63,684 bases of DNA from an uncultured Christensenella sp. (GTDB taxonomy: Bacteria > Bacillota > Clostridia > Christensenellales > UBA1242). This document shows positions 1 through 63,684 of this stretch, one piece after another. The notes beneath the pieces were generated by a model. The model ran no database searches and was not told where the DNA came from. It saw nothing but the letters and a program-made list of their open reading frames with translations. The DNA lies in contig CASEHF010000002.1 of assembly GCA_949287685.1 (NCBI GenBank), positions 1 through 63,684 of the forward strand, read 5' to 3'. Made by a program: the position numbers and the translations under genes. Position 1 is the first letter of the stretch. The number at the start of each line of letters is the position of its first letter.

Positions 1-27
1 TGCTTTTTTCTAAATAGTTTGCTTTTA

Positions 28-165
28 CTAAACTGTTGGTTCCTCTGGCTCTAATGTAGGTTCTGTAGTGATTTCTCTAAAAATTGCCGTAATTGTCTCG
101 CCCTCGAGGTCGGTCTTTGATATTGTCAAAGTAACATTAGTCTCAATAGGCTCACCCAGAGCATT
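28..165 (-). other. In-frame post-stop continuation of the lipoprotein C-terminal domain (46 sense codons, ending at TAG 28-30)
   Basis: Hand translation downstream of the TAA at 166-168 gives NALGEPIETNVTLTISKTDLEGETITAIFREITTEPTLEPEEPTV. This aligns in register with the giant ORF C-terminus QNSAGETVGSELTLTIEKSAINGDTITAVFQVVTEPGPEPEPEPEQPTT. Confidence 0.55.
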
Positions 166-2802
166 TTACCACTCTACAAACTCGTAGTTTTCGCTAGCGG
201 TGGCAACTGCGGTAACCGTGTCACCCTCATCATTTGTAATCTCGACACTACCACCAAGCCCCGCTGAAATTGGATAAGTCACTTCAGGTTCTGGTGCTGT
301 ATAAATCACACTTAGCACTGCGGACTCAGACTCTTTATAAATCTCGGTCTCGTTGTATTTAACATACACATTAACTAATCCGCTACCATCAAATGTATAA
401 GTATTTACACTCGACCACTCGCCTTCGTTAAAGCGGAAACTTACATCCTCGCTCTCAAAGCCAATAACTGTCAGCACATTGTCAGCGATAGAAATATTAT
501 TTTCTTGTGTCAACTCGGGGGCGGCACGAGTGAGTTTTTCCATAGTGAACACAATTACATTAGACACGCTTTCAGCATAGGTATCGGTTTCGTTAAACTT
601 AACTACTACTTTGTACTCAAGCCCAAGCGCCAAGCCCTCAAACACGGGCTCTATTTGCCAACTATCGCCGCCGTTTATACTATAACTTGCGTTTTCAAAT
701 GTCTTTATAACTAGACTCTGTCCATCTTGAGTCACATCCTCCTCCGCTAATACGGGCGCGGCTTGACTAAGTTTTGCCATTGTAAACTCGATTTGAGCCT
801 CGGCACTGTCAAGGTAAATCTCGTTGCCTAAAAATTTTACATATAGGGTGTAACTCTGACCCAAGGTTAAACCTGTAAACTGGTTACTCTCCTGCCACTC
901 GCCCTCACCGAGTTTATACTGTACAGTAGTAGCATTACCCTCAAAGCCCGTAATAGTTATATCATACTCGTTTTGAACGATGTTCTCTAAAGTGAGCACG
1001 GGAGCGGCTTGGGTAAGTTTATTCATTTTAAAGGTAACAGGTGTCGATGCTGGACTCTCGAGATAGGTAGCATTTTCTACATATTTCACAACTACTGAAT
1101 ATTCAGCATCCAATGCAAGTCCAATAAAAGTGCTACTCTCACTCCAATTTGCTCCACCATCGATACTGTACGCTACCTCGCCAGCCTCAAAACCGCTAAT
1201 GGTCAAATTTTGTCCATTTTGTGTAATACTCTCTAGTGTCAATATAGGTGCCTCACGCTCGAGTTTTGCCATAGAGAACTCGATAACATTAGACATACTA
1301 CTTGCGTACTGGGTCTCATTTTCGTTAAACATTACAGCAATTTTATAGGTTGCACCAATGGTTAAATCGGTAAACACATTGTTACTTAACCAAGTTTCGC
1401 CGCCATTTATACTATAACTTGCGTTCTCAAACGGAGTGATAGTTAGACTAAAGCCATCTTGCGAAATCATACTAGCATCAAGCACAGGAGCATCCTGGCT
1501 AGCCTTTACCACCTCATACTCAATGCTGCTAGCGGGACTCGCGTTGTAGTCGGCACTGCCCTTGTATCTAACATAGAATTTATAGGTTTGGTCATAATTT
1601 AGAGAGTCAAACACATTCGCATCGCGCCACAATGCACCATCGAGGCTATATTCAGCGTTTTCAAGCCCCGTTATCGTAACAGTCGTACCATTTTGCGAAA
1701 TATTGTCTAGAGTTAGAGCAGGCGCTGCTTGAGAAATCTTTTGCATAGTAAAGGTGTAAATCATCGACACATTACTTGCATAATGGGTGTCAGTCTCTAC
1801 TAATTTTACGCACACTTCGTACGACTGCCCAACTACTAAATCATCAAATACATTTTCATCGACATCACTCCACGAATCACCACCATCGATACTAAATACT
1901 GCACTACTATCCTCGAAGCCTACAATACGCAGTGAGTGGTCCTCCTGCACGAAGTTTGAAGCGGAAAGAACAGGAGTTAGTTGACTTAACTTATCAAAAG
2001 TACGGTAAACAATGTTTGACCAAGGCGACTCCTGCTGGCTAGCAGTCTCGGGATATTTAATACAAATTGCATAGGTTTTCCCAGGGGTAAGGTTGCTAAA
2101 CACGCGCGAAGTCTGGCTAGTCTTACCTCCATCGCAACTATACAACAAGTTTATATTATCATATCCATTTACTACAATGTTTAATACGCTTTGGTTAATC
2201 GCCACCCTATCACTATCCAAGAAAGGTGCATCTTGCTCCATTTTATCAATTGTCACATTGTATGGGCGACTAATCGCACTAGCGGCAGTGTCCGCTGTCT
2301 CTAATATACGCACGCGGAAACTATAGGTCTGCCCCGGCGAAAGGTTTGAAAACACATTATTATCGCTCCAAGTCACACCATTATCAGCACTGTACTGAGC
2401 GTTACTAAAGCCTATAATCTCGACCTTATTTCCGCTCACGATTACATTACTACTCAAAATCACAGGGGTCGCTGCGGGAGTTTTAACAACTTGTATCTCG
2501 ACAACTTGCGACACGGGCGACTCTAAATATTCCCTAGTGCGCGGGTATTTTACGCAAATACCGTAAGTACTATCATAGGTCAAATCTACAAAAATATTTT
2601 CCTCTTGCCAAGTAGCACCTCTATCTTTACTATAAAGGGCATCCTCAAAGCCATTTACGGTAATAGTGCGGTCAACTACCACAATATTACTGCGTGTCAA
2701 ATCTGGGGCTGCACGCTCCTGCTCGCCACAAGCACACAAAAACAGCGCACAAAAGGCAATTAGCAGGGCTGGTAAAAATACCGAAATTCGTTTACTAATC
2801 AT
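166..2802 (-). CDS. Surface lipoprotein with ten tandem ~87-aa Ig-like repeats and a C-terminal InlB-B-repeat-like (Listeria-Bacteroides repeat) module cut short by TAA
   Basis: 878-aa ORF with an AGGAGA RBS upstream of the ATG at 2802. The N-terminus MISKRISVFLPALLIAFCALFLCAC carries a signal peptide plus lipobox Cys. There are ten repeats of the pattern AP.L....I.Q.G..LTI.GFE.A.YS.DGG..W...NVF..L..G..Y...VK. The tail YPISAGLGGSVEITNDEGDTVTAVATASENYEFVEW parallels the giant ORF tail. Confidence 0.8.
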   Translation of the reverse strand: MISKRISVFLPALLIAFCALFLCACGEQERAAPDLTRSNIVVVDRTITVNGFEDALYSKDRGATWQEENIFVDLTYDSTYGICVKYPRTREYLESPVSQVVEIQVVKTPAATPVILSSNVIVSGNKVEIIGFSNAQYSADNGVTWSDNNVFSNLSPGQTYSFRVRILETADTAASAISRPYNVTIDKMEQDAPFLDSDRVAINQSVLNIVVNGYDNINLLYSCDGGKTSQTSRVFSNLTPGKTYAICIKYPETASQQESPWSNIVYRTFDKLSQLTPVLSASNFVQEDHSLRIVGFEDSSAVFSIDGGDSWSDVDENVFDDLVVGQSYEVCVKLVETDTHYASNVSMIYTFTMQKISQAAPALTLDNISQNGTTVTITGLENAEYSLDGALWRDANVFDSLNYDQTYKFYVRYKGSADYNASPASSIEYEVVKASQDAPVLDASMISQDGFSLTITPFENASYSINGGETWLSNNVFTDLTIGATYKIAVMFNENETQYASSMSNVIEFSMAKLEREAPILTLESITQNGQNLTISGFEAGEVAYSIDGGANWSESSTFIGLALDAEYSVVVKYVENATYLESPASTPVTFKMNKLTQAAPVLTLENIVQNEYDITITGFEGNATTVQYKLGEGEWQESNQFTGLTLGQSYTLYVKFLGNEIYLDSAEAQIEFTMAKLSQAAPVLAEEDVTQDGQSLVIKTFENASYSINGGDSWQIEPVFEGLALGLEYKVVVKFNETDTYAESVSNVIVFTMEKLTRAAPELTQENNISIADNVLTVIGFESEDVSFRFNEGEWSSVNTYTFDGSGLVNVYVKYNETEIYKESESAVLSVIYTAPEPEVTYPISAGLGGSVEITNDEGDTVTAVATASENYEFVEW

Positions 2803-2935
2803 ACTCTCTCCTATTTTTTATTTTAACTAAATTATATAAAATACTTTCGATAAAAGTCAACTAAAAGCGCAACTTAATTCAAAAATTCGACACCAAATTT
2901 TTCCGTTGGTTTGCTTTGATTTTCCGCAAAAATTA

Positions 2936-3300
2936 AAGATGAATAGATGCGGTGCGGAGAGCGCAGTGCGAAGGCGCACTCCCGATATAATGTAAATAAG
3001 GGTATTCGCTTTGTATGATGTTTGTGATTTGTTTGGAGTGTTTTAAGCGGAATAGATCCTTCGGCGCGGAGAGCGCGCAGCTCAATAAAAGTAATTAAGC
3101 GGAATAGATCCTTCGTCTAAAGGCTTGCGCGGGGAGCGCTCAGGATGACCCTAAAATATAGCGGTTCGCCTAGGCACCTCACTTTTTCCACCTATACTGT
3201 ATATTAGGTGTACTTGTTCACTACCTAGTACTTTTATATTGGGAGTGCGGCTTCGCACCGCCTTCGCACCGTGGGTCGAGGCTCAGATAGAAGCGGCACT
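2936..3300 (+). repeat. Family-1 mosaic GC-rich repeat, locus A (left module, two short AAGCGGAATAGATCCTTCG-anchored units, right module)
   Basis: Anchor motif at 2936, 3046 and 3097. The 22-bp inverted termini GTGCGAAGGCGCACTCCCGATA (2966-2987) and TATTGGGAGTGCGGCTTCGCAC (3237-3258) are 20/22 complementary. The modules recur at the loci near 16.2, 22.6, 36.9 and 50.2 kb. Confidence 0.85.
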
Positions 3301-3370
3301 TTCTAATAAAATTATTTAACACAAATTATTGTGTTTAAAAATTTCATAAAAATACGGTATAAAAAGAAAA

Positions 3371-3405
3371 ATCTGCAGCAGTTAATTTATTTGCTACAGA
3401 TTTTT
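3371..3405 (-). terminator. Hairpin terminator downstream of the DUF1858-like gene (bidirectional shape)
   Basis: ATCTGCAGCA (3371-3380) pairs with TGCTACAGAT (3392-3401) at 9/10 positions. The stem is flanked by A-run/T-run tracts and starts 4 nt after the stop codon at 3409. Confidence 0.5.
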
Positions 3406-3408
3406 GTT

Positions 3409-3711
3409 TTACTCTTTTTTCTCCTCGCCGCAGTCGCAACCGCAGTTGTCCTCGGGGGTGCAATCACATTCCTCCCCGCAAGTGCACTTTGAATCACCGC
3501 AGCCACAACCACAAGGCTCAGCCTCGAGACTGTTTAACTCTTTTAGCACATCCTCGACATCAATACCATGCACTTCGCACGCCTCCTCGAGCACCTCTGC
3601 CTGACTAACAGGACAACCACAGCAATGCATACCAAAGCCCTCTAAAATAGCGCGAGCATCGGGATTAGCAGCCAAAATCTCGCCCATAGTCATATCTTTA
3701 TTAAATTTCAT
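3409..3711 (-). CDS. DUF1858 / hybrid-cluster-protein-associated redox disulfide domain protein with a Cys-rich C-terminal tail
   Basis: MTMGEILAANPDARAILEGFGMHCCGCPVSQAE..LEEAC..HGID matches the DUF1858 pattern. The tail CGCGCGDSKCTCGEECDCTPEDNCGCDCGEE is Cys-rich. A GGAGAG RBS is present. Confidence 0.6.
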   Translation of the reverse strand: MKFNKDMTMGEILAANPDARAILEGFGMHCCGCPVSQAEVLEEACEVHGIDVEDVLKELNSLEAEPCGCGCGDSKCTCGEECDCTPEDNCGCDCGEEKKE

Positions 3712-3757
3712 AATTTTCTCTCCTTTTGAAAATGGAATGTTATTATTTTACCCAATT

Positions 3758-4924
3758 TTATTCCAAAATGCAACCACAATCACAAATTTGGTCGTTTTTA
3801 TCGTGAATTTTTCCACAATTTGGGCACTTTTTCTCATTTTCCCCCAATTTTTCCTCGGGTTCTTTGTTAATTTTCGGGGTCTTAATTTCAGTATCTAGGG
3901 CGATTGGCTGGCGCGGTTCCTTATGCTTTTTCTTGAGTCGAATCTGCTTTTGCAACAACTCGGCATCGCTAAGTTTCGTAAAATCTATAGGCTCGAGTTC
4001 ATCCTCTATTGCCTGCACTTTGGGCTCGGGCTCTAAGCGAGTTAAGTCTAGCGAATTTTTTGGAGCTTTTGTCTCTTTTTCTGCTTTTCCACCAGATACA
4101 TCAATCGTGACAGGCTCTTTCACATCCTCAAAATCGATGTTTTTCACAATCGCTTCAGCATCGATTTCCGCCTTGTCCTCCTTTTGAGCATCGCGCTTTT
4201 CCTGCTCCAAAAGCGCCGCGACTGCCCTACCGAAGTCGACCTTTTCAACCACAAAATCACTAATTTTTATACCGTATTTTTCGAGATTTTTAGTGACACT
4301 CGGAGCAATGATTTCAGCAACACGCGCCTTGTCATTTAGTACCTCGGGGTTATTTTCTCTGCTCCACTCCAATGCCGAAGTCGCAAACTCGCAAATATAC
4401 TCATTTAGTCGCTCCTGTGCCTTACCAGTGCCTATTTTCGCCCATTCGAGCAAAAACAAGCGCACAGTGTCCCCAGCTGATGTAGACTCATAGGTACATA
4501 CCCCGCTGAGGGCAATTGGGTATCTACCGAACTTTTTGTTGCCCTTTATGATATTCCCTGTCATCCACGGCTGGTCTGTTTGCGGTCGCATATTCACAAA
4601 ATACAAATCACATTTAAAGGAGTTTTTAAACACGACCTCTTGTTTGCCCTTTTTCTTGACCACGCGGCTTTTATCTAACTTTAGCGCGCGTGTGGTCTTT
4701 GGTATCATCGGTAAAGTCAATTCATACTCGCCCGCCGAAAACACATCGGTGGGCTTATCCTTAACCACAATTACTGCGCACCAGCCCTCATTTACAATTA
4801 GTTTTTCACCAAGTTTTACTTCGATTAATGAAGATGTCATCGGCTGAATAAACCCCGTACTAGACTGCTCGGGCAGTTGCAACACAGTGTCTTTTTTCTT
4901 TTTCAACGCACTAAATAACCCCAT
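3758..4924 (-). CDS. SPFH/band-7-like protein of the COG4260 type with a C-terminal zinc ribbon
   Basis: The start is placed at MGLFSALKKKK (ATG 4924, AAGGAGA RBS 4 nt upstream) rather than at the ORF maximum of 4954. The N-terminal body is family-typical, followed by a charged linker and then CPNCGKIHDKNDQICDCGC. Confidence 0.55.
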   Translation of the reverse strand: MGLFSALKKKKDTVLQLPEQSSTGFIQPMTSSLIEVKLGEKLIVNEGWCAVIVVKDKPTDVFSAGEYELTLPMIPKTTRALKLDKSRVVKKKGKQEVVFKNSFKCDLYFVNMRPQTDQPWMTGNIIKGNKKFGRYPIALSGVCTYESTSAGDTVRLFLLEWAKIGTGKAQERLNEYICEFATSALEWSRENNPEVLNDKARVAEIIAPSVTKNLEKYGIKISDFVVEKVDFGRAVAALLEQEKRDAQKEDKAEIDAEAIVKNIDFEDVKEPVTIDVSGGKAEKETKAPKNSLDLTRLEPEPKVQAIEDELEPIDFTKLSDAELLQKQIRLKKKHKEPRQPIALDTEIKTPKINKEPEEKLGENEKKCPNCGKIHDKNDQICDCGCILE

Positions 4925-5078
4925 ATTGTCTCCTTTTATATATCTTTTCGCCAATTTTTAGCAAATTGAGAGTTTATTTTTACTCAAGTTTCTAAGTGGC
5001 TCTGCATAGATTAAATTATAAAACATTTGCGATAAAAAATCAAACTACCAGCGATATAAAATTAAAAAAGGGGTAAAA

Positions 5079-5663
5079 ATGCAAAATTTTACACAAATCG
5101 TGGGCGCAAAAGTCATTTGCGCATACAATGCCGAGTTTGTTGGCACAGTACTGAACATTCAAATGGATAAATCGTATACCAAGGCTAAAAACTTAATCAT
5201 CTCAGGAGTAGATGATGAATCAATGTACCTACTCCCCATAAATCGCGTGCTAAGTATTGGCGAAATAGTAGTCATCCGCAACCGCTCTAGTTTGAGCGTA
5301 GTAGCAGACAGTCTACCTAGTAGCCTAATCAACACCATAGCAGTCACCATTACGGGTATCGATGCGGGCAGAATAACTGAAATCGAATTTGATAATAAAT
5401 TTTTAATTTCTAAAATTCAATGCGAAAAAATGACATTTGCTAGCAAACAACTCATAAATTCGAGCAACGGACTATCTCTATTTAACGACACCGAGAAAAA
5501 ATACAAAAATTCCACTTTCGCGCCGCGTACTCGCCCAATTAATACCGAGAGTGAAATCACGGTCGAGGCACTCGAATCTACTGCACCCACTCCTCTAAGC
5601 AGCGTGGCGACCCCTAGGACAATTATCGCTAGACTCCCCAAAACTTTTCGTGAACCAAAATAG
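5079..5663 (+). CDS. PRC-barrel-like (YlmC/YmxH-type) domain protein
   Basis: IVGAKVICAYNAEFVGTVLNIQMD....KNLIISG resembles a PRC barrel, and a second similar segment follows. A GGGG-type RBS is present. Confidence 0.4.
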   Translation: MQNFTQIVGAKVICAYNAEFVGTVLNIQMDKSYTKAKNLIISGVDDESMYLLPINRVLSIGEIVVIRNRSSLSVVADSLPSSLINTIAVTITGIDAGRITEIEFDNKFLISKIQCEKMTFASKQLINSSNGLSLFNDTEKKYKNSTFAPRTRPINTESEITVEALESTAPTPLSSVATPRTIIARLPKTFREPK

Positions 5664-5733
5664 TACTATGCACACCATTTTGCGCAGAATTATACCTCTA
5701 TATATGGGGTTTATCTAAAAAATGCATAATACT
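5662..5733. repeat. Family-2 inverted pair AGTACTATGCAC / TGCATAATACT at the gene 3' end
   Basis: The two arms at 5662-5673 and 5723-5733 are 10/11 complementary. The left arm overlaps the TAG stop of the 5079-5663 gene. Confidence 0.6.
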
Positions 5734-5846
5734 TTGAATTTAAAAAAAGCCATACTTTAGACAACCATTCCATTTCTCTTTGTGTAGTGGTAGGAGTTTA
5801 GTTTGTATGGCTTTTCTCAAACACTCCAAATGGAGTTCTGTTCTTT

Positions 5847-6704
5847 TTAGGTATTTTTCTTTTTCTTTTTACTCTTGCCCTTTACCTTTCGCTTGTGTTT
5901 TTTGTTTAACTTCTTTTGGTGGCGAAGGTATTTTTTATTGTCCTTTTTTTCCTTTTTCTCGTGCTTGTGGACAAGTTTTTCGGCTTTTATTTCGTGCTTT
6001 TCCTCTATTTTTGCTTCCTTTATTTCTTGCTTTATAATTGCGGCCTGCTGCTTCTTTTGGTCGCGCTTGATTTTTACTTTGATGTTAGTCTCGTTCTCCT
6101 TGCCTATGATTAACCGCTCGATATTTTTCCGATGTGCAAACCAAGTCAGCACGAATATCGCAAATGTGAGAATACTAATCGTTAGGTTAGGCTCTGGTAG
6201 CATTAAGTTCTGCGCTACTACCCCAACAGTCACGAGTATGAGTGAGGCAAGCGACACATACTTAACAAACCACACCAGCACAAAGCACACCACAAAAGTA
6301 ATCAGCGTAACGACCGGTTGAGCGACAAGGAATACTCCCATAGTGGTAGAGATTCCTTTTCCGCCCTTAAATTTATTTATAACTGGGAAAATGTGACCAA
6401 TTATCGCAGCGAGTCCGCACGAATACAGTCCTATTAAATTATCAGGATACCCGCCAATTCCACCAAACACAAAATACCCCGCTAGACTCACTGCAATTCC
6501 TTTCAGCGCATCAAGGAGTAGTGTCAAATACCCCATTTTTGCGCCCATTGTGCGGTACATATTCGTAGCACCTAGGTTACCAGAACCTCGCTTTGTTAGA
6601 TCTACATTATGGGCTTTGGATAAAATCTTACCGAAATTGACATTACCGATAAAATAACTAACGATTATCATTATCGCTAACAGCCAATAGGTCATTTCAT
6701 CCAC
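5847..6704 (-). CDS. plsY: Glycerol-3-phosphate acyltransferase PlsY, paralog 1, with a ~85-aa Lys-rich C-terminal extension
   Basis: GSGNLGATN and HIFPVINKFKGGKG motifs with a multi-TM core. The tail contains KKEKKDNKKYLRHQKKLNKKHKRKVKGKSKKKKK. An alternative start at MTYWLL (6695) has better RBS spacing. Confidence 0.85.
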   Translation of the reverse strand: MDEMTYWLLAIMIIVSYFIGNVNFGKILSKAHNVDLTKRGSGNLGATNMYRTMGAKMGYLTLLLDALKGIAVSLAGYFVFGGIGGYPDNLIGLYSCGLAAIIGHIFPVINKFKGGKGISTTMGVFLVAQPVVTLITFVVCFVLVWFVKYVSLASLILVTVGVVAQNLMLPEPNLTISILTFAIFVLTWFAHRKNIERLIIGKENETNIKVKIKRDQKKQQAAIIKQEIKEAKIEEKHEIKAEKLVHKHEKKEKKDNKKYLRHQKKLNKKHKRKVKGKSKKKKKNT

Positions 6705-6798
6705 CCCTTTTAATTAAATATAAATTATCTTTCAATTTTGAAAATATATGAGTTCATTGTGGAGTTATACTCACTAAATTAATCACACCAACAGCAGT

Positions 6799-7065
6799 CT
6801 ACAATGTTATATTTTGTTGCTTTTCTTTTAATTTTTGCTCGATTAGCCCAGTTATCATAATTAAGTTTTCGTTGTTTACATAATACTCGACATCGGGCCC
6901 TGGAGTCGCGTAAACATACACGCCCTCGGGATTTGCAATGGTTTCTTGTTTAAATACATGAGTACGCTCATACCTACGCAAAGTACGAATAATACGGTTC
7001 CGTACGCGAATCAGTTGCTCTAAACTCTTATTTCTATAATCTGCCTCTAACATTTTTATAATCAT
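6799..7065 (-). CDS. Hypothetical 88-aa protein between the two plsY paralogs
   Basis: GGGGGAG RBS 6 nt upstream. The start lies 3 nt after the plsY-2 stop. No domain recognised. Confidence 0.5.
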   Translation of the reverse strand: MIIKMLEADYRNKSLEQLIRVRNRIIRTLRRYERTHVFKQETIANPEGVYVYATPGPDVEYYVNNENLIMITGLIEQKLKEKQQNITL

Positions 7066-7068
7066 AGA

Positions 7069-7959
7069 CTACTCCCCCTGTTCTTTAGTGTCGGTATTTT
7101 TTAAATTTTCTTTACCATTTTCCTCTAAACTTTCTTTGTTGGCATTTTCTAAATTCTCTTTGTTGATATTTTGTCTTTTATCTGCTTTTTTGAAATTTTT
7201 TATACCCGTGTCTAAATTATCGGTATTATTCGGTTCTACCGCCGCCCCTTGCTCACAGTTAACCTCACTTTCTACAGCCCCGCCCTCGTTAGATTTTTTA
7301 GAAACCTTTTCGGTAATCTTTGCTAAAAGGTCGGTTTTGTTCTCTTTGCCTTGAATGAGTCTAGCAATATTCTGCCAGTGTGCCGCATACACCGCGACCC
7401 CTATCGCCACAATCAACAAAATCAGCACAGGGTCAGTAGCGGGCGCAAAGACAAACTCGGGCATAAACAGGCATTGCCAAACCACATTAATAAGTATAAA
7501 CAAAAGCGACATCGGCGAAACATATTTCACAATGCACGCAAGCCCTACGCACACCACAAAGGCAATAAGTGCAATAACGGGTTGAGCGACCAAAAACACC
7601 CCACACGAGGTCGCTGCTGCTTTTCCCCCGTGAAAACGGTAATAAAGCGGGAAAATATGTCCAATCACTGCCGCAAACCCACACGCATACAAGCCTATGT
7701 AACTCTCCGCAATATTAGCGCCGCCTCCAAAGGCAAGGTAGCCGACCAGTGCTGGCACAATTCCCTTTATTAAGTCAAAAAGCAGCGTAAGTAGTCCAAG
7801 TTTTGCTCCATAAGTGCGGAGCATATTTGTAGCCCCCGGGCTACCAGACCCCGTGGTCGTAATGTCGGTTTTCTCTTTGGCTGATAGAATTCGCCCAAAA
7901 CTAATACTCCCCACTAGGTAACTAACCATAATTAGCCCTATTAACAAAACTACATCCAT
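7069..7959 (-). CDS. plsY: Glycerol-3-phosphate acyltransferase PlsY, paralog 2, with a ~95-aa N/E/K-rich mixed-charge C-terminal extension
   Basis: GSGSPGATN and HIFPLYYRFHGGKA motifs with a multi-TM core, followed by a low-complexity tail. Confidence 0.85.
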   Translation of the reverse strand: MDVVLLIGLIMVSYLVGSISFGRILSAKEKTDITTTGSGSPGATNMLRTYGAKLGLLTLLFDLIKGIVPALVGYLAFGGGANIAESYIGLYACGFAAVIGHIFPLYYRFHGGKAAATSCGVFLVAQPVIALIAFVVCVGLACIVKYVSPMSLLFILINVVWQCLFMPEFVFAPATDPVLILLIVAIGVAVYAAHWQNIARLIQGKENKTDLLAKITEKVSKKSNEGGAVESEVNCEQGAAVEPNNTDNLDTGIKNFKKADKRQNINKENLENANKESLEENGKENLKNTDTKEQGE

Positions 7960-8007
7960 ACTAATTTATCCTTAAACTTTTCTAATCTTTACAAAACAAA
8001 AGTATCT

Positions 8008-9327
8008 CTACTCCCTATTCTTTTTGCGCAGGAATAGTCTAATCGGCGTTCCCTCAAAGTTGCACGCGCGCCTCAAACAGTTCTCCAAATACCGCTGATA
8101 ACTAAAATGCACGAGTTCGGGATTGTTTACAAAAATCGCAAACGATGGCGGACAAACGCCAGTTTGGGTAATGTAATTAATTTTTAGGCGCTTTCCGTTG
8201 TGTGAAGGTGGCTCCTGAGTACTCAAGGCATCCTGCAAAATCTCGTTTAGCAAGCCTGTCGTAATACGAGTAGAAGCGTTTTTGTACACATACTCCACGC
8301 GCTCCATAATGCGGTTTAATCTAGTCCCAGTGAGCGCTGACACATACTCGACTACAAAGTAATCCATAAACTTTAGGTTAGCGCGCAATAAATCTTTGTA
8401 CCTGTTTACCGTACTGCTGTCCTTTTCGACAAGGTCCCACTTGTTATACAGTATCACACTGGGCTTTCCCTGCTCGTGGACATAGCCGAGTATTCTAACA
8501 TCTTGCTCTGTAATCTCACCGCTCGCATCCAGTACATAAATAACTACATCGGCTCTACGAATGGCGGCCAAACTACGCATCACGCTAAAGCCCTCGACCG
8601 ACTCATAATCAATTTTATTCTTTCTGCGAATTCCTGCGGTGTCTATTAGGTTGTAGTTTTTACCATTGTACTTAAAGGGGATATCTATAGCATCTCGAGT
8701 AGTACCAGCGACATCGCTAACGACTACACGCTCCTCTCCTAACAACCTATTTGTAATACTGCTTTTCCCAGCATTCGGTCTGCCAACAATCGCAATATTT
8801 AGCCTATCCTCTTTTGCTAAGGCATCGACTTTAGTCTTAAAAAGCGCTACAATTTTATCTAACACATCCCCGACCCCAGTCCCGTGGGTACAACTCATCA
8901 TCATAGGCTCCCCTAGTCCTAGTTCGTAAAAAGGCATAGTGGCGGTCGTGTCATTGTTTTCAAGTTTGTTAACGGCTAGCACAATAGGTTTTTTACTCTT
9001 GCGCAAGATATCGGCGACATGCTTATCGCTATGAGTAATGCTATCTTTTCCATCGACTATCATAAGTACCACATCAGCAACATCTATGGCTAGTTGTGCC
9101 TGATATAAAATATATTGCTGCCACTCATCATCTCTACTAGGAGTTATTCCCCCAGTGTCAATTAAGGTAAACGCATACCCCGCCCAGTCTACATCAGCAT
9201 ACACGCGGTCTCGCGTAACCCCTGGGATATCCTCAACTATACTAATTCGCTTGCCTGCAACTCTGTTAAAAAAACTAGACTTGCCTACATTTGGGCGACC
9301 GACTACCGCGACAATAGGCTTGTTCAT
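8008..9327 (-). CDS. der: Ribosome-associated GTPase Der (EngA), two tandem GTPase domains plus a KH-like C-terminus
   Basis: GRPNVGKSS and GRPNAGKSS P-loops, two DTGG/DTAG motifs and NKxD boxes. Confidence 0.95.
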   Translation of the reverse strand: MNKPIVAVVGRPNVGKSSFFNRVAGKRISIVEDIPGVTRDRVYADVDWAGYAFTLIDTGGITPSRDDEWQQYILYQAQLAIDVADVVLMIVDGKDSITHSDKHVADILRKSKKPIVLAVNKLENNDTTATMPFYELGLGEPMMMSCTHGTGVGDVLDKIVALFKTKVDALAKEDRLNIAIVGRPNAGKSSITNRLLGEERVVVSDVAGTTRDAIDIPFKYNGKNYNLIDTAGIRRKNKIDYESVEGFSVMRSLAAIRRADVVIYVLDASGEITEQDVRILGYVHEQGKPSVILYNKWDLVEKDSSTVNRYKDLLRANLKFMDYFVVEYVSALTGTRLNRIMERVEYVYKNASTRITTGLLNEILQDALSTQEPPSHNGKRLKINYITQTGVCPPSFAIFVNNPELVHFSYQRYLENCLRRACNFEGTPIRLFLRKKNRE

Positions 9328-9394
9328 TTCGCACCTCTAAACTTTTTGTAAAAATTTTAGCATATTTTACAGCATTTTTCAACACTTTTTATAT

Positions 9395-11497
9395 TTATTT
9401 TGCTTTAAAATCAATTTGACAACGATTACACGACTGACAACGCGATTTTGCTAGCGAAATAATGGCAATTTCCACACAAAAAACCACCAAAATTGCAGTT
9501 AGGATTAACCAACTCATAGTAGATACGCCCACCTCTGAAACGAGCAATCCTAGATAATAACTAGCCACCCCCACTAAATATGCTAATATAAATTGTAAAG
9601 TTAAATAAACAGTAGTTATTTTTCCACCAACCGAGCCCTTTAATTGGGCAATCGCACTAATACACGGCGAGTATAAGAGGCAAAATGTAAGAAAAGCCAA
9701 CGCGCTAGCGGGGGTAAAATGTACGACACTCGCGCTATCCACAATACTCGCAGCAACACCCGCCCCCGCGACACCGTTTAGAATAGCAATACTAGACACC
9801 ACCAACTCCTTTGCAATCAATCCAAAAATCAGCGCGCACACCGCCCCAACGCCCAGACCTAATGGACTAAACAAGGGAGCAAGCATTTTTATTATACTCT
9901 CTAAGATACTAACTTCATTTTCATGCATAATAAATTTTAGCGTAAAAGTGAAATTATCTAGCACCCAAATTATAATTGTACACCCTAGCACCACAAAAAT
10001 AAGTTTACGCAAGAACTGCGAAGTATTCTGCCCAACTATTGAAAAAATTTTGCGGGCATTCGGCACTCGCAAAGGCGTAAACTCGACAATTTCCTCTTGT
10101 TTCTGCGTAGGATAAATTCGGTTTAACACTAGGGCAACAAGTAGCGCCACCACTACACCCAATAGATATAGCGAGAATATTACCAACGCATTGTTTACAC
10201 CAAAGACCGCTCCACCGATTACACTAAAAACGGGAAGTTTTGCGCTACACGACATAAAGGGAATTAATATGGCGGTCTTTATGCGAGCGCGGTCGTTTCT
10301 AATTGTAGCGGTGGTAGGAATCGCTGTAGTACTACACCCAAATCCTAAAATCAAACCAAACACACTGCGCCCAGACAGCCCAACAGAACTAAACACGGGG
10401 TCGAGCAGCCAAGACAGCCTCGAAATGTAGCCACTTTGCTCGAGCATTTCTAGAAATAAAAGCAACAATAAAATTTGCGGCAGAAAACTAAACACACTCC
10501 CTACTCCGCTAATTACCGCGTTTTCAAAAAAGCCCACTACCACCGCGGGGGCGGATAGTGTTTCAAGTAAACTCAAAGACCACCCACCTAGTATTTCTAC
10601 GACCGCGTACTCGGTAATTTCGCTTAAGTACCCGCCCAAAAAGCCAAAGGTTATATAAAACACGCCCAACATAATCACAAAAAACACGGGCAGGGCTAGA
10701 TATTTATTTAAGATAATTTTATCTAATTTACTATATCCGTATGGCGTTTTTGCGGTAGATTTTATAACACTTGCGGTAATGCTATCGATAAAATCTTGCC
10801 TAGTATTTACCACATACTCGAGTCCACCCCGTAACTCGAGATTCCTACATCGCGGCAGAATATTCAGCGGCAACTTACACGACATTCCATCTAGCGCCCC
10901 TTCGCGGATTCTTAGGGCGTTGTATTTAAGATGATTTTTATCACAGTACGGTGTAAGTAAAAAAGATATTTTATCTAAACCGAATTTCTCCACATACTTA
11001 GGCACTTTTATAGAAAGCGGAGTAGATACTATATCTAAAAAAGCAGACTGTACGCCCCTTTTATTATGAGGTAGGAGAAATACTGGCACATTGAGCGCCC
11101 GACTTAGCGCTTTAGTGTCGACACCTACCCCACACCTACTACCCGCCTCAATAAAATTTAGAGCGACCACGCATTTTAGCCCAAGTTCGAGCAGTTCGCA
11201 CACTAAACCTAAACCACGGTTTAAGTTGTTTATGTCGACAATGTTTACAAACAATGCATCGGGGTTGTTTAAAATCATTCGCGCTGTCACGCGCTCCTCG
11301 TTTGAAAACGGTACTAGACTGTATGTCCCTGGCAAATCAACTACGCTATACCTCTCGTTGTTTATGGTACATTCCTTAGTTGTAGCCGCAACAGTGACAC
11401 CGTGCCAATTCCCTGTATGCACCTTGCTATTAGTCAACATATTAAAAACGGTCGATTTGCCTGCATTTGGGTTGCCTACTAGAAAAATTTTTTTCAT
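9395..11497 (-). CDS. feoB: Ferrous iron transporter FeoB
   Basis: N-terminal G-domain (GNPNAGKST, DLPG), a polytopic membrane domain and a Cys-rich C-terminus. The start overlaps the feoA stop (ATGA). Confidence 0.9.
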   Translation of the reverse strand: MKKIFLVGNPNAGKSTVFNMLTNSKVHTGNWHGVTVAATTKECTINNERYSVVDLPGTYSLVPFSNEERVTARMILNNPDALFVNIVDINNLNRGLGLVCELLELGLKCVVALNFIEAGSRCGVGVDTKALSRALNVPVFLLPHNKRGVQSAFLDIVSTPLSIKVPKYVEKFGLDKISFLLTPYCDKNHLKYNALRIREGALDGMSCKLPLNILPRCRNLELRGGLEYVVNTRQDFIDSITASVIKSTAKTPYGYSKLDKIILNKYLALPVFFVIMLGVFYITFGFLGGYLSEITEYAVVEILGGWSLSLLETLSAPAVVVGFFENAVISGVGSVFSFLPQILLLLLFLEMLEQSGYISRLSWLLDPVFSSVGLSGRSVFGLILGFGCSTTAIPTTATIRNDRARIKTAILIPFMSCSAKLPVFSVIGGAVFGVNNALVIFSLYLLGVVVALLVALVLNRIYPTQKQEEIVEFTPLRVPNARKIFSIVGQNTSQFLRKLIFVVLGCTIIIWVLDNFTFTLKFIMHENEVSILESIIKMLAPLFSPLGLGVGAVCALIFGLIAKELVVSSIAILNGVAGAGVAASIVDSASVVHFTPASALAFLTFCLLYSPCISAIAQLKGSVGGKITTVYLTLQFILAYLVGVASYYLGLLVSEVGVSTMSWLILTAILVVFCVEIAIISLAKSRCQSCNRCQIDFKAK

Positions 11498-11733
11498 TTT
11501 TCCACCACTATTTTTTCGGCAATCTCTTTATTTATTCCCAGCATTACCCCGCGGACAAAATAAATACCGCGCCCTTTGACTTTTATTGTAGTCCCAATCA
11601 CCAACCCATATGAATAAACACGCCTCCGAAAATACAGCGGCGCATCAATAGACTTTATAGTCACTTCACCCGTTTTTACGCTACATAATTTCATACCTAT
11701 ATATATGTCTTGACAAAAATAAATATTTATCAA
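11494..11733 (-). CDS. feoA: FeoA-like small SH3-fold protein (start uncertain; MKLCSVKTGE at 11694 is plausible)
   Basis: Position immediately upstream of and overlapping feoB. Contains a G..V.I..I......RR....GL..G..I pattern. Confidence 0.65.
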   Translation of the reverse strand: MINIYFCQDIYIGMKLCSVKTGEVTIKSIDAPLYFRRRVYSYGLVIGTTIKVKGRGIYFVRGVMLGINKEIAEKIVVEK

Positions 11734-11828
11734 AACTAGGTATTGTCCTCAATTAATAAAGCCATAGGACTACCCTACCTAAAAGCCTCACTTTTAGTAG
11801 TGTCACATCCTACGGCCTTAACAAAGGG

Positions 11829-12278
11829 CTACTCGCCCTCATCGTTTTTATTTAATTCCTCTTCCTCAAAAAATTCTAGTCTTTTCTTTAAAATATCAAA
11901 TATACGCAGTCTTTCCTCTTTGGTCAGTTCATTAAAATCCTCTACTCCGTATTTTTCGCAATTCTTATCCAATACGATACCACAAAACGGGTCAAAGAAA
12001 TACGGATAAAGATTACACACATCGGGTTTTACATCGTATATGGCACATTTACCATTTGTAAATGCCTTACACGAGTTGTCTGGATTGAGCGCTATGTAAC
12101 TTTTACCATCTCGGTGTTCAATAAAATCTTTGCCACCATATTCGACAATTCTATCTACTTCCTCTTGAGATAACAGCAGTTGACAAAATAAATCTGGTTT
12201 TGGATATTTAAAACTTTCCTTTAGACCTAAAAATTTGCTTCCGCAACACTTATTCTTACAATCTTTACATTTATTCAT
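11829..12278 (-). CDS. YkgJ-family Cys-cluster (CxxCxxCC) zinc/iron-chelating protein
   Basis: N-terminal CKDCKNKCCG motif with further conserved Cys residues. AAAGGATG RBS. Confidence 0.6.
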   Translation of the reverse strand: MNKCKDCKNKCCGSKFLGLKESFKYPKPDLFCQLLLSQEEVDRIVEYGGKDFIEHRDGKSYIALNPDNSCKAFTNGKCAIYDVKPDVCNLYPYFFDPFCGIVLDKNCEKYGVEDFNELTKEERLRIFDILKKRLEFFEEEELNKNDEGE

Positions 12279-12466
12279 AATGACATCCTTTAATGATTAA
12301 AAGTCGCGGCAATACCACAACCTTTAGTATCTTATTTATGATAAAATTCTACCAAAAGTGTACAACATCTAGGGTAAAATACACTTATTAATTTTAAAAT
12401 TAAATTATGTTAATTGCAATCACACTTTAAAAGCGCATAACCTTTCATTACCATAATTTTATTTTA

Positions 12467-12940
12467 CTAATCTTTTTGATTTTTCTCAATATCTTTTTTA
12501 AAGTCGTTAAGCAAATCAATAAAATTAGACACATCTTTAAACTGGCGATAAACTGAGGCAAAGCGAATATACGCCACCTCATCAACTCCCTTAATCGCAC
12601 TCATCACCAATTCCCCAATCTCGCTCGATTTAATTTCGGGCTCGAGGCGATTATTAACTTCTTTTTCAATTTCTGTCACCATTGTCTCAATTTGAGCAAA
12701 AGTAACGGGGCGCTTTTCACACGCCTTTATTATACCCTTTCTAATTTTTTCACGGTCAAAGGGCTGGCGATCACCGTTAGTTTTTACGACCAGCACAGGG
12801 ATAGTTTCGTACTCCTCAAAGGTCGTAAAACGCCTACCGCAGTTCATACATTCACGCCTACGGCGCACGCTAGTCGAATCCTCATTAGTGCGCGAATCAA
12901 TAACCTTACTCTCGGTACATCCACAGAATTTACATTTCAT
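12467..12940 (-). CDS. nrdR: Transcriptional repressor NrdR
   Basis: MKCKFCGC....VIDSR......[17 protein letters not shown] zinc ribbon plus an ATP-cone. The start is set at ATG 12940 (GGAGA RBS 5 nt upstream). Confidence 0.93.
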
Positions 12941-13001
12941 ATTTTTCTCCAAAAAGTGTAATATAGTGATTAAAATTTGCTACTTACTTGCATTTTTTTT
13001 G

Positions 13002-15026
13002 CTATTTAATCACATTTTTTAATACATAAAGTTTATTTATTGCACGAGTACAAGCGATAAATTCGAGATTTTTCCCGAGAGGACTAGAGTATAATCCGCC
13101 ATTATTTACCACGATTACGGTATTGAATTCCAAACCTTTTGAGAGTAGCACGGGCATAACCTGAATCTGCTCGAATGCCTCGGTGCGCGCGGAATCAATT
13201 AGACACACTTTGTCTGTTACATTCTTAATTTCCGCCACAATTTCTCGTGCTGATTCGACATCTCCAGTAATTACCCCAATTGTACCGCTTAAGGTAAGTT
13301 CACTCTCTAAAATTGATAAAATTTGGCTAGCCACCATTTTATTATCCCCTGCAATTTGCTTTTCAACAACGGGACTGTTATTTAGCATACGAAAGGCGTT
13401 GTGGCGTGGATTACCTATTATGCGCGAACTATATTCCACGATTTCCTCGCTGCTGCGGTATGTGTTATCAAGAGTGTAAACAACCCCTTCACCGAAATAC
13501 GCGTGCAAATCAAGTATTCGATTTAAGTCACCAATCCCTAGCGGGTTTGTCTGCTGATATTTGTCGCCGAAAATACTAAATTGTGCCCGCGGGAAAAGAT
13601 GCAGAATAAAATCTAGAAACAATGCAGGATACTCCTGCGCCTCATCAATGATTATGTGGCGAATATCCATTTTTACGACCATATTTTCGAGATTATACTT
13701 TAGTACGCACATCAATATAGCATCCTCTATTTTTACCACCTCTAAATTGGGCGCAGGCAGTTCTATACTCTCACAAAAATCGGTATAAATGCTCTCAATA
13801 TTTGTCTTAGCGCCAAAACAATCGAGTACGCGCTTTAAGATTACCACAAGGGCTTGGTTATCGTGAGCGCGCTTTATCTTTTTGGCTATATATTTAGCAA
13901 TTTCCCCTAACCTATTTAGATATGGCAGGTCGCAAAAATCGTGATTAAACAATCTATTTAAAAGTGCCGCGCTAAACGGCTCACCTTGCACACGAAAGCC
14001 CTTTGTAGCGGCGGTGTTATCCACCAAATTTTTAACAAATTCAGTGACTTTTTCCTTGATACTCAAATCCAACTTTTTATTGACAACTTCGCGCTCCGCC
14101 TCATTGAGCCCTAAGTATCTAGTCAAAAACATATCGCTTTCCTCAAAGTGTTTCGGTAATTTAAGTAATCGCCCAGCAAAGCGTGCTAATGTGGCGCTGC
14201 GAGTATTTTGCTCACCAAGTTCGGGTAGCACCCCTTCAATATGGGACATAAATGCTTCATTTAGCGTAAAAATCAAGAAATTTGCGGAATTTAAGTCCTT
14301 TATTCTATATAGAGCGTAGGCAATTCTGTGAAGCGCTACCGTAGTTTTACCCGAGCCGGCGTACCCTTGGACAATCACGAGGTCGTGCATTAAGTCGCGA
14401 ATAATCGCATTCTGCTCGGACTGAATCGTACTAGCGATGTTATGCAGTCTATCCGTGCTAATATGCCCCAGCACTTTTTGGAGGTACTCATCATATAGAT
14501 TTAAATCCTTATCGTACATATCAATAAGTTTGCCATTTTCAATCTCGTATTGGCGTTTTAGAGTGATTTCGCCTTGTACCACTCCCTCGGGCGAGCGAAA
14601 ACTGGCTTTACCCAGTCCGCAGTCATAGAACAACTCACAAATGGGCGCGCGCCAGTCGTACACATAATAACGATTGTTTTTTTCAATTCCCATTAGACCA
14701 ATGTAGAAGTCATCCACATCACGCCCTTCAAACCGAACTCTGCCAAAATACGGCTTTAGTCGGTTGCGTTTTAGTCGCTCGATTTTATCTATATTTTGGT
14801 TGCCAATGTCGACTAAGTTGTCTATGCGCTCGTTGATACTCACTCGCTCTTGCGGGTCGATATCTCCAAAAATCTGCGTACCATGGATATAGTACTCGCG
14901 GAGTTCTTTCACAAAATTTTTTGTCTCCTCGACATCGCCACCCAATCTATTAATCTCGCTATCGATAACCTCAATGGTCTCATTTAAATGAGCGACCTCT
15001 ATGTTCCATTCTTTACTATCTTTCAT
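13002..15026 (-). CDS. helD: HelD-type UvrD-like helicase (RNA polymerase-associated helicase IV family)
   Basis: VQGYAGSGKTTVALHRIAYALY Walker A, IIIDEAQE Walker B, a C-terminal helicase core and an N-terminal coiled segment typical of HelD. Confidence 0.75.
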   Translation of the reverse strand: MKDSKEWNIEVAHLNETIEVIDSEINRLGGDVEETKNFVKELREYYIHGTQIFGDIDPQERVSINERIDNLVDIGNQNIDKIERLKRNRLKPYFGRVRFEGRDVDDFYIGLMGIEKNNRYYVYDWRAPICELFYDCGLGKASFRSPEGVVQGEITLKRQYEIENGKLIDMYDKDLNLYDEYLQKVLGHISTDRLHNIASTIQSEQNAIIRDLMHDLVIVQGYAGSGKTTVALHRIAYALYRIKDLNSANFLIFTLNEAFMSHIEGVLPELGEQNTRSATLARFAGRLLKLPKHFEESDMFLTRYLGLNEAEREVVNKKLDLSIKEKVTEFVKNLVDNTAATKGFRVQGEPFSAALLNRLFNHDFCDLPYLNRLGEIAKYIAKKIKRAHDNQALVVILKRVLDCFGAKTNIESIYTDFCESIELPAPNLEVVKIEDAILMCVLKYNLENMVVKMDIRHIIIDEAQEYPALFLDFILHLFPRAQFSIFGDKYQQTNPLGIGDLNRILDLHAYFGEGVVYTLDNTYRSSEEIVEYSSRIIGNPRHNAFRMLNNSPVVEKQIAGDNKMVASQILSILESELTLSGTIGVITGDVESAREIVAEIKNVTDKVCLIDSARTEAFEQIQVMPVLLSKGLEFNTVIVVNNGGLYSSPLGKNLEFIACTRAINKLYVLKNVIK

Positions 15027-15047
15027 AAGTTTTCCACCTTTTTGTTA

Positions 15048-15076
15048 AACATACCATATATTTATATATTTGTCAA
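15048..15076 (-). promoter_or_regulatory. Candidate sigma-A promoter for helD (TTGACA-17-TATGTT)
   Basis: On the minus strand, TTGACA lies at 15076-15071 and TATGTT at 15053-15048, with a 17-nt spacer, about 20 nt upstream of the GGTGGA RBS. Confidence 0.4.
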
Positions 15077-15226
15077 ACAAAGCAAGGCACAACAAAAAAA
15101 CAAGGCTAATAACCTCGCTCAAATTTGATAAAAACACAAAAAATGCGTGATTTTTTATGAATTTTAAGCATTTTTAAATGTTTTTTAAGCCTATTTGTAA
15201 CTTTTATAAGGCGTTTTTTAATATCT

Positions 15227-16075
15227 TTACTTTTGATAATATAGTATACCAATTGTGTTTGGACCGCAGTGTGTACCTACCGTGCACCCAGCCTCAGTCT
15301 CAATAATTTCATCGAACTTGTCCTTAATTTGCTCGCGAATACTATCCACCACCGCACTATCAACTGGCGTATGCGTAATAAAGCAGCGCTTTCTGTCGAT
15401 GTCTGCATAGTTAGATAATATATAGTTTACATATTTTGTAACCACTTTGTCGAAGTTACCCATTAACTTGTTAGCAACTTTCATTTCGCCATCGCGTAAA
15501 ACGATAATAGGTTTTATTTTTAAAATACTAGCACTGATTTTAGCAACACCAGAGCACCTACCACCCTTGTGCAAATATGTGAGTTTGTCAATTACGAAAC
15601 TTGCCTGCACGCGGTCACGGCGAGCAATTACCTTTTCAAAAACCTCTTTAGCACTAAGTCCCGATTCTACCAAATCGTGAGCATATAGCATCTGCATCCC
15701 GACCCCAGTAGACAGAGACATCGAATCGACTACAAACACTTTGTCCTCAAACTCTTGCGCAGCAATGCACGAGTTTTGATACAAAACACTGAGTTTTGAG
15801 GAAATCGTAAAGTGAATTATAGCATCGTAACCACCATCACTTTTCAACTGTTCCTCAAAAAATTCAGTAGCCTCGGCAGGATTGTATGCCGAAGTGCGCG
15901 GCAAAACGGGGTTTTCCTTTAAAAATTTGTAAAACTCATCTTGCGAAATGTCGCGAGCATCGTTATATTCCTTTTCTCCTAGAAAAATGTGTACGGGCAA
16001 AATAGAAAAATTATATTTCTTTATCAAATCAGCACCGAGGTCACAACTCGAATCTGCAGTAATTTTTATTTTCAT
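15227..16075 (-). CDS. DegV-family fatty-acid-binding protein
   Basis: MKIKITADSSCDL start (AGGAG RBS) and family-typical length and motifs (HTP.., GP...G). Confidence 0.85.
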   Translation of the reverse strand: MKIKITADSSCDLGADLIKKYNFSILPVHIFLGEKEYNDARDISQDEFYKFLKENPVLPRTSAYNPAEATEFFEEQLKSDGGYDAIIHFTISSKLSVLYQNSCIAAQEFEDKVFVVDSMSLSTGVGMQMLYAHDLVESGLSAKEVFEKVIARRDRVQASFVIDKLTYLHKGGRCSGVAKISASILKIKPIIVLRDGEMKVANKLMGNFDKVVTKYVNYILSNYADIDRKRCFITHTPVDSAVVDSIREQIKDKFDEIIETEAGCTVGTHCGPNTIGILYYQK

Positions 16076-16221
16076 ACTCACTCCTAACAATTTTATAGTT
16101 TCATTATACCGAAAAATCTAAAAAAAATCAAATAAATACTTAAAAAACTAAAAATAATACAAAAATGATTAAATTGTTTAATACAGGTAAGGTATTGGAT
16201 TACTCATAAAACTATTAATTT

Positions 16222-16935
16222 GCTGGTCATCCTGAGTGTAGACCCGAAAAGTGTAGTTAGTTGTATATTCCGCTGTAATAAAAGTACTGTCATCCTGAGC
16301 CCTGCTTACAGCGCCTTTAGACAAAGGATCTATTCCTCTTAAAAATACTTAGGCTATAACTTAAAAAATAAGAGGATGGTACTGGGCTGGCGCGAGAGTA
16401 TACTTTTTTCATTGTAGTAGTCATTTACGCGCCAGACTTCCCGCAAGCGGGAAGGCATCCTGAGCCTCGACCCGCAGCGCTTTTCGTAACTTAGCATAGA
16501 GTGAAAGGTACCATTAGGAACACCTAGCAATACGCTGCCCGAAGGATCTCAATCTCATCCGCTTAAACAGTCACCCAAACAGTATGAAGCGGAATAGATT
16601 CTTCGTCTCAGGCTCCGTAAGCAGGGCTCAGAATGACAGTAATTTTATTGGTTAAGCGAATAAATGACTATCCACTCTAAATCCAACTCGTGAAGTGTAG
16701 ATAGTCGACCTCGCGCAAGCGCCTAAAACTAGGGGCATCCTGAGTGTCGACCCTCGAAGCCTTTAGTCGAAGGATCTATTCCGCCTAAAAATTCCAAACT
16801 AACTGTAGACAACATTAAGAGCGAATAGCCTTATTTAATATGTATATATTGCGTGTGCGGCTTCGCACCGCCTTCGCACTGCGCCCACGCACCGCATCTA
16901 TTCCTCTTAAAACAACTCCAAACAACTCACAAGCA
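16222..16935. repeat. Family-1 mosaic repeat, locus B (units in both orientations)
   Basis: Reverse-oriented anchors lie at 16326-16340, 16775-16790 and 16896-16910, and a forward anchor at 16587. A reverse-complement M unit spans 16370-16480 (GCGCCAGACTTCCCGCAAGCGGGAAGGCATCCTGAGCCTCGACCCGC). A reverse-complement left module lies at 16790-16935. Confidence 0.85.
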
Positions 16936-17159
16936 ATCATTTAAAGTGGCAATATAGGACTATATTTGGGGTAATTGGTAAATTGTTTTTAGGTGGATAT
17001 GTGGGACCATATTCGGTTAATTTTGGGGGATTTTGGCGGAATTTCGGGATTTTTGTAGGTTTTAGTCTGTTTTTTTATTAAATACATCTTTTCAAACTCC
17101 CCTGCTTTTTATATAATACTCCAAAAATGGGTGGTATTAATATTGTAAGAGGGATAACT

Positions 17160-20100
17160 ATGAAAAACTCCACCCAACACTTTCAATCAAGTAATCAATT
17201 AGGTGCTCAATCAAACACTAACTTAAGCACCAACTCAAGCGCTCAACCAGACACTAACTTAAGCACTCAGCTTAGTGTTCTGCTAGATACCACACAAAGC
17301 AGCAAACTAAGCACTCAACTTAGCGCTCAACTAAACACTAACCTAGACACTCAATCAAATACTCCATTAAATACCCAACCAGACACTAACCCAACCGCTC
17401 AGCCAAGCACCCAACCACACACTTATTTTAACCCCTGTTATGTATCTCAAAAGTCTATAGATTCTGGAGCCTATACTCAAAGTATTAGTGCTAATACACT
17501 GCTAACTAAAGCACAAAATGCCAGCAAGGCACCTAGCATACTATATACTCGTAACACACGGGCTGGTATGCAAGTTGGGCATACTATTAGCAAAATAAAG
17601 CCCGTACTTATGTTGGGTTTTATGTTATTTGTATTGTTTTTGTTTGGGGGTGTTTTATTTTTATATAATCTAACATACAGCACTCAAGCATACACTAGCG
17701 CCCTTAATTTAAACGATACCACCCTAGCAAATATTTCTAGTACCAGCACGCAGGCAACTAACACTGTTCTATTAAACACCAGCACTGTACCCATTAGTAC
17801 TGAAGCAGGTCTTATCTCTTTTGCTAATAGGGTTAATGCGGGCGAGGTTTCCCTATCCGCCACACTCGAGGCAGACATACATCTCTCCTCTCCTTGGGTA
17901 GGTATTGGAACTAACTCAAACCGTTATGCTGGCACTTTTAACGGTAACGGGCATAGCATAACTGGTTGTATGGAAACAGGCTCTAACTATAACGGACTTT
18001 TTGGTGTGTTAGACAGTACTGCAAGCATTCAAAACCTCGAGGTTATTAACGCTATTTCGGGTAACAACCAAGAATTAGGCACTCGTATAGGAGGGCTAGC
18101 GGGAACGGCGTTTGGTGGTACTATTTCAAACTGTTCGATAACTCTTGAGTTATCTGGAGACTTTTCGGATAAGTCTAGGTACTTTGGAGGGGTGGCTGGA
18201 CAGAACCGCAGCAGTCTCGATACCCCGCTAACAATACAATCTAGTGCTGTATACATAAGTGGTGTATACTCCCTAGGTGGAGGGTACATAGCCCCTATTT
18301 CACCACACGGAAAGTACTGCAATGTGTACACCTCGGTACTATACGCTCCTAGTACTATTCCCGCAAGCACATACAACACGCCTATGCTGAATAACTCCTT
18401 TTATCTAGAGTGCACAGACACAGAGGATTTAACAGATGTATTAGGCACAACCTTTGTATACTGCCCTATATGCTTGCGTATGGAATTAGACTTATTTCGT
18501 TGCCAAAGCACTCCACCCTCGCCTATTGTGCTCTCGGTTAGTCTCGCCAAGGACTCATACACATACTCTACCGCAACCCCCGCTCTTGAGTTTGCCCCGC
18601 TAGACACTGGCACTGATGAGGTGTATATTGAGTACGAGGTTTCGGGGTGGACAGTTGGTACACAAACCGCGTACTTAAGTCTTGTGGGCAAGGATAAAGA
18701 CAAGTACACTCTAGAGAATAGCACCTTGTCTTTTTATATCACGCCGCTAGTGCTAGACATAGACATAAGTGCGCAATCTAGCGTATACGGTGAACCGCTA
18801 AAAGACATAGTATACACACTCAGTCCTGCCTGTGATGTATCTATTTCGTTTTCGTTGGTTGGAGATACCACCACTTTACCCAATGCAGGGACTTATAGTA
18901 TTGTACCCGAGGTCCTGGATTCAAACTATACCTTAAACTATACCGAAAGCTCATACACCATACTAAAGAAAGAAGTATCCCTTGTCTGGGACACTCAAAA
19001 ACTCTATTTTAACAACACTCCCCAGCACCCTAGCGCGTATATTTCAAATCTAGACTATACTCCCATAGAATTAAGTTATCTAGGTGGTGGGGTGAATGCT
19101 GGAGAGCATACGATAAAAGCAGTCCTTAGTGATGCTAACCTAGTTATACTCAACGATACACACACATACACAATATACCCCTATACCCTAGACATATCGT
19201 GGGAAAATACCGTACATACATTCAACAACGCTCCATTTGTACCAACACTTAGGTATACGCTCCCCTTTGAGTATAACCTAAGTATACAATCACTAGGGGC
19301 ACAAACTTATGCAGGGACATACACGGCAATATCTAGCACACAAGATAAAAACATAACTATTCTCAATCCTGAGTGCCAGTTTGAGATTAAACCGTATCCT
19401 CTAACCATTACTTGGGGCACAAGCATACACACATTCAACAATACTCCGTTTATCCCTAGCATTGAGTATAGTCTTCCCTTTTCGTATGCACTTGATATAG
19501 AACTGTCTAGCCCGCAGGTTAATACTGGTGTGTATACAGCACGGGCAAGTGTACAAGACAAAAACATACTCATAGAAAACCCTAGCATAGAGTATGAGAT
19601 TAAACCGTACGCAATAACTCTTGTCTGGGGAGAGTGTGTGCATACATTCGATAACACTCCCTTTAGTCCAGCATATACCTATACCCTGCCATTTGAGTAT
19701 ACACCAAATATACAAGCCCCCACTAAAGAAACAAACACGGGTACATACCTAGGTATAGCCTCCAGCCTAAACAAAAACATAACTATACTCAACCCCGAGA
19801 TAGAGTACACAATTATAGCATATAACCTAGACATATCTTGGGAGAGTACGGTACATACTTTTGATAACACTCTATACTTTCCAGCGTATGAGTATACTAT
19901 ACCTTTTCAGTACACTTTGAACCTAATGGAGACTGGTACAGAGATAAACGCAGGCACCTATACCGCTACACTCTCTAGCCTAGACAAAAACATAACCCTA
20001 AACAATAGCAGTACAGAGTACACCATTAAACAAAGAGAAGTATACTTAACTTGGGAGAGTACAAAATACCTATACACTGGGTATATAATACGACCAGAGT

Positions 20101-20933
20101 ACACATACATAGACTTTGGATACAACTTTGAAATACTCACAGATGCGAGTGCAACCGAAACAGGCACATACACAATCATCGCCACTTGCCACAACCCTAA
20201 TATAGTGTTACTTAACCCGAAGCACACCTATACGATTATCCCCCGCGAGTGCAAGGTGGTCTGGGTAAACACCGTATACTACTACGATAGCACAGTTAAG
20301 ACTCCAGGGTATACTTTGGAGTATGATAGTACAGACCTCAACCCAAGCGCTTTACCCGTGGTGCAGATTACGGGGGTTAGCGCAGACATTGGCACTCACG
20401 AGGTACTGGCTGTTTGCAATAGCAAGAACTATACCCTCCTAAGCTCCTCCACCACATACCAAATACTAGCAAACGAGGTTACCGCACACACTGGCGGGGA
20501 GTTGAGCCTGTCTGTGTCTGGAGCGATAGATAGAACTGCCGAGGTGAGCGCTGAGAGTATAACGAACACACAAGCAGCACTCCCTACGGAATACTCGCTA
20601 ATCTTTGCACTAAACATAGAGACCACCTCAAAGACAGGAGACCTAAATATAGAGATAGGCAGCCTACCGAGCCTAAAGGAAGGGTTTAAGATACTCACCC
20701 TAGATACAGAACCTAGAGAGATAGAGTACACCTACGAAAACGGAATACTAACATTCAAGACAGACACCTTGGGCACCTTTTACTTCGTGTACCCGAAACA
20801 AGACCCCCACCTAAGCCCACTATACAGCCTACTCCTCCTCCCACTCCTCCCTATAACACTAATCTATATAATTAGGAAACTTAAACAGCACAATAAATTG
20901 AAAAAGAAAAATTCACCCAACACTTTTAATTAG
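17160..20933 (+). CDS. Large surface protein: Q/S/T-rich N-terminus, TM helix, GLUG-type block, at least 8 tandem ~75-aa MBG-like repeats and a C-terminal TM anchor
   Basis: The start is set at MKNSTQHF (AGAGGG RBS). The TM helix is VLMLGFMLFVLFLFGGVLFLY. GTFNGNGHSITG, YNGLFG and IGGLAG motifs are present. The repeats follow Y.I.PY.L.I.W....HTF(N/D)NTPF.P...Y.LPF.Y......TG.YTA......KNI.I.N. The C-terminus is LLLLPLLPITLIYIIRKLK. Confidence 0.8.
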   Translation: MKNSTQHFQSSNQLGAQSNTNLSTNSSAQPDTNLSTQLSVLLDTTQSSKLSTQLSAQLNTNLDTQSNTPLNTQPDTNPTAQPSTQPHTYFNPCYVSQKSIDSGAYTQSISANTLLTKAQNASKAPSILYTRNTRAGMQVGHTISKIKPVLMLGFMLFVLFLFGGVLFLYNLTYSTQAYTSALNLNDTTLANISSTSTQATNTVLLNTSTVPISTEAGLISFANRVNAGEVSLSATLEADIHLSSPWVGIGTNSNRYAGTFNGNGHSITGCMETGSNYNGLFGVLDSTASIQNLEVINAISGNNQELGTRIGGLAGTAFGGTISNCSITLELSGDFSDKSRYFGGVAGQNRSSLDTPLTIQSSAVYISGVYSLGGGYIAPISPHGKYCNVYTSVLYAPSTIPASTYNTPMLNNSFYLECTDTEDLTDVLGTTFVYCPICLRMELDLFRCQSTPPSPIVLSVSLAKDSYTYSTATPALEFAPLDTGTDEVYIEYEVSGWTVGTQTAYLSLVGKDKDKYTLENSTLSFYITPLVLDIDISAQSSVYGEPLKDIVYTLSPACDVSISFSLVGDTTTLPNAGTYSIVPEVLDSNYTLNYTESSYTILKKEVSLVWDTQKLYFNNTPQHPSAYISNLDYTPIELSYLGGGVNAGEHTIKAVLSDANLVILNDTHTYTIYPYTLDISWENTVHTFNNAPFVPTLRYTLPFEYNLSIQSLGAQTYAGTYTAISSTQDKNITILNPECQFEIKPYPLTITWGTSIHTFNNTPFIPSIEYSLPFSYALDIELSSPQVNTGVYTARASVQDKNILIENPSIEYEIKPYAITLVWGECVHTFDNTPFSPAYTYTLPFEYTPNIQAPTKETNTGTYLGIASSLNKNITILNPEIEYTIIAYNLDISWESTVHTFDNTLYFPAYEYTIPFQYTLNLMETGTEINAGTYTATLSSLDKNITLNNSSTEYTIKQREVYLTWESTKYLYTGYIIRPEYTYIDFGYNFEILTDASATETGTYTIIATCHNPNIVLLNPKHTYTIIPRECKVVWVNTVYYYDSTVKTPGYTLEYDSTDLNPSALPVVQITGVSADIGTHEVLAVCNSKNYTLLSSSTTYQILANEVTAHTGGELSLSVSGAIDRTAEVSAESITNTQAALPTEYSLIFALNIETTSKTGDLNIEIGSLPSLKEGFKILTLDTEPREIEYTYENGILTFKTDTLGTFYFVYPKQDPHLSPLYSLLLLPLLPITLIYIIRKLKQHNKLKKKNSPNTFN

Positions 20934-21020
20934 AAAACCTAAACTTAGATTTCCTACGCTAAAAAATGAACCAACCTCAAAAAAAGTAGACACCAATAAA
21001 ACTTTTCAGCTTATATTATA

Positions 21021-21050
21021 CAAGCACTAGCAGACATTTGCTAGTGCTTG
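21021..21050. terminator. Bidirectional hairpin between convergent genes
   Basis: Perfect 12-bp stem CAAGCACTAGCA / TGCTAGTGCTTG with the 6-nt loop GACATT. The U-tracts are weak on both sides. Confidence 0.45.
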
Positions 21051-21288
21051 TGCTTTAATATGGTTGTATATTTCTTGTTTAATATTTACTGAAAAATTTG
21101 TATTTTTTAATGTAATTTGCAATTTTTTAGATATTATTTATTAGGAAAGTAAAATTAGGAGCCGATTTTTTATGCTGATAGATACTAATATACTTAATTA
21201 TATCAACAAAGTTATATAAAGAGATGAAAATGAACTAAATCTAAAAACAGTCTCAAAAGCCACACTAATATAAGGTATTATATTTGAA

Positions 21289-22440
21289 TTAAAGAAGTTT
21301 TTCTTTCAGCAATAAGGTATGTAGAGTTTGATTAAAACCAAAGGCTGTCATCAGGTCTTCAGCCTCTTTTTTATAATTTTCGCGAATATTCTTAGAAATT
21401 TCGGTCAAATTTGCACGAATTAACAAGTTTTTCGGAGTATGTTCAAAGCCAATAAATTCAATCAAATCTACATTGTATGACATAGCGCGTAAGAGATTGC
21501 AACGAATAATGTCAGTAAAATCAGCAGAAATCCGCTCTTTTATAACGCCATAACGAGTAATTATAGGTAAAAAACTCGATTTAATTTGCGAATTAACCTC
21601 GTGCTGGCAGCAAGGCACCGAAAAAATCATTTTTACGCCCCATTTCACCGCATTAAACAAAGCATAATCAGTAGCGACATCACAAGCGTGCAGCGTAATA
21701 ATCATATCGACCGAAGTTGAAGGCTCGTAGTCACTAATATCCCCCAATTCGAATTTTAAGCCCGAATAATTGTATTTTTTCGCTGTTTTGTTGCATTTTT
21801 CAATGACATCAGCCTTTAAATCTAGCCCCGTGATTGTAATATCTATATTTTTAATAAATTTAAAATAGTAATAAACTAAAAATGTTAGATATGACTTTCC
21901 ACACCCAAAATCAATTATATTTATCGATTTTTTGTTGTAATTTTTAATATAATCATCAATTAACTCAATAAAGCGATTAATTTGCTTGAACTTATCATAC
22001 ATTGAATGCACGACTTTGCCCTCTTTGGTAAAAATCCCCATATCGATTAATGGCTCAATATTCTCGCCCTCGGCAAAAATATAGTTTTTGGTGCGATTAT
22101 TTCCTGAAAAAGTGTCAATTTTGCTTTTATTTTTTAATTTATTTAAGAATATTTTGCTATTTTTTGATATTTTTATGATAAATTCATTATCTTTATTAAA
22201 AAAATTAAACTGCTTGAAATTTTCAGCAAAAGCAAGCAATGCTTCCAACAATTCATTTACTTTAATATTAGAAGTAAAAGATTGCTTTTGAGTATATCTC
22301 ACAACCATAAAATAATCTTGTTTATTATAAATATCTACTCGGATACCCAATTCTTTTTTTATAGGGTTACTGATAACGATTTTTTCAATCTTATGTTCCA
22401 ATACACTGCCTATTTTTTCTCTCAATTCGATTTTATCCAT
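21289..22440 (-). CDS. Class I SAM-dependent methyltransferase (Methyltransf_32-like)
   Basis: IIDFGCGKSYLT motif I and LHACDVATD. The start is set at MDKIELREK (AGGTGA RBS). The gene is noticeably AT-rich. Confidence 0.65.
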   Translation of the reverse strand: MDKIELREKIGSVLEHKIEKIVISNPIKKELGIRVDIYNKQDYFMVVRYTQKQSFTSNIKVNELLEALLAFAENFKQFNFFNKDNEFIIKISKNSKIFLNKLKNKSKIDTFSGNNRTKNYIFAEGENIEPLIDMGIFTKEGKVVHSMYDKFKQINRFIELIDDYIKNYNKKSINIIDFGCGKSYLTFLVYYYFKFIKNIDITITGLDLKADVIEKCNKTAKKYNYSGLKFELGDISDYEPSTSVDMIITLHACDVATDYALFNAVKWGVKMIFSVPCCQHEVNSQIKSSFLPIITRYGVIKERISADFTDIIRCNLLRAMSYNVDLIEFIGFEHTPKNLLIRANLTEISKNIRENYKKEAEDLMTAFGFNQTLHTLLLKEKLL

Positions 22441-22490
22441 TTTATCACCTGTTTTTTGAAAGATTATAATAAAAACGCATCTTAAAGTCA

Positions 22491-22523
22491 ATACTATGCA
22501 TTTAAAAATTAATGCATAGTACT
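22491..22523. repeat. Family-2 inverted pair ATACTATGCAT / ATGCATAGTACT upstream of the methyltransferase gene
   Basis: The arms lie at 22491-22501 and 22512-22523, are separated by 10 nt, and are 10/11 complementary. Confidence 0.6.
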
Positions 22524-22582
22524 TAAAAATCGTTGTTTTTTCGCTTTTTTATATATTATTTATGAAAATAATCAAAATCATG

Positions 22583-22941
22583 GTTTTGATGGTTGTCTAC
22601 GGTTAGTTTAGAATGTTTTAAGAGGAATAGATCCTTCGTCTAAAGGCTACGAGGGTCGACACTCAGGATGCCTTCCCGCTCGCGGGAAGTCTGGCGCGTG
22701 AATGACCACTACAATTAGAAAAGCATACTCTCGCGCCAGCCCCCTCATTCCGCTTGAAATACCGTATCGCGTATGCGACTACGCACTTTCTTATCGGGGG
22801 TGTGCCTACGCACCGCGAGTACGACTTTATGCTATTTTATTGTTTATACAACTTTATGGTATTTACTGTTGGTACGACTTATTCTTTCGTATTGCGGGTG
22901 CGGCTACGCACCGCCCACACACCGCGCCAGCCATGCACCCT
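22583..22941 (+). repeat. Family-1 mosaic repeat, locus C (truncated left module, one M unit, R2 right module)
   Basis: GGTTGTCTACGGTTAGTTTAGAATGTTTT followed by AAGAGGAATAGATCCTTCG at 22620. The M unit carries the CTTCCCG-CTCG-CGGGAAG and CTGGCGCG...CGCGCCAG hairpins. The R2 module is shared with locus E. Confidence 0.85.
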
Positions 22942-23037
22942 TTTAATTAAATTTTTCGATAAAACACTACCATATTTATAAAAAATAGTTTAAAAAATTT
23001 TAGTTTTGGTAAATATTTTAGCATAAGGAGGTAAATT

Positions 23038-24300
23038 ATGAATCCATTCGAAGTCGAATCAAAAGAAGTAAATGCATACTTTATGAACTGGGATAAAATG
23101 TACGAAAAGCCATACAACAAAAAAACCGCCGACCCATTCACAAAAGTGCGCGTAATACTAATGAACGGGACCGAATTTGAATCCAACTGGTTTTTACATC
23201 AATTTGCTAGACACTGTAATATTCCCGAACTTAAACGAGAACTAGCAATTATTCGAGCCCAAGAGCAACAGCAACAAAAGCGTATCGCAAGCCTCAAGCC
23301 CAAAAATGAAAATATGCTAGAAACTACTATTGCCTACGAGCAGTTAGCAATTGAACTGACCGCGGTTTTAGCGCAAAACGAACACAACAAAGATAACTTA
23401 AACGCTCTAAATTTCGCGTTACTTGAGGACTTTGACCACCTATACCGCTTTGCAAACTTGCTAAAAATGGACTACGGCATCGACAGTGATTTTTTAGTAG
23501 GCAAACTAACAGAGATTATGCCTGGTCGCCCCACAATTTCCGAACACCGCTACCCCAGTGACAACATCAAACGCGCCTTAAACAACAAAACTGCACATCC
23601 GCAATCGGTGTTAATTTCGAATATCATTACGGCAGCAGAGCAGCAAACTATGAATTTTTATATGAATTTAGCGAATTTTTATAAAAACGACTACGGGCGC
23701 AAACTTTTTAGCGAAATAGCACTGATTGAGGAGCAGCATGTTTCGCAATACGAGTCCCTAAAAGACCCAAACATGACCTGGCTCGAGTGCTGGGTGTTAC
23801 ACGAATACACTGAAGCATATCTATATTATTCAATGATGAATGATGAAACAGATGAGCATATCAGAGCGGTTTGGGAGGACCATTTTTATATGGAGGTGGC
23901 GCATTTAAAAAGAGCCTCCGAATTGTTAGAAAAATACGAGAAAAAAGCCTATACCGATGTTATCCCCAACCCCACTTTTCCTAAACTTCTAAAATTTGGA
24001 GAAAATAAAGAATATATTCGAAAAGTAATCGAAAGCACCGTTACATTAACAGGTAATGGTGAGGATTATATCGAAAATACAAGACTACCCAATGATGCCC
24101 TATTCTTTAGACAACAGCGCACCATCAACACAGACACTGATACAGTACCCAGCCACGATGTAATCGTTCGCAGCATTAAAAAGCTCGGAAAAGACTATCG
24201 CTATCAAGACAAACCCCACCCTATCCCCGAACTAGATAATCGCAAAAAAGACAACACAACAATTGGTCGAGAAGGATTAACAAATAGCACTACCGAATAA
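23038..24300 (+). CDS. Ferritin-like (diiron-carboxylate four-helix-bundle superfamily) protein, function unknown
   Basis: Strong RBS (TAAGGAGG). Candidate metal-ligand motifs are LLEDFDH, AAEQQ, IEEQH and HEYTEAY, spaced as in ferritin-like folds. Confidence 0.4.
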   Translation: MNPFEVESKEVNAYFMNWDKMYEKPYNKKTADPFTKVRVILMNGTEFESNWFLHQFARHCNIPELKRELAIIRAQEQQQQKRIASLKPKNENMLETTIAYEQLAIELTAVLAQNEHNKDNLNALNFALLEDFDHLYRFANLLKMDYGIDSDFLVGKLTEIMPGRPTISEHRYPSDNIKRALNNKTAHPQSVLISNIITAAEQQTMNFYMNLANFYKNDYGRKLFSEIALIEEQHVSQYESLKDPNMTWLECWVLHEYTEAYLYYSMMNDETDEHIRAVWEDHFYMEVAHLKRASELLEKYEKKAYTDVIPNPTFPKLLKFGENKEYIRKVIESTVTLTGNGEDYIENTRLPNDALFFRQQRTINTDTDTVPSHDVIVRSIKKLGKDYRYQDKPHPIPELDNRKKDNTTIGREGLTNSTTE

Positions 24301-24845
24301 ATCAACAACCCTAAAACACCATAGAAAACTTATTTTTTAGGTATTTTTTCGTATTTTTTTATGAATTTAGATAATTTTTATAATATTTGATATGGATATA
24401 CTGTTTTTATGAATTTGTTAAAAATAGAAATGCAAAAACACGCCTAAAATCTCTTGCAAAATCATAATACTATGCAATGAAATAACATCTCATTATACAC
24501 CATAATAGTCATAGTATTACACTTTCTTAGCCACTAACAACATACAGTAAATTCATATTTAAAGCACAAAACTAAAATATTAATTATCGAGAATTTGGTT
24601 ATTGCCAAGGTACTATGCAATGTGTACAAGTACTATGCAATTTCGAAAAATACAGAAAATTAACCAAAAATGATAAAAAAAATTACCAAAAAATCGCATT
24701 TTTACACCAATTTTAATCTTTTAAATAAAAACACAGGTTTGATGAGGAATGCTCCTAAAGTTGTCTATCTTTTAGAAGCCACTCATCTCCACCTGTGATT
24801 TTTGTTTTTAATTTGTAATAAAATTAATTATTTGTTAAAATACAA

Positions 24846-26336
24846 CTAAACATCTATGCCATATCTACTTTGAATTAAATCTTGTATTTGTTTAGTTATA
24901 TCATCACCCAAATTATTTCTTATTAATTTTTCAATTGATGTAAAATCTGCATAACCATCTCGAGATGACAAGCATTCACGATAGCAGTATGCACCAAGCT
25001 CTTCAGCTCGAATCACAACAATATTATGCCCCTCTATATCTCTACGCACACCCCTAGAAAACTTGGGTGCCACTATAAGACAAAAATCTGAACCATGCTT
25101 TATAATATGGTCCTCAATTCTACGAGCATTGATTTCTTCAAGTGCAGATTTCCTAGTTTTTGCATCCACATTCATATTATAAACACTATCTGTCTGCACT
25201 TCACGCATTGCACACAAAAGGTCTGTATTACCAGCACCCCCTATTAGTTCAACATTTTCAGTTTCCCTAAACAATTCTAGAAGTGGTTTTAATGCTTGTT
25301 CAAATTCTTTACCATTACTACTGCCATATTTTGCAGCATATGTCATTTTTGTAATCACATCCAAAGTATATTTATTTTGAGAGAAACTGTTGGAAATGCA
25401 ATTTAAATACTCTAAAGGCTCAATTTCGTACAATTCAGTCAACCAATCGCGTATTGAATAAATTCCTTCTGAATTTTGATTTATGGGAATATCAAATGCC
25501 GAAAATCTATCTCTTAGTTTAATGGCATCATGCATTACAGCATCTGTTAATTTTACATATCCAGAATGTTTAGCTCTAGATTTATAAGCATCAGTTCTTT
25601 TTGTTGACCCACTACCATGAGAAAAAGAAAATAAATTGCCATTATTATGCGCAGAATCTTCTATAATATTAAAAACACCAAATGATTCAAAAATTCTTAA
25701 AAAATAGTAATTTATTTCATGCGTAACATTGGAAAAAACATCATGATAGTCACGCACACTTTGAAACAGACTTAACTTCTGCAAATAAGATAACTGTCTA
25801 TATTCCAAAATACTCTCAATTAATTCATCATATATAATTTCATTAATTTTTTCCAAGAAAGGCAAGAACCATATCATTTCATCAATATAAAGTTTTTGCT
25901 CAATTCTTTCATCCAATAATAATTTAACAATCAAACGACCAAAATATATGTTAAAATTAGCTGGGGTAAGACTATATGGCTGTGGAAATTGCATGCTAAA
26001 CAAATTAATCAAAAAATTAGAGCTTTTTTCTATTAAATTTTTATCATTATTCAAAATATTTAATGTCATGGGAGATGGTATAAATTTATTTTCTATTTTA
26101 TAACCAAACATATAAAAACACATTTGGCTAAACCTAACACCCATTGTATTAACACTCCCAAAAACTGATCGACCTCGATATAAATTTCTATCCCTTAACT
26201 CTTGTTGCACTCGACCAAAATCCACATTGTTACCTAAAGTTTTTAATGCTTCTACATAGGCACTCATTAATTCTGAAGAACTAATGTTTTTTTGTAAAAT
26301 CCATTTATTATCTTTGCTTCTTTTTAATGATATCAT
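24846..26336 (-). CDS. Putative type IIS-like restriction endonuclease
   Basis: The start lies 10 nt after the stop of the second methyltransferase. A candidate PD-(D/E)xK signature (NTDLL ... NVDAK, coding near 25155-25172) sits in the C-terminal third. The gene is AT-rich. Confidence 0.6.
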   Translation of the reverse strand: MISLKRSKDNKWILQKNISSSELMSAYVEALKTLGNNVDFGRVQQELRDRNLYRGRSVFGSVNTMGVRFSQMCFYMFGYKIENKFIPSPMTLNILNNDKNLIEKSSNFLINLFSMQFPQPYSLTPANFNIYFGRLIVKLLLDERIEQKLYIDEMIWFLPFLEKINEIIYDELIESILEYRQLSYLQKLSLFQSVRDYHDVFSNVTHEINYYFLRIFESFGVFNIIEDSAHNNGNLFSFSHGSGSTKRTDAYKSRAKHSGYVKLTDAVMHDAIKLRDRFSAFDIPINQNSEGIYSIRDWLTELYEIEPLEYLNCISNSFSQNKYTLDVITKMTYAAKYGSSNGKEFEQALKPLLELFRETENVELIGGAGNTDLLCAMREVQTDSVYNMNVDAKTRKSALEEINARRIEDHIIKHGSDFCLIVAPKFSRGVRRDIEGHNIVVIRAEELGAYCYRECLSSRDGYADFTSIEKLIRNNLGDDITKQIQDLIQSRYGIDV

Positions 26337-26346
26337 TATACCCCCC

Positions 26347-27393
26347 TTAATTTTTGCCTATTTTATCTACTATCGCCTTGCTCAATCTTGGTGGAATTGC
26401 CTCACCAATAACAGTCCTTATAAGATTATCAGTACACCAATTAGGTAAATCCCAATCTGCAGGCAAAGAACTAACTATAAACAACTCTCGCAAAGTTAGC
26501 ACTCTTGCATCGCTGTAAGTGCCATCCTCCAACAACCTACCAGGATGAACATTATTATGTCCACCCATATTACCATTGTTCATTGCTCTTGCAGGACAAG
26601 GTTCATCCCATTTCATTCTTTTATAGGTATTATGAAAACCTTTTATTCTTTCCCCATTAGATTTTTTTGGATAATAATACTCATTCTTTAGAGCAGAGCA
26701 CCCCTCGCTAGTGTGCTTCATCGCAGTAATTTCCCTATCATTATGACACTTTGCGTAATGCCATTTAATACCACTATCTTGTCCAGATTCAAGCGAAGGC
26801 AATCCTCCAATTGCCTCCCTTAAAGTTATCTCTTTTTGTTTTAATGGTTTACCCCACACCAAACCCTTCTTCCACAATCTAATAAAGCCTCTTGGGCGGC
26901 TTTGAGGAACACCATAATCTTTAGCATTTAACACAAATGAATCAATGTTATATTTAGATGAATACTTGTCATTAATAATTTCTAGTAAGGTTTTCAATTT
27001 GTTTTTATATGGAAAATATAATTTTAAAAATTTGGGAACATTTTCAATTAAAATGTAATTAAAATCACCCCTATCCATTATATCAAAAACATAAAAAATT
27101 AAGTAATTTCTCTTGTCATTGTTATAATCTTTTTTACCTAAGCTACTCATACCTTGACAAGGAGGAGTAGCAATTAAAAATTCACACTTTTCTGCAGTCG
27201 CCATTTTTAAAACAGAGTTAAAAACTTTTTTATTCGTTATGTCACCACAGATTGAAGTGCAATCAGGGTATAAATAAATATGCAAATCATTTCTTTTTTT
27301 TAATAATTCATTAGATACTACTATATCAATCCCGCTTTCTTTGAAATACGTTTCAGCTATGCCAGCCCCACTAAATAAAGATAATCCCTTCAT
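26347..27393 (-). CDS. DNA (cytosine-5) methyltransferase, copy 2
   Basis: The start is set at MKGLSLFSGAG (a TAATG overlap with the upstream stop). Motifs are FSGAGIAE (I), PPCQGMS (IV), ENV (VI), QSRPR (VIII) and GEAIPP (X). Confidence 0.9.
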   Translation of the reverse strand: MKGLSLFSGAGIAETYFKESGIDIVVSNELLKKRNDLHIYLYPDCTSICGDITNKKVFNSVLKMATAEKCEFLIATPPCQGMSSLGKKDYNNDKRNYLIFYVFDIMDRGDFNYILIENVPKFLKLYFPYKNKLKTLLEIINDKYSSKYNIDSFVLNAKDYGVPQSRPRGFIRLWKKGLVWGKPLKQKEITLREAIGGLPSLESGQDSGIKWHYAKCHNDREITAMKHTSEGCSALKNEYYYPKKSNGERIKGFHNTYKRMKWDEPCPARAMNNGNMGGHNNVHPGRLLEDGTYSDARVLTLRELFIVSSLPADWDLPNWCTDNLIRTVIGEAIPPRLSKAIVDKIGKN

Positions 27394-28463
27394 TAGTTTT
27401 CTACCTTTTTTATATTTTTGCAAACTACTTCCATAAGTTTGGGAGGAACGGCTTCTCCTATCATATGCCTAATTTGAATATCAGTAGCGAATTTAGGAAT
27501 ATCAATATCGGGATTTATAGAACTTAAAATAAATAACTCCCGCAAAGTTAGTACTCTAGCATCACTATAAGTACCATCTTCCAACAGTCTACCAGGATGG
27601 ACATTACTTTGAGATGAGATAGCATCATTCCTCATGGTTATTGTCGGTGCGGGTTTGTCCCAATCAATTCTTTTATAAGATGCTGAATAACATTTTAATT
27701 TTGTTCCATCATCCTTTTGTGGATAAAACTCCGTATTTTCCACTGCTGATTTACCTGTGGGAGTGTGTTTCATCCACAATACATGCTTAGCAGAATGCTC
27801 CCTCGCATAGTGATTTTTTATATTAGATTTTTGTCCCGCCTCTAATATAGGTAAATCCCCAATAGCTTCTTTTACAGTAATTTGTTTTAAATTCTTTTTG
27901 GGATGAGAGAACTTATACCCATCCTTACATAAAACAATTATTGCTCTTAATCTATTTTGAGGGATACCATAATCAGCCGCATTATAAACTGAAACATCTA
28001 TATCATATAAAAATCCATACTTATCTCTCAATATAGACTCTAGATTTTCCATACTACTTTTATAAGGAAATTTTATATCTAAAAATCTAGCAACATTTTC
28101 AATCACAACCACTTTTGGTTTAATACTATCAATAATATCAAAAGCTGAAAAAATTAAATAATTCCTACTATCATTTAACATTTCTTCATTATTCTTATTC
28201 TTTCCAATTAAAGAAGCGCCTTGACACGGCGGAGTTGCTAGTATAAAATCTATCCCACAGGCTAACGATTGCTGAATGATATCCTCTTTTACATTCGGGC
28301 TGGTTATATCACCACATAAAACTTTTGCTTTTGGATGCCAAAATTTATGAACTTGACACCTAATTGGAAGCAGCTCATTTGCTAAAAGTATGTCTATACC
28401 GCACTTGTATAAATTCATTTCAGCAATACCAGCACTTGAAAACAATGATAACCCTTTAAGCAT
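27393..28463 (-). CDS. DNA (cytosine-5) methyltransferase, copy 1
   Basis: Motifs are FSSAGIAE (I), PPCQGAS (IV), ENV (VI), QNRLR (VIII) and GEAVPP (X). Confidence 0.9.
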   Translation of the reverse strand: MLKGLSLFSSAGIAEMNLYKCGIDILLANELLPIRCQVHKFWHPKAKVLCGDITSPNVKEDIIQQSLACGIDFILATPPCQGASLIGKNKNNEEMLNDSRNYLIFSAFDIIDSIKPKVVVIENVARFLDIKFPYKSSMENLESILRDKYGFLYDIDVSVYNAADYGIPQNRLRAIIVLCKDGYKFSHPKKNLKQITVKEAIGDLPILEAGQKSNIKNHYAREHSAKHVLWMKHTPTGKSAVENTEFYPQKDDGTKLKCYSASYKRIDWDKPAPTITMRNDAISSQSNVHPGRLLEDGTYSDARVLTLRELFILSSINPDIDIPKFATDIQIRHMIGEAVPPKLMEVVCKNIKKVEN

Positions 28464-28606
28464 TTTAACCTCTAAATCATATTTTATCTATTTGCTTAAC
28501 ATAAGTTTAAACAATAAAAAGTCACAATAATATTATAATAATTAAACGAGTTTTATTGTTTGTAAACTACTAGATATTACTTGAAAATAAATAAAGTTTC
28601 TTTAAA

Positions 28607-29041
28607 CTACAAATCGGAGCCGCAATACTTGCAGGTCTTATCCTCTGCCTTGTATGTGGCACCACAGTTTGGGCATTTGCCGCCTTTTTTCGTGTCCTGT
28701 TTTTCTGGAGCCGCTGTCGTACTAGACTCGTTTATAATAATGGTATGCGTTGGTGAAGTGTACCGCTTGCCTTTCCCCAAACCTAACAAAAAAGTACCGC
28801 CCACCATACCGAACATCCCAATTACAAATGGTATTACAAAAATGGCAGGAGACACATCGCAGTCATCAAGAAAATCCTCGACAACTTCTATAGATGAAAA
28901 CACAAACCCTAAAAAGCCACCAATTAGCAACACAATACTAATGCCTAATACAATTTTCCCCCACAAGGTGTAGCGTTTCCTTGCCTTTACTGTTTTTTCA
29001 TCACTTTCCTGTGGGTTTTCTTTTAAATCAACGACACTCAT
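28607..29041 (-). CDS. Hypothetical membrane protein (2 TM) with a C-terminal zinc ribbon
   Basis: AGAGGGG RBS. The two hydrophobic helices are IVLGISIVLLIGGFLGFVF and AIFVIPFVIGMFGMVGGTFLLGL. The C-terminal ribbon is CPNCGATYKAEDKTCKYCG. Confidence 0.6.
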   Translation of the reverse strand: MSVVDLKENPQESDEKTVKARKRYTLWGKIVLGISIVLLIGGFLGFVFSSIEVVEDFLDDCDVSPAIFVIPFVIGMFGMVGGTFLLGLGKGKRYTSPTHTIIINESSTTAAPEKQDTKKGGKCPNCGATYKAEDKTCKYCGSDL

Positions 29042-29102
29042 AACTACCCCTCTATTTATTTTTTATATTATATCACAAAAACTAGCGAAAACAAAAGCAA
29101 AT

Positions 29103-30152
29103 TTAGCGCATTAGTTTAGTAATTTCATTTTCTCGACCCATTTGAGCGCCATACTCGTGATACTTTTTGATTTCCGACTGAGATAAGCGCGAATAGATTG
29201 GACTCAAATCGAGGTCCGAATACTGGTCATAATGAATCGCAAAAGCGTACATTGAGCGCTCACTGTCCGCATTTGCTAAAGCTTCAATGCATCCTTGCAA
29301 GTTTGCCACCTCTTTAGACTTAGTAGCACTCTCCTCCCTACCGCCAAAGAGCCCCGCAAATTGGCGAATTGCGATACCGCTAGCACTCTTTAAAATCACA
29401 TCCTCGTGCTTACGGAAATTAATGTTTGGGTACTTTGCCAAAAACATAAGGTTGTAGTCACCATTTTTAGAGTTTAGGACTTGTTGCTCTAATGTATCAA
29501 AATACGCATTCATCGGCACATACTCGGGGCGCTTTAGCAAAAACCAAATACTCTCATGCGGTTCGTTTGCCTCGACAAAAATAGTGGCTTGGCGCTCCCA
29601 AATAATAGCCTTCTGCTCCTTTGAAATCGACAAAGTGCTTACTCTACTCAAAAACTTACGCGCAAGAGCCGCATCACCAACTCGTTCAATTATAAAATCC
29701 AACTCCTCGACATCACTTAACGCGGATACGGTATCTATTTTTGCATCGATATATTTTTTATATGTTCTTAAATCGCTAGGATTGTTTAAAACCTCGAGAT
29801 TTTTATCAAAAAAGTTTTTATTTAACTTAAAGCACATTAAATTTGCCTCGATGTCGCCACTTTTAAAAATCTTGTCACCGAGAAGTTTTACTATTTCGCG
29901 ACATTCATCATTTGCATAAACGCCCTTTAATACCCTACTCAATACTCCAACCATAGCCTGAGGGGTCCCCACCTCAGCGACTCGCTTTGCTACACGCTCG
30001 TTATCTCTAAAAGCAAAAGTATACTCCATCCACCCCTCTCGAGCGAGAGTGTCTAATAACTCCTCAAAATGCTCCGAATAACCGTACTTTGCATACTCCT
30101 CGCGAGCGGCTAAGTAAAGTGAATTTAAGGTAATGTCTTTAGTGTTTGTCAT
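29103..30152 (-). CDS. Hypothetical 349-aa all-alpha-looking protein
   Basis: The start is set at MTNTKDITL (GGAGA RBS). No domain recognised. It is divergent from the TetR operon. Confidence 0.55.
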   Translation of the reverse strand: MTNTKDITLNSLYLAAREEYAKYGYSEHFEELLDTLAREGWMEYTFAFRDNERVAKRVAEVGTPQAMVGVLSRVLKGVYANDECREIVKLLGDKIFKSGDIEANLMCFKLNKNFFDKNLEVLNNPSDLRTYKKYIDAKIDTVSALSDVEELDFIIERVGDAALARKFLSRVSTLSISKEQKAIIWERQATIFVEANEPHESIWFLLKRPEYVPMNAYFDTLEQQVLNSKNGDYNLMFLAKYPNINFRKHEDVILKSASGIAIRQFAGLFGGREESATKSKEVANLQGCIEALANADSERSMYAFAIHYDQYSDLDLSPIYSRLSQSEIKKYHEYGAQMGRENEITKLMR

Positions 30153-30246
30153 AGTATATCTCCATTTGTGTTTTATTGTGGTTATTGTATCACGAGACCA
30201 TAAAAAAGTCAACAATAAAAAGTAACAAATAGTCGCACGCTTTTAC

Positions 30247-30302
30247 TAGACAAGTGTTCAATTTTAAGATATAATTGTAGTGTATTTTAGCGTTAATACA
30301 CT
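30247..30302 (+). promoter_or_regulatory. Candidate promoter (TAGACA-17-TATAAT) plus an 8-8-8 palindromic operator for the TetR operon
   Basis: TAGACA at 30247-30252 and TATAAT at 30270-30275. A perfect inverted repeat, AGTGTATT (30279-30286) and AATACACT (30295-30302), lies between the -10 box and the RBS. Confidence 0.5.
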
Positions 30303-30313
30303 TAGGAGGAAAT

Positions 30314-30937
30314 ATGCCAACAACACACTTTGAAAAACTAAAAACTGACAGAAAAAACTCGATTATAAAAGCAGCGACTAGAGAATTTGCGACTAGAGAT
30401 TATTCAGAGGTGTCTGTGCGTGATATTGCAGACCGTGCAGATATTTCCAGAGGGTCATTTTATCTATATTTTAATGACAAAGAGGACTGTTATCTAACAG
30501 TCATCAACACTTACAAAGACCACCTTGAGCAAGATTTAATGAATATTTATAAAAAGGCTGTTGATGTACAATCGGTCGTACTAGATATTTTTGATTATTT
30601 CACGCACTTAAGCTCTTTTGAGCGGGGTCTATTCGAAAAGATTAGCAATAATATGTCCTGCGAAGTCCAGGAATTGATTTTAAATGCTTTTGATAAATTT
30701 GGCACCAACCTAACCAAGCACCTTGAGGAATGTCTGGCTAGCCAAGGTATCGAAATTACGGAGGAATTGCGCGAGCAAATCAATCTGCGCCGTGAAATAC
30801 TATTTAGCCTATTACTCAGTGCATTGATTGAAATGAGCCTCGGGCGAATCACGCTAACCGAGGTACGCGAGGCACTCATTAAGAAGGTCGACCTCGTAAT
30901 GAATGGAATTATGAACAACCTACCCAAAAGTTATTAG
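30314..30937 (+). CDS. TetR/AcrR-family transcriptional regulator
   Basis: The N-terminal HTH is FATRDYSEVSVRDIADRADISRGSFYLYFNDKEDCY. AGGAGG RBS. Confidence 0.85.
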   Translation: MPTTHFEKLKTDRKNSIIKAATREFATRDYSEVSVRDIADRADISRGSFYLYFNDKEDCYLTVINTYKDHLEQDLMNIYKKAVDVQSVVLDIFDYFTHLSSFERGLFEKISNNMSCEVQELILNAFDKFGTNLTKHLEECLASQGIEITEELREQINLRREILFSLLLSALIEMSLGRITLTEVREALIKKVDLVMNGIMNNLPKSY

Positions 30938-30945
30938 GAGGAAAA

Positions 30946-32016
30946 ATGAAGTTAATCCACTGTAGCGACATTCATTTGGGCGCAAGTATGCGCACGCACC
31001 TAAGCGTTGACAAGGCACGCAAGCGCCAAGAGGAATTGCTCGCCACCTTTTCCCGAATGGTAAGTTATGCAGTCACCGAAGGCGTGGCTGGTATTATTAT
31101 TGCTGGTGATTTACTGGACACGGTTGAATGCGACATAAAGACTCGAAATTTTTTACTTGACACTATTCGCGAGTCCAAAATTGATGTCTACTATCTCTGC
31201 GGCAATCACGATGAAAACAATATGCTTCTCTCAGGAGAACTGCCCGAAAACCTACATATTTTCGGCACAAAATGGACTAAATTCAATTTAGGCGAGGTCG
31301 TAATAACTGGCGCCACCTTAGGCACTGATAATGAGGTTTTATATCGTAGTCTCAACCTTTCACCAAACGACTTTAATATCGTAGTACTGCACGGGCTAGA
31401 CAAGTACGGAAGTAATGTAAACGAGCCTGATACCGTAAACCTCGATATGATAAAAAACAAAAACATCGACTACCTAGCGCTTGGACACATTCACTCGTAC
31501 CGCGAGGGCAAACTCGACTATCGCGCCACCTACTGCTACAGTGGTTGTCTCGAGGGGCGCGGTTTTGATGAATGTGGCGAAAAGGGCTTTGTGCTGCTCG
31601 ATATTAATAACGGCAAAATGACACGGAAATTTGTGCCGTTTGCTAGGCGAATGCTTTACGAAATTCCTGTCAATATAACGGGGTTAAGTACTACTCGAGA
31701 AATCATAAACAAAATATCCACGACACTCGATATTTCTCCAGAGTCGCTCGTGCGAATCGTACTAACTGGCGAATATACGGTCAACACAGAAAAATCGTTA
31801 TCTTTGATTGAGTCCTCGTTTGACACGCGGTATTTTTACTTCCAAGTGCGCGACTCGAGCCGACTACATATCGATTTTAGCGACTATAAAAATGATATAT
31901 CAATCGCTGGCGAATTTGTGCGTATGGTGGAGGAAAGCGATTTGAGCACAGCCGAAAAAGAGCGAGTAATCAATCTAGGACTCAATGCTCTCGCTGGGCG
32001 GGAGGTGGATGTATGA
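30946..32016 (+). CDS. Calcineurin-like metallophosphoesterase, Mre11/SbcD-like (YhaO-like)
   Basis: Motifs are HCSDIHLG, GDLLD, GNHD, H (VLHG) and GHIH. It is translationally coupled to the downstream ATPase (ATGA overlap). Confidence 0.8.
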   Translation: MKLIHCSDIHLGASMRTHLSVDKARKRQEELLATFSRMVSYAVTEGVAGIIIAGDLLDTVECDIKTRNFLLDTIRESKIDVYYLCGNHDENNMLLSGELPENLHIFGTKWTKFNLGEVVITGATLGTDNEVLYRSLNLSPNDFNIVVLHGLDKYGSNVNEPDTVNLDMIKNKNIDYLALGHIHSYREGKLDYRATYCYSGCLEGRGFDECGEKGFVLLDINNGKMTRKFVPFARRMLYEIPVNITGLSTTREIINKISTTLDISPESLVRIVLTGEYTVNTEKSLSLIESSFDTRYFYFQVRDSSRLHIDFSDYKNDISIAGEFVRMVEESDLSTAEKERVINLGLNALAGREVDV

Positions 32017-34301
32017 AGTTACTGCGTTGTTACATCGAAAACTACGGAAAACTGCAGCACTTCGAATACGAGTTTAACGACCACCTAAATATAATTTTAG
32101 AGGAAAATGGCTGGGGTAAATCGACATTCGCTAGTTTTATAAAGGCAATGTTATTCGGGCTCCCTAGCACCAAGCGAACAAACCTAGATGAGAACGAGCG
32201 CGCAAAATACACTCCGTGGCAATCGGGCGCCTTTGGAGGTTGGCTGGAGTTCGAAATAAAGAACAAAACTTACCGAATCGAGCGCTTTTTTGGGGACAAG
32301 CAATCAAAGGACAAGGTCACGATATACGACACCACAAAAAATACGCGCATCGATGAGCCGGACTTCGTGCAAAAGAAATTAGGTATCAATGCAGACACCT
32401 TTATGCGCAGCACTTTTATTCAACGCGGCGCAGCAGAAATAGCAGACACGGAGAGCATTCGCGAACGCTTGGGCAAACTAATCGAAAACAACGATTTTGA
32501 CAGCATTTCGAGTATCGATGAAAAGTTAAAAGAACGGCAAACCGAAATCGAGCATTTGCGCGGAAATGGCGGAAAACTAAACGAGTTAAAGCGCGAACTC
32601 GAAGTCACCCTAAATGACATTGAGGAGTGCAAAACCGCGAGCGCTCGTGCCAGCGCCTTGAATACTGAGTGCGCCGAAAATTTGGCAAAAATTGAAGTCT
32701 TAAACCAAAATATTGCCACTGCGCGAAAAGAACTACAGGCATACAACGATTTGCAGGTCCAAAATGAAAAAATCAAGCGCTATAATAGCCTAAAGGCGGA
32801 GTTAGACAAACTCACCGCGAGTCGTGATGAGTTACTGGCATTTTTAAAGAACAACCCGCCAAGCGCAACTACTATGGAGCGAGTACTCGAAATGCAAACG
32901 AGCATCAACTCATTTCAAAGCAAAATCGATGAGATTGACTCAAATTCCCTTTCGCAAAATATTCGCACTCTCGAAAAATACTTTGAGAATGGCGTGCCTA
33001 CACAAGAGGAAATGGAAAAAATCCATAGCATATCAAACTCGCTAGACACTCTACAAAACAACCTTCGTTTTTCGCAAAATGTATACGAGCAAACTGCACC
33101 AAATAAAAATTTAAAATACTTCGGTTTTGGCGCATTTTTCGTAGCGGCAATTATGCTAATTGTAGCATTTGCGGCGTTTTTATCCAGCACTCCCCTATTA
33201 ATCACTTTTATTGTATTAGGTGTTGTTTTTGTAGGATTAGGTGCATTTTTAGTCATTAAACCCACTAAAAAAGATAACATACCCGCAAAAATCACCGCAA
33301 GCACTAATATCGAAAAATCAAAAGTAGAGTACGAGCAGAACAAAAACATTGTGAATAATTTTTTACAAAAATACCACGAGAATACACTCAATTATCGCGA
33401 GGCTATCTTTAATATTGAGACCAATCGCCGCAGGCTCCTAGAGTACCGCACGGAGTTAAAAAACTCAAGCAGCCGAAGGCAAGAAATGGAACGCCGAATT
33501 GAGGAATATCGTGCAAAATTAAATGAATTTTATCTACAATACTTCCCAAATGTGAATAACTATTCGAACTGCTATCAGGAGTTGCAGGCGCGCCTTGGGC
33601 AATTGAAAAACATAAACTCTTATCACGAGCAAAAGGAACGCGAGGTAAAAGACTTCGGGGCGGAAATCGACTTTAACAACAGCATAAACTCGAGCGGAGA
33701 TGTCGCGAGTCTACAGCAAAAAATTAGCGATTTTGAGCGCCAAAAAGATGAAATAATTAACTCAAATAACGCGCTAAATTCCCAACTTATTTCCACCTCC
33801 GCGCGCGCTAGTGATTTAGGTAGATTACTGGCAACTGCAGAGGACTTGCGCGAAAATATTACGACTCTCGATGAGCAACTAAACATTATAAAATTAACTA
33901 GACAATACCTCAACTCGGCAAAGGAAAATTTGACCAGTAGATACCTCACTCCCCTAGCAGATGCTTTCCGCGAGTACTCGCAACAACTGGTCGGTGATTA
34001 CTTCGATAAAATCAGTATAGACACCTCGCTAAATGTACTGGTCGAGCAGGGCGGTTCCAAAAAGGACAGTAAGTTCTACAGCAGCGGCGGGCGCGATGTG
34101 ATTGAGTTGTGTATGAGATTAGCGCTTGCAAAGACCTTGTTTAATGGCGAAATGCCACCTATCATTATGGATGACCCATTCAATAATCTCGATGACACCA
34201 AAACCCAACGCGCGCTCGATATGCTAGACAAAATTGCAGACAAATTTCAAGTTATTTATCTCGTTTGCCACTCTAGCCGCGCTGAAAAGAAAAATAAATA
34301 A
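32013..34301 (+). CDS. Rad50/SbcC-like AAA ATPase (YhaN-like) with a long coiled coil interrupted by two TM helices
   Basis: Walker A is ENGWGKST. The signature is YSSGGRD. Walker B is PPIIMDDPFNNLDD. The central hydrophobic hairpin GAFFVAAIMLIVAFAAFL ... LLITFIVLGVVFVGLGAFLVI is coded at about 33115-33265. Confidence 0.8.
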   Translation: MKLLRCYIENYGKLQHFEYEFNDHLNIILEENGWGKSTFASFIKAMLFGLPSTKRTNLDENERAKYTPWQSGAFGGWLEFEIKNKTYRIERFFGDKQSKDKVTIYDTTKNTRIDEPDFVQKKLGINADTFMRSTFIQRGAAEIADTESIRERLGKLIENNDFDSISSIDEKLKERQTEIEHLRGNGGKLNELKRELEVTLNDIEECKTASARASALNTECAENLAKIEVLNQNIATARKELQAYNDLQVQNEKIKRYNSLKAELDKLTASRDELLAFLKNNPPSATTMERVLEMQTSINSFQSKIDEIDSNSLSQNIRTLEKYFENGVPTQEEMEKIHSISNSLDTLQNNLRFSQNVYEQTAPNKNLKYFGFGAFFVAAIMLIVAFAAFLSSTPLLITFIVLGVVFVGLGAFLVIKPTKKDNIPAKITASTNIEKSKVEYEQNKNIVNNFLQKYHENTLNYREAIFNIETNRRRLLEYRTELKNSSSRRQEMERRIEEYRAKLNEFYLQYFPNVNNYSNCYQELQARLGQLKNINSYHEQKEREVKDFGAEIDFNNSINSSGDVASLQQKISDFERQKDEIINSNNALNSQLISTSARASDLGRLLATAEDLRENITTLDEQLNIIKLTRQYLNSAKENLTSRYLTPLADAFREYSQQLVGDYFDKISIDTSLNVLVEQGGSKKDSKFYSSGGRDVIELCMRLALAKTLFNGEMPPIIMDDPFNNLDDTKTQRALDMLDKIADKFQVIYLVCHSSRAEKKNK

Positions 34302-34357
34302 AAAGTGCATTTTTTATAAAAAAGTGCACTTTTTTGCGTTTTTTTAGCAAAATTTCG

Positions 34358-35323
34358 TTATTTTTTGCGATTTTTGCGCTTTGGAATACCAATTAAGACT
34401 ATTTCTGTAGGATACACACAACCGACATAATTGCGCAAATAATATCGATAGTCTGGGTTAAAGGATTCAATCAATTTGGGCAATTCCCACAGGTGTTCAT
34501 TACGATGATATACCGAAATTAATAGTATCGGCTGGTCAGTCTCAATGTGCCGCCTAGCACCCTTTAGTGCGACATACTCATCGCCCTCTATGTCCATTTT
34601 TATAATATTCAAAGGCTCCAAAATATCCTCATCAAGAGTCACACGCTCCACACCGCTATCAACATTACTAATTGTGCGATTGGAGGAGATATCGGTGACA
34701 TTTTGATTAATTTGGACAAATCCAGTCGCATCACCGACCGCCTTTAGCCTGCAATCAATTCGCGGATAAGGCGAAAGATTGCTCTCGAGTTTGTAAAAAA
34801 TCGGCTCCGTAATCTCATAACAATAGATTTTTTTGTAATTTACGCCGTAGGTCGCGATAAAATCGAGCGCAGTGTCCCCTACATACGCACCCAAATCAGC
34901 TAGCACAGCCCCCTTAGCGCCAGGAATTAGGTCAAGGTCAAAATAATGGCGAAAACGAGTGTCGACAGTACGCTTTAAGGTGTCGGTGTCACAGTTTACC
35001 CAATTGTTTAAAATCGCATACAATAGGGATTTTGATGTATAATCACTCAGCCTCTTATAAAACCATACGATAGCATCTAGCCCTGCCAAAATATCGCGCG
35101 CCTTAAGTTCGAAATACTCATAATTGTCGCACTCGAGATTGATGCGCCCCCAGTAGTCAAACCGCTCGAAGTACGCTTGCATATTCTGCTGATACCACAA
35201 TGGAGATGCTCGAAATTTGTATAAAATATATCCCTTTAATTCCTCTTCACTAAGCCTAGATAAAAAGTCTACTAGGCTAAAAAATTTCCTATCAATTTCA
35301 TTCATAGAAGTAGTATATTCCAC
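34358..35323 (-). CDS. FkbM-family SAM-dependent methyltransferase (start uncertain)
   Basis: ADLGAYVGDTALDF motif I-like segment and IIKMDIEGDEYVALKGA, which is typical of FkbM. Confidence 0.65.
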   Translation of the reverse strand: MEYTTSMNEIDRKFFSLVDFLSRLSEEELKGYILYKFRASPLWYQQNMQAYFERFDYWGRINLECDNYEYFELKARDILAGLDAIVWFYKRLSDYTSKSLLYAILNNWVNCDTDTLKRTVDTRFRHYFDLDLIPGAKGAVLADLGAYVGDTALDFIATYGVNYKKIYCYEITEPIFYKLESNLSPYPRIDCRLKAVGDATGFVQINQNVTDISSNRTISNVDSGVERVTLDEDILEPLNIIKMDIEGDEYVALKGARRHIETDQPILLISVYHRNEHLWELPKLIESFNPDYRYYLRNYVGCVYPTEIVLIGIPKRKNRKK

Positions 35324-35467
35324 TATCTATTCGTGTGACACAAAATAAAAACTCGGCCTTGAAAACTAAACAAAAAAATCGCAAAAACAGCGAAAAAGTT
35401 TAAAAATTTGCGATTTTTTATGATTTTTTTGTGATTTTAGAGATGTTTTATTAAAAATCAAATTAGT

Positions 35468-36103
35468 CTAACGATGACTTTCATAATATTTTTCCCGCTC
35501 TTTTTCACAATAATCTTTGTAATATTTTTCTATTTTCGAGAAATTTGCAGCCCTTTCTCGCTGCTGTTTTTTATTGCCACTATTCTTGTAGCTTAACATA
35601 TATATTCGATGATAAATTTTGAGCAAGTCTGCGCGTTTTGGATAAGTCTCATAGAACTCTAGCAAAATATTTGTATTGCTGCTTTTTAATATACTGTCTT
35701 GAATTTTATCAAAATCAGCGCGGTATGGCTCAGCCAAAGCAATTTTATCCTTATCGGAGCAGAGTTGTAAAATATAATTTTGCAACTTTTCAAACTGCTC
35801 ATCACTTAAAAATCTGCTGTTTTTCTTTAACGCACGCACCAAAACATCACTAGCGACCATTGATAAAGCATCTGTATACCCAGCAGCTTCGCCCAGTTTA
35901 CCCTCTAACAACAAGTTACCCAGTCTCAAAGCCACATCGCGGTAATCTTTTGTATGATAAAACTGATTTTCACCAGCATTTTCATCCCAAACTTGTTTGT
36001 AAGCAGTGATAGTTTTAAAAATCTCCAAACATTCACCTTTTGAAAATGCTTCTAGTACTTTTGCAAGCGCCATATTATATTTTGCTTCATACTCTGCAGT
36101 CAT
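35468..36103 (-). CDS. Hypothetical 211-aa protein
   Basis: The start is set at MTAEYEAKY (GGAGGGA RBS). No domain recognised. Confidence 0.5.
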   Translation of the reverse strand: MTAEYEAKYNMALAKVLEAFSKGECLEIFKTITAYKQVWDENAGENQFYHTKDYRDVALRLGNLLLEGKLGEAAGYTDALSMVASDVLVRALKKNSRFLSDEQFEKLQNYILQLCSDKDKIALAEPYRADFDKIQDSILKSSNTNILLEFYETYPKRADLLKIYHRIYMLSYKNSGNKKQQRERAANFSKIEKYYKDYCEKEREKYYESHR

Positions 36104-36343
36104 ACTCCCTCCAACGACATATTTTAGGTAGTAAGTATAGCCCCAATCATAGAAAAAGTCAATAATGTACACATAATAGTTTTTATTTTTAATAGTTTTA
36201 TGGTATAATCTTATATAATTTTTTTTGAGTGTCAATAATAAAATTTAAACAGACAATCAAAAAAACATAAAAACACGAAAAATCATTAAAAAATCGCGAA
36301 AAATTGCAAAAAAATCACTTTAAAATAATATTAGGAGAACAAT

Positions 36344-36778
36344 ATGAGCACAATAAACTTTTTACAGGATTATCGCCTTTACGACTTTTTTACCAACAGC
36401 AATCGCATCACTCTATATAAAAATGGTAAGAGCAAAACCTTTGAAAAAGACTCGCAAGAATACACAGAAATACTCGATGCCTTTCTCGAGATGATACGCG
36501 ACTCAAACGAAATGCCAGCATTCGGGGTCAGCTTGCATGACTTAACTCTAAAAGCTATGCAAGCGGGCGTATGGATAAAATTTCAATTTCCAGAGCAAAT
36601 GGAACACAGTGAAATGCCATTTAACGGATTGCTCGTTCAAGTCGATTCAACTTTTCAGGGGTTTAATATCATTCGTGAAGTTGATGGACAGTACTCAGGG
36701 CGCTGCTACTACCTCGACCTAAATGGTGGTACTATGGATGGGTTAAGCAACGCCTGTGAAAAAATTAAAATTGATTAA
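36344..36778 (+). CDS. Hypothetical 144-aa protein
   Basis: AGGAGA RBS. No domain recognised. Confidence 0.5.
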   Translation: MSTINFLQDYRLYDFFTNSNRITLYKNGKSKTFEKDSQEYTEILDAFLEMIRDSNEMPAFGVSLHDLTLKAMQAGVWIKFQFPEQMEHSEMPFNGLLVQVDSTFQGFNIIREVDGQYSGRCYYLDLNGGTMDGLSNACEKIKID

Positions 36779-36792
36779 AATTAAATTAAAAA

Positions 36793-36856
36793 GTGCATAA
36801 TACTGCTAAATTTTGCGTTTTTTACACAAATTATAGGTACTATGCACTTATTTTTT
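36793..36856 (+). terminator. Family-2 hairpin acting as a likely terminator (GTGCATAATAC ... GTACTATGCAC + T-run)
   Basis: The arms lie at 36793-36803 and 36837-36847, are 10/11 complementary and are followed by TTATTTTTT. The hairpin starts 15 nt after the stop at 36778. Confidence 0.5.
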
Positions 36857-36933
36857 ATGTTTTGGTATGCAACTTAGGTATTAATAAATTTATTTTAAAT
36901 ATTTAAATTTTTGTTTATAAAGGATGGAATTTT

Positions 36934-37574
36934 AAGCGGAATAGAGTCGTACGAAGGCAGTGCAAAGCCACACTCCCGATAGATAGATATAATACGACCA
37001 CTCACTTTAAATACTTGTCTACGATAGATTGGGGATTTTTTAAAGAGGAATAGATCCTTCGTCTAAAGGCTTCGCGGGTCGACACTCAGGATGCCTTCCC
37101 GCTCGCGGGAAGTCTGGCGCAAGAACGGCTACTTCAATGAGAACCGTATACTCACGCGCCAGCCCATCTGCCACTTATTTTTTAGTCGTAACCCAAGAAT
37201 TTTTCAGCGGAATAGATCCTTCGTCTGAAGGCGCTGCGGGTCGAGGCTCAGGATGCCTTCCCGCTTGCGGGAAGTCTGGCGCGTAAATGACCACTACAAT
37301 GAGAAATGTATACTCTCGCGCCAGCCCAGTACTCTCTGCCACTTAAAGAGGAATAGATCCTTCGTCAAAGGGCTTGCGTAGGTCGAGGCTCAGGATGACC
37401 CTAAATTATAGCGGCGTGCTTAAACACCTCACTTTCCCCACTTATACAGTATATTAAGTATATATATCCAACACCTAGTACCCTTTAATATAGGGAGTGC
37501 GCCTTCGCACTGCGCCTACGCACTGAGATCGAGGCTCAGGGCACCTTTCCACTCGTAGGAAGGCATCCTGAGCC
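36934..37574 (+). repeat. Family-1 mosaic repeat, locus D (left module, two full M units, one short unit, right module, terminal hairpin)
   Basis: Anchors lie at 36934, 37043, 37205 and 37346. The inverted termini GTGCAAAGCCACACTCCCGATA (36960-36981) and TATAGGGAGTGCGCCTTCGCAC (37489-37510) match at 18/22. The terminal GGCTCAGG...CCTGAGCC hairpin ends 5 nt from the stop of the next gene. Confidence 0.9.
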
Positions 37575-37578
37575 TTTC

Positions 37579-37983
37579 TTACCTGTTTTTAGCCTCGGCA
37601 TTTAAAAACTGGGCAATACCCTCCAAACTCGTAAAAACCCGCCCACCATTCTCTAAAATCATATTACTAATTGCTTGCATACTGCCGAGATTATGAGAAT
37701 TAAAGCGCATCTCCCCAAAACTCTCAAGATAGCAGAATAGCAATTTTTCAGGGTGCTTATTACTCATATCAACAGCCCGAGCAACTGACAAAAAGCCCTG
37801 TGTTTCAGGCGTTAGCACATACAATATGTAATCGGCTTGACTTTTAATTTCTGAATTGTCAGAAAAATTGTATTCTCTAATTGTTTCGACTGGATTATAA
37901 ACCGAAATTTCAGGCAGCAAATATGCGGTTAACTTCTCGCGCCAAACGCTCCCGCTACAGGTTCCCCCTAAATAAACCAACAT
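37579..37983 (-). CDS. Nucleoside 2-deoxyribosyltransferase-like (Nuc_deoxyri_tr2-type) small protein
   Basis: The VYLGGTCSGSVWREKL....L....VYNPV N-terminal pattern is typical of the family. The AGGAGGG RBS overlaps the recO stop. Confidence 0.45.
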   Translation of the reverse strand: MLVYLGGTCSGSVWREKLTAYLLPEISVYNPVETIREYNFSDNSEIKSQADYILYVLTPETQGFLSVARAVDMSNKHPEKLLFCYLESFGEMRFNSHNLGSMQAISNMILENGGRVFTSLEGIAQFLNAEAKNR

Positions 37984-37991
37984 ACACCCTC

Positions 37992-38714
37992 CTACTTTAT
38001 ACTGTTTAACTGTCTACCAAAGCGGAGCGCGAAATTTGCCTGAATGATTTTATGAAACTCAGCCACTTCAGTAGAAGTAATTACAATATTATCGAGTTCT
38101 GGAAACTCAAGCCTCGACATATTATACAGCACTTCAACCGTGCGCGAGGACACCGGAATATAACGGTTTTTACAGCAATGCACACACACAAACTCGCCCG
38201 TATCGACATCAAAGCGAACAATATCACTATTTAGTGGCTTCCCACAAGTTTTGCAAGTCCTTAGATTCATCCCGTAGCCCGAAATTTTGAACACGCCGAG
38301 TGCAAATCGCATCAAAACAACATTCGGATCAGCATCCATTGTGGCAAGAGTCTTTAGTGCGTGTACTAGCCCCGAAAATAGTAGGTTGCTAGGTTCATCA
38401 ATCACGCTCGCCGCATCTGCCATTTCGAGAATCGCGCTACCTGCTATCATAGTATTATAATCTTGAGTTATGTCAAAGAAATTTTCAATCTCCGTAGCAC
38501 CTGCAACTGTGGGAATTTCGCCCCTGCCTACTAATTTAAACTGCGCAAAGCAAAAGGGCTGGGAGGCAAATTTCATCTTTGCGGTGACCTTTTTTACACC
38601 CTTTAAAATTGCGGTAATTCTACCATGTAGAGGGGTGAGAATTGTGATTATTTTATCACTCTCGCTGAAGTCGATCGCTTTCAGCACGACTCCTTGAGTT
38701 ATCATTTGTTGCAT
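37992..38714 (-). CDS. recO: DNA repair protein RecO
   Basis: OB-fold N-terminus (GVVLKAIDFSESDKIITILT), a CxxC...CxxC zinc motif (CKTCGK...CVHCC) and synteny with era. Confidence 0.85.
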   Translation of the reverse strand: MQQMITQGVVLKAIDFSESDKIITILTPLHGRITAILKGVKKVTAKMKFASQPFCFAQFKLVGRGEIPTVAGATEIENFFDITQDYNTMIAGSAILEMADAASVIDEPSNLLFSGLVHALKTLATMDADPNVVLMRFALGVFKISGYGMNLRTCKTCGKPLNSDIVRFDVDTGEFVCVHCCKNRYIPVSSRTVEVLYNMSRLEFPELDNIVITSTEVAEFHKIIQANFALRFGRQLNSIK

Positions 38715-38952
38715 CGTTTTTTATTCCTTTTTCTATTTGTTCGGCTGCTTTCAGCTCAATAATGGGGGCTATTTCCGCCGCATTGTCCATTTGCCTAGCA
38801 TTGTTTAAAAAGTACCCACTTTTAACTTTTGAATAAAGCAAATAGTCCATAATCGCACCCGTTTCTAAAAACTGCCGCCATGTGAGGTCTAATACCTTTT
38901 TATCAAGGATTTTGTTGTTCATCACTTCGTTTTCGTATTCTATCTCTCGCAT
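38656..38952 (-). CDS. YqzL-like small protein with an extended charged tail; overlaps the recO start by 59 nt
   Basis: LTWRQFLETGAIMDYLLYSKVK matches the YqzL-family core. It holds the conserved position between era and recO. AGAGGTG RBS. Confidence 0.55.
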   Translation of the reverse strand: MREIEYENEVMNNKILDKKVLDLTWRQFLETGAIMDYLLYSKVKSGYFLNNARQMDNAAEIAPIIELKAAEQIEKGIKNDATNDNSRSRAESDRLQRE

Positions 38953-38995
38953 TGTATCACCTCTTTTCGTTTAGTTTATATACTTTTAGTCGGTT

Positions 38996-39859
38996 TTATG
39001 CAACTTTTACTCTATCTCGCCAATTTGGCTTTACCTTTACAAACAAGTCTAAAAAAACTTTCGATTTTAGCATTTTTTCCAAAGCCAAACGGCACTCGGT
39101 ACCAATATGCTTTAACATCGCACCATTTTTGCCAATTATAATATTTTTGTGGTTTTCCTTCTCGCAGTAGACTGTAGCCGAAATTTTAGTTAAATCGCCG
39201 TTTTTAGTAATGTTATCAATCTCGACCCCTATCCCGTGCGGTATCTCATCACTGAGTAGCCACAGCATTTTCTCTCTAATCAACTCGGACACACTAAAAT
39301 CCAAATCTTGTCCCGAGTAAACATCGCGCGGAAAATACTCGACCGTGTCGCTAAGTTTGCCTACAATCGCTGACTTTAGGTCCTCGAGATTTCGCCCCGT
39401 TTTCGCGGACACGCCGAAAACCTCCTCTATCCCCTCAATCTCATTCAATTTACTTAAGCGCGGGTAAATAGTCTCAAATGACCCAAGGTCGACCTTGTTT
39501 ACAACTGCAAACACAGGCGCAGAACTGCTTGCATACTTTTTAAGCAATCTAATATCCGCCTCATCGAAATCACGGCTACCATCTAGCACATATAGTATTA
39601 AATCTACATCGACAGTCGCCTCATCGATTGCCTGCTGCATTACGCGGTCGAGATTATTCTTTAACTTGTGTATCCCTGGAGTGTCTATATAAATAACTTG
39701 GTAATCCGCCCCATTGTCTATACCTAAAATTTGGTTTCGAGTAGTCTGTGGCTTTGGACTGACAATAGATACTTTTTTACCTATCAGTGCATTGACTAAG
39801 GTAGATTTACCCACATTAGCCTTTCCTAAAACTGCCACAAATCCAGACCTAAACGCCAT
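38996..39859 (-). CDS. era: GTPase Era
   Basis: GKANVGKST P-loop, DTPG, NKVD and a C-terminal KH domain (VYCEKENHKNIIIGKNGAMLK). Confidence 0.95.
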   Translation of the reverse strand: MAFRSGFVAVLGKANVGKSTLVNALIGKKVSIVSPKPQTTRNQILGIDNGADYQVIYIDTPGIHKLKNNLDRVMQQAIDEATVDVDLILYVLDGSRDFDEADIRLLKKYASSSAPVFAVVNKVDLGSFETIYPRLSKLNEIEGIEEVFGVSAKTGRNLEDLKSAIVGKLSDTVEYFPRDVYSGQDLDFSVSELIREKMLWLLSDEIPHGIGVEIDNITKNGDLTKISATVYCEKENHKNIIIGKNGAMLKHIGTECRLALEKMLKSKVFLDLFVKVKPNWRDRVKVA

Positions 39860-39982
39860 AACTACTCACCTCTCTTTTATTTATTATATCAAATTTAACA
39901 AATTTTCACAAGTAAATAAAATGATTTTACACAATATGTAATTTATTAGTTTTTTCAGTATATAATATAGTCTGGAGGCATT

Positions 39983-40747
39983 ATGGAATTTTGGTTACCG
40001 ATACTATTAGGGCTAATCCAAGGCATTACTGAATTTTTGCCCATTTCGAGCAGTGGACACCTAGTCTTGTGCGAATATTTCTTTGGTATGGAGGGAGATT
40101 TTTTATTTTTAAACATTTTACTCCACATAGCCACTCTAGGGGCAGTTATCCTCTACTACCGCAAGACAATTTGGTATTTAATCACCCACCCCACTTGCCT
40201 AACTATGCGCTACCTAATCGTGGCGACACTACCTGCAGTAATTTTTGTGCTACTGTTTAATAATTTCGTAAATACCGTATTAAATAGTATCGTAATGGTA
40301 GGGGTTGGATTTTTATTAACTGCGCTATTTTTGGGAGTCGCGGTTATTTTATCAAAACGCACCGAAACTAGCCCGCTTACCTATAAATCTGCACTTGTAA
40401 TGGGAATTAGCCAGGCATTTGCTGTGTTCCCCGGGCTTAGCCGCAGTGGCACAACCCTAGCCTTTGGGTTGGTCGCGGGAGTTGAGAGACAAAGTGCGCT
40501 AGATTTTAGTTTTTTAATGTCTATACCAATCATTCTCGCTAGCCTCGTGTATCAACTAATCTTTGCCGACTATAATACGATTCTAAATGATATAAATGTA
40601 GTCGGCACTATAATTGCGTTTGTCACCGCATTTTTTAGCGCACTACTCGGGCTGATTGTTATGAAAAAGATTGTTAGAAAAATGAATCTCATTTACTTTG
40701 TACCTTATCTCGTGATTATCGGCGTACTGACTATCATTTTTGCCTAG
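39983..40747 (+). CDS. uppP: Undecaprenyl-diphosphate phosphatase (BacA/UppP)
   Basis: GITEFLPISSSGHL and PGLSRSG motifs with about 8 TM segments. Confidence 0.9.
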   Translation: MEFWLPILLGLIQGITEFLPISSSGHLVLCEYFFGMEGDFLFLNILLHIATLGAVILYYRKTIWYLITHPTCLTMRYLIVATLPAVIFVLLFNNFVNTVLNSIVMVGVGFLLTALFLGVAVILSKRTETSPLTYKSALVMGISQAFAVFPGLSRSGTTLAFGLVAGVERQSALDFSFLMSIPIILASLVYQLIFADYNTILNDINVVGTIIAFVTAFFSALLGLIVMKKIVRKMNLIYFVPYLVIIGVLTIIFA

Positions 40748-40786
40748 CGCGGTTATTTTGGCGCGATAATAGCAATATAATACCTT

Positions 40787-41539
40787 ATGGCTTTTTCCTC
40801 ATTTTTGGTATTTTTAATCACAATGGCGCTATCTATGGTGCCACTAATCGAGTCAAAGGGCGCAATTCCTCTCGGAATGAGCGTGGGTATGTGGGGCGAT
40901 GCTGCACTTTCTGCCGTATCCGCTTGGCTAGCGACAGTGTTAGGTGGTGTTATTGTATCATTTGTAGCAGTGGCGATTTTTCTGCCTTTTCGCAAGTTGT
41001 TAGAAAAAATCAAAATATTTAAAAAACTCTTTGCACACTGCGACCGCGCTGTTATCGAGTGGCTAGCAAGAAGGCAAGAGAAAAAGCAAATTAGAAAAAC
41101 AAAACGCGAATTTAAAAAGGCACAAGCACGCAAAAAAAGCACAATCTCTAGCCCCGCCCCCGCGGAAGTCGCCTTTACTAATCCCAATACCAGCATTTCA
41201 TTTATCGCACATTCTACCCCCACTAAAAAAGCCGAGAGAAGTGCGATGTGGGGTAGGTTTTTAATAGCATTTGTATTCTGCGCACTACCCATTCCGCTCT
41301 CAGGCGTGTGGACTGCAGGAGCGCTTTGCTCGGTGTTAAAACTCGATTTCTGGCGGAGTATACTTGCCCTGTCTGTAGCAAACACTATAGACTGCTCCCT
41401 TGTCGCAATATTTTGCTTCTGGCTCGAGGACTATATCGATTTGATGCTCACAATAATTATGCTAATACTTGTGTTTATAGTAATTTACCAAATTCTAAAA
41501 TTCATAGTTTTGCGCAAACAAAATGCCAATAATGCGTGA
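40787..41539 (+). CDS. Small multidrug-export-like (COG2426/Sm_multidrug_ex) membrane protein with a ~70-aa basic internal insertion
   Basis: IESKGAIPLG motif and TM helices at both ends. The central segment is ARRQEKKQIRKTKREFKKAQARKKS. It is preferred over the antisense ORF at 40753-41385. Confidence 0.55.
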   Translation: MAFSSFLVFLITMALSMVPLIESKGAIPLGMSVGMWGDAALSAVSAWLATVLGGVIVSFVAVAIFLPFRKLLEKIKIFKKLFAHCDRAVIEWLARRQEKKQIRKTKREFKKAQARKKSTISSPAPAEVAFTNPNTSISFIAHSTPTKKAERSAMWGRFLIAFVFCALPIPLSGVWTAGALCSVLKLDFWRSILALSVANTIDCSLVAIFCFWLEDYIDLMLTIIMLILVFIVIYQILKFIVLRKQNANNA

Positions 41540-41622
41540 AAAATGTACTTTTTTGCGAAAATGATTGAAATATGCACCTTTATTTGATATAATAACATTA
41601 TGCAATTTTTACGGGGTGCAAT

Positions 41623-42564
41623 ATGGACAAAAGATATAACATTAGACATTCGGCACTAGGCGGACTCTGGGGGCTCGGCGCACCGCTCATAATCTCGATA
41701 ATTGCCTCGATTATAATTATTGCGTGCGGAGGGACAGAGGGTGCACTCGCTAACAACACAGCCTTTTTGGTCATCGTATCTATATTGACTGAGGCTTCTT
41801 TCCTCCTTGTATTTTACCTAATCAGCCGCACGCAAAATGTAGACTTTGTCGAGGCTAGCGGAATTAGAGCAAAAACGCCGTGGTACATCTACCTAATCCT
41901 TGCGATTGTGGGAGTCGCGTGCGTGTTTCTATTCCTCCCTATTATCGACCTATGGCAGCAGTTACTCGGGTTAATGGGGTACTCACTAGATGCGAGCCTA
42001 CCCATGCCACTTGATAGCGCTGGGTATGTGATTTTAGCAATATTCACTATAGGGCTAATACCCGCTGTATGCGAGGAATTCTTGTTCCGCGGGCTGATAC
42101 TGAATGGTCTCAGAAAGTACGGAATGTGGTTTGCAGTACTAATTAGCGCACTGTTATTTAGTCTAATGCATATGAACCTATTACAACTGCCCTATACCTT
42201 TATACTAGGCGTGATTTTTGGACTAGTTGTGTATTACACGCGCAATATTTGGTTAAGTATCATTATGCACTTTTTTAACAACACGACTACCGTTTTAATT
42301 ATGGCATTTACTCGAGATAGCGGTGCGGAGTTTGTGTGGTGGGAAGTGCTGATTGCTGTAGCGGGAGTACTCGGAGCGGTTGCGCTAATATATTTAATGA
42401 TGACACTTCTAAAGAAAAAAGCAAACGCTATTGCTGAACCCGATACACAAGATACTCAAACCTTACTCGAAAAAGGTCCGCGAAATCGAATAATTTTGCC
42501 ACCTATAATTGCAGGAATAATCTTTTTAATAATATTTTCATTAAGTAGTTTTGGAGTCATATGA
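41623..42564 (+). CDS. CPBP-family (CAAX/Abi) intramembrane glutamic protease
   Basis: EEFLFRG, SLMHMN and HFFNN motifs in a polytopic protein. Confidence 0.8.
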   Translation: MDKRYNIRHSALGGLWGLGAPLIISIIASIIIIACGGTEGALANNTAFLVIVSILTEASFLLVFYLISRTQNVDFVEASGIRAKTPWYIYLILAIVGVACVFLFLPIIDLWQQLLGLMGYSLDASLPMPLDSAGYVILAIFTIGLIPAVCEEFLFRGLILNGLRKYGMWFAVLISALLFSLMHMNLLQLPYTFILGVIFGLVVYYTRNIWLSIIMHFFNNTTTVLIMAFTRDSGAEFVWWEVLIAVAGVLGAVALIYLMMTLLKKKANAIAEPDTQDTQTLLEKGPRNRIILPPIIAGIIFLIIFSLSSFGVI

Positions 42565-43760
42565 AAAACAACATTACACAAGCAAAAAATCCATTAATTA
42601 GCGATAAAAAAGTGTTTTACGCGGGGCTGATTTACTTTATCTCAATCGTGTTATACCTCGGCGCTCGAATACTTTGGAGCACGGGGGTGTTTAACTCAAT
42701 TGACCCGATTTTTAGCGACTTGCTGTTTTCGAGTCTAGTGCAAGTCGTGATACTCGCGGGCTTCCCTATAGTGATGTGGATGATATTAAATAAACAGAGC
42801 CTAAAACAAACCGCATTGCACTTCTTTTTCAAAAAAATTTCCTTTAAGTCCGTACTAATCTCGCTTGCACTCGGGGTGTTGATGTACTTTGTGGTAATCT
42901 GCGCATCCTCGTTTTGGAATACTTTAATTGGCATACTCGGCTACTCGAGTTCCAGCGGTACCGCCACTACTTCATTACCCGTTTGGGCGGCGTTTATTCT
43001 CACTTTTATCACGACAGCCCTAATGCCTGGTTTTTGTGAGGAAACTGCGCATCGCGGACTATTGCTAGGAAGTATGAAAAGCAACGGGCTAAAGCGCGCA
43101 ATTTTACTCACCGCACTCATTTTTGCGCTGGCACATATGAATGTAGTGCAGTTTGGACACGCGTTTGTCGTGGGACTCGTGCTGGGGGCTTGCACATTTA
43201 TCAGTCGCAGTATTTTTCCCGCAATGATAATCCACGGCACTGTGAACTTCTGCTCCATTTACACTGATTACTCGAGCGCATACGGTTGGTTTGGTGGAAA
43301 TGTGCTAGACAACTTCTCCTCTTTCCTCGCAAACAGTAATATTTTCGTTAGTTTCCTCGTATCCTTTTTGATTCTAGCAACTGTGATTATTTTGACCACA
43401 ATCTTGCTCTCGAGATTGTTTATTGAACAAAAACGCGCGAAGTTTCACTCATTCAAGAAAAATTTATACAACTCCGTAAAAGGCACCGAGTACGAGCAAA
43501 GCATTAATTTTGAGGATGAAATTCACCTCTACGCGCTATTTAACAAAGCCAGTGCCACTGATTTAAAATCAAAGGTCGAGAGTGGCGAAATTTCCATTCC
43601 GCACCTTGAGCGTGAACTCGGACACAGCAAAATTAACACTATGATTTATAGCGAACTAGACAGTTGTAAACGCCCTCGTGCAATGGACAATATCTTTATA
43701 TATATTACGATTTTCCTAATGGCATTTGTCACCATCGCCACCTTTATTTGGGGGTTGTGA
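42561..43760 (+). CDS. CPBP-family (CAAX/Abi) intramembrane protease, second copy with a long C-terminal extension
   Basis: EETAHRG, ALAHMN and IHGTVNF motifs. The start overlaps the upstream stop (ATGA). Confidence 0.8.
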   Translation: MKNNITQAKNPLISDKKVFYAGLIYFISIVLYLGARILWSTGVFNSIDPIFSDLLFSSLVQVVILAGFPIVMWMILNKQSLKQTALHFFFKKISFKSVLISLALGVLMYFVVICASSFWNTLIGILGYSSSSGTATTSLPVWAAFILTFITTALMPGFCEETAHRGLLLGSMKSNGLKRAILLTALIFALAHMNVVQFGHAFVVGLVLGACTFISRSIFPAMIIHGTVNFCSIYTDYSSAYGWFGGNVLDNFSSFLANSNIFVSFLVSFLILATVIILTTILLSRLFIEQKRAKFHSFKKNLYNSVKGTEYEQSINFEDEIHLYALFNKASATDLKSKVESGEISIPHLERELGHSKINTMIYSELDSCKRPRAMDNIFIYITIFLMAFVTIATFIWGL

Positions 43761-43912
43761 GTTTCTCGATACTTTACGAAAAATTTTTAATAAAAGTGGC
43801 AAATACCACTTTTTGTTGTTACTATCCCACCAAACTACAAAAGCACATTGCGCTAAATCCTTATTTTTAATAAAAAAATTCGAATATATAATCAATATTA
43901 TTGTTTATACAC

Positions 43913-43941
43913 TTGACACAATCAAAGTTTTTGCATATAAT
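43913..43941 (+). promoter_or_regulatory. Consensus sigma-A promoter for tRNA-Gly (TTGACA-17-TATAAT)
   Basis: TTGACA at 43913-43918 and TATAAT at 43936-43941, with a 17-nt spacer. The tRNA 5' end lies 13 nt downstream. Confidence 0.65.
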
Positions 43942-43953
43942 ATTTTTATATGC

Positions 43954-44027
43954 GCAGGTGTAGTTCAGTGGTAGAACACGAGCTTCCCAAGCTTGATATG
44001 AGGGTTCGATTCCCTTCACCTGCTCCA
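43954..44027 (+). tRNA. tRNA-Gly (anticodon CCC), CCA encoded
   Basis: Hand-folded cloverleaf. The acceptor stem is GCAGGTG/CACCTGC and the D arm is GTTC-AGTGGTA-GAAC. The anticodon stem is CGAGC/GCTTG with loop TTCCCAA. The T arm is GAGGG-TTCGATT-CCCTT, followed by discriminator T and CCA. Confidence 0.9.
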
Positions 44028-44344
44028 CACAAGTACGGAGTTATTGCTCCGTTTTTTTTATTATGAGTACGCAGTACAAAGGGAATCGAACGGGCACGCC
44101 AGGAAAAGTCGCCAGTGGCGAGTTTTCAGTGCCCCGGCGTGATAGTGGAGCAACGCGGAACGGAGCGATTCCCTTCACCTGCTCCACACAAGTACGGAGT
44201 TATTGCTCCGTTTTTTTATTATGAGTACTCAGTACAAAGGGAATCGAACGGGCACGCCAGGAAAAGTCGCCAGTGGCGAGTTTTCAGTGCCCCGGCGTGA
44301 TAGTGGAGCAATGCGGAACGGAGCGATTCCCTTCACCTGCTCCA
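44008..44344 (+). repeat. Tandem direct repeat seeded by the last 20 nt of tRNA-Gly (two units of 159 and 158 bp, plus a third 20-nt copy)
   Basis: GATTCCCTTCACCTGCTCCA occurs at 44008-44027, 44167-44186 and 44325-44344. The two 139/138-nt inter-copy segments differ at only about 3 positions. Confidence 0.9.
44035..44059 (+). terminator. Rho-independent terminator after tRNA-Gly
   Basis: ACGGAG-TTATTG-CTCCGT followed by a T-run of 8. The same hairpin recurs near 44195 and 44473. Confidence 0.6.
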
Positions 44345-44767
44345 TTTTGTTTGCCTTTTCCACAAGTACTGCGTTACGCGCCACTTTTAGACCGCTCGTA
44401 CGCCCGAGTACACCATGCGCCCTAAAAGGTGCTTTTTACAAAAAAATCCAAACAAAAATACTCTAAGTATGGAACGGAGTTATTGCTCCGTTTTTTTTAT
44501 TTAATAATTTTGTATTTTCTCAATTTTCAATTTTTACAAAAAAATTATTTTGTTCAAATAACACTAGATAGACAATTTGCTTTTACTTTTTTAAATTTTT
44601 CGTATATAATTAGGTAAGGTTTATACTCTAGATTATAACGGCTTATAAATTTAGAACTAACCTAAAAAGTGTGAAAAATAATAAAATTTAATGTTTTTTC
44701 GCATTTTTTAGCCCAATTTTACGATTTTTTATAATTTTTACTAAAACCAAACACAAAAAGGAGTAAC

Positions 44768-45316
44768 ATGATGGAACTAAAAGTATTAAAAAAACAAAAC
44801 AATAGCAATGCCTGTATTGTCTGCGGACTTGATAACCATTCATCCCTAAAAGTGCGCTTTTATGAGTGCGAGGGCGATGTAGTTTGTGGAGTTTTTCACA
44901 ACGAGGACTTTCATCAAAGTTTCCCAGGTCGTATGCACGGCGGTATGATTTGCGCGGTATTAGATGAGACAATCGGCAGAGCGGTAATGATTAAAAACCC
45001 CGACCAGTGGGGCGTGACTGGCGAGATTAAAGTGCGCTATCTCAAACCCACCCCGCTAGAGACTGAATTATACTGCTGGGGTAAAATCGTGAGCGAAAAT
45101 AGCAGGCTTTTTAAGGGTGTCGGGTACCTCGAGACACCTAGCGGCGAAGTCGTAGCGACATCCGAGGCGACATACTTTAAACTAGAACTATCAAAAATTT
45201 CCGATGAAAAACTCGATGATACAAAATGGTATTTTGAAAATGGCGAAATACCCGCTTCGCTAAGCAGTGACAACCTAGATTTGCTCGATACCTTAAGTGC
45301 AAAATTAAAAAAATAA
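44768..45316 (+). CDS. PaaI/4HBT-type hotdog-fold thioesterase
   Basis: CIVCG near the N-terminus and a GRMHGGMICAVLDETIGRA catalytic-helix motif. AAGGAG RBS. Confidence 0.7.
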   Translation: MMELKVLKKQNNSNACIVCGLDNHSSLKVRFYECEGDVVCGVFHNEDFHQSFPGRMHGGMICAVLDETIGRAVMIKNPDQWGVTGEIKVRYLKPTPLETELYCWGKIVSENSRLFKGVGYLETPSGEVVATSEATYFKLELSKISDEKLDDTKWYFENGEIPASLSSDNLDLLDTLSAKLKK

Positions 45317-45331
45317 TTCAAGGTAAAAAGT

Positions 45332-46033
45332 ATGGAAAATAAAAAGAAAAATCCCCGCAATGTCTCTAGTATAGAGGCACAACCTGATGGCACCATCAAA
45401 GTGACAATGCATAACACGCCTTTAGTTAAAAACAGCACTAAGTCGCAAAAATCAGCCATTAGACCTACAAATTCTGCGGGAAAGCTGCAAAAATTAACAA
45501 CAAACAGACAGCAACATACCGAACAAGTTGAGTTTTTTGATGCGACAATTGACTATGATGACACCCCCTCAAGGGACATAGCACGCGAGGTGGAGGAAGC
45601 CAAAAATAGAGCCCTCAAAGAACATAAAATGCTAGAAAATTACCGCAATAATCCTCCGAAAAAAGACAAGACTTTTTCCTCAAGCGTAATTGCTAGTATT
45701 GTTTCGGTGGCTATTTTACTCGCACTCACGCTAGTGTTTTTCCTGTGGTTAAAGTGGTACCCCGTAGGGTTAGCGTTTGCTATTATTACAATTATCACAA
45801 TTCAAGTTTGGATAAGTTTTTTAAAACGAATAAATAAAAAGTATGATGCACTCGAGGGTGTATCTGACCAGGATGAAAAAGATTTACAAAATCACTTGCG
45901 AGAAAAGTATCCAAACCTCTATGCTACTGAACAAACCGAAAAAACTACCGCAACAGATACACCCACCTCCTCACCCAAAGTTGAGGTTGACTCAAACGCC
46001 AAAAATGAAGTAAAAACACCAAAAACAGATTAA
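45332..46033 (+). CDS. Hypothetical membrane protein (2 TM, charged N- and C-terminal regions)
   Basis: The hydrophobic segments are VIASIVSVAILLALTLVFFLWL and VGLAFAIITIITIQVWISFL. No domain recognised. Confidence 0.5.
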   Translation: MENKKKNPRNVSSIEAQPDGTIKVTMHNTPLVKNSTKSQKSAIRPTNSAGKLQKLTTNRQQHTEQVEFFDATIDYDDTPSRDIAREVEEAKNRALKEHKMLENYRNNPPKKDKTFSSSVIASIVSVAILLALTLVFFLWLKWYPVGLAFAIITIITIQVWISFLKRINKKYDALEGVSDQDEKDLQNHLREKYPNLYATEQTEKTTATDTPTSSPKVEVDSNAKNEVKTPKTD

Positions 46034-46040
46034 AATTCAT

Positions 46041-46082
46041 TGCATAGTACTGTTTTTTCGCAAAAAAAATGCGAAAAAACGC
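46041..46082 (+). repeat. 42-bp perfect direct repeat, copy 1 (family-2 half-site plus the TTTTTTCGCA-A7-TGCGAAAAAA palindrome)
   Basis: Identical to 47051-47092, offset by exactly 1010 bp. It begins 8 nt after the stop of the 45332-46033 gene. Confidence 0.9.
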
Positions 46083-46167
46083 AAATTTTAATTAAACTAT
46101 TGCTTTAAATACATTGCTAAAGGAATGAAAATATGCTAAAATAACCAAAACAATTTTGGGAGGATGT

Positions 46168-47040
46168 ATGAAAAATGATTTGCATATACGCACCAATTTT
46201 TCCGCTAGTGCTAATCGCGAGTGGAACTGGGAGCGAGTACTAAAAAAATGCGAGGAGGCAGGCTTGGACCGTATCTCTATTACTGATTTTGACACCTGCC
46301 TTTTTCACCTGATTAACAAGATTTATGACACTTCTAGCCTATTTAGTGGCAAAATTATTACCGGTATGGAATGTGATGTTTGCGAAAACGGTTTAACATT
46401 TGAATTGTTAGCATACAATTTTGACCCAATTAAAACATTTAACTGGTCATACGAGACATACGGTACACTCGAAACAAGGCAAACAAAAATCAAGGACTTG
46501 CTACTTGATTGTGCCTCAGAAAACGGTTTAAAAGTTGACACATCGAGCCCTTTCAACGGAAAAGTTGATTTTGGGCACAAATATATCTACGAAAATATGA
46601 TAAAATACCCTGAAAATATTGATTTATTTAAAAATTTCGGTATTAACACAATGAGTGACTTTTATAATATCAGCGCCAAACAAAAAGATTTCCCCCTGTA
46701 TGTGAATCTCAACCAAGTGTTCCCAACAGTTAAAAAAGTCGTGGACTTCATTCATTCGGTCGGCGGTTTTGTTGTATTAGCACAGCCCTGTAGAAGTAAA
46801 AACAAATCAAATCTAAACTTTATTCTCGACACAGCAATCAAAAATAAGGTAGATGGTATAGAAGTCTATCACCCAGCACACACGAAAGAGGATATTGAAT
46901 TTTTGTTAAAATACGCAATAGAAAACAAACTAATTGTGACTGGCGGTAGTAACTTTAACGGAAAGGCAGAATACTCAGATGTGGGTATAACTAATATAAA
47001 TAAAGAAGAGACCGAGATTTTAAAAAATATAAAATTATAA
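46168..47040 (+). CDS. PHP-domain family protein with substituted metal-ligand motifs (probably catalytically degenerate)
   Basis: The start is set at MKNDLHIRT (GGGAGGA RBS). DLHIRTNFS occupies the place of the canonical DLH.HT..S motif. GIEVYHPAH is retained. GGSNFNG occupies the place of GGSD.HG. Confidence 0.55.
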   Translation: MKNDLHIRTNFSASANREWNWERVLKKCEEAGLDRISITDFDTCLFHLINKIYDTSSLFSGKIITGMECDVCENGLTFELLAYNFDPIKTFNWSYETYGTLETRQTKIKDLLLDCASENGLKVDTSSPFNGKVDFGHKYIYENMIKYPENIDLFKNFGINTMSDFYNISAKQKDFPLYVNLNQVFPTVKKVVDFIHSVGGFVVLAQPCRSKNKSNLNFILDTAIKNKVDGIEVYHPAHTKEDIEFLLKYAIENKLIVTGGSNFNGKAEYSDVGITNINKEETEILKNIKL

Positions 47041-47049
47041 TAAACATTC

Positions 47050-47118
47050 GTGCATAGTACTGTTTTTTCGCAAAAAAAATGCGAAAAAACGCGCTTTTCA
47101 TAGTTCTATGCACTTTTT
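47050..47118 (+). terminator. Compound family-2 hairpin / likely terminator containing direct-repeat copy 2
   Basis: GTGCATAGTACT (47050-61) pairs with AGTTCTATGCAC (47102-13) at 11/12 positions. It encloses the 10-bp TTTTTTCGCA/TGCGAAAAAA inner stem and is followed by TTTTT. The 42-bp repeat lies at 47051-47092. Confidence 0.5.
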
Positions 47119-47254
47119 ATTTAAAATATATAATTTAATAACATATTAAATTTTATAAATACAGTCCTAATTATTGAATTTTAGATAGTTTTATGATACA
47201 CTATTTTATAATAGCAATATAGCATTCTATCTTAAGCAATTAATAGGTTTAAAA

Positions 47255-48337
47255 ATGGAGAAAAATATGAGAAAAATCGAAATAAATCAAGAAAATGTGG
47301 AAAAATTCAACCAAAAATGCGAAAAATCACATTTATTTCAATTTAATCAGTTTTTAAACTTTAAAAATGCTAATGAAAAGTCAATTCTTGAATTACTAGA
47401 GCAAGTTAAGCAAACACTTAACTTTGCCCCGTGCAAAAAGGACAAGAAAATTAAATTTAATGAGTATGTTATAGCGGACTATATGAACGATTTTTTCTCA
47501 AAATATATGCCTCAAAAGGCCCCCGAAGTGCAGCAAATCCTAGACAAGACTCATCCATATTTTATTGATAGCGATGGTAACGCACATATAAATTTCACAC
47601 TCGCTGGATATAATGATACTCGCGCAAGCCGTGTTTGGCACTCTGGGCGGCGCTCATTTTTACAGTTTGATGTCTATTATCACGATTCAGTCGATGACTT
47701 GCGGACTACCGCGCACGAATTGAGTCACGCGATAAGTTCAAGAAATTTGCGCTTAATCGAAAATATACGAGCAGGGAAACCGACTGAGGAGAATTTTGAT
47801 AAAGATAGCATTTGCGAAATAGAGAGTCTAATCACTGAAAGACTGTTTAATCGATTTTTAGCGAGCAAAGGTCTCTATACCGCGAAAGATTTAAGCAACT
47901 ATAACAACGCACAACGCAACAGCTTGCTAAATGAGATTAATCTAATTTGCGAGGAGCAGAGTATAATTTCTAACCTAACTTACCCCATTACCTACGAAAG
48001 CGTAAATAATCTCGTGAGAGATTTGCAAGAAAGCGGGCAAAATAATTTACTAAAAAGACTCGAAGTTATGGCGCAAGAGAATAAAGATAGCCCCTATATG
48101 TTCCGCTATGTGGTGGGTAGAATTGTGGCAGACCAGTGGATAGAGAGGTTTGAAAACGCACCCGATGCTCGCCACGAAATGCTCGAAAATTTCCAAAATT
48201 ATTTAAATAACACCCATGAAATGACACTTGATAAGGCGTGCGTAACCCTACTCGGGCAAAACTTTGCACAACTAGCAGAAAACTATACAAAAATCAAAAC
48301 AAACGAAAATCAAAGCACAAAAACTCAATTTTTTTGA
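47255..48337 (+). CDS. Putative HExxH zinc metallopeptidase (alternative start at 47267)
   Basis: TTAHELSHAISS motif. Otherwise unrecognised. Confidence 0.45.
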   Translation: MEKNMRKIEINQENVEKFNQKCEKSHLFQFNQFLNFKNANEKSILELLEQVKQTLNFAPCKKDKKIKFNEYVIADYMNDFFSKYMPQKAPEVQQILDKTHPYFIDSDGNAHINFTLAGYNDTRASRVWHSGRRSFLQFDVYYHDSVDDLRTTAHELSHAISSRNLRLIENIRAGKPTEENFDKDSICEIESLITERLFNRFLASKGLYTAKDLSNYNNAQRNSLLNEINLICEEQSIISNLTYPITYESVNNLVRDLQESGQNNLLKRLEVMAQENKDSPYMFRYVVGRIVADQWIERFENAPDARHEMLENFQNYLNNTHEMTLDKACVTLLGQNFAQLAENYTKIKTNENQSTKTQFF

Positions 48338-48629
48338 GTTTTTTGTTGTTTTTAAACACTATGCATCGACTTACATAAAACACGCTAATACAAAATTAAT
48401 TATTAGACAGTATATAAAAAACGCACCCACTCGTGTAATACTACACTAGTAGTTGCGTTTGCAAGGACATAAACATTGTACCATACTCGCTCGGTATAGC
48501 TCGAGACCTTGTGGCGGTTCCCAAGGCATAATAATCATAATATTTTTATTAAGAATTGTCAAATTGTTTAGACATATTTTACAAAAATGTTTAATATTTG
48601 TCATATTTGAAAAGTATGAAAATATTAAT

Positions 48630-50078
48630 CTAATACGCCTTGGCAAAGTAAATTACCTTGCCTTCGCCCTTGTCTAACTTTTTACCACAACAAGCGCAAG
48701 TGTCGCTAAACGGAGTTTGGTCGGCTGGCATATTGCGAGTAGTAATTGCGGTATCGGACTTTAATTTTTCCTCACACTCGCGGTCACCACACCACATAGC
48801 CTTTACGAAATTCCCCTCGTTGACAGCATTCACTAAATCCTCATGATTGTAGCAAACACGGATATGGCTGTCGCGGAAAGCGCGCGCCTTTTCGAGCATA
48901 TACTGCTGAATTTCTGTAAGTATGCTGCTAATTTGTGCGGGTAAGTCGCTAGAAATTGGCGCTGTAAACTTTTCATTTTTATCGCGGCGGAACATCGTGA
49001 GGTTGTTATTCTCGAGGTCTTTTGGACCAAATTCGATACGCAGAGGCACACCCTTCATCTCCCATTCGTTGAACTTCCACCCCGGGGTCTGGTCACGGTC
49101 ATCAAGATATACACGAATCCCCGCAGCCTCTAGAGTCTGTTTTGCCTTTGTCACCCATTCCATTACCCCTGCTTTTTTAGCGGCAATTGGGACAATAACC
49201 ACCTGATATGGAGCGACCTTTGGCGGTAACACTAGACCGCGCTGGTCACCGTGCACCATAATCAACGCCCCCATAAGGCGTGTACTCGTGCCCCAACTGG
49301 TCTGATAGCAGAACTTGTGAGTGCCATCTTTATCTAAAAATTTGATATTAAACGCCTTGCTAAAATTCTGCCCTAAGTTGTGACTGGTACCAGCCTGCAG
49401 ACTCTTACCATCCTGCATCATTGCCTCAATTGAATAAGTAGCATCAGCGCCCGCAAACTTCTCCTTTTCGCTCTTGCGCCCCACAAACATAGGTATTGCT
49501 AGCACATTTTCACTAAACTCGCGATAAACCTCGAGCATACGGAGTGTTTCCTCCTCTGCCTCCTCGGGAGTCGCGTGCAAAGTGTGCCCCTCCTGCCATA
49601 AAAATTCGCTAGTACGCAAAAACGGTCGGGTCGTTTTCTCCCAGCGCACGACATTACACCACTGGTTAATCATCATAGGCAAGTCGCGGTAACTTTGCAC
49701 CCATTTTGCAAACATATTACAAATGATTGTCTCACTAGTGGGGCGAACAACAAGTTTTTCACTAAGTTCCTCCCCGCCAGCGTATGTGACAACTGCCACT
49801 TCGGGCGCAAAGCCCTCGACATGGTCTGCCTCTTTTGCTAAAAAACTATATGGTATAAATATAGGGAAATAAGTGTTTTTGGCACCCGTTGCCTTGATTC
49901 GGCGGTCCATTTCGCTCTGAATATTCTCCCACACCGCATAGCCGTATGGGCGCATAACCATGGTCCCCTTTACGGGGCCGTAATCCGCCATTTCGGTCTT
50001 TAAAACTACATCAGTATACCACTGCGGAAAATCGCTCTTGATATCAGCAATTTCTTGTACAAATTCATTTTCTGCCAT
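48630..50078 (-). CDS. proS: Prolyl-tRNA synthetase, archaeal/eukaryote-like type with a C-terminal zinc-binding domain
   Basis: The start is set at MAENEFVQE (AAGGGTGA RBS). It has class II motifs, an anticodon-binding domain, a C-terminal Cys cluster (CGDRECE ... CACCGKK) and ends in Y. Confidence 0.9.
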   Translation of the reverse strand: MAENEFVQEIADIKSDFPQWYTDVVLKTEMADYGPVKGTMVMRPYGYAVWENIQSEMDRRIKATGAKNTYFPIFIPYSFLAKEADHVEGFAPEVAVVTYAGGEELSEKLVVRPTSETIICNMFAKWVQSYRDLPMMINQWCNVVRWEKTTRPFLRTSEFLWQEGHTLHATPEEAEEETLRMLEVYREFSENVLAIPMFVGRKSEKEKFAGADATYSIEAMMQDGKSLQAGTSHNLGQNFSKAFNIKFLDKDGTHKFCYQTSWGTSTRLMGALIMVHGDQRGLVLPPKVAPYQVVIVPIAAKKAGVMEWVTKAKQTLEAAGIRVYLDDRDQTPGWKFNEWEMKGVPLRIEFGPKDLENNNLTMFRRDKNEKFTAPISSDLPAQISSILTEIQQYMLEKARAFRDSHIRVCYNHEDLVNAVNEGNFVKAMWCGDRECEEKLKSDTAITTRNMPADQTPFSDTCACCGKKLDKGEGKVIYFAKAY

Positions 50079-50193
50079 TTTTTCACCCTTAAAATTAAAA
50101 AATTGTAATAATATAATATCATATCTATCACAAAAAAACAACACAAACTCTGTAAATAACCCTCTAATTTTATTAAAATTGCGGAAATATGTA

Positions 50194-50640
50194 AAGCGGA
50201 ATAAATTATTCGGTGCGTGGGCGCACTCCCGATAGATAAGTAAGGCTATTCGCTTTGAATGGTTGTCTACGGTTAGTTTAGAGTGTTTTAAGAGGAATAG
50301 CTCCTTCGTCGAAGGCTTCGCGGGTCGAGGCTCAGGATGCCTTCCCGTTTACGGGAAGTCTGGCGCGTGAATGTTTATTACAATGAGAAAAGTATACTCT
50401 CGCGCCAGCCCAGTACTCTCTGCCACTTAAAGAGGAATAGATCCTTCATCGAATGCTTCGCGGGTCGACACTCAGGATGCCTTCCCGCTTGCGGGAAGTC
50501 TGGCGCGTGAATGTTTATTACAATGAGAAATACATACTCTCGCGCCAGCCCCACCATTCCGCTTGAAATACCATATCGCGTGTGCGACTATGCACTTTCT
50601 TATTGGGAGTGCGCCTACGCACCGAAGGAGCCAATCCGCT
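50194..50640 (+). repeat. Family-1 mosaic repeat, locus E (left module, two tandem 140-bp M units, R2 right module)
   Basis: Anchors lie at 50194, 50290 and 50430. The inverted termini GTGCGTGGGCGCACTCCCGATA (50213-50234) and TATTGGGAGTGCGCCTACGCAC (50601-50622) match at 20/22. Confidence 0.9.
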
Positions 50641-50728
50641 TTTTCCTATTACAATTTTACGGTTGGTTCGAGATGTTTCAATTCTCTTTGGCACATTTAG
50701 ACATATGAGGCACAAGCATTATAAAAAA

Positions 50729-50762
50729 GCAAGTAGTGGTGGTTTTACTACTTGCTTTTTTG
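50729..50762. terminator. Bidirectional rho-independent terminator, about 210 nt downstream of the giant ORF
   Basis: GCAAGTAGT (50729-37) pairs with ACTACTTGC (50747-55). An A-run precedes the stem and a T-run follows it. Confidence 0.55.
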
Positions 50763-50970
50763 TGAAAATCAAAATAATTTTATCATTTTGGCGCATTTTA
50801 GGCATCTTTAAGCCTACATCAAAGCCTCTTAGCGCACTTAGACATATTTAAGATTATAAAAATCTCTTTTAATTACATATGTTCGCCATACGCGCTTCAA
50901 TATTACAGGTCTATTTTTAACTGCATATGCCCTACAGCACCTAAAATGCGTTAAATTTTAATATTAAAGT

Positions 50971-53900
50971 TTAAGTCGTGGGTTGTTCTGGCTCAGGTTC
51001 TGGTTCGGGCCCTGGCTCGGTCACCACTTGGAAAACTGCAGTGATTGTGTCGCCATTGATAGCGGACTTCTCTATAGTGAGAGTTAACTCACTACCTACA
51101 GTTTCGCCAGCAGAGTTCTGCCAGCCCACAAACTCGTAACCTGCGTTTGGCGTAGCCACTGCGATGACTGTTTCGCCCTCCTCGCTAGTGATTTGCACCT
51201 GTCCGCCCTCGCCCGCTACAATTTGGTAAACGATTGGCTCGGGGTAAAGTACGGTCGTGGTATTTTGTGTAATGGCACCACTGCCTGTGATTTGAGTGTC
51301 TGGGGTCAAAAGTTCTGCCCCCGTGATAGCAAAGGCACTAACTGCCGAGCCAACAAGGTCGATATTTGCATTCAAGGTGATTAGCACATCGCCCTGTGTA
51401 TAAGTCGTAAATAGTCCCGCAATATTCTCGCCTGTAATAGTCACTAGACCGCTAAATGTAGCATTAATACTACCCGAATTGTCACCAACTAATGCAGCGC
51501 TATTATTTCCATTAATCGTGCTGGCTAAAATGTTTACGCCACTAATAGCACCTAAGTTTTCTCTAGTAATTAGGTAACTATTATCACCATTTACTGTCGC
51601 CGTAAGGTTTAGATTTGAAATCGTGCCAGTGGCTGCATTGCTAGCCGCTACGGCGCCGATATTAGCGCATGTAATAGTTAGATTTAGGTTACCCTGTCCA
51701 GTCACTCCCGTAATAGTGCCGCTATTGTTAATTGCGACACCACCAACATTCGTGTTCGCCACGATACTAGCCGTTACATTGCCGATTGAAATTGTACCAG
51801 CATTTGTAGTAGCACCGAGAGTAATATTGTCAAGGTTTTGGCTATTTATCGTAGTATTTGCGATACTGTTAAGGTTTAGAGTGCCATTATTCGTGTTCAC
51901 CAGCGCTAAAATACCGTTTGCTACGAAGTTTACTGCATTTACATTCACGGTAGCGCCAGTCATAATCGTGTTACCAATGCCATAAACGCTAATTTCGCCC
52001 GAGGTGTATACATTGACATTTGTAAGTGCGACATTCGTAATTGTGTCGCGGTCAAAGGTCTCGAGTACTAAACTTGCGTTGCCATCGGCGTAAATCTCGA
52101 CATCCTGCAGCACTAAATCGAGCCCCGTTGTCGCACTAGAATACTTGACATTCGTGCGCCCAAAAATGCTGCCGCCGTGAAGCACGACTCCCATATTCTC
52201 AAGTCTAGTCACCTGACTATTGCTGAGACCGTTTGCGAAGTCGCTCGTACTATCTACGCGCTCAATAAGTCCATCGCTAAAGCCGCCAACAGTTAGGAAT
52301 ACATCGGTGTTTGTATTAGTATCACCTAGCATCGGCAAATACCTATTATTTAGCGAGAATACCGTGTCGGTAAAGCGGATATAGTAGTCAGTACCGCCGT
52401 GGTCGCCTATGTACTCGACAATTCTTTCGAATTCATCAATATTCGAAATGACATATTCGTTTGCGTTTAACGACACCGAAGCACCAAAGCGAGCGGACTC
52501 GCCGATTGTAGGCACAAAGGCGCGCAAATCGTAGGCTTTTGCACCATTTACAGTCTTACCAGTGTATACCCAAATGTTGCCATTTAGAGTCGAAATATCA
52601 GTCGGTAGCGAAGTAAAGCAATCGCTTGCGTTTGCCCCAAATGTTGCACCATTAGACAAACTATTTGTAATGTTTCCGCTGCCTATCACCGCCCCCGTGC
52701 TGCTATCGGTATAAATCGAGGTAGCGAGCCCCGAAACAGTATTTGCAAGAGATACGCTCGCGGTACTGTTTAGTATTGCTAAATTGCTAATCTCGCCCGA
52801 AAGCGTGCCGATTAAGGTGTTAGTTACATTTAAAATCGAGTTCCCTCTGCCATCAAGATTTCCTATAAATGCGGTCGTACGCGTATAGATATTAGCGAGG
52901 TATGTGTAATCGATATCGCATTCAAGGGCATAGTAACTAGCACCTGCATTATTTAACGCCCAAGCAAGCAGCCCCGCAGAATTAATTAGATACGGACTGT
53001 TTATAGAACCTGTACCCGTGTCTCTTAAGTCATCTTCACTCAGCCACTTAAAGTACGGTAGTCCGTAGTTTAAAGATGTGTCTATCGTAAAGGCATTTCC
53101 TAAAGACAATGGACTGTCCCCGCGCTGATTAGCAATCGTAAAGGAAGTAAAGTTAATCAGCGGGTTTACGGAAGCCGAGCGCTCGTAATATACGCCTTGC
53201 GCATTTGTAGCGCCGCTATAGTTTGCGACCACTGCATTCGTACCAACCTGTCCTGTAGTATCTGTTAAGATAACGGCTGTGTAGGTGTTCTCGTTGTAGA
53301 AGTTTAATGTCTCGCCACTCTCACCAGCCACGCGCCCCACGAGTCCTGCTATGTTTGAGTTTGTGTTTGGGTTATGGTTAGCAATATTACCGATTGCATA
53401 ACTATCGATAAAGGTTAAGCGGGTGTCCGTGTTTGTAGACCAGCCAACTAGACCTCCCAAATTCACGCTACCACCAGTACCTAGACTTTCGCCGGTATTT
53501 GATACGCTACCGTATAGATTTATGTCTACATCTGCACCGCTACCGATAATTTGACCGCGGTTGATACCAGCCAAAGCGCCGATATTTGCGCTCCCGCTAG
53601 ATACCCCGAGGCTAAGGTCGGCTATTACATAACTTGAGAAAATCTTTGCTTTGCTACCTACAACACTAGCAGCGCCTCCAAATACTGCGCCATTAGGAAG
53701 TTTTGTAGACACGCTAACTTGTATCTTAGCACCCGAGAGGATAGAACCTTTGCTATTTACCTCGCTTAACTCGGAGAATACTCCGTAGTTTTGGTTTGTG
53801 GACTCACTAAATACCGTGTAGTCTAGGGTGTCGATTTCGTTTGCTACCAAATGGTTTCCACCTGCATTGTACCAGCCGTAAAGTGTGCGAGTGGTGTTTA

Positions 53901-56900
53901 GGTTAATACCACTGATTACCGTACTTGTCTGCAAGTAGTATTTGTATAAATCGCCCTCATCCTCGGCAATTGCGTTGAAGTCATTAGTGTTGCTAACCAG
54001 AATTGGTGCGCGCTTTGAATCGCCTGCTGCCACCGTATTTGAGTACAAGGCCTCGTAGCGTGTAATGCTAGGGTTAAAGTTCGACCAGTTGTCGACAACT
54101 AACCTTGCGTAACTATTCCCCGTAGGTGATGTTAGGTGGTCCGCAATATTAAAGCCTAGTACGACTCTACTATTGCGCCCTAGCCCCAGTCGGTCGCGCA
54201 CGGTCAGCCCTAGGTATGCATCGCAATATACACTGCTAGCCAAATCGCCCTCAAAGACTGCAAGGTCGATATTGTTTATACGAGTGTTGTTAAATATTGA
54301 CACAATCGAATAACCCGACTGAATGAGTGAGCCTTGGTTTACACCCACTACTCCCGCAATCGCGTGAATCGAACTTACACTCGTGGAGTCAACATCGACA
54401 TTATAGTTTCCGTTGATTTCGATATCGCCGCTATTTGCGAAGTAGTAAACGCTGTCGCCCTCACTCCTACCGAACAAGCCACCGACATTGAGTGCGTAAC
54501 TACTGGTGAGATTGTTTAGATTTACGATTACATTTGTAGCACTGTCGATTGACTCAATCGTGTTATTTTGTGAGCGCCCTGCAAATCCGCCTGCGTATAC
54601 TGAGCGATACACATTATTTATAGTCACATTTTGCGCGCTGACTGCGTTAGAGATACTGCTAGCGGTAGTGTGCCCTACAAAGCCACCTATGTAATGCGTA
54701 ATTACTACATTACTTAGGCTCGTGTTAGTTTGATTTATTATACCCTCCGCATAGGCGTTTTCTACTGTGACATTACCATAAATCTCGCCAGCGAAGCCAC
54801 CAAGGTATGTGTCTACCACTTCGGTGTATGTATTGTCTCTAGCCGTAATGTCCATATCCACATAGCAGTTTGTTATGCTGGTCGCTCCCTCGGTAGTTGC
54901 GTACACTCTACCGAACATTCCGCCCGTATAGGTAGCGGTACTGTCGATTCCGTGATAAGCGCCCAAGGTCTCAGTATCACGAGTAATGTTTACATTCGTA
55001 ATCGTGCTATCGCGCACAACTCCCACCAGTCCGCCGACATAGCCTATTATTCCTTCGCTAAGGTCGGTAGATAGGTACAAGTTCACGATATTGACATTTT
55101 GAATAACCGCGCCATCGGTCGCGCCGAACACGCCTGCATTCATAGCGCCAGTCATAACAATCGGTATGTTATATAAGGTGTGATTATTCCCGTTAAACGA
55201 CCCAGTGAATGGCGCACTCTCCGAGCCCACGGGGACTGCTGCTACTTTTTCTGCTAAAAAGTCAATGTCCGCCATAAGCACATAGTCTACATCGGGGTGC
55301 CAATACATTTGCCTGTAGTCGCTCGCACTATAGATATAGATAATCTCGGGTACATCTTGGATATCGATTGATGGAATGCCATTTTCATTTGAAATGCTAT
55401 AGGTATCCCAACCGCCGAAAATCTCATCGAAGTTATTTAGCATATAGCCACGAGTGTGCCCAGTCGCGGGCTCTGCACTCGTGCCAGGCTCAAATCTGCC
55501 GACTGCATCGAGGTTGATAAAGTTTCCAGTCTCCTGCTCCTCTATGACAGTATTTAGCACAACCCTATCATAAATTTGGTTTACATAGAAGTTAATACTG
55601 TTAATTAACTCGTAGTACGGAGTGCTAGAATCGCCAGTATCGTTCGTATGAGTCGTGTAAATCATGCCAGCGTTGAAGCAGTATCCCACGAGTCCACCTT
55701 GGGCGCCTGTGCCCTGGTAATCAATCTCGTGATAATAGTTATAGTCGCTAGCAAGGTAGTTGTTTAACGCCACGCAGTAGTCTAGGGTCGTGAGCATATT
55801 ATTATATTCACTAAATGGATTGCTTAACCCCTCTGGAATACTAGCCATTTCACTAAAGTTACTAATATGCCCCACAATTCCGCCAAGGTATACAGTACGA
55901 TTTCCGTACACGCCACCAGTCGCGAACACGGCTCTAATATCACCACCCATCGCGACACCTACGATACCGCCGACATTGGCACTATGAGTATTGCGCACGC
56001 GCACCTTGCTACTGGTGTAGTATATAGTACCACTCGGCCAGCCTGATGCTGTGTAACCGATATTGAGTCCCACAATACCACCAGTACCTAAGTTATTCTG
56101 CTCGGTCTCGAAAATCGTATTGTTTACAGTAATCGTGTTGCCGCTCGCATTTGTAGTCGTGTCCTCACCTGTGTTTGCAAGGTCGACAGCCGCCTGCACT
56201 GTTTCGGTATAGTTCACTTTACCATAGCGAATGACACCGTTATTCTGCCCTACTAATCCACCAGAGTACGAATTTCCCATAATTCGCGAACTAGAGTCGA
56301 TTTCCGTAGTTGCGTTATTCATAACAGAGTGCATACCCAGTGCTCCTGCGACACCACCCGCGATTTTACCCACCACGGTGTGCTGTCCGTAGGCTGTGAT
56401 ATTGTTTAGCACTGCCTCATCCATATCTGTAGTGGTCTTAATCTCGTTAAACTGAGTCAAGTCAACCACTCCAAACACACCACCAGCAAAGCCCATTCGT
56501 GTAATTGAGTTTGCAGTGCCACCTAAAATTCTAGCAATATCAATGTTGTAAACTAGGTTTGTGTCTGCCTTGTAGTTCGCGGTAACGCCTACATTAGCGC
56601 TAATTAGGTTAGCGCGGGTAGTGCCAGTAAGTAGCCCCGCTACACCACCGACTGCGTTATTCCCTACGACACGAGCAGACTGACCAGTAACCGCGATGTT
56701 GTAGATGTTTGCGTTCTCGACTACGCCCGCAAGTGCGCCAACATAGTCAACTAGTGAACACGACACCATACTTACCTCGATATTTAGGTTCTTTACGGTA
56801 CCGATATGCGCAATTTCACCACTGCGCACGCTATCGCCGCGCGAAATTGTACCGAATAGACCGTATCTGTCTACGCTCTCATCATTTACGGCAAGGTTGA

Positions 56901-59900
56901 GGTTCTCAAAGGTAAAGCCATTTCCCTCGAAAATACCCGCATAGTTTACGCTAGGACTCAAGAGGGCTGTGTTGACCGAAATATCGCTCTGGTCGATATT
57001 GCGCGCCAAACGGACATCGCCTATTATTTTAGTCACTGTCTTGTCGTGCTCAGTATAGTCGTATGTGACCACACTCTCGAGGCTCGTATCGAATGCCTGA
57101 CTAAACTGCAGGGCTGTAGTAATAGTCACGGGGTCGTACGAGTAATCGGTATTAAAGTCTGCGTTTTTCCCGCTAATAAAGTACGGACTAGACACTTGAT
57201 TGTAGTAGTACTCAATCGCGCCCGTGTCGGGATTCTCAGTCGTGCGCTCCTCATCTAGTACTAATCTAGGTGTCGCAATTAGGCTCGTGCTAACGAGTTT
57301 AGGACCGAAGTTCATTTGCGACTGCAAGCCCTTTTGTGTCACGAATCTATCAGGAGTGAAGTATTCGTTTTCTAAAGATACAAATACCCAGTTGCCTGTA
57401 AACTCGCTACCGCTCTCGCCATCTCGCGAGAAAATGAAGTTATTGAACACATTTTTGCCACTATTGCCTAGCATTTGATTTAGGGTTAGGCTCGTTGCCT
57501 CCTCTAGTCGAAGTGCGTTTGCACTAAAGCCCGTGTCATAGAAGTAGCAATCTACTATTCCGTTGGGGTTTTGGTTGTTATTAGTTGTCGCCTGTGTACC
57601 TGAAATACCTATAAACGGCATACTTACGCTAGTAACTCCCTCACTACTCGTATCAGTCAAAATACTCGTAGTATAGCATCTATTAATTGTGCCAACGCCG
57701 CCGTTTTCGTATACAAAGCCACTTGCCTCAATCGATAAAATTCGCATAGAGGAGTAACTGTCTGTTATACTACCATTATTCGAGTAGACAAAGCCCGCAG
57801 TCCTAGCACCCGACAAAATGGAGGCATCGCGCTCGGTGCGGGTACTCTCAACTAGGGTGTTTTCGCCAGTTTCCGCGTTGTAACTCGTGTATGCGCCACC
57901 AGTGAAACTACCAAAAATCGATGCATTTTGTCCGTTTTCGACCACAAGTCCCGCAGTGGCGACATTGTCCCCTGTCGTACTAGCGACATTGGTAATCACG
58001 CCGCCCGTGTAGTACGATGAGGCAATCGCGCCCGCGTTTATAGCGACTAGGCCAGCGAGTTTTCCATACCCCGTGATGTCGGTGTAAATTACACGGCTGT
58101 TCGAAATCGCTCCTGTAGCACTATTTGTGCCTACGAGTCCCGCTATATTAAATAGTGCCTCAGTATTTGTCGGGGTCGGCACGGTAACACCTACAGAGGT
58201 CCTACCAGCCTCGTACCAGCCACACACTGAACAGTTGTGAATGGTACCATTGTTTGTACCCGCGATAAAACCAAAGTTTAGGTCAGATTGGCTAGATACC
58301 GTTATCGGTAGCGCTAAATTTTGCGAACCTAATTGTAGGTTTACATTTTTGATAACGGTATTTTCGGCAACTGTACCAAATAGTCCAAAGTTCTGCCCAC
58401 TAGTACTGATACTTGCTGGGGTAAAGCGAATCGTGTAGCCATTACCGTTTAGACTGCTAATCTCGGTAGAAATTGGAGTCCAGTTAGTCGTGATTGTAAT
58501 GTCGTTCATCAATATATAATCGAGTCCAGACTGCATATTAATTAAATCGCGCTCGGTGTAAATCGGTTGTGCGTGCTCTTGCGAAGTGATTTGGAAGAAG
58601 TTTAGCGTAATATCGTTTGTCGAAAAACCACGAGTGCTATTTGCAATCTGCGAGCGGTTGAGTAGCGTAAACATTCCGCCCTCGTAATCATAGTACATTT
58701 CGTACCTAATTTTTGAACTATTAGACACGCCATTAGCCTCTAGTGTGTAACCCGTGTAACTACCATTCAATATGTCATTAAAAATGCGGTAATTGTTATC
58801 CAGCCAAGTGTCATCGGTGTAACTTGCATCAGGGTCGACAAGTGACCAAACATAAGTGCCATCGCTCTGCGGAATATAAGCATACCACCCTGCATACGGG
58901 CGAGAACCTATACCGTTTAACCTATTAATTACATCCATTATTTGCTGTCTAGTAGTGTCGTTGTTTGGGTTAAAGGTAATGGAAGTAATAGTCTCGAGGT
59001 TATCTAGTGTCGCGCCCTCGAATATGCGCAAGTCGTAGGTCCTGCCATTTACATATGCATATCTAAGGGAGGTCGCTTGGCTCATACCATCTACTAATCC
59101 ATCTTGTATGCTCGAAATGTAGAAGTTTACGACTAAAAATCTAAGTTCCCTAGTAATCTCATTTATGAGACCCGACATATTCTGCCTACCTGTTAGGGTA
59201 ACTGTAATCATTTCCCCTACGGGTACGGTACCAGTGTACAGGTAGTACTTGCCCTCATGGAATACGATTTGCGCGCCAAAACTTTTGCTTACCGCATCGA
59301 CATCTAGCGAGAAACTCTCAAATGAGGAGCCGACCTCGACTATTAGTTCGTTCTCGTTCTGTTCGAGAGTATTCATACCAGCGACTAGCCCAGTGCCTTC
59401 GGCTACATATGCGTAATTTACATTAGAGTTATAGTTTTCATAACTTAGGCGCAATGTATCCTGCTGCTCAACTGTCAGCGGTAGACTCATAGTACCGAGC
59501 AGCACATCATCAGCATAGATATTTACATTTACGGTAAATTTCGTACCCACTGGCACGAGTTCGGAAATAATCGTACGGATATAGTACGAGCCATCAAAGG
59601 TGCCATCAATATTGCTAACTCTGTCAGGTGAAATACCGCTCTCAATAATTTCGACACCTTGTTGCCAACTCCAGTAGGTCGCGATATTGTTCTCATCATA
59701 TGACAATACGCGCTGGTCGAACATAATCCTAGCACCGTTTACATGGTCACTGGTAATCTCAATTCTATCGTAGTACGCAAAGTACGGAGAAACTTGCACT
59801 ACGAGCAACCCATACTGCCCCGCAATTAGCGTGTTGGTCGCCTCTTGCCCTGCCTGTTGCAACCTCGAGCCATTGTTCACGGCATCGCTAAAGTGTGCTA

Positions 59901-62900
59901 TGCCTATGTAGTCAATCTGCTGCGGGTAGAAACTCCAACTTAGCGATGCGGTCATCGTAGCAATGGGGTTGTTGTCGGTGTCATTTGCCCAGAATGTAAT
60001 TGTGTACCTCATAATTGAATCGAGGTTGTCGCGTGCGGCGGTAGTTAGCCTAATTGTATACGGAATCACTAGACTATTATTTACATCATCGTATTCGAGT
60101 GTACCGAAGCGCACAACCATATCAGGGCTCTCGAGTCCAGTCTCGGTGTTGATAATTTCATCTTGGGTACCGTAAATTGTGACGCGGTAACCGACATGGT
60201 CTAACACTACATCGCCCTCGACATAGTCATCGGTAAACAGCGTAACCGAAGCCACCAGCGCATCATCAGCATAAACTTGAGTCTCATCTGCAAGCCCCAT
60301 AGCGATACCATTTGCCCCACGATATACTACCGTGTCATAGTTTAGCGACATTTCGTTATTATCGATATCGATGTATGCCGAATATGAGGAAGTAATCGTG
60401 CCATCCTCCTCGACATCAAAGAATGTAGCCACCAAGAACGGTGTTACGCGAACGGCGAGCGGAGTCGCAGAATACCTTAGCGATACTATTGTAAAATTAT
60501 TCTCGCCATATAGATAATATGCGTACTTGTCCCCCTCGACAGTCCACTCATCCAGTCCAAAACTAATTACTGTGTTATCATCCACCGTGAACTTTAGTCC
60601 GCCATCGACACTGTCCTGCACTTCGCCATTATTTATGTACTCTACATAAGCGCGCTCGTTGTCGCCATATTTAATGCGGAACTCGTGAAAGGGCGTTGAG
60701 TTTTGAATCAAAGTACCCGTGTTATCCGCACCTTCGTAAAGATTAAAGTACTCATAACCATTGATTACTGCGATTTGAACATAGTCGCGTGCATTGTTAT
60801 TTTGTAGGCTAACAAAACTCAATACCGCCGTACCCGTGCCTACTATTCTAATGCGCGCATCACTAAATGTTACGCCTGTAAACAGTTGCAACACATTTGT
60901 GTTCGAACAAGCAATTTGCATACGCACATCGTTTACATTAAGTACAGGGTCGCTAGAAAATGTAAACAAATCGCTCAAATTATAGGTTGGATTGTCCTCA
61001 TTATAGAATATAATTAACTTTTTCGTGTCGGTCGTATCGTTTTCGTTTGGCACATTTATAATGTTATTTAATCTGTTGTCTGTAAAGGTGTCAAACGAGC
61101 GTGCGTTGATAAAGAAGTCGTTTGGCACTACGCGTACAAAGTCAGAGCCATCCGCACGAAGCAAATATGGATATCCGCCATTTATCTCAGCGGAACACTT
61201 CCACCTATTAATATCAAAGCCGTTTGATGTATAATAACTCAAAGTTGTCGCATTTGCACTGTTTTTGTCTAAGTAAATTAGGTTTTCAGAACCAGTAAAC
61301 GCGCTCGGGTCGTTTACCAAAATTATAGTCTTGCTTGCGGCTGTGATTAAATTACCACTACCTGTAGCACTTAAATCCACATCGCTAGTGAATTCAGCAT
61401 AAACAGCGTTTGTGGAGAGCAGATTGTCTGTAATTATACCCACAAGCGCGCCAATAGTACTCCCTTCCCCTGATAATACTCCGCGCACATAAGCATTTGT
61501 TATAGTCAAATTACCCACTGACCTACCAATTAATCCGCCTAAAGTACCATTAGAGTTTACAATTCCCGCGTTGACAAAACTATTTTGAATTGTTGCATTT
61601 TCAGTGAGTGCAACCTCACCTACAAGCCCACCTAATACCGCATCGTGTCCAAGTATATTCGGGCTAGATTCGATTATATTGTAGCCCTGTACGATTGCAT
61701 ATGATATTGTACCAGCGGTCAATCTACCCACGAGCCCGCCTACGATACCATAGCCGTTAATTCCACAGTTCGATTCAGCCGTACTGTATACTTCGTACGC
61801 TACATCGATAATCGTACCACGGCTAACCCCAGCGATACCTCCCAAAATTCCGCTACCTGTTAGGTTTACGCTACTCATAATATTGCTCATAGTGCCTTCG
61901 TTATTTCCAGCCACTCCACCTAGGACTATGTCGGAATTTTGCCCTGTGTTAATCGAGCCATCGACACTAACGCCATACAACGCACTCTCGGCATAGTTTC
62001 TACCGACTGCCGCGCCTAGTACACTATTAGAATACAGTACGCTTGGCTGGCTCTCTACATAGTTACTAACCGTTACATTGCTAACGGCAAAGTTTGTGTA
62101 TTCGGTAGTTAGATTGCTCCCGATTACTCCTAGATTTCGCCCAGCAATCGCGCCAAAACTTACCTTCAATGCATCACTAGAAATTGTGGCAGTAATGTTC
62201 GCGCTAAAATTGTTTACGACACAGTTTGTCCCGACTTGACCAATAGCACCTAGGTTAAACCACAAATCAACCGTACCACTCTGCGAATTGTTGTTTGCGT
62301 AGACTACATTGTTACAATTTACTGACACATGGTCGAGAGTACCTATACGCTCACCGCTAGATGCGAGCCTACCGACTAGCAGTCCGTAATCATAGTTATT
62401 TCGACTGGCGACTCCCGAATAATCTCGCCGACTCGTGGTCTGCACAATCGTATAACTATTTAAATAAAAGTTTACATATTTAATTTCACCAGTCACTACA
62501 CCGAAAATACCATAGTACATCGAGTGAGATGCGGAGTATTGAGGGTCCGCCTCGGTTAATTCCTTGCGAATATTCCACCCTACTATACTCTGTATTGTGC
62601 CGTTACCACTCTCGCATCCCATTGAAATAATGGAACCGCTAAATGGAGTCGTAGCATCACCGATAGGAGTCCAGTTTGGGTTGCGCGCAAGGTAATTACT
62701 CATATCAATCGTGTTCATTAAGTAGTAATTACTCGATAAACCGCGCTCTGACTTCCCAATTTCGGCTACATCCTCGGCATTATACAGCCTGTATCTAACA
62801 TTTACACCATCCGCTACCGTGATAGGAATACGGCGAATAACGGGACTGTTCGAGGGGTTTTGTAACTGCGGAGTTAAGGTTTGAATAGACTCGGCGCTAT

Positions 62901-63684
62901 CCTCGAGAATATCTTGAGGCACGATAAATAGGAAGGCATATCCCGCGTTTTTGGGCTCTACATAAAAGTCTCCCGTATTTGAATCTCGCCTAATTGAAGC
63001 GGTATAACTCTCGTACTGTGTTGGATTATAGGTGTTAGTACGGGTAAACACTTCGTAATAGTCGTAAATTATCTGCCCGTTTGAATCGCGCATACCAGAA
63101 TCCAGCCGTACGATATTTGAGCCTTCACGAGGGCTGTCTAGTTTGTCTGCATCAAAGATTATATATTCCACATTCGGGTTTGTAGCGTTACTCGGCATAA
63201 CGGTTAAGTCTAAATCAAAGCGCGCATTTGTCTTATACAACTCAAAATATAGTCCCTCTGAGTTTTGGTCACCATACCCGCCCAGTAGCAACTCTGTCAC
63301 CAAGGTTACCTTTGTAATAGTCACGCTCTCAGTTTCCGAGAACACAATACCATTAATATCCGTAATAGTAACAGTTACCTCTACAGTGATACGGCTCTGC
63401 ATACTAGTTAGGGGCTGCGCTGTGATTGTAGTCGTGGCGCCGCGCTCGTTACTCAATGTTAACTTATCAGTAGAGCCGCCCGATTCACTACGCACAGTCC
63501 AAACCGCACTACTAGCCTTTCGCTCGGAGTTTTCTGGTAGCACCTCGACCGTTAAATCAGCGGTACTGCGCTGTGAATCGTAATAACTCTGAATATTTGC
63601 CCAGTCCGCAAGCAAGTTTAAGTCATTGGAGGCGATTAGATTAATTCCCGAAATAGGTACAAACACATTTATAGTAAACTCAAG
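50971..63684 (-). CDS. Giant GLUG-repeat surface protein, N-terminally truncated by the window edge (at least 4237 codons)
   Basis: The frame stays open from 50974 to the window end; the listed GTG start is an ORF-finder artefact, because upstream codons read LEFTIN without a stop. It has Big_2-like N-terminal segments and more than 30 GG(L/F/I/V)(V/A/F)G GLUG-type motifs, with NGNG(Y/H)TI-type boxes. A long N/T/G-rich beta-helix-like region precedes the C-terminal InlB-B-repeat-like module and a PEPEPEPE tail. Confidence 0.9.
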   Translation of the reverse strand, partial: LEFTINVFVPISGINLIASNDLNLLADWANIQSYYDSQRSTADLTVEVLPENSERKASSAVWTVRSESGGSTDKLTLSNERGATTTITAQPLTSMQSRITVEVTVTITDINGIVFSETESVTITKVTLVTELLLGGYGDQNSEGLYFELYKTNARFDLDLTVMPSNATNPNVEYIIFDADKLDSPREGSNIVRLDSGMRDSNGQIIYDYYEVFTRTNTYNPTQYESYTASIRRDSNTGDFYVEPKNAGYAFLFIVPQDILEDSAESIQTLTPQLQNPSNSPVIRRIPITVADGVNVRYRLYNAEDVAEIGKSERGLSSNYYLMNTIDMSNYLARNPNWTPIGDATTPFSGSIISMGCESGNGTIQSIVGWNIRKELTEADPQYSASHSMYYGIFGVVTGEIKYVNFYLNSYTIVQTTSRRDYSGVASRNNYDYGLLVGRLASSGERIGTLDHVSVNCNNVVYANNNSQSGTVDLWFNLGAIGQVGTNCVVNNFSANITATISSDALKVSFGAIAGRNLGVIGSNLTTEYTNFAVSNVTVSNYVESQPSVLYSNSVLGAAVGRNYAESALYGVSVDGSINTGQNSDIVLGGVAGNNEGTMSNIMSSVNLTGSGILGGIAGVSRGTIIDVAYEVYSTAESNCGINGYGIVGGLVGRLTAGTISYAIVQGYNIIESSPNILGHDAVLGGLVGEVALTENATIQNSFVNAGIVNSNGTLGGLIGRSVGNLTITNAYVRGVLSGEGSTIGALVGIITDNLLSTNAVYAEFTSDVDLSATGSGNLITAASKTIILVNDPSAFTGSENLIYLDKNSANATTLSYYTSNGFDINRWKCSAEINGGYPYLLRADGSDFVRVVPNDFFINARSFDTFTDNRLNNIINVPNENDTTDTKKLIIFYNEDNPTYNLSDLFTFSSDPVLNVNDVRMQIACSNTNVLQLFTGVTFSDARIRIVGTGTAVLSFVSLQNNNARDYVQIAVINGYEYFNLYEGADNTGTLIQNSTPFHEFRIKYGDNERAYVEYINNGEVQDSVDGGLKFTVDDNTVISFGLDEWTVEGDKYAYYLYGENNFTIVSLRYSATPLAVRVTPFLVATFFDVEEDGTITSSYSAYIDIDNNEMSLNYDTVVYRGANGIAMGLADETQVYADDALVASVTLFTDDYVEGDVVLDHVGYRVTIYGTQDEIINTETGLESPDMVVRFGTLEYDDVNNSLVIPYTIRLTTAARDNLDSIMRYTITFWANDTDNNPIATMTASLSWSFYPQQIDYIGIAHFSDAVNNGSRLQQAGQEATNTLIAGQYGLLVVQVSPYFAYYDRIEITSDHVNGARIMFDQRVLSYDENNIATYWSWQQGVEIIESGISPDRVSNIDGTFDGSYYIRTIISELVPVGTKFTVNVNIYADDVLLGTMSLPLTVEQQDTLRLSYENYNSNVNYAYVAEGTGLVAGMNTLEQNENELIVEVGSSFESFSLDVDAVSKSFGAQIVFHEGKYYLYTGTVPVGEMITVTLTGRQNMSGLINEITRELRFLVVNFYISSIQDGLVDGMSQATSLRYAYVNGRTYDLRIFEGATLDNLETITSITFNPNNDTTRQQIMDVINRLNGIGSRPYAGWYAYIPQSDGTYVWSLVDPDASYTDDTWLDNNYRIFNDILNGSYTGYTLEANGVSNSSKIRYEMYYDYEGGMFTLLNRSQIANSTRGFSTNDITLNFFQITSQEHAQPIYTERDLINMQSGLDYILMNDITITTNWTPISTEISSLNGNGYTIRFTPASISTSGQNFGLFGTVAENTVIKNVNLQLGSQNLALPITVSSQSDLNFGFIAGTNNGTIHNCSVCGWYEAGRTSVGVTVPTPTNTEALFNIAGLVGTNSATGAISNSRVIYTDITGYGKLAGLVAINAGAIASSYYTGGVITNVASTTGDNVATAGLVVENGQNASIFGSFTGGAYTSYNAETGENTLVESTRTERDASILSGARTAGFVYSNNGSITDSYSSMRILSIEASGFVYENGGVGTINRCYTTSILTDTSSEGVTSVSMPFIGISGTQATTNNNQNPNGIVDCYFYDTGFSANALRLEEATSLTLNQMLGNSGKNVFNNFIFSRDGESGSEFTGNWVFVSLENEYFTPDRFVTQKGLQSQMNFGPKLVSTSLIATPRLVLDEERTTENPDTGAIEYYYNQVSSPYFISGKNADFNTDYSYDPVTITTALQFSQAFDTSLESVVTYDYTEHDKTVTKIIGDVRLARNIDQSDISVNTALLSPSVNYAGIFEGNGFTFENLNLAVNDESVDRYGLFGTISRGDSVRSGEIAHIGTVKNLNIEVSMVSCSLVDYVGALAGVVENANIYNIAVTGQSARVVGNNAVGGVAGLLTGTTRANLISANVGVTANYKADTNLVYNIDIARILGGTANSITRMGFAGGVFGVVDLTQFNEIKTTTDMDEAVLNNITAYGQHTVVGKIAGGVAGALGMHSVMNNATTEIDSSSRIMGNSYSGGLVGQNNGVIRYGKVNYTETVQAAVDLANTGEDTTTNASGNTITVNNTIFETEQNNLGTGGIVGLNIGYTASGWPSGTIYYTSSKVRVRNTHSANVGGIVGVAMGGDIRAVFATGGVYGNRTVYLGGIVGHISNFSEMASIPEGLSNPFSEYNNMLTTLDYCVALNNYLASDYNYYHEIDYQGTGAQGGLVGYCFNAGMIYTTHTNDTGDSSTPYYELINSINFYVNQIYDRVVLNTVIEEQETGNFINLDAVGRFEPGTSAEPATGHTRGYMLNNFDEIFGGWDTYSISNENGIPSIDIQDVPEIIYIYSASDYRQMYWHPDVDYVLMADIDFLAEKVAAVPVGSESAPFTGSFNGNNHTLYNIPIVMTGAMNAGVFGATDGAVIQNVNIVNLYLSTDLSEGIIGYVGGLVGVVRDSTITNVNITRDTETLGAYHGIDSTATYTGGMFGRVYATTEGATSITNCYVDMDITARDNTYTEVVDTYLGGFAGEIYGNVTVENAYAEGIINQTNTSLSNVVITHYIGGFVGHTTASSISNAVSAQNVTINNVYRSVYAGGFAGRSQNNTIESIDSATNVIVNLNNLTSSYALNVGGLFGRSEGDSVYYFANSGDIEINGNYNVDVDSTSVSSIHAIAGVVGVNQGSLIQSGYSIVSIFNNTRINNIDLAVFEGDLASSVYCDAYLGLTVRDRLGLGRNSRVVLGFNIADHLTSPTGNSYARLVVDNWSNFNPSITRYEALYSNTVAAGDSKRAPILVSNTNDFNAIAEDEGDLYKYYLQTSTVISGINLNTTRTLYGWYNAGGNHLVANEIDTLDYTVFSESTNQNYGVFSELSEVNSKGSILSGAKIQVSVSTKLPNGAVFGGAASVVGSKAKIFSSYVIADLSLGVSSGSANIGALAGINRGQIIGSGADVDINLYGSVSNTGESLGTGGSVNLGGLVGWSTNTDTRLTFIDSYAIGNIANHNPNTNSNIAGLVGRVAGESGETLNFYNENTYTAVILTDTTGQVGTNAVVANYSGATNAQGVYYERSASVNPLINFTSFTIANQRGDSPLSLGNAFTIDTSLNYGLPYFKWLSEDDLRDTGTGSINSPYLINSAGLLAWALNNAGASYYALECDIDYTYLANIYTRTTAFIGNLDGRGNSILNVTNTLIGTLSGEISNLAILNSTASVSLANTVSGLATSIYTDSSTGAVIGSGNITNSLSNGATFGANASDCFTSLPTDISTLNGNIWVYTGKTVNGAKAYDLRAFVPTIGESARFGASVSLNANEYVISNIDEFERIVEYIGDHGGTDYYIRFTDTVFSLNNRYLPMLGDTNTNTDVFLTVGGFSDGLIERVDSTSDFANGLSNSQVTRLENMGVVLHGGSIFGRTNVKYSSATTGLDLVLQDVEIYADGNASLVLETFDRDTITNVALTNVNVYTSGEISVYGIGNTIMTGATVNVNAVNFVANGILALVNTNNGTLNLNSIANTTINSQNLDNITLGATTNAGTISIGNVTASIVANTNVGGVAINNSGTITGVTGQGNLNLTITCANIGAVAASNAATGTISNLNLTATVNGDNSYLITRENLGAISGVNILASTINGNNSAALVGDNSGSINATFSGLVTITGENIAGLFTTYTQGDVLITLNANIDLVGSAVSAFAITGAELLTPDTQITGSGAITQNTTTVLYPEPIVYQIVAGEGGQVQITSEEGETVIAVATPNAGYEFVGWQNSAGETVGSELTLTIEKSAINGDTITAVFQVVTEPGPEPEPEPEQPTT

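Follow-up and report, generated by a model that had tools for sequence, protein, structure and literature searches.

Mosaic intergenic arrays of a probable Ssn-related DNA hairpin in an uncultured Christensenella sp.

Introduction

Short hairpins in bacterial DNA that are read by a small dedicated nuclease have recently been described, as NTS repeats and Ssn-related motifs (SRM) of Ssn nucleases, by Chenal et al. 2025 (PMC11893778). SsnA of Neisseria meningitidis, a GIY-YIG protein of ~94 aa, binds the NTS repeat CGTCATTCCCGCGMAVGCGGGAATCYRG as single-stranded DNA only, with RNA and duplex DNA excluded as substrates, and cuts a few bases upstream of it; cutting depends mainly on the three bases 5' of the palindrome, and binding mainly on the C that directly follows it (PMC11893778). 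The NTS-ssnA-NTS layout is like that of an insertion sequence, and clusters of NTS tend to adjoin surface-protein genes (PMC11893778). In the same study, 71% of homologous ssn genes had an SRM nearby, and 81% of the genomes with more than 200 SRMs had an Ssn homologue; the published SRM search string is HGTCWYN(0-2)YYVSBRHN(0-5)WNVSBRGN(0-2)RNCYNB (PMC11893778).

Larger mosaics of hairpins and other modules are known from Neisseria as NIMEs, in which RS elements of 50-150 bp, belonging to more than 100 families, are flanked by dRS3 hairpins; about half of the dRS3 hairpins are NTS (PMC1797815). NIME arrays vary between strains at one site, their G+C content peaks at the hairpins, and they have been thought absent outside Neisseria (PMC1797815). 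A further group of hairpin repeats, REP/BIME, goes with RAYT (IS200-like Y1) transposases (PMC3733652).

Here, we describe five repeat arrays in the genome of an uncultured Christensenella sp. (contig CASEHF010000002.1), all within one stretch of 63,684 nt that was analysed as a whole and is referred to as the window. Our results suggest that these loci are probably mosaic arrays in which a DNA hairpin of the Ssn-related class is interspersed with lineage-specific modules in a NIME-like organisation, and that they are shaped by an Ssn-type nuclease together with recombination at the hairpin arms.

Results and discussion

Five GC-rich repeat loci in the window

A first-pass annotation of the DNA had proposed a modular intergenic repeat family with five loci, and this family proved to be real. 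The anchor AAGMGGAATAGATCCTTCG was matched 13 times in the window at up to three mismatches, compared to 0.01 matches expected, and 13/13 matches lie within the five loci. The covariance-model search proposed for M-type units was run on the window with a model derived from 37 core units of the lineage; it found 10 full core units and one partial unit, all inside the five loci, and none in the rest of the 63,684-nt window. The loci are listed below, together with their core units and the modules (L, M, R1 and R2) that are described in the next section.

Locus A: 2936..3300, plus strand; L module at 2936-3044, short anchor unit at 3045-3096, core unit at 3097-3150 (GTC variant), R1
Locus B: 16222..16935, mixed orientation; L module inverted at the right end
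Locus B core units: 16288-16340 (minus strand), 16587-16638 (plus strand) and 16733-16786 (minus strand)
Locus B M body: 16379-16483, minus strand
Locus C: 22583..22941, plus strand; tail of the L module, one M unit (core unit at 22620-22673), R2
Locus D: 36934..37574, plus strand; the focal array, with L, M1, M2, a core unit, R1 and a terminal palindrome
Locus E: 50194..50641, plus strand; L, M1 (core unit at 50290-50342), M2 (core unit at 50430-50482), R2

All five loci are intergenic (two between same-strand genes, two between divergent genes and one between convergent genes), and they account for 4% of the window and for 27% of the non-coding DNA in it. As noted in the first-pass annotation, the units are GC-rich and lie in AT-rich spacers: M units contain 52-57% G+C, the loci 45-50% and the repeats as a whole 48%, compared to 28.6% in the remaining intergenic DNA of the window. 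Repeat finding recovered the L tail, the M unit and both types of right-hand module, and it also detected long inverted matches between loci.

The orientation of the core units showed no relation to the flanking genes, and the units of locus B lie in both orientations. An analysis of GTCAT-strand bias against GC skew, an idea borrowed from IS200/IS605, revealed no bias (12 versus 16 units), and promoter-like and terminator-like sites in the array were not in excess over shuffled sequences. The three largest genes of the window all have an array as their neighbour; they encode an 878-aa BNR/fn3 protein, a 1268-aa protein and a 4231-aa InlB B-repeat protein.

Overall, these findings support a modular, interspersed repeat family at the DNA level, and the A-(B)n-C or BIME-like architecture that had been suggested for it is real. 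Pneumococcal BOX elements are intergenic and follow the order boxA-boxB(n)-boxC; neither a cognate enzyme nor a hairpin common to several phyla is known for them. In layout, the arrays resemble BOX through their intergenic A-(B)n-C arrangement.

Modular anatomy of the arrays

The M unit had been regarded as a repeat of three consecutive hairpins that is present at every locus in one to three copies. It is indeed found with its second and third hairpins, but BLAST with one M unit revealed that it is composite: positions 1-54 represent a core unit that also occurs alone. Core units without a body number three in locus B, and others are present in locus A and in front of R1 in locus D. An M body (hairpins 2 and 3) that lacks an anchor of its own is found in locus B and, in two instances, in a sister MAG that is introduced below. 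The presence of an M unit at every locus was not confirmed, as locus A has no M body. Across the loci, the other modules alternate with the core units; their lengths are ~85 nt for the M body, ~95 nt for L, ~150 nt for R1 and ~90 nt for R2 of locus E, with a longer R2 in locus C. The two alternative right modules of the first-pass annotation were recovered. R1 belongs to loci A and D, where its copies are 80% identical, and R2 to loci C and E, which share 89% identity along a 173-nt repeat with the M unit included.

The focal locus D adjoins the stop codon of a 134-aa gene at 37579 and contains the following parts.

36934..37042, plus strand: L module, with the anchor-like start AAGCGGAATAGAGTCG
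37043..37096, plus strand: core unit 1, opening M1; 80.1 bits; arms ATCCT and AGGAT
37095..37112, plus strand: hairpin 2 of M1, CTTCCCG-CTCG-CGGGAAG
37114..37162, plus strand: hairpin 3 of M1, CTGGCGCA…CGCGCCAG, with an AT-rich 33-nt loop
37205..37258, plus strand: core unit 2, opening M2; 70.6 bits; GGC variant
37257..37274, plus strand: hairpin 2 of M2, CTTCCCG-CTTG-CGGGAAG
37276..37324, plus strand: hairpin 3 of M2, CTGGCGCG, 33 nt, CGCGCCAG
37346..37400, plus strand: core unit 3; 74.6 bits; GTC variant; R1 follows
37401..37528, plus strand: R1 module; 80% identical to R1 of locus A
37529..37574, no strand assigned: terminal palindrome, GGCTCAGGGCACCTTTCC-loop-GGAAGGCATCCTGAGCC, a duplex of the CTCAGGATGCCTTCC arm

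Within the L module (36934..37042), a degenerate GTGC-N4-CAC hairpin is followed by TCCCGATAG and then by a T-rich tail, and the end of R1 (TATAGGGAGTGCGCCTTCGCAC) is an inverted copy of this L-module hairpin. Read on the minus strand, core unit 1 is GGC-ATCCTGAG…CGAAGGATC-TATTCC, which represents the GGC variant, and core unit 3 is GTCATCCTGAG…CGAAGGATC. The 22-bp inverted termini previously assigned to loci A, D and E are real; those of locus E span ~42 nt, and those of locus A are subterminal. In addition, the left end of locus A and the right end of locus D match over 28 nt with 96% complementarity.

Folding and covariation of the hairpins

The anchor GGAATAGATCCTTCG and the downstream sequence CTCAGGATG(A/C)C represent the two arms of one hairpin, which on the opposite strand reads GTC-ATCCT-GAG…CGA-AGGAT-C within a unit of ~54 nt. 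In the consensus fold of 37 aligned core units, ATCCT of the anchor pairs with AGGAT of CTCAGGATG, and pairing in the 5-bp outer stem together with a G-C pair reaches 98.6% over all 37 units. One pair of the outer stem covaries (C-G in 31 units, T-A in four and T-G in two): ATCCT/AGGAT is changed to ATTCT/AGAAT in 4/37 units, and such compensated arms are present in the core unit at 16587-16638 of locus B. This long-range pairing takes the place of the first hairpin proposed earlier, CCTTC-n-GAAGG, which showed one-sided changes only. Furthermore, the arm sequence itself is conserved beyond mere pairing, and the arms are near-perfectly kept in 37 units of two species that share ~85% identity in their repeats.

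From GTC/GGC to ATC, the core spans 41-44 nt, including an insert of ~24 nt that does not simply extend the stem in the lineage of the window. In the DNA minimum-energy fold, the outer stem was formed in 15/37 units of this lineage compared to 83/89 distinct units from other phyla. The C located 3' of the stem is present in all units matched; GTC is found in 4/10 and GGC in 6/10 of the window units, and the units of the sister MAG mostly carry GTC.

The two remaining hairpins of the M unit were found in every M copy, as the first-pass annotation had stated. Hairpin 2 (CTTCCCG-loop-CGGGAAG) keeps its stem with a varying loop; over 13 M units, it is 100% paired, with compensatory changes at two pairs. 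Hairpin 3 (CTGGCGCG-33 nt-CGCGCCAG) retains the 33-nt spacing and is nearly invariant, and therefore offers no covariation evidence either way. Folded as naked single-stranded DNA, M units reached modest z-scores of -1.8 to -1.9 against shuffled sequences, and the terminal palindrome at 37529-37574 stands out alone with z = -4.06.

Distribution of the core hairpin and its modules

In order to survey the core hairpin beyond the window, one genome per species was scanned for the two arms (GGAATAGATCCTTCG, 18-30 nt, CTCAGGATG). The 24 loci found include 13 from one MAG of an uncultured Clostridia bacterium (BRZ_PQ__bin18), here called the sister MAG. In this MAG, M bodies, L tails and the L/R terminal hairpin are present as well, with ~85% identity to those of the window. 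The other loci were single and belong to Rickettsiales, Doudnabacteria, Ekhidna, Fibrobacter, Bacteroidia, Flavobacteriales, Oscillospiraceae and other Bacillota MAGs; the groups with exact arms are Rickettsiales, Patescibacteria, Bacteroidota, Fibrobacter and Bacillota. A metagenome scan (ATAGATCCTTCG, 4-34 nt, CTCAGGATGAC) yielded at least 120 contigs. Among the metagenome matches listed, a centre of 5 nt (CTTCG or CTGCG) is the most frequent, longer centres are palindromes in their own right, and many units are inverted doublets. In viral contigs, the minimal core was matched five times and the lineage-type core not once, and blastn of locus D against plasmids and phages returned no match.

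The M body and the L and R modules were found only in the lineage of the window and in one sister Clostridia MAG, and the terminus GTGCG-N4-CGCAC-TCCCRAT showed the same restriction to the window lineage and the sister MAG. An M-specific pattern had no match in JGI metagenomes; because the pattern is absent from these core-bearing metagenomes, we consider the M, L and R modules lineage-specific and the core pan-phylum. No orthologues of window genes were detected in 87 kb of the sister MAG, so that the relatedness of the two is read from their shared repeats only. The arrays of the sister MAG adjoin a paralogous family of InlB-B-repeat proteins. Apart from one Logan assembly, only ENA metagenome assemblies contained genes of the window.

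Ssn-like GIY-YIG nuclease genes beside the hairpin

To identify genes associated with the hairpin, ORFs were clustered from all fetched loci except the window's own strain contigs. The commonest neighbour was a protein of 91-113 aa, present at nine loci at a median distance of 108 nt from an exact-arm hairpin, and this protein is a single-domain GIY-YIG nuclease (PF01541). At several of the nine loci, the gene lies between inverted hairpins (GTCATYCTGAG…CGAAGRATCT, gene, AGATYCTTCG…CTCAGRATGAC), and its stop codon is sometimes located inside the hairpin flank. Starting from the protein, a profile search for Ssn-like proteins yielded at least 7,997 protein clusters. In a reciprocal look-up, 3/3 Ssn-like proteins were flanked by GTCATCCTGAG…CGAAGGATC hairpins; two of the three are labelled Oscillospiraceae, and one of those two lies between gyrB and gyrA.

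In the alignment, Y7, Y18 and E65 of the GIY-YIG proteins found here correspond to Y6, Y17 and E64, the residues that had been mutated in SsnA. Searches of PDB and NCBIfam with the GIY-YIG protein returned only a distant UPF0213 structure and sub-threshold matches. Neither the 64-kb window nor 87 kb of the sister MAG contained a GIY-YIG gene, and a six-frame profile search of the arrays and the rest of the window revealed no GIY-YIG remnants below E = 0.1.

Comparison with published repeat systems

The expectation that the family is absent from Rfam was borne out. In the window, tRNA-Gly alone exceeded the gathering threshold; for the focal locus, a search up to E = 10 gave nothing better than E = 5, and 16 related loci produced only tRNA and an unrelated Acido-Lenti-1 match. 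A literature search by raw sequence words returned nothing relevant. The broader statement that the sequences match nothing and are undescribed did not hold, since the core hairpin is pan-phylum, flanks Ssn-like genes and falls into a class that was published as NTS/SRM in 2025. As the anchor is an arm of the known Ssn-companion hairpin, the family belongs to a known sort of repeat; both the hairpin class and mosaic arrays are already known, and the form found here is an elaborate one in a phylum without earlier description.

NTS (CGTCATTCCCGCG…GCGGGAATC) and the window core share a frame consisting of GTC (in 4/10 window units), AT-stem, stem-AT and C. Similar to SRM, the window core is an imperfect, apparently oriented palindrome within 20-50 nt that is intergenic and high-copy, and hairpins with identical arms flank ~95-aa single-domain GIY-YIG genes elsewhere, including in Clostridia. 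In contrast to SRM, the window stem is CCTGAG/CGAAGG (published: TCCCGCG/CGCGGGA), the core holds the ~24-nt insert without simple stem extension, and GTC is replaced by GGC in 6/10 units. The published SRM string had no match in the window on either strand: two stem positions of the window arms deviate from the string, and the insert exceeds the length that it permits. By inspection, the minimal pan-phylum form GTCATCCTGAGCGAAGCGAAGGATC also fails the string at two stem positions; the ATCCT/AGGAT arm-type therefore represents an SRM subclass that would have been missed by the published survey.

With regard to organisation, the arrays resemble NIMEs. In both, modules of 50-150 bp from several families alternate with a GC-rich hairpin at which the G+C content peaks, the composition of the array at a given site varies from strain to strain, and the arrays tend to adjoin large surface-protein genes. 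However, the host is a Clostridia-like uncultured bacterium, the modules are unrelated, and there are extra hairpins 2 and 3 in M as well as the separate terminal hairpin GTGCG-N4-CGCAC. The dRS3 motif (ATTCCCN8GGGAAT) had no match in the window.

With REP/BIME, the arrays share hairpin repeats in alternating orientation and mosaic clusters, and also the probable association with a small dedicated nuclease that has one or few gene copies and reads single-stranded DNA; the enzyme family differs (GIY-YIG versus HUH-Y1). No GTAG or CGTC tag beside the hairpins is conserved in the unit alignment. Among the ORFs of the window, Pfam detected no transposase, including no Y1 transposase or RAYT. The cognate RAYT/IS200-like transposase suggested in the first-pass annotation was thus not found there, and an Ssn-type GIY-YIG nuclease would fit instead. 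What stands of this idea is the style of mechanism, i.e. a nuclease that reads single-stranded hairpins, but the enzyme family was wrong.

Array turnover between strains and alternative explanations

Comparing strains, we found three configurations of locus D in three strains whose flanks are 97.8-100% identical. In the strain with 99.5% identical flanks, an L-type body replaces the M1 body exactly between two anchors, and M2 shows a block of differences that includes a compensated C-G to T-A change in hairpin 2 (CTTCCTG…CAGGAAG versus CTTCCCG…CGGGAAG in the window). The strain with 97.8% identical flanks carries a wholly different mosaic by the same stop codon, with the boundary 13-mer inverted. 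Cassette exchange takes place at the 19-nt identical anchors. Loci A, C and E were unchanged in one strain compared, and strain look-ups for locus B found no exact protein on record.

It could be assumed that the loci are MITEs, that is, composite elements moved whole by a conventional transposase that is encoded elsewhere and recognises the 22-42-nt L/R termini. Such elements would account for the inverted termini in loci A, D and E, for the confinement of the GTGCG-N4-CGCAC-TCCCRAT terminus to the lineage and the sister MAG, and for the high copy density. Of the further MITE features, however, neither target-site duplications nor empty sites were seen: the duplications sought at the suggestion of the first-pass annotation were not consistent at the loci, where a 7-mer in the AT-rich flanks of locus A was the sole candidate, and no empty site appeared in any strain comparison made. 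Moreover, strains differ by internal cassette exchange and not by whole-element presence or absence, modules occur in many combinations and orientations, and Pfam revealed no transposase in the window. We therefore regard a MITE origin as unlikely. The exchange at 19-nt identical anchors and the block-wise strain differences also fit gene conversion, and the arrays might be relics without a dedicated enzyme now, in which change comes only from homologous recombination, gene conversion and replication slippage among copies at different sites. Although no nuclease gene is present in the 64-kb window and in 87 kb of the sister MAG, and GTC has been lost in 6/10 units, we consider this explanation rather unlikely, given the near-perfect arms of 37 units in two species with ~85% repeat identity, the compensatory changes that keep the stems paired and the fact that 81% of the genomes carrying more than 200 SRMs have an Ssn homologue (PMC11893778). 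The relic explanation overlaps with the main reading.

Structured RNAs had also been listed among the candidate functions; as transcribed RNAs, the units would be small RNAs, mRNA stabilisers or terminators. Hairpin 2, with its two compensatory pairs and 100% pairing, would agree with such a role, as would the position of several arrays at gene ends, where locus D adjoins a stop codon. In palindromic DNA, however, template switching can also yield compensatory changes; hairpin 3 is invariant and thus contributes no covariation evidence. The arrays lie in mixed orientation relative to neighbouring genes, with two loci between divergent genes, and promoter-like or terminator-like sites are not in excess. 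Together with modest fold z-scores, the absence of an Rfam family at E-values up to 10 and an arm sequence that is conserved more than pairing alone would demand, this argues against structured RNAs, which we consider very improbable.

Proposed mechanism

For the preferred reading as Ssn-related mosaic arrays, the following mechanism can be envisaged. An Ssn-type nuclease, encoded elsewhere in the genome now or recently, would recognise the single-stranded units, and the conserved arms would double as junctions for recombination and gene conversion. Exchange at the arms would then shuffle the M body, L, R1 and R2 and give rise to arrays that differ between strains. The GGC units (6/10) may be bound yet poorly cut. 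A benefit for the host, e.g. the control of incoming DNA or the variation of neighbouring surface-protein genes, is speculative.

A more far-reaching proposal, which appears quite improbable to us, is that of an independent NIME-type system in this Clostridia-like gut lineage, the first outside Neisseria, in which the Ssn hairpin was fused with two conserved hairpins and the GGC M units and the arrays have roles. One of the fused hairpins would share the TTCCCGC…GCGGGAA palindrome of the Neisseria NTS. GGC M units could serve as bind-not-cut sites or as targets of a second nuclease, and arrays by giant surface-protein genes might steer recombination or single-stranded DNA uptake there.

If the reading as Ssn-related arrays is true, the pairing of Ssn and hairpin reaches past the mainly Gram-negative hosts of its characterisation into Clostridia-like uncultured bacteria. 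The published SRM string misses a whole arm-type, ATCCT/AGGAT, which is abundant in metagenomes from soil and occurs in gut MAGs as well. Arrays of the NIME style, once thought peculiar to Neisseria (PMC1797815), here arise in another phylum. The GTC and GGC variants would provide a natural set for studying the cutting rules of single-strand nucleases, which are under development as tools. Finally, a contig of this organism in one public assembly ends inside an array, and the arrays therefore probably hinder assembly.

Terminal and internal hairpins of the arrays

The ends of the left (L) and right (R) modules of the mosaic arrays are marked by a second hairpin, GTGCG-N4-CGCAC, which is followed by TCCCRAT. 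This combination was found only in the lineage of the window and in the sister MAG (an uncultured Clostridia bacterium with the same modules); the loci that come from other phyla all lack it. In the M unit, the palindrome core of hairpin 2 is identical to that of the Neisseria NTS/dRS3 repeat (ATTCCCGCG…GCGGGAAT), but the GTC flank of the Neisseria NTS is absent. Hairpin 2 could represent a second nuclease-type hairpin, or the likeness to NTS/dRS3 could be a coincidence.

Hairpins of the module ends and of the M unit
Window 2966, 3258, 22813, 37510, 50213 and 50622: GTGCG-N4-CGCAC
Fetched loci L013, L015, L018 and L025: GTGCG-N4-CGCAC
Window 37096-37112, 37258-37274 and other M units: hairpin 2, TTCCCGC-TT-GCGGGAA

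Genomic surroundings of the arrays

Arrays lie beside each of the window's three largest genes (166-2802, 17127-20933 and 50971-63666). In the sister MAG, the arrays (L007, L013, L017, L018) are next to members of a paralogous family whose 495-788-aa proteins carry InlB B-repeats. The placement in both genomes echoes that of the Neisseria NTS/NIME arrays, which are clustered near surface-protein genes. The 1268-aa ORF beside array B, for which no Pfam match was found, contains four to five tandem repeats of 213 nt (71 aa) each (window 19167-20031). Furthermore, a Logan contig from a public assembly of the window's organism (L001) has its terminus within array D, at window 37425, and the repeats therefore probably limit assembly.

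Ssn-like genes and the minimal hairpin in other genomes

In two Oscillospiraceae MAGs, gyrB and gyrA are separated by a short spacer that holds a gene for an Ssn-like GIY-YIG nuclease, with a hairpin doublet on either side of the gene (L162 1414-1873, L163 870-1329). A soil contig carrying the minimal hairpin (L094) also contains an Acido-Lenti-1 RNA (RF01687, 44.8 bits, 1485-1528), which suggests an acidobacterial origin of this contig. This RNA and the minimal hairpin are unrelated.

Other features of the window

24846-28463, minus strand: 496-aa ORF, then a tandem pair of C5 cytosine DNA methylases (358 and 356 aa)
43954-44501: tRNA-Gly(CCC), then two tandem units of ~159 nt (134 nt at 99% identity)
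5663, 22513, 24610, 24630, 36837, 46041 and 47051: examples of the 10-mer TGCATAGTAC

The 496-aa ORF has no Pfam match. The layout of this group is typical of those type IIS restriction systems, e.g. HgaI, in which each strand has its own methylase. Each unit behind tRNA-Gly(CCC) has at its end a duplicate of the tRNA 3' terminus and the same terminator hairpin, of which a third copy is located at 44474; these units may be integration relics at the tRNA. The 10-mer, occurring 16 times in the window (up to one mismatch) versus 4.5 expected, probably serves the window's organism as a promoter or operator motif, with copies lying mostly in spacers close to gene starts.

What the first reader, a model, noticed from the sequence alone, without database searches (positions are those of the whole stretch)
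44008..44344. The tRNA-Gly 3' end is reiterated three times with two near-identical structured 139-nt inserts
The terminal 20 nt of the tRNA (GATTCCCTTCACCTGCTCCA) recur at +159 and +317 nt. The two intervening segments are almost identical, with about 3 differences including one T in a T-run. Each carries three elements:
- The terminator hairpin ACGGAG-TTATTG-CTCCGT with a T-run.
- An inverted copy of the tRNA T-arm (AAGGGAATCGAAC, the reverse complement of GTTCGATTCCCTT).
- A GC-rich nested-stem region (CACGCC...TCGCC-AGT-GGCGA...GGCGTG) closed by GGGAATCG...CGATTCCC.

Duplicated tRNA 3' ends are the signature of att sites left by tRNA-targeting integrases, yet the 'element' here is only 139 nt and is tandemly amplified. 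It could be an att scar amplified by unequal crossover, a miniature integrative or satellite element, or a small RNA gene co-transcribed with the tRNA.
Basis: seen in the sequence. Interest (0 to 1): 0.65.

Follow-up and report, generated by a model that had tools for sequence, protein, structure and literature searches.

The report
Structured repeat element anchored to tRNA ends
The two 139-nt inserts after this tRNA-Gly gene are tandem copies of an undescribed, non-coding, hairpin-forming element that sits behind several different tRNA genes in a few uncultured gut Clostridia, each copy ending in a copy of its neighbour tRNA's 3' end and starting with the matching complement.

Summary
The last 21 nt of tRNA-Gly(CCC), starting at T-loop C56, occur three times. 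They are separated by two near-identical units of 159 and 158 nt.

Public unitig depths and independent assemblies that break inside the repeat show it is multi-copy. The true number is probably more than two.

The insert is not a random att scar. Its ~110-nt body ('element A') has homologues in eight other assemblies. These lie directly downstream of tRNA-Gly(CCC), Gly(UCC), Lys(CUU), Arg(UCU) and Leu(UAG).

- **3' end:** in four of the five tRNA types it is an exact copy of the local tRNA from C56 to CCA. In the Arg copy only the T-arm part is kept.
- **5' end:** always complementary to that tRNA's T-arm, with G·U wobbles.
- **Helices:** three helices (P0, Pa, Pb) show compensatory changes.

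There is no Rfam match, no coding potential, no promoter of its own, and no integrase, transposase or RT in 63.7 kb or beside the other loci.

Best reading (confidence about 0.5): a new family of duplicative, single-strand-structured tRNA-trailer elements. It is probably made as RNA by read-through from the tRNA promoter and amplified locally by unequal recombination. How it spreads between tRNA genes, and what it does, remain unresolved.

The parts
43913..43941 (+). Consensus sigma-70-type promoter (TTGACA-17-TATAAT, 12/12) of the tRNA gene. It is the only promoter-like site upstream of the array.
43954..44027 (+). tRNA-Gly (anticodon CCC), with encoded CCA.
   Evidence: ARAGORN; Rfam tRNA 70.9 bits
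44007..44027 (+). Core copy 1: tRNA positions C56 to A76 (3' part of the T-loop, T-stem 3' strand, acceptor 3' strand, discriminator U, CCA).
44035..44060 (+). Intrinsic-terminator-like hairpin ACGGAG-TTATTG-CTCCGT plus T8 (T1).
44061..44078 (+). Spacer 1 (ATGAGTAC GCAGTACA). It is homologous to the spacers of relatives at other tRNAs. It carries the G44071 difference.
44079..44186 (+). Element A, copy 1:
- P0 5' strand (anti-T-arm) 44079-44088, then AAC
- Pa 5' strand 44092-44097
- Pb hairpin 44103-44127
- Pa 3' strand 44129-44134
- conserved joiner CGGCGTGATAGTG 44135-44147
- Pc mini-hairpin 44150-44156
- conserved AACGGAG 44159-44165
- core copy 2 at 44166-44186 (P0 3' strand 44166-44175, tail 44176-44186)
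   Evidence: Model R1 135.3 bits; pair counts; fold
44194..44218 (+). Terminator-like hairpin, copy 2 (T7 run).
44219..44236 (+). Spacer 2 (T44229 in place of G).
44237..44344 (+). Element A, copy 2. It is the same as copy 1 apart from T44312 in the Pc loop. It ends with core copy 3 at 44324-44344.
   Evidence: Model R1 135.7 bits
44345..44473 (+). Element B: a second conserved structured trailer element. It starts immediately after the CCA of the last A copy and is closed by TTTTGTTTG/CAAACAAAA.
   Evidence: Inverted repeat I12; fold z = -3.9; homologues in L122 and L226
44474..44502 (+). Terminator hairpin, copy 3 (28/28 identical to copy 1). It marks the end of the trailer region.
44582..44610 (+). 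Promoter-like site (10/12) of the downstream PaaI-type thioesterase gene (44768-45316). This is context and the right-hand limit of the locus.

Best explanation
The inserts are tandem copies of a member of a previously undescribed family of small, non-coding, structured elements ('element A', about 105-115 nt). The family lives in the 3' trailer of tRNA genes in a narrow clade of uncultured animal-gut Clostridia.

**Anatomy (shown)**
- A 5' strand complementary to G53-N65 of the adjacent tRNA (the 'anti-T-arm').
- A conserved body: helix Pa, hairpin Pb with A-run and T-run flanks, invariant joiners CCGGCRTGAWAGT and AACGG, and a variable Pc position.
- A copy of the adjacent tRNA's own 3' end from T-loop C56 to CCA. 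Its first 7-10 nt pair with the anti-T-arm to close the structure (P0).

**How it got here (inferred)**
- The family is duplicative. It has colonised the 3' ends of at least five tRNA species.
- The junction with tRNA-derived sequence always lies between T55 and C56.
- Each insertion leaves a long direct repeat of the local tRNA 3' end plus trailer or terminator (about 45-95 nt).
- Unequal recombination or slippage between these repeats then makes tandem arrays of variable length: 1 copy in L089, L141, L163, L181 and L224, at least 2 copies here and in L121, and 2 full copies plus a truncated third in L122.

**How it works (inferred, least certain)**
- It folds as a single strand of tRNA-sense polarity.
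- It is most likely RNA made by read-through of the leaky 6-7 bp terminator from the consensus tRNA promoter, or made directly inside a tRNA operon as in L129.
- The P0 helix sequesters the duplicated T-arm half, leaving an NCCA-ended tail next to a T-stem-like helix.
- I take it to be a largely selfish or neutral tRNA-trailer RNA module whose fold is under selection.
- Its cellular effect, such as a tRNA 3'-end mimic or a processing or stability module, is unknown.
For: **Real and multi-copy:**

**Homologues with the same layout**
- Downstream of tRNA-Gly(CCC): L089, L121, L122, L224/L225, L233.
- Gly(UCC): L212. Lys(CUU): L141, L163. Arg(UCU), inside a tRNA operon: L129. Leu(UAG): L181.
- Sources.
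- In four of the five tRNA types the 3' core is an exact copy of the local tRNA, not of tRNA-Gly(CCC). In L129 only the T-arm part is kept. The 5' strand changes with the core: GGGAATCG/CGATTCCC, GGGACTCG or GGGGCTCG/CGAGTCCC, GGGGCTTG/TAAGTCCC.

**Structure**
- 26 pairs are 93.8 % paired.
- 7 pairs (21 cells) change on both sides, against 0-2 pairs in slid controls.
- 0 of 500 shuffles reach the observed pairing or covariation score.
- On the sense strand there are 6 G·T cells and 1 A·C cell.
- The model built from the family finds only tRNA-adjacent copies in about 1 Mb of loci. It also finds weaker relatives in L070 (30.8 bits) and L085.

**Spread**
- Bodies do not cluster by tRNA type. L141 (Lys) and L212 (Gly-UCC), from different MAGs, are 97 % identical.
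- L122 (Gly-CCC) and L163 (Lys), from the same MAG, are 94 % identical.
- L129 and L212, on the same contig, are 79 % identical.

**Transcription context**
- All copies lie on the tRNA strand, downstream of the tRNA.
- There is no promoter-like site inside the units, and the tRNA promoter matches 12/12.
- L129 lies between tRNA-Arg and tRNA-His.

**Not a known family:** no Rfam match at E <= 10 (window) or E <= 0.5 (eight loci).
Against: - There is no direct evidence of a transcript. No RNA run holds the window sequence. The RNA-labelled chicken-gut runs that hold the L122 array give depth 3-4, against 0-2 on the flanks. Contaminating DNA of a 2-3-copy repeat would look the same.
- A terminator stands between the tRNA and every A copy outside operons. 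That would limit expression.
- The alignment has only 10 sequences (about 8 independent) from related genomes, so the covariation statistics are suggestive and not decisive.
- G·T pairs are equally compatible with folded sense-strand DNA.
- The step that moves the element to a new tRNA while duplicating that tRNA's own 3' end and terminator is not explained by any mechanism I could test.
- No function is demonstrated.
Confidence: 0.5

Rival explanations
1. Non-autonomous integrative mini-element acting as DNA. A recombinase encoded elsewhere in the genome inserts the element at the T-loop of tRNA genes. The folded sense strand presents a stem (P0) that copies the double-stranded T-arm of the target. 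This is how integron attC sites and the CTX-phage attP(+) hairpin mimic their targets. Single-strand exchange plus replication would allow use of T-loops of different sequence. Arrays would arise by repeated integration next to the tRNA.
For: - The breakpoint is always between T55 and C56, a classical crossover sublocation for tRNA-targeting integrases (own knowledge: Williams 2002, NAR).
- The element is found at five tRNA types, and its phylogeny is uncoupled from tRNA type and from genome.
- The copies furthest from the tRNA are truncated or decayed (L070, L122, L129). This is expected if new copies enter at the tRNA side.
- In L224 the tRNA's own 3' end differs (CACTTGC) while the distal core keeps CACCTGC.
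- The P0 stem sequence equals the tRNA-gene duplex from C56 to N65.
- Other unrelated small inserts are also bounded by the core or start at the CCA (element C in L212, element B).
Against: - No integrase, transposase, HUH enzyme or RT was found in the 63.7-kb window or next to nine other loci.
- There is no match in phage, plasmid or IMG/VR collections.
- Classical attP x attB exchange into a different tRNA would give that tRNA a foreign 3' end. Instead every tRNA is intact, and the repeat flanking A is the local core plus the local terminator (L181: 50/50 identical).
- P0 reproduces only one half-site plus part of the overlap.
- The attC R''/R' consensus is absent.
- A 158-nt circle is very small for recombinase synapsis.
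Confidence: 0.2
2. Functionless att scar: the fused ends of a deleted genomic island (a CIME-like attL-attR remnant), amplified by unequal crossover.
For: - Direct repeats of a tRNA 3' end are the usual signature of such scars.
- Genuine scars and islands occur at this same tRNA in other taxa (L104, L014, L116).
- Copy number varies among relatives.
Against: - The body is conserved at 71-97 % across eight other assemblies and five tRNA loci, with invariant joiners and compensatory changes.
- It is GC-rich and hairpin-rich, whereas the real scars carry AT-rich arm repeats (AGTTGGAGGAAA).
- The anti-T-arm co-varies with the local tRNA. A scar has no reason to do this.
- No larger parent element was found in any collection.
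Confidence: 0.07
3. RNA-mediated (SINE-like) duplication. A reverse transcriptase copies the 3' end of a tRNA primary transcript, from the terminator U-tract back to the T-loop. It then switches template to element-A RNA. The chimeric cDNA recombines into the locus.
For: - In L089, L141, L163 and L181 the flanking direct repeat runs from C56 exactly to the end of the terminator T-run. That is the 3' terminal segment of the tRNA primary transcript.
- The repeat is locus-specific.
- The anti-T-arm could anneal to many tRNAs.
Against: - No RT gene was seen in the window or in neighbouring regions.
- In L129 and L070 the repeat does not end at a terminator.
- I know of no precedent in bacteria for such retro-duplication.
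Confidence: 0.06
4. Assembly artefact: a single copy expanded by the assembler.
For: Short-read assemblers mishandle 158-nt tandem repeats. Two other assemblies break at this point.
Against: - Unit-specific unitigs have 2.2-4.3 times the depth of the flanks.
- The two assembled copies differ at three positions.
- Relatives independently show 1 copy, at least 2 copies, and 2 full copies plus a truncated third.
Confidence: 0.02

Closest known systems
att-site duplications left by tRNA-targeting tyrosine integrases (T-loop sublocation class), including integrase-less CIME-type remnants and tandem accretion (own knowledge: Williams 2002 NAR; Pavlovic et al. 2004)
   Same: - A direct repeat of the tRNA 3' end that begins in the T-loop.
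- The tRNA stays intact.
- Tandem arrays sit next to the tRNA.
- The element has no integrase of its own.
   Different: - The element is only about 140 nt.
- Its body is a conserved GC-rich three-helix fold with covariation, not AT-rich arms with arm-type repeats.
- The repeat includes the locus-specific terminator.
- The same body is found at five different tRNAs with a matching anti-T-arm.
- No parent island or integrase was found.
Folded single-strand recombination sites: integron attC and CTX-phage attP(+) (own knowledge)
   Same: - An imperfect hairpin whose stem reproduces the double-stranded target sequence.
- Structure is conserved more than sequence.
- Small, ORF-less units can be arrayed in tandem.
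- The fold is strand-specific.
   Different: - There is no R''/R' (RYYYAAC/GTTRRRY) consensus.
- There is no intI or Xer context.
- P0 reproduces only half a site.
- The target is a tRNA T-loop.
- Nothing shows that the DNA form is the active one.
Small structured intergenic repeats of bacteria (REP/BIME/REPIN, BOX, RUP, Correia/NEMIS, other MITEs) (own knowledge)
   Same: - Non-coding and about 100-160 nt, with hairpins closed by terminal inverted repeats.
- Co-transcribed with neighbours.
- Modular and locally amplified, like BOX A-Bn-C.
   Different: - Not dispersed: the element is seen only directly 3' of tRNA genes, in at most two loci per genome so far.
- One 'terminal repeat' is the tRNA's own 3' end.
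- The flanking repeat is about 45-95 nt, not a 2-10 nt target duplication.
- No cognate transposase or RAYT was found.
tRNA-derived or tRNA-like non-coding RNAs (tmRNA, YrlA, mascRNA, eukaryotic tRNA-derived SINEs) and tRNA 3' external transcribed spacer RNAs such as 3'ETS-leuZ (own knowledge)
   Same: - Contains genuine tRNA sequence ending in CCA.
- Lies in a tRNA transcription unit.
- Could be released by tRNA-processing enzymes.
- Like SINEs, it is a chimera of a tRNA part and an unrelated part that multiplies in the genome.
   Different: - It carries only the last quarter of a tRNA, with no T-loop fold, no acceptor helix and no D- or anticodon-arm mimic.
- ARAGORN and the Rfam tRNA, tmRNA and other models do not match it.
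- The tRNA part is at the 3' end and is swapped to match each host tRNA.

Membership tests
tRNA / tRNA pseudogene / tmRNA | Cloverleaf or tRNA-like domain detectable by ARAGORN or by the Rfam tRNA and tmRNA models | tested here: not met
   The only match is the genuine tRNA at 43954-44027. Nothing matches in 44028-44500. The same holds for the A copies of eight other loci.
Any curated RNA family (Rfam 15) | Covariance-model match at or near the gathering score | tested here: not met
   The best non-tRNA hits score 17-23 bits against thresholds of 48-90, at E 0.4-3. No hit falls on any A copy at E <= 0.5.
Integrase att scar / CIME at a tRNA gene | Direct repeat equal to the 3' part of the tRNA, starting in the anticodon loop or T-loop | tested here: met
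   The 21-nt core starts at C56 and occurs three times. The boundary is the same in all relatives.
Integrase att scar / CIME at a tRNA gene | Integrase gene or its remnant in the element, beside it, or in a full-length relative of the element | tested here: not met
   Pfam scans of every ORF of at least 150 aa in the window (apart from three that overlap larger annotated ORFs) and of the neighbours of nine loci found no integrase, transposase or RT. No larger relative was found in genome, metagenome, viral, phage or plasmid collections.
Integrase att scar / CIME at a tRNA gene | Arm-type binding-site repeats in AT-rich arms, with identity between the repeats limited to the att core | tested here: not met
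   No arm-type direct repeats occur inside the unit. Compare L014, L116 and L104, which carry AGTTGGAGGAAA repeats. The repeat extends through the local terminator.
MITE / REP-like repeat | Terminal inverted repeats, a short (2-10 bp) target duplication, and many dispersed copies | tested here: not met
   The P0 arms are 7-10-bp inverted repeats. However, the flanking repeat is about 45-95 nt. Copies occur only 3' of tRNAs. Only two copies lie in the 63.7-kb window, both in the array. The unit's unitig depth is 2-8 times the flank depth, not tens of times.
Integron attC-type folded site | R''/L''...L'/R' hairpin with the RYYYAAC and GTTRRRY boxes, next to an intI/attI platform | tested here: not met
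   The sequence read directly shows ATCGAAC and GTTCGAT, which do not fit the boxes. No integrase was found.
Intrinsic (Rho-independent) terminator | GC-rich hairpin followed by a T-run on the transcribed strand | tested here: met
   Terminator-like sites lie at 44035-44052, 44194-44211 and 44471-44494, each followed by a T-run. In total 10 sites were found against 1.0 expected. This applies to the spacer hairpins only, not to element A.
Structured non-coding RNA (generic) | Conserved secondary structure with compensatory changes, plus evidence of a transcript | tested here: inconclusive
   Covariation is present in three helices. Evidence for a transcript is absent or ambiguous.
Small protein gene | ORF conserved in frame among relatives, with a ribosome-binding site | tested here: not met
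   The 53-aa ORF at 44063-44224 is not conserved. In L121 the spacing between the ATG and the body differs, and that frame stops early (sequence). Substitutions fit helices, not codons.

The most novel reading that the evidence does not exclude
Element A is a new class of miniature, tRNA-homing mobile element. A guide-like 13-nt anti-T-arm recognises the T-arm of a tRNA gene or of its transcript. Insertion copies the target's own 3' end (C56 to CCA, plus trailer) onto the element. This creates the closing helix that the element needs. The active form would be either a folded single-stranded DNA that mimics the target duplex for a recombinase acting in trans, or an RNA intermediate. Retargeting to a new tRNA would need only one or two compensatory changes in the guide. 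That matches what is seen between the Gly, Lys and Leu copies.
Probability: 0.22. Interest if true: 0.85.

Novelty: new variant of a known kind. Interest (0 to 1): 0.62.

Why it matters
tRNA 3' ends are the commonest landing sites for integrative elements, and the duplicated tRNA fragment is normally treated as an inert by-product. Here the fragment is one strand of a conserved, covarying helix. The helix belongs to a 110-nt element that has moved between at least five tRNA genes, and its complementary strand has been adjusted to each of them.

If the element is an RNA, it is a new bacterial ncRNA family. It would be built partly from its host tRNA and made from tRNA trailers, a compartment of the transcriptome that is rarely examined.

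If it is a mobile DNA, it would be the smallest tRNA-targeting element described. It would also be a possible third example of target mimicry by a folded strand, after attC and CTX attP.

Either outcome can be tested with simple experiments on chicken-gut material. The finding also warns that short-read MAGs systematically break or collapse at these loci.

Tried and rejected
**Known RNA families**
- Rfam (all 4227 families, permissive thresholds) on the window region and on eight related loci returned only tRNAs.
- A tRNA or tmRNA-like gene in the unit on either strand: none found.

**Coding and promoters**
- The 53-aa ORF across the unit is not conserved in frame in L121.
- There is no promoter of its own inside the unit.

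**Specific structural ideas, all checked by eye only**
- A hammerhead-like reading of GUGAUAG...GAAAC fails: three invariant core positions differ and the junction lengths are wrong.
- A T-box-like reading (GUGGAGCAACGCGG against the T-box sequence) fails: the stretch is not conserved in L089, L163 or L181.
- An acceptor-stem mimic (GCAG/CUGC just outside P0) is present only in window copy 1, is weakened in copy 2, and is absent from relatives.
- Terminator/antiterminator switching by AACGGAGCGAT against ATTGCTCCGTT gives an 11-bp alternative here (I23-I25). It is not conserved where the terminator differs (L181, L089).
- The integron attC consensus does not fit.

**Collection searches**
- Phage and plasmid collections gave no blastn match.
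- IMG/VR and JGI metagenomes, searched with two patterns, gave nothing but one chance hit inside a coding region.
- Integrase, transposase or RT anywhere in the window or beside relatives: none found.

**Inconclusive or unproductive tests**
- Enrichment of inverted T-arm 11-mers downstream against upstream of 101 tRNA-Gly(CCC) genes gave 6 versus 5. Oppositely oriented tRNA genes confound this test, so it is not informative.
- RNA evidence: no run holds the window sequence. The RNA-labelled runs for L122 are ambiguous.
- Three literature searches found no description of such an element.
Full report
**1.

- ARAGORN finds one tRNA in the window, tRNA-Gly(CCC) at 43954-44027. It sits behind a perfect TTGACA-17-TATAAT promoter at 43913-43941.
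- Its last 21 nt, CGATTCCCTTCACCTGCTCCA, recur at 44166 and 44324. This gives 3 matches with up to 3 mismatches, against none in 100 shuffles. In tRNA numbering the segment runs from T-loop C56 to A76.
- TRF reports period 158, 2.1 copies and 98 % matches.
- The two units differ by one T in the T-run, by G44071/T44229 in the spacer, and by C44154/T44312 in a hairpin loop.
- Each unit contains a terminator-like hairpin plus T-run. It also contains AAGGGAATCGAAC, a perfect 13-nt complement of the tRNA's G53-T65, and a GC-rich structured stretch.
A third copy of the terminator lies at 44474-44501. A different structured segment, 44345-44473 ('element B'), sits between the last core and that terminator.

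**2. It is not an assembly artefact**

- In the public run that holds this strain, single-copy flanks have unitig depth 9.2 (left) and 5.9 (right).
- Unit-specific unitigs have depth 20.5 and 25.5. An invariant 53-nt piece of the body has depth 49.7.
- Two independent assemblies of the same strain (L220, L221) end inside the repeat.
- The repeat is therefore real, and two copies is a lower bound.
- The unitigs of that run are not broken at the two substitutions that separate the window's copies. Its strain therefore probably carries about three identical units. This is an inference from graph structure.

**3. The context is ordinary chromosome**

- Upstream lie Era, UppP and two CAAX proteases. 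Downstream lie a PaaI-type thioesterase and ProRS.
- No integrase, transposase, HUH enzyme or reverse transcriptase appears among the ORFs of at least 150 aa in the 63.7-kb window.

**4. The insert belongs to a family**

Scanning species-representative genomes for the tRNA 3' end, for the layout, and for the thioesterase neighbour produced syntenic relatives, all uncultured Clostridia MAGs from animal guts.

| Locus | Layout downstream of tRNA-Gly(CCC) |
|---|---|
| L089 | tRNA - terminator - A - terminator |
| L121 | contig starts inside a unit; at least two A copies |
| L122 | tRNA - terminator - (A - B - terminator) x2 - truncated A; period 341 |
| L224/L225 | one A with a 115-nt insertion at the Pc position |
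| L233 | contig ends inside A |
| L125 | tRNA and terminator, no A |

Sources.

A scan with the invariant internal motif AGYRCCCCGGCRTGAWAGT then found the same body behind other tRNAs:

- tRNA-Gly(UCC): L212
- tRNA-Lys(CUU): L141, L163
- tRNA-Arg(UCU), between tRNA-Arg and tRNA-His in an operon: L129
- tRNA-Leu(UAG), last gene of an operon: L181

Sources.

L122 and L163 come from one MAG. L129 and L212 lie on one contig.

A covariance model built from ten copies finds only these tRNA-adjacent sites in about 1 Mb of fetched loci. It also gives weaker hits to analogous elements behind tRNA-Gly(CCC) in an Anaerovoracaceae MAG (L070, 30.8 bits, E 2e-5) and in another Clostridia MAG (L085, 20 bits).

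JGI metagenomes, IMG/VR, phage and plasmid collections hold nothing similar.

**5. The decisive anatomy**

- In four of the five tRNA types, the 3' end of A is an exact copy of the local tRNA from C56 to CCA:
  - ATTCCCATCGCCCGCTCCA for Gly(UCC)
  - GAGTCCCTAATCATCCACCA for Lys
  - AAGTCCCTTCATCCGCACCA for Leu
- In L129 (Arg) only the T-arm part survives and the acceptor part has decayed.
- The junction with the conserved ...AACGGAG of the body is always between T55 and C56.
- The 5' strand of A is complementary to the local T-arm and changes with it:
  - GGGAATCG (Gly)
  - GGGACTCG or GGGGCTCG (Lys)
  - GGGGCTTG (Leu)
- The last two forms pair through G·U.
- On the ten-sequence alignment, the three helices P0, Pa (GGGYRC/GYRCCC) and Pb (A-run, 5-bp GC stem, T-run) are 93.8 % paired.
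- Seven pairs (21 cells) change on both sides, against 0-2 pairs when the partners are slid. No shuffle out of 500 reaches the observed pairing or covariation score.
- Sense-strand wobbles number 6 G·T against 1 A·C. The fold therefore belongs to the tRNA-sense strand, as RNA or as single-stranded DNA.
- The joiners CCGGCRTGAWAGT and AACGG are invariant. The Pc position varies: it is absent, a GC-NNN-GC mini-hairpin, or a 70-115-nt insertion.

**6. What the flanks say**

- Around single copies, the direct repeat is the local core plus the local trailer up to the end of the terminator T-run.
  - L181: 50 of 50 nt identical.
  - L089, L141 and L163 are similar.
- In L070 and L129 the repeat runs on into a partial next anti-T-arm.
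- A classical attP x attB exchange with an element arriving from another tRNA would instead give the target tRNA a foreign 3' end and a foreign trailer. The simple integrase picture therefore does not fit transfers between tRNAs.
- Genuine integrase products at this same tRNA in other taxa look different:
  - L014 is a 3.3-kb island, L116 a 7.5-kb island, and L104 a scar.
  - They have a 14-nt core.
  - They carry AT-rich arms with AGTTGGAGGAAA-type repeats.
- Bodies do not group by tRNA type:
  - 97 % identity between a Lys copy and a Gly(UCC) copy from different MAGs.
  - 94 % between a Gly(CCC) copy and a Lys copy of one MAG.
  - 79 % between two copies on one contig.
- This pattern is that of a duplicative element changing targets. 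It is not the pattern of an anciently inherited trailer.

**7. How it most likely works**

*Shown:*
- The fold, its covariation, its strand, and its strict position and orientation behind tRNAs.
- The absence of a promoter of its own.
- Its presence inside a tRNA operon (L129).

*Inferred:*
- It is transcribed by read-through of the weak 6-7-bp terminator from the strong tRNA promoter.
- It folds so that the anti-T-arm closes on the duplicated T-arm half.
- This leaves an NCCA-ended single strand next to a T-stem-like helix.

In a thermodynamic fold of the read-through transcript, the anti-T-arm prefers the real tRNA's T-arm (13 bp). An interaction with tRNA or pre-tRNA is therefore conceivable.

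Tandem amplification by unequal recombination between the 50-nt repeats explains the different copy numbers. I could not identify the step that seeds a new tRNA locus. I could not identify a cellular function either.

Transcript evidence is missing. No RNA run holds the window sequence. RNA-labelled chicken-gut runs covering the L122 array are ambiguous.

**8. Comparison with known systems**

- It shares the T-loop-bounded tRNA repeat with integrase att sites and CIMEs. It fails their other criteria: no integrase, no arm repeats, and a repeat not limited to a core.
- It shares target mimicry by a folded strand with integron attC and CTX attP(+). It lacks their consensus boxes and their enzymes.
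- It shares size, hairpin form and modular local amplification with REP, BOX and MITE repeats. It is not dispersed and has no short target duplication.
- It contains tRNA sequence, like tmRNA, YrlA or SINEs, but only the last quarter of a tRNA.
- It matches no Rfam family, and three full-text searches found no description.

**9. Verdict**

- The finding is real and more interesting than a scar.
- It is a conserved, structured element that retargets between tRNAs. Its closing helix is made from the host tRNA's own 3' end.
- I file it as a new variant of a known kind (small structured tRNA-linked repeat or ncRNA).
- There is roughly a one-in-five chance that it is a new type of miniature tRNA-homing mobile element.

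Noticed in passing
window 44345-44473: Element B is a second conserved structured trailer element. It starts immediately after the CCA of the last A copy and is closed by TTTTGTTTG/CAAACAAAA (fold z = -3.9). Homologues occur in L122, where B is part of the 341-nt repeat, and in L226 (74 % column identity). Its function is unknown.
   Followed up: partly
L212 5557-5621: 'Element C' is a different 60-nt insert between tRNA-Gly(UCC) and element A. Its 5' end, GCGAGCGATGG, is complementary to the tRNA's acceptor and T-stem 3' strand. It ends with its own copy of the core. This is a second kind of hairpin built on a duplicated tRNA 3' end.
   Followed up: partly
L125 3670-3870: In a more distant relative, the tRNA-Gly(CCC) trailer holds a run of short hairpins with a TGATATT/AATATCA motif in place of element A. 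The trailer of this tRNA seems to be a hotspot for small structured repeats.
   Followed up: no
L104 about 7434-7660; L014 1-3450; L116 (minus strand): These are genuine integrase-type products at tRNA-Gly(CCC) in Anaerovoracaceae and other Clostridiales MAGs. L014 is a 3.3-kb island, L116 a 7.5-kb island, and L104 an island-less scar. All have AGTTGGAGGAAA/AATTGGAGAAAA arm repeats and a 14-nt core, GTTCAC(C/T)(T/C)GCTCCA.
   Followed up: partly
window 24000-28500: A low-GC stretch (0.31-0.33 against about 0.41) carries two adjacent C5 cytosine DNA methylase genes (26347-27423 and 27393-28463, minus strand) next to ORFs without a Pfam match. It is probably an acquired restriction-modification island.
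   Followed up: no
window 50971-63666 (minus strand): A 4231-aa ORF lies about 18 nt from the window's right-hand end. Its only Pfam hit is a C-terminal InlB B-repeat-like domain. It is likely a giant surface protein.
   Followed up: no
window 5847-6704 and 7069-7959 (minus strand): Two neighbouring paralogues of PlsY (glycerol-3-phosphate acyltransferase) lie upstream of Der/EngA.
   Followed up: no
window 44086-44138 (and 44244-44296), run X1: The invariant 53-nt body unitig has about twice the depth (49.7) of the array-specific unitigs (20.5-25.5). Its ends fall at 44085 and 44139. These are the positions that differ in copies at other tRNAs (GGGAATCG against GGGACTCG; GGCG against GGCA). 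A separate 185-nt contig with an A-like body at depth 7 also exists. The same sample therefore probably holds further A copies at other tRNA loci.
   Followed up: partly
L224 903-976 against 1226-1246: In this relative the functional tRNA-Gly(CCC) ends ...CACTTGCTCCA, which gives a G·U in the acceptor stem. The duplicated core behind element A keeps the canonical CACCTGCTCCA.
   Followed up: no
window 43954-44218: In the minimum-free-energy fold of the read-through transcript, the anti-T-arm pairs with the real tRNA's T-arm (13 bp), and GCAG pairs with the acceptor 3' strand. The internal GUGGAGCA pairs with the unit's own UGCUCCAC tail. The unit therefore has two competing conformations in this genome.
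   Followed up: partly
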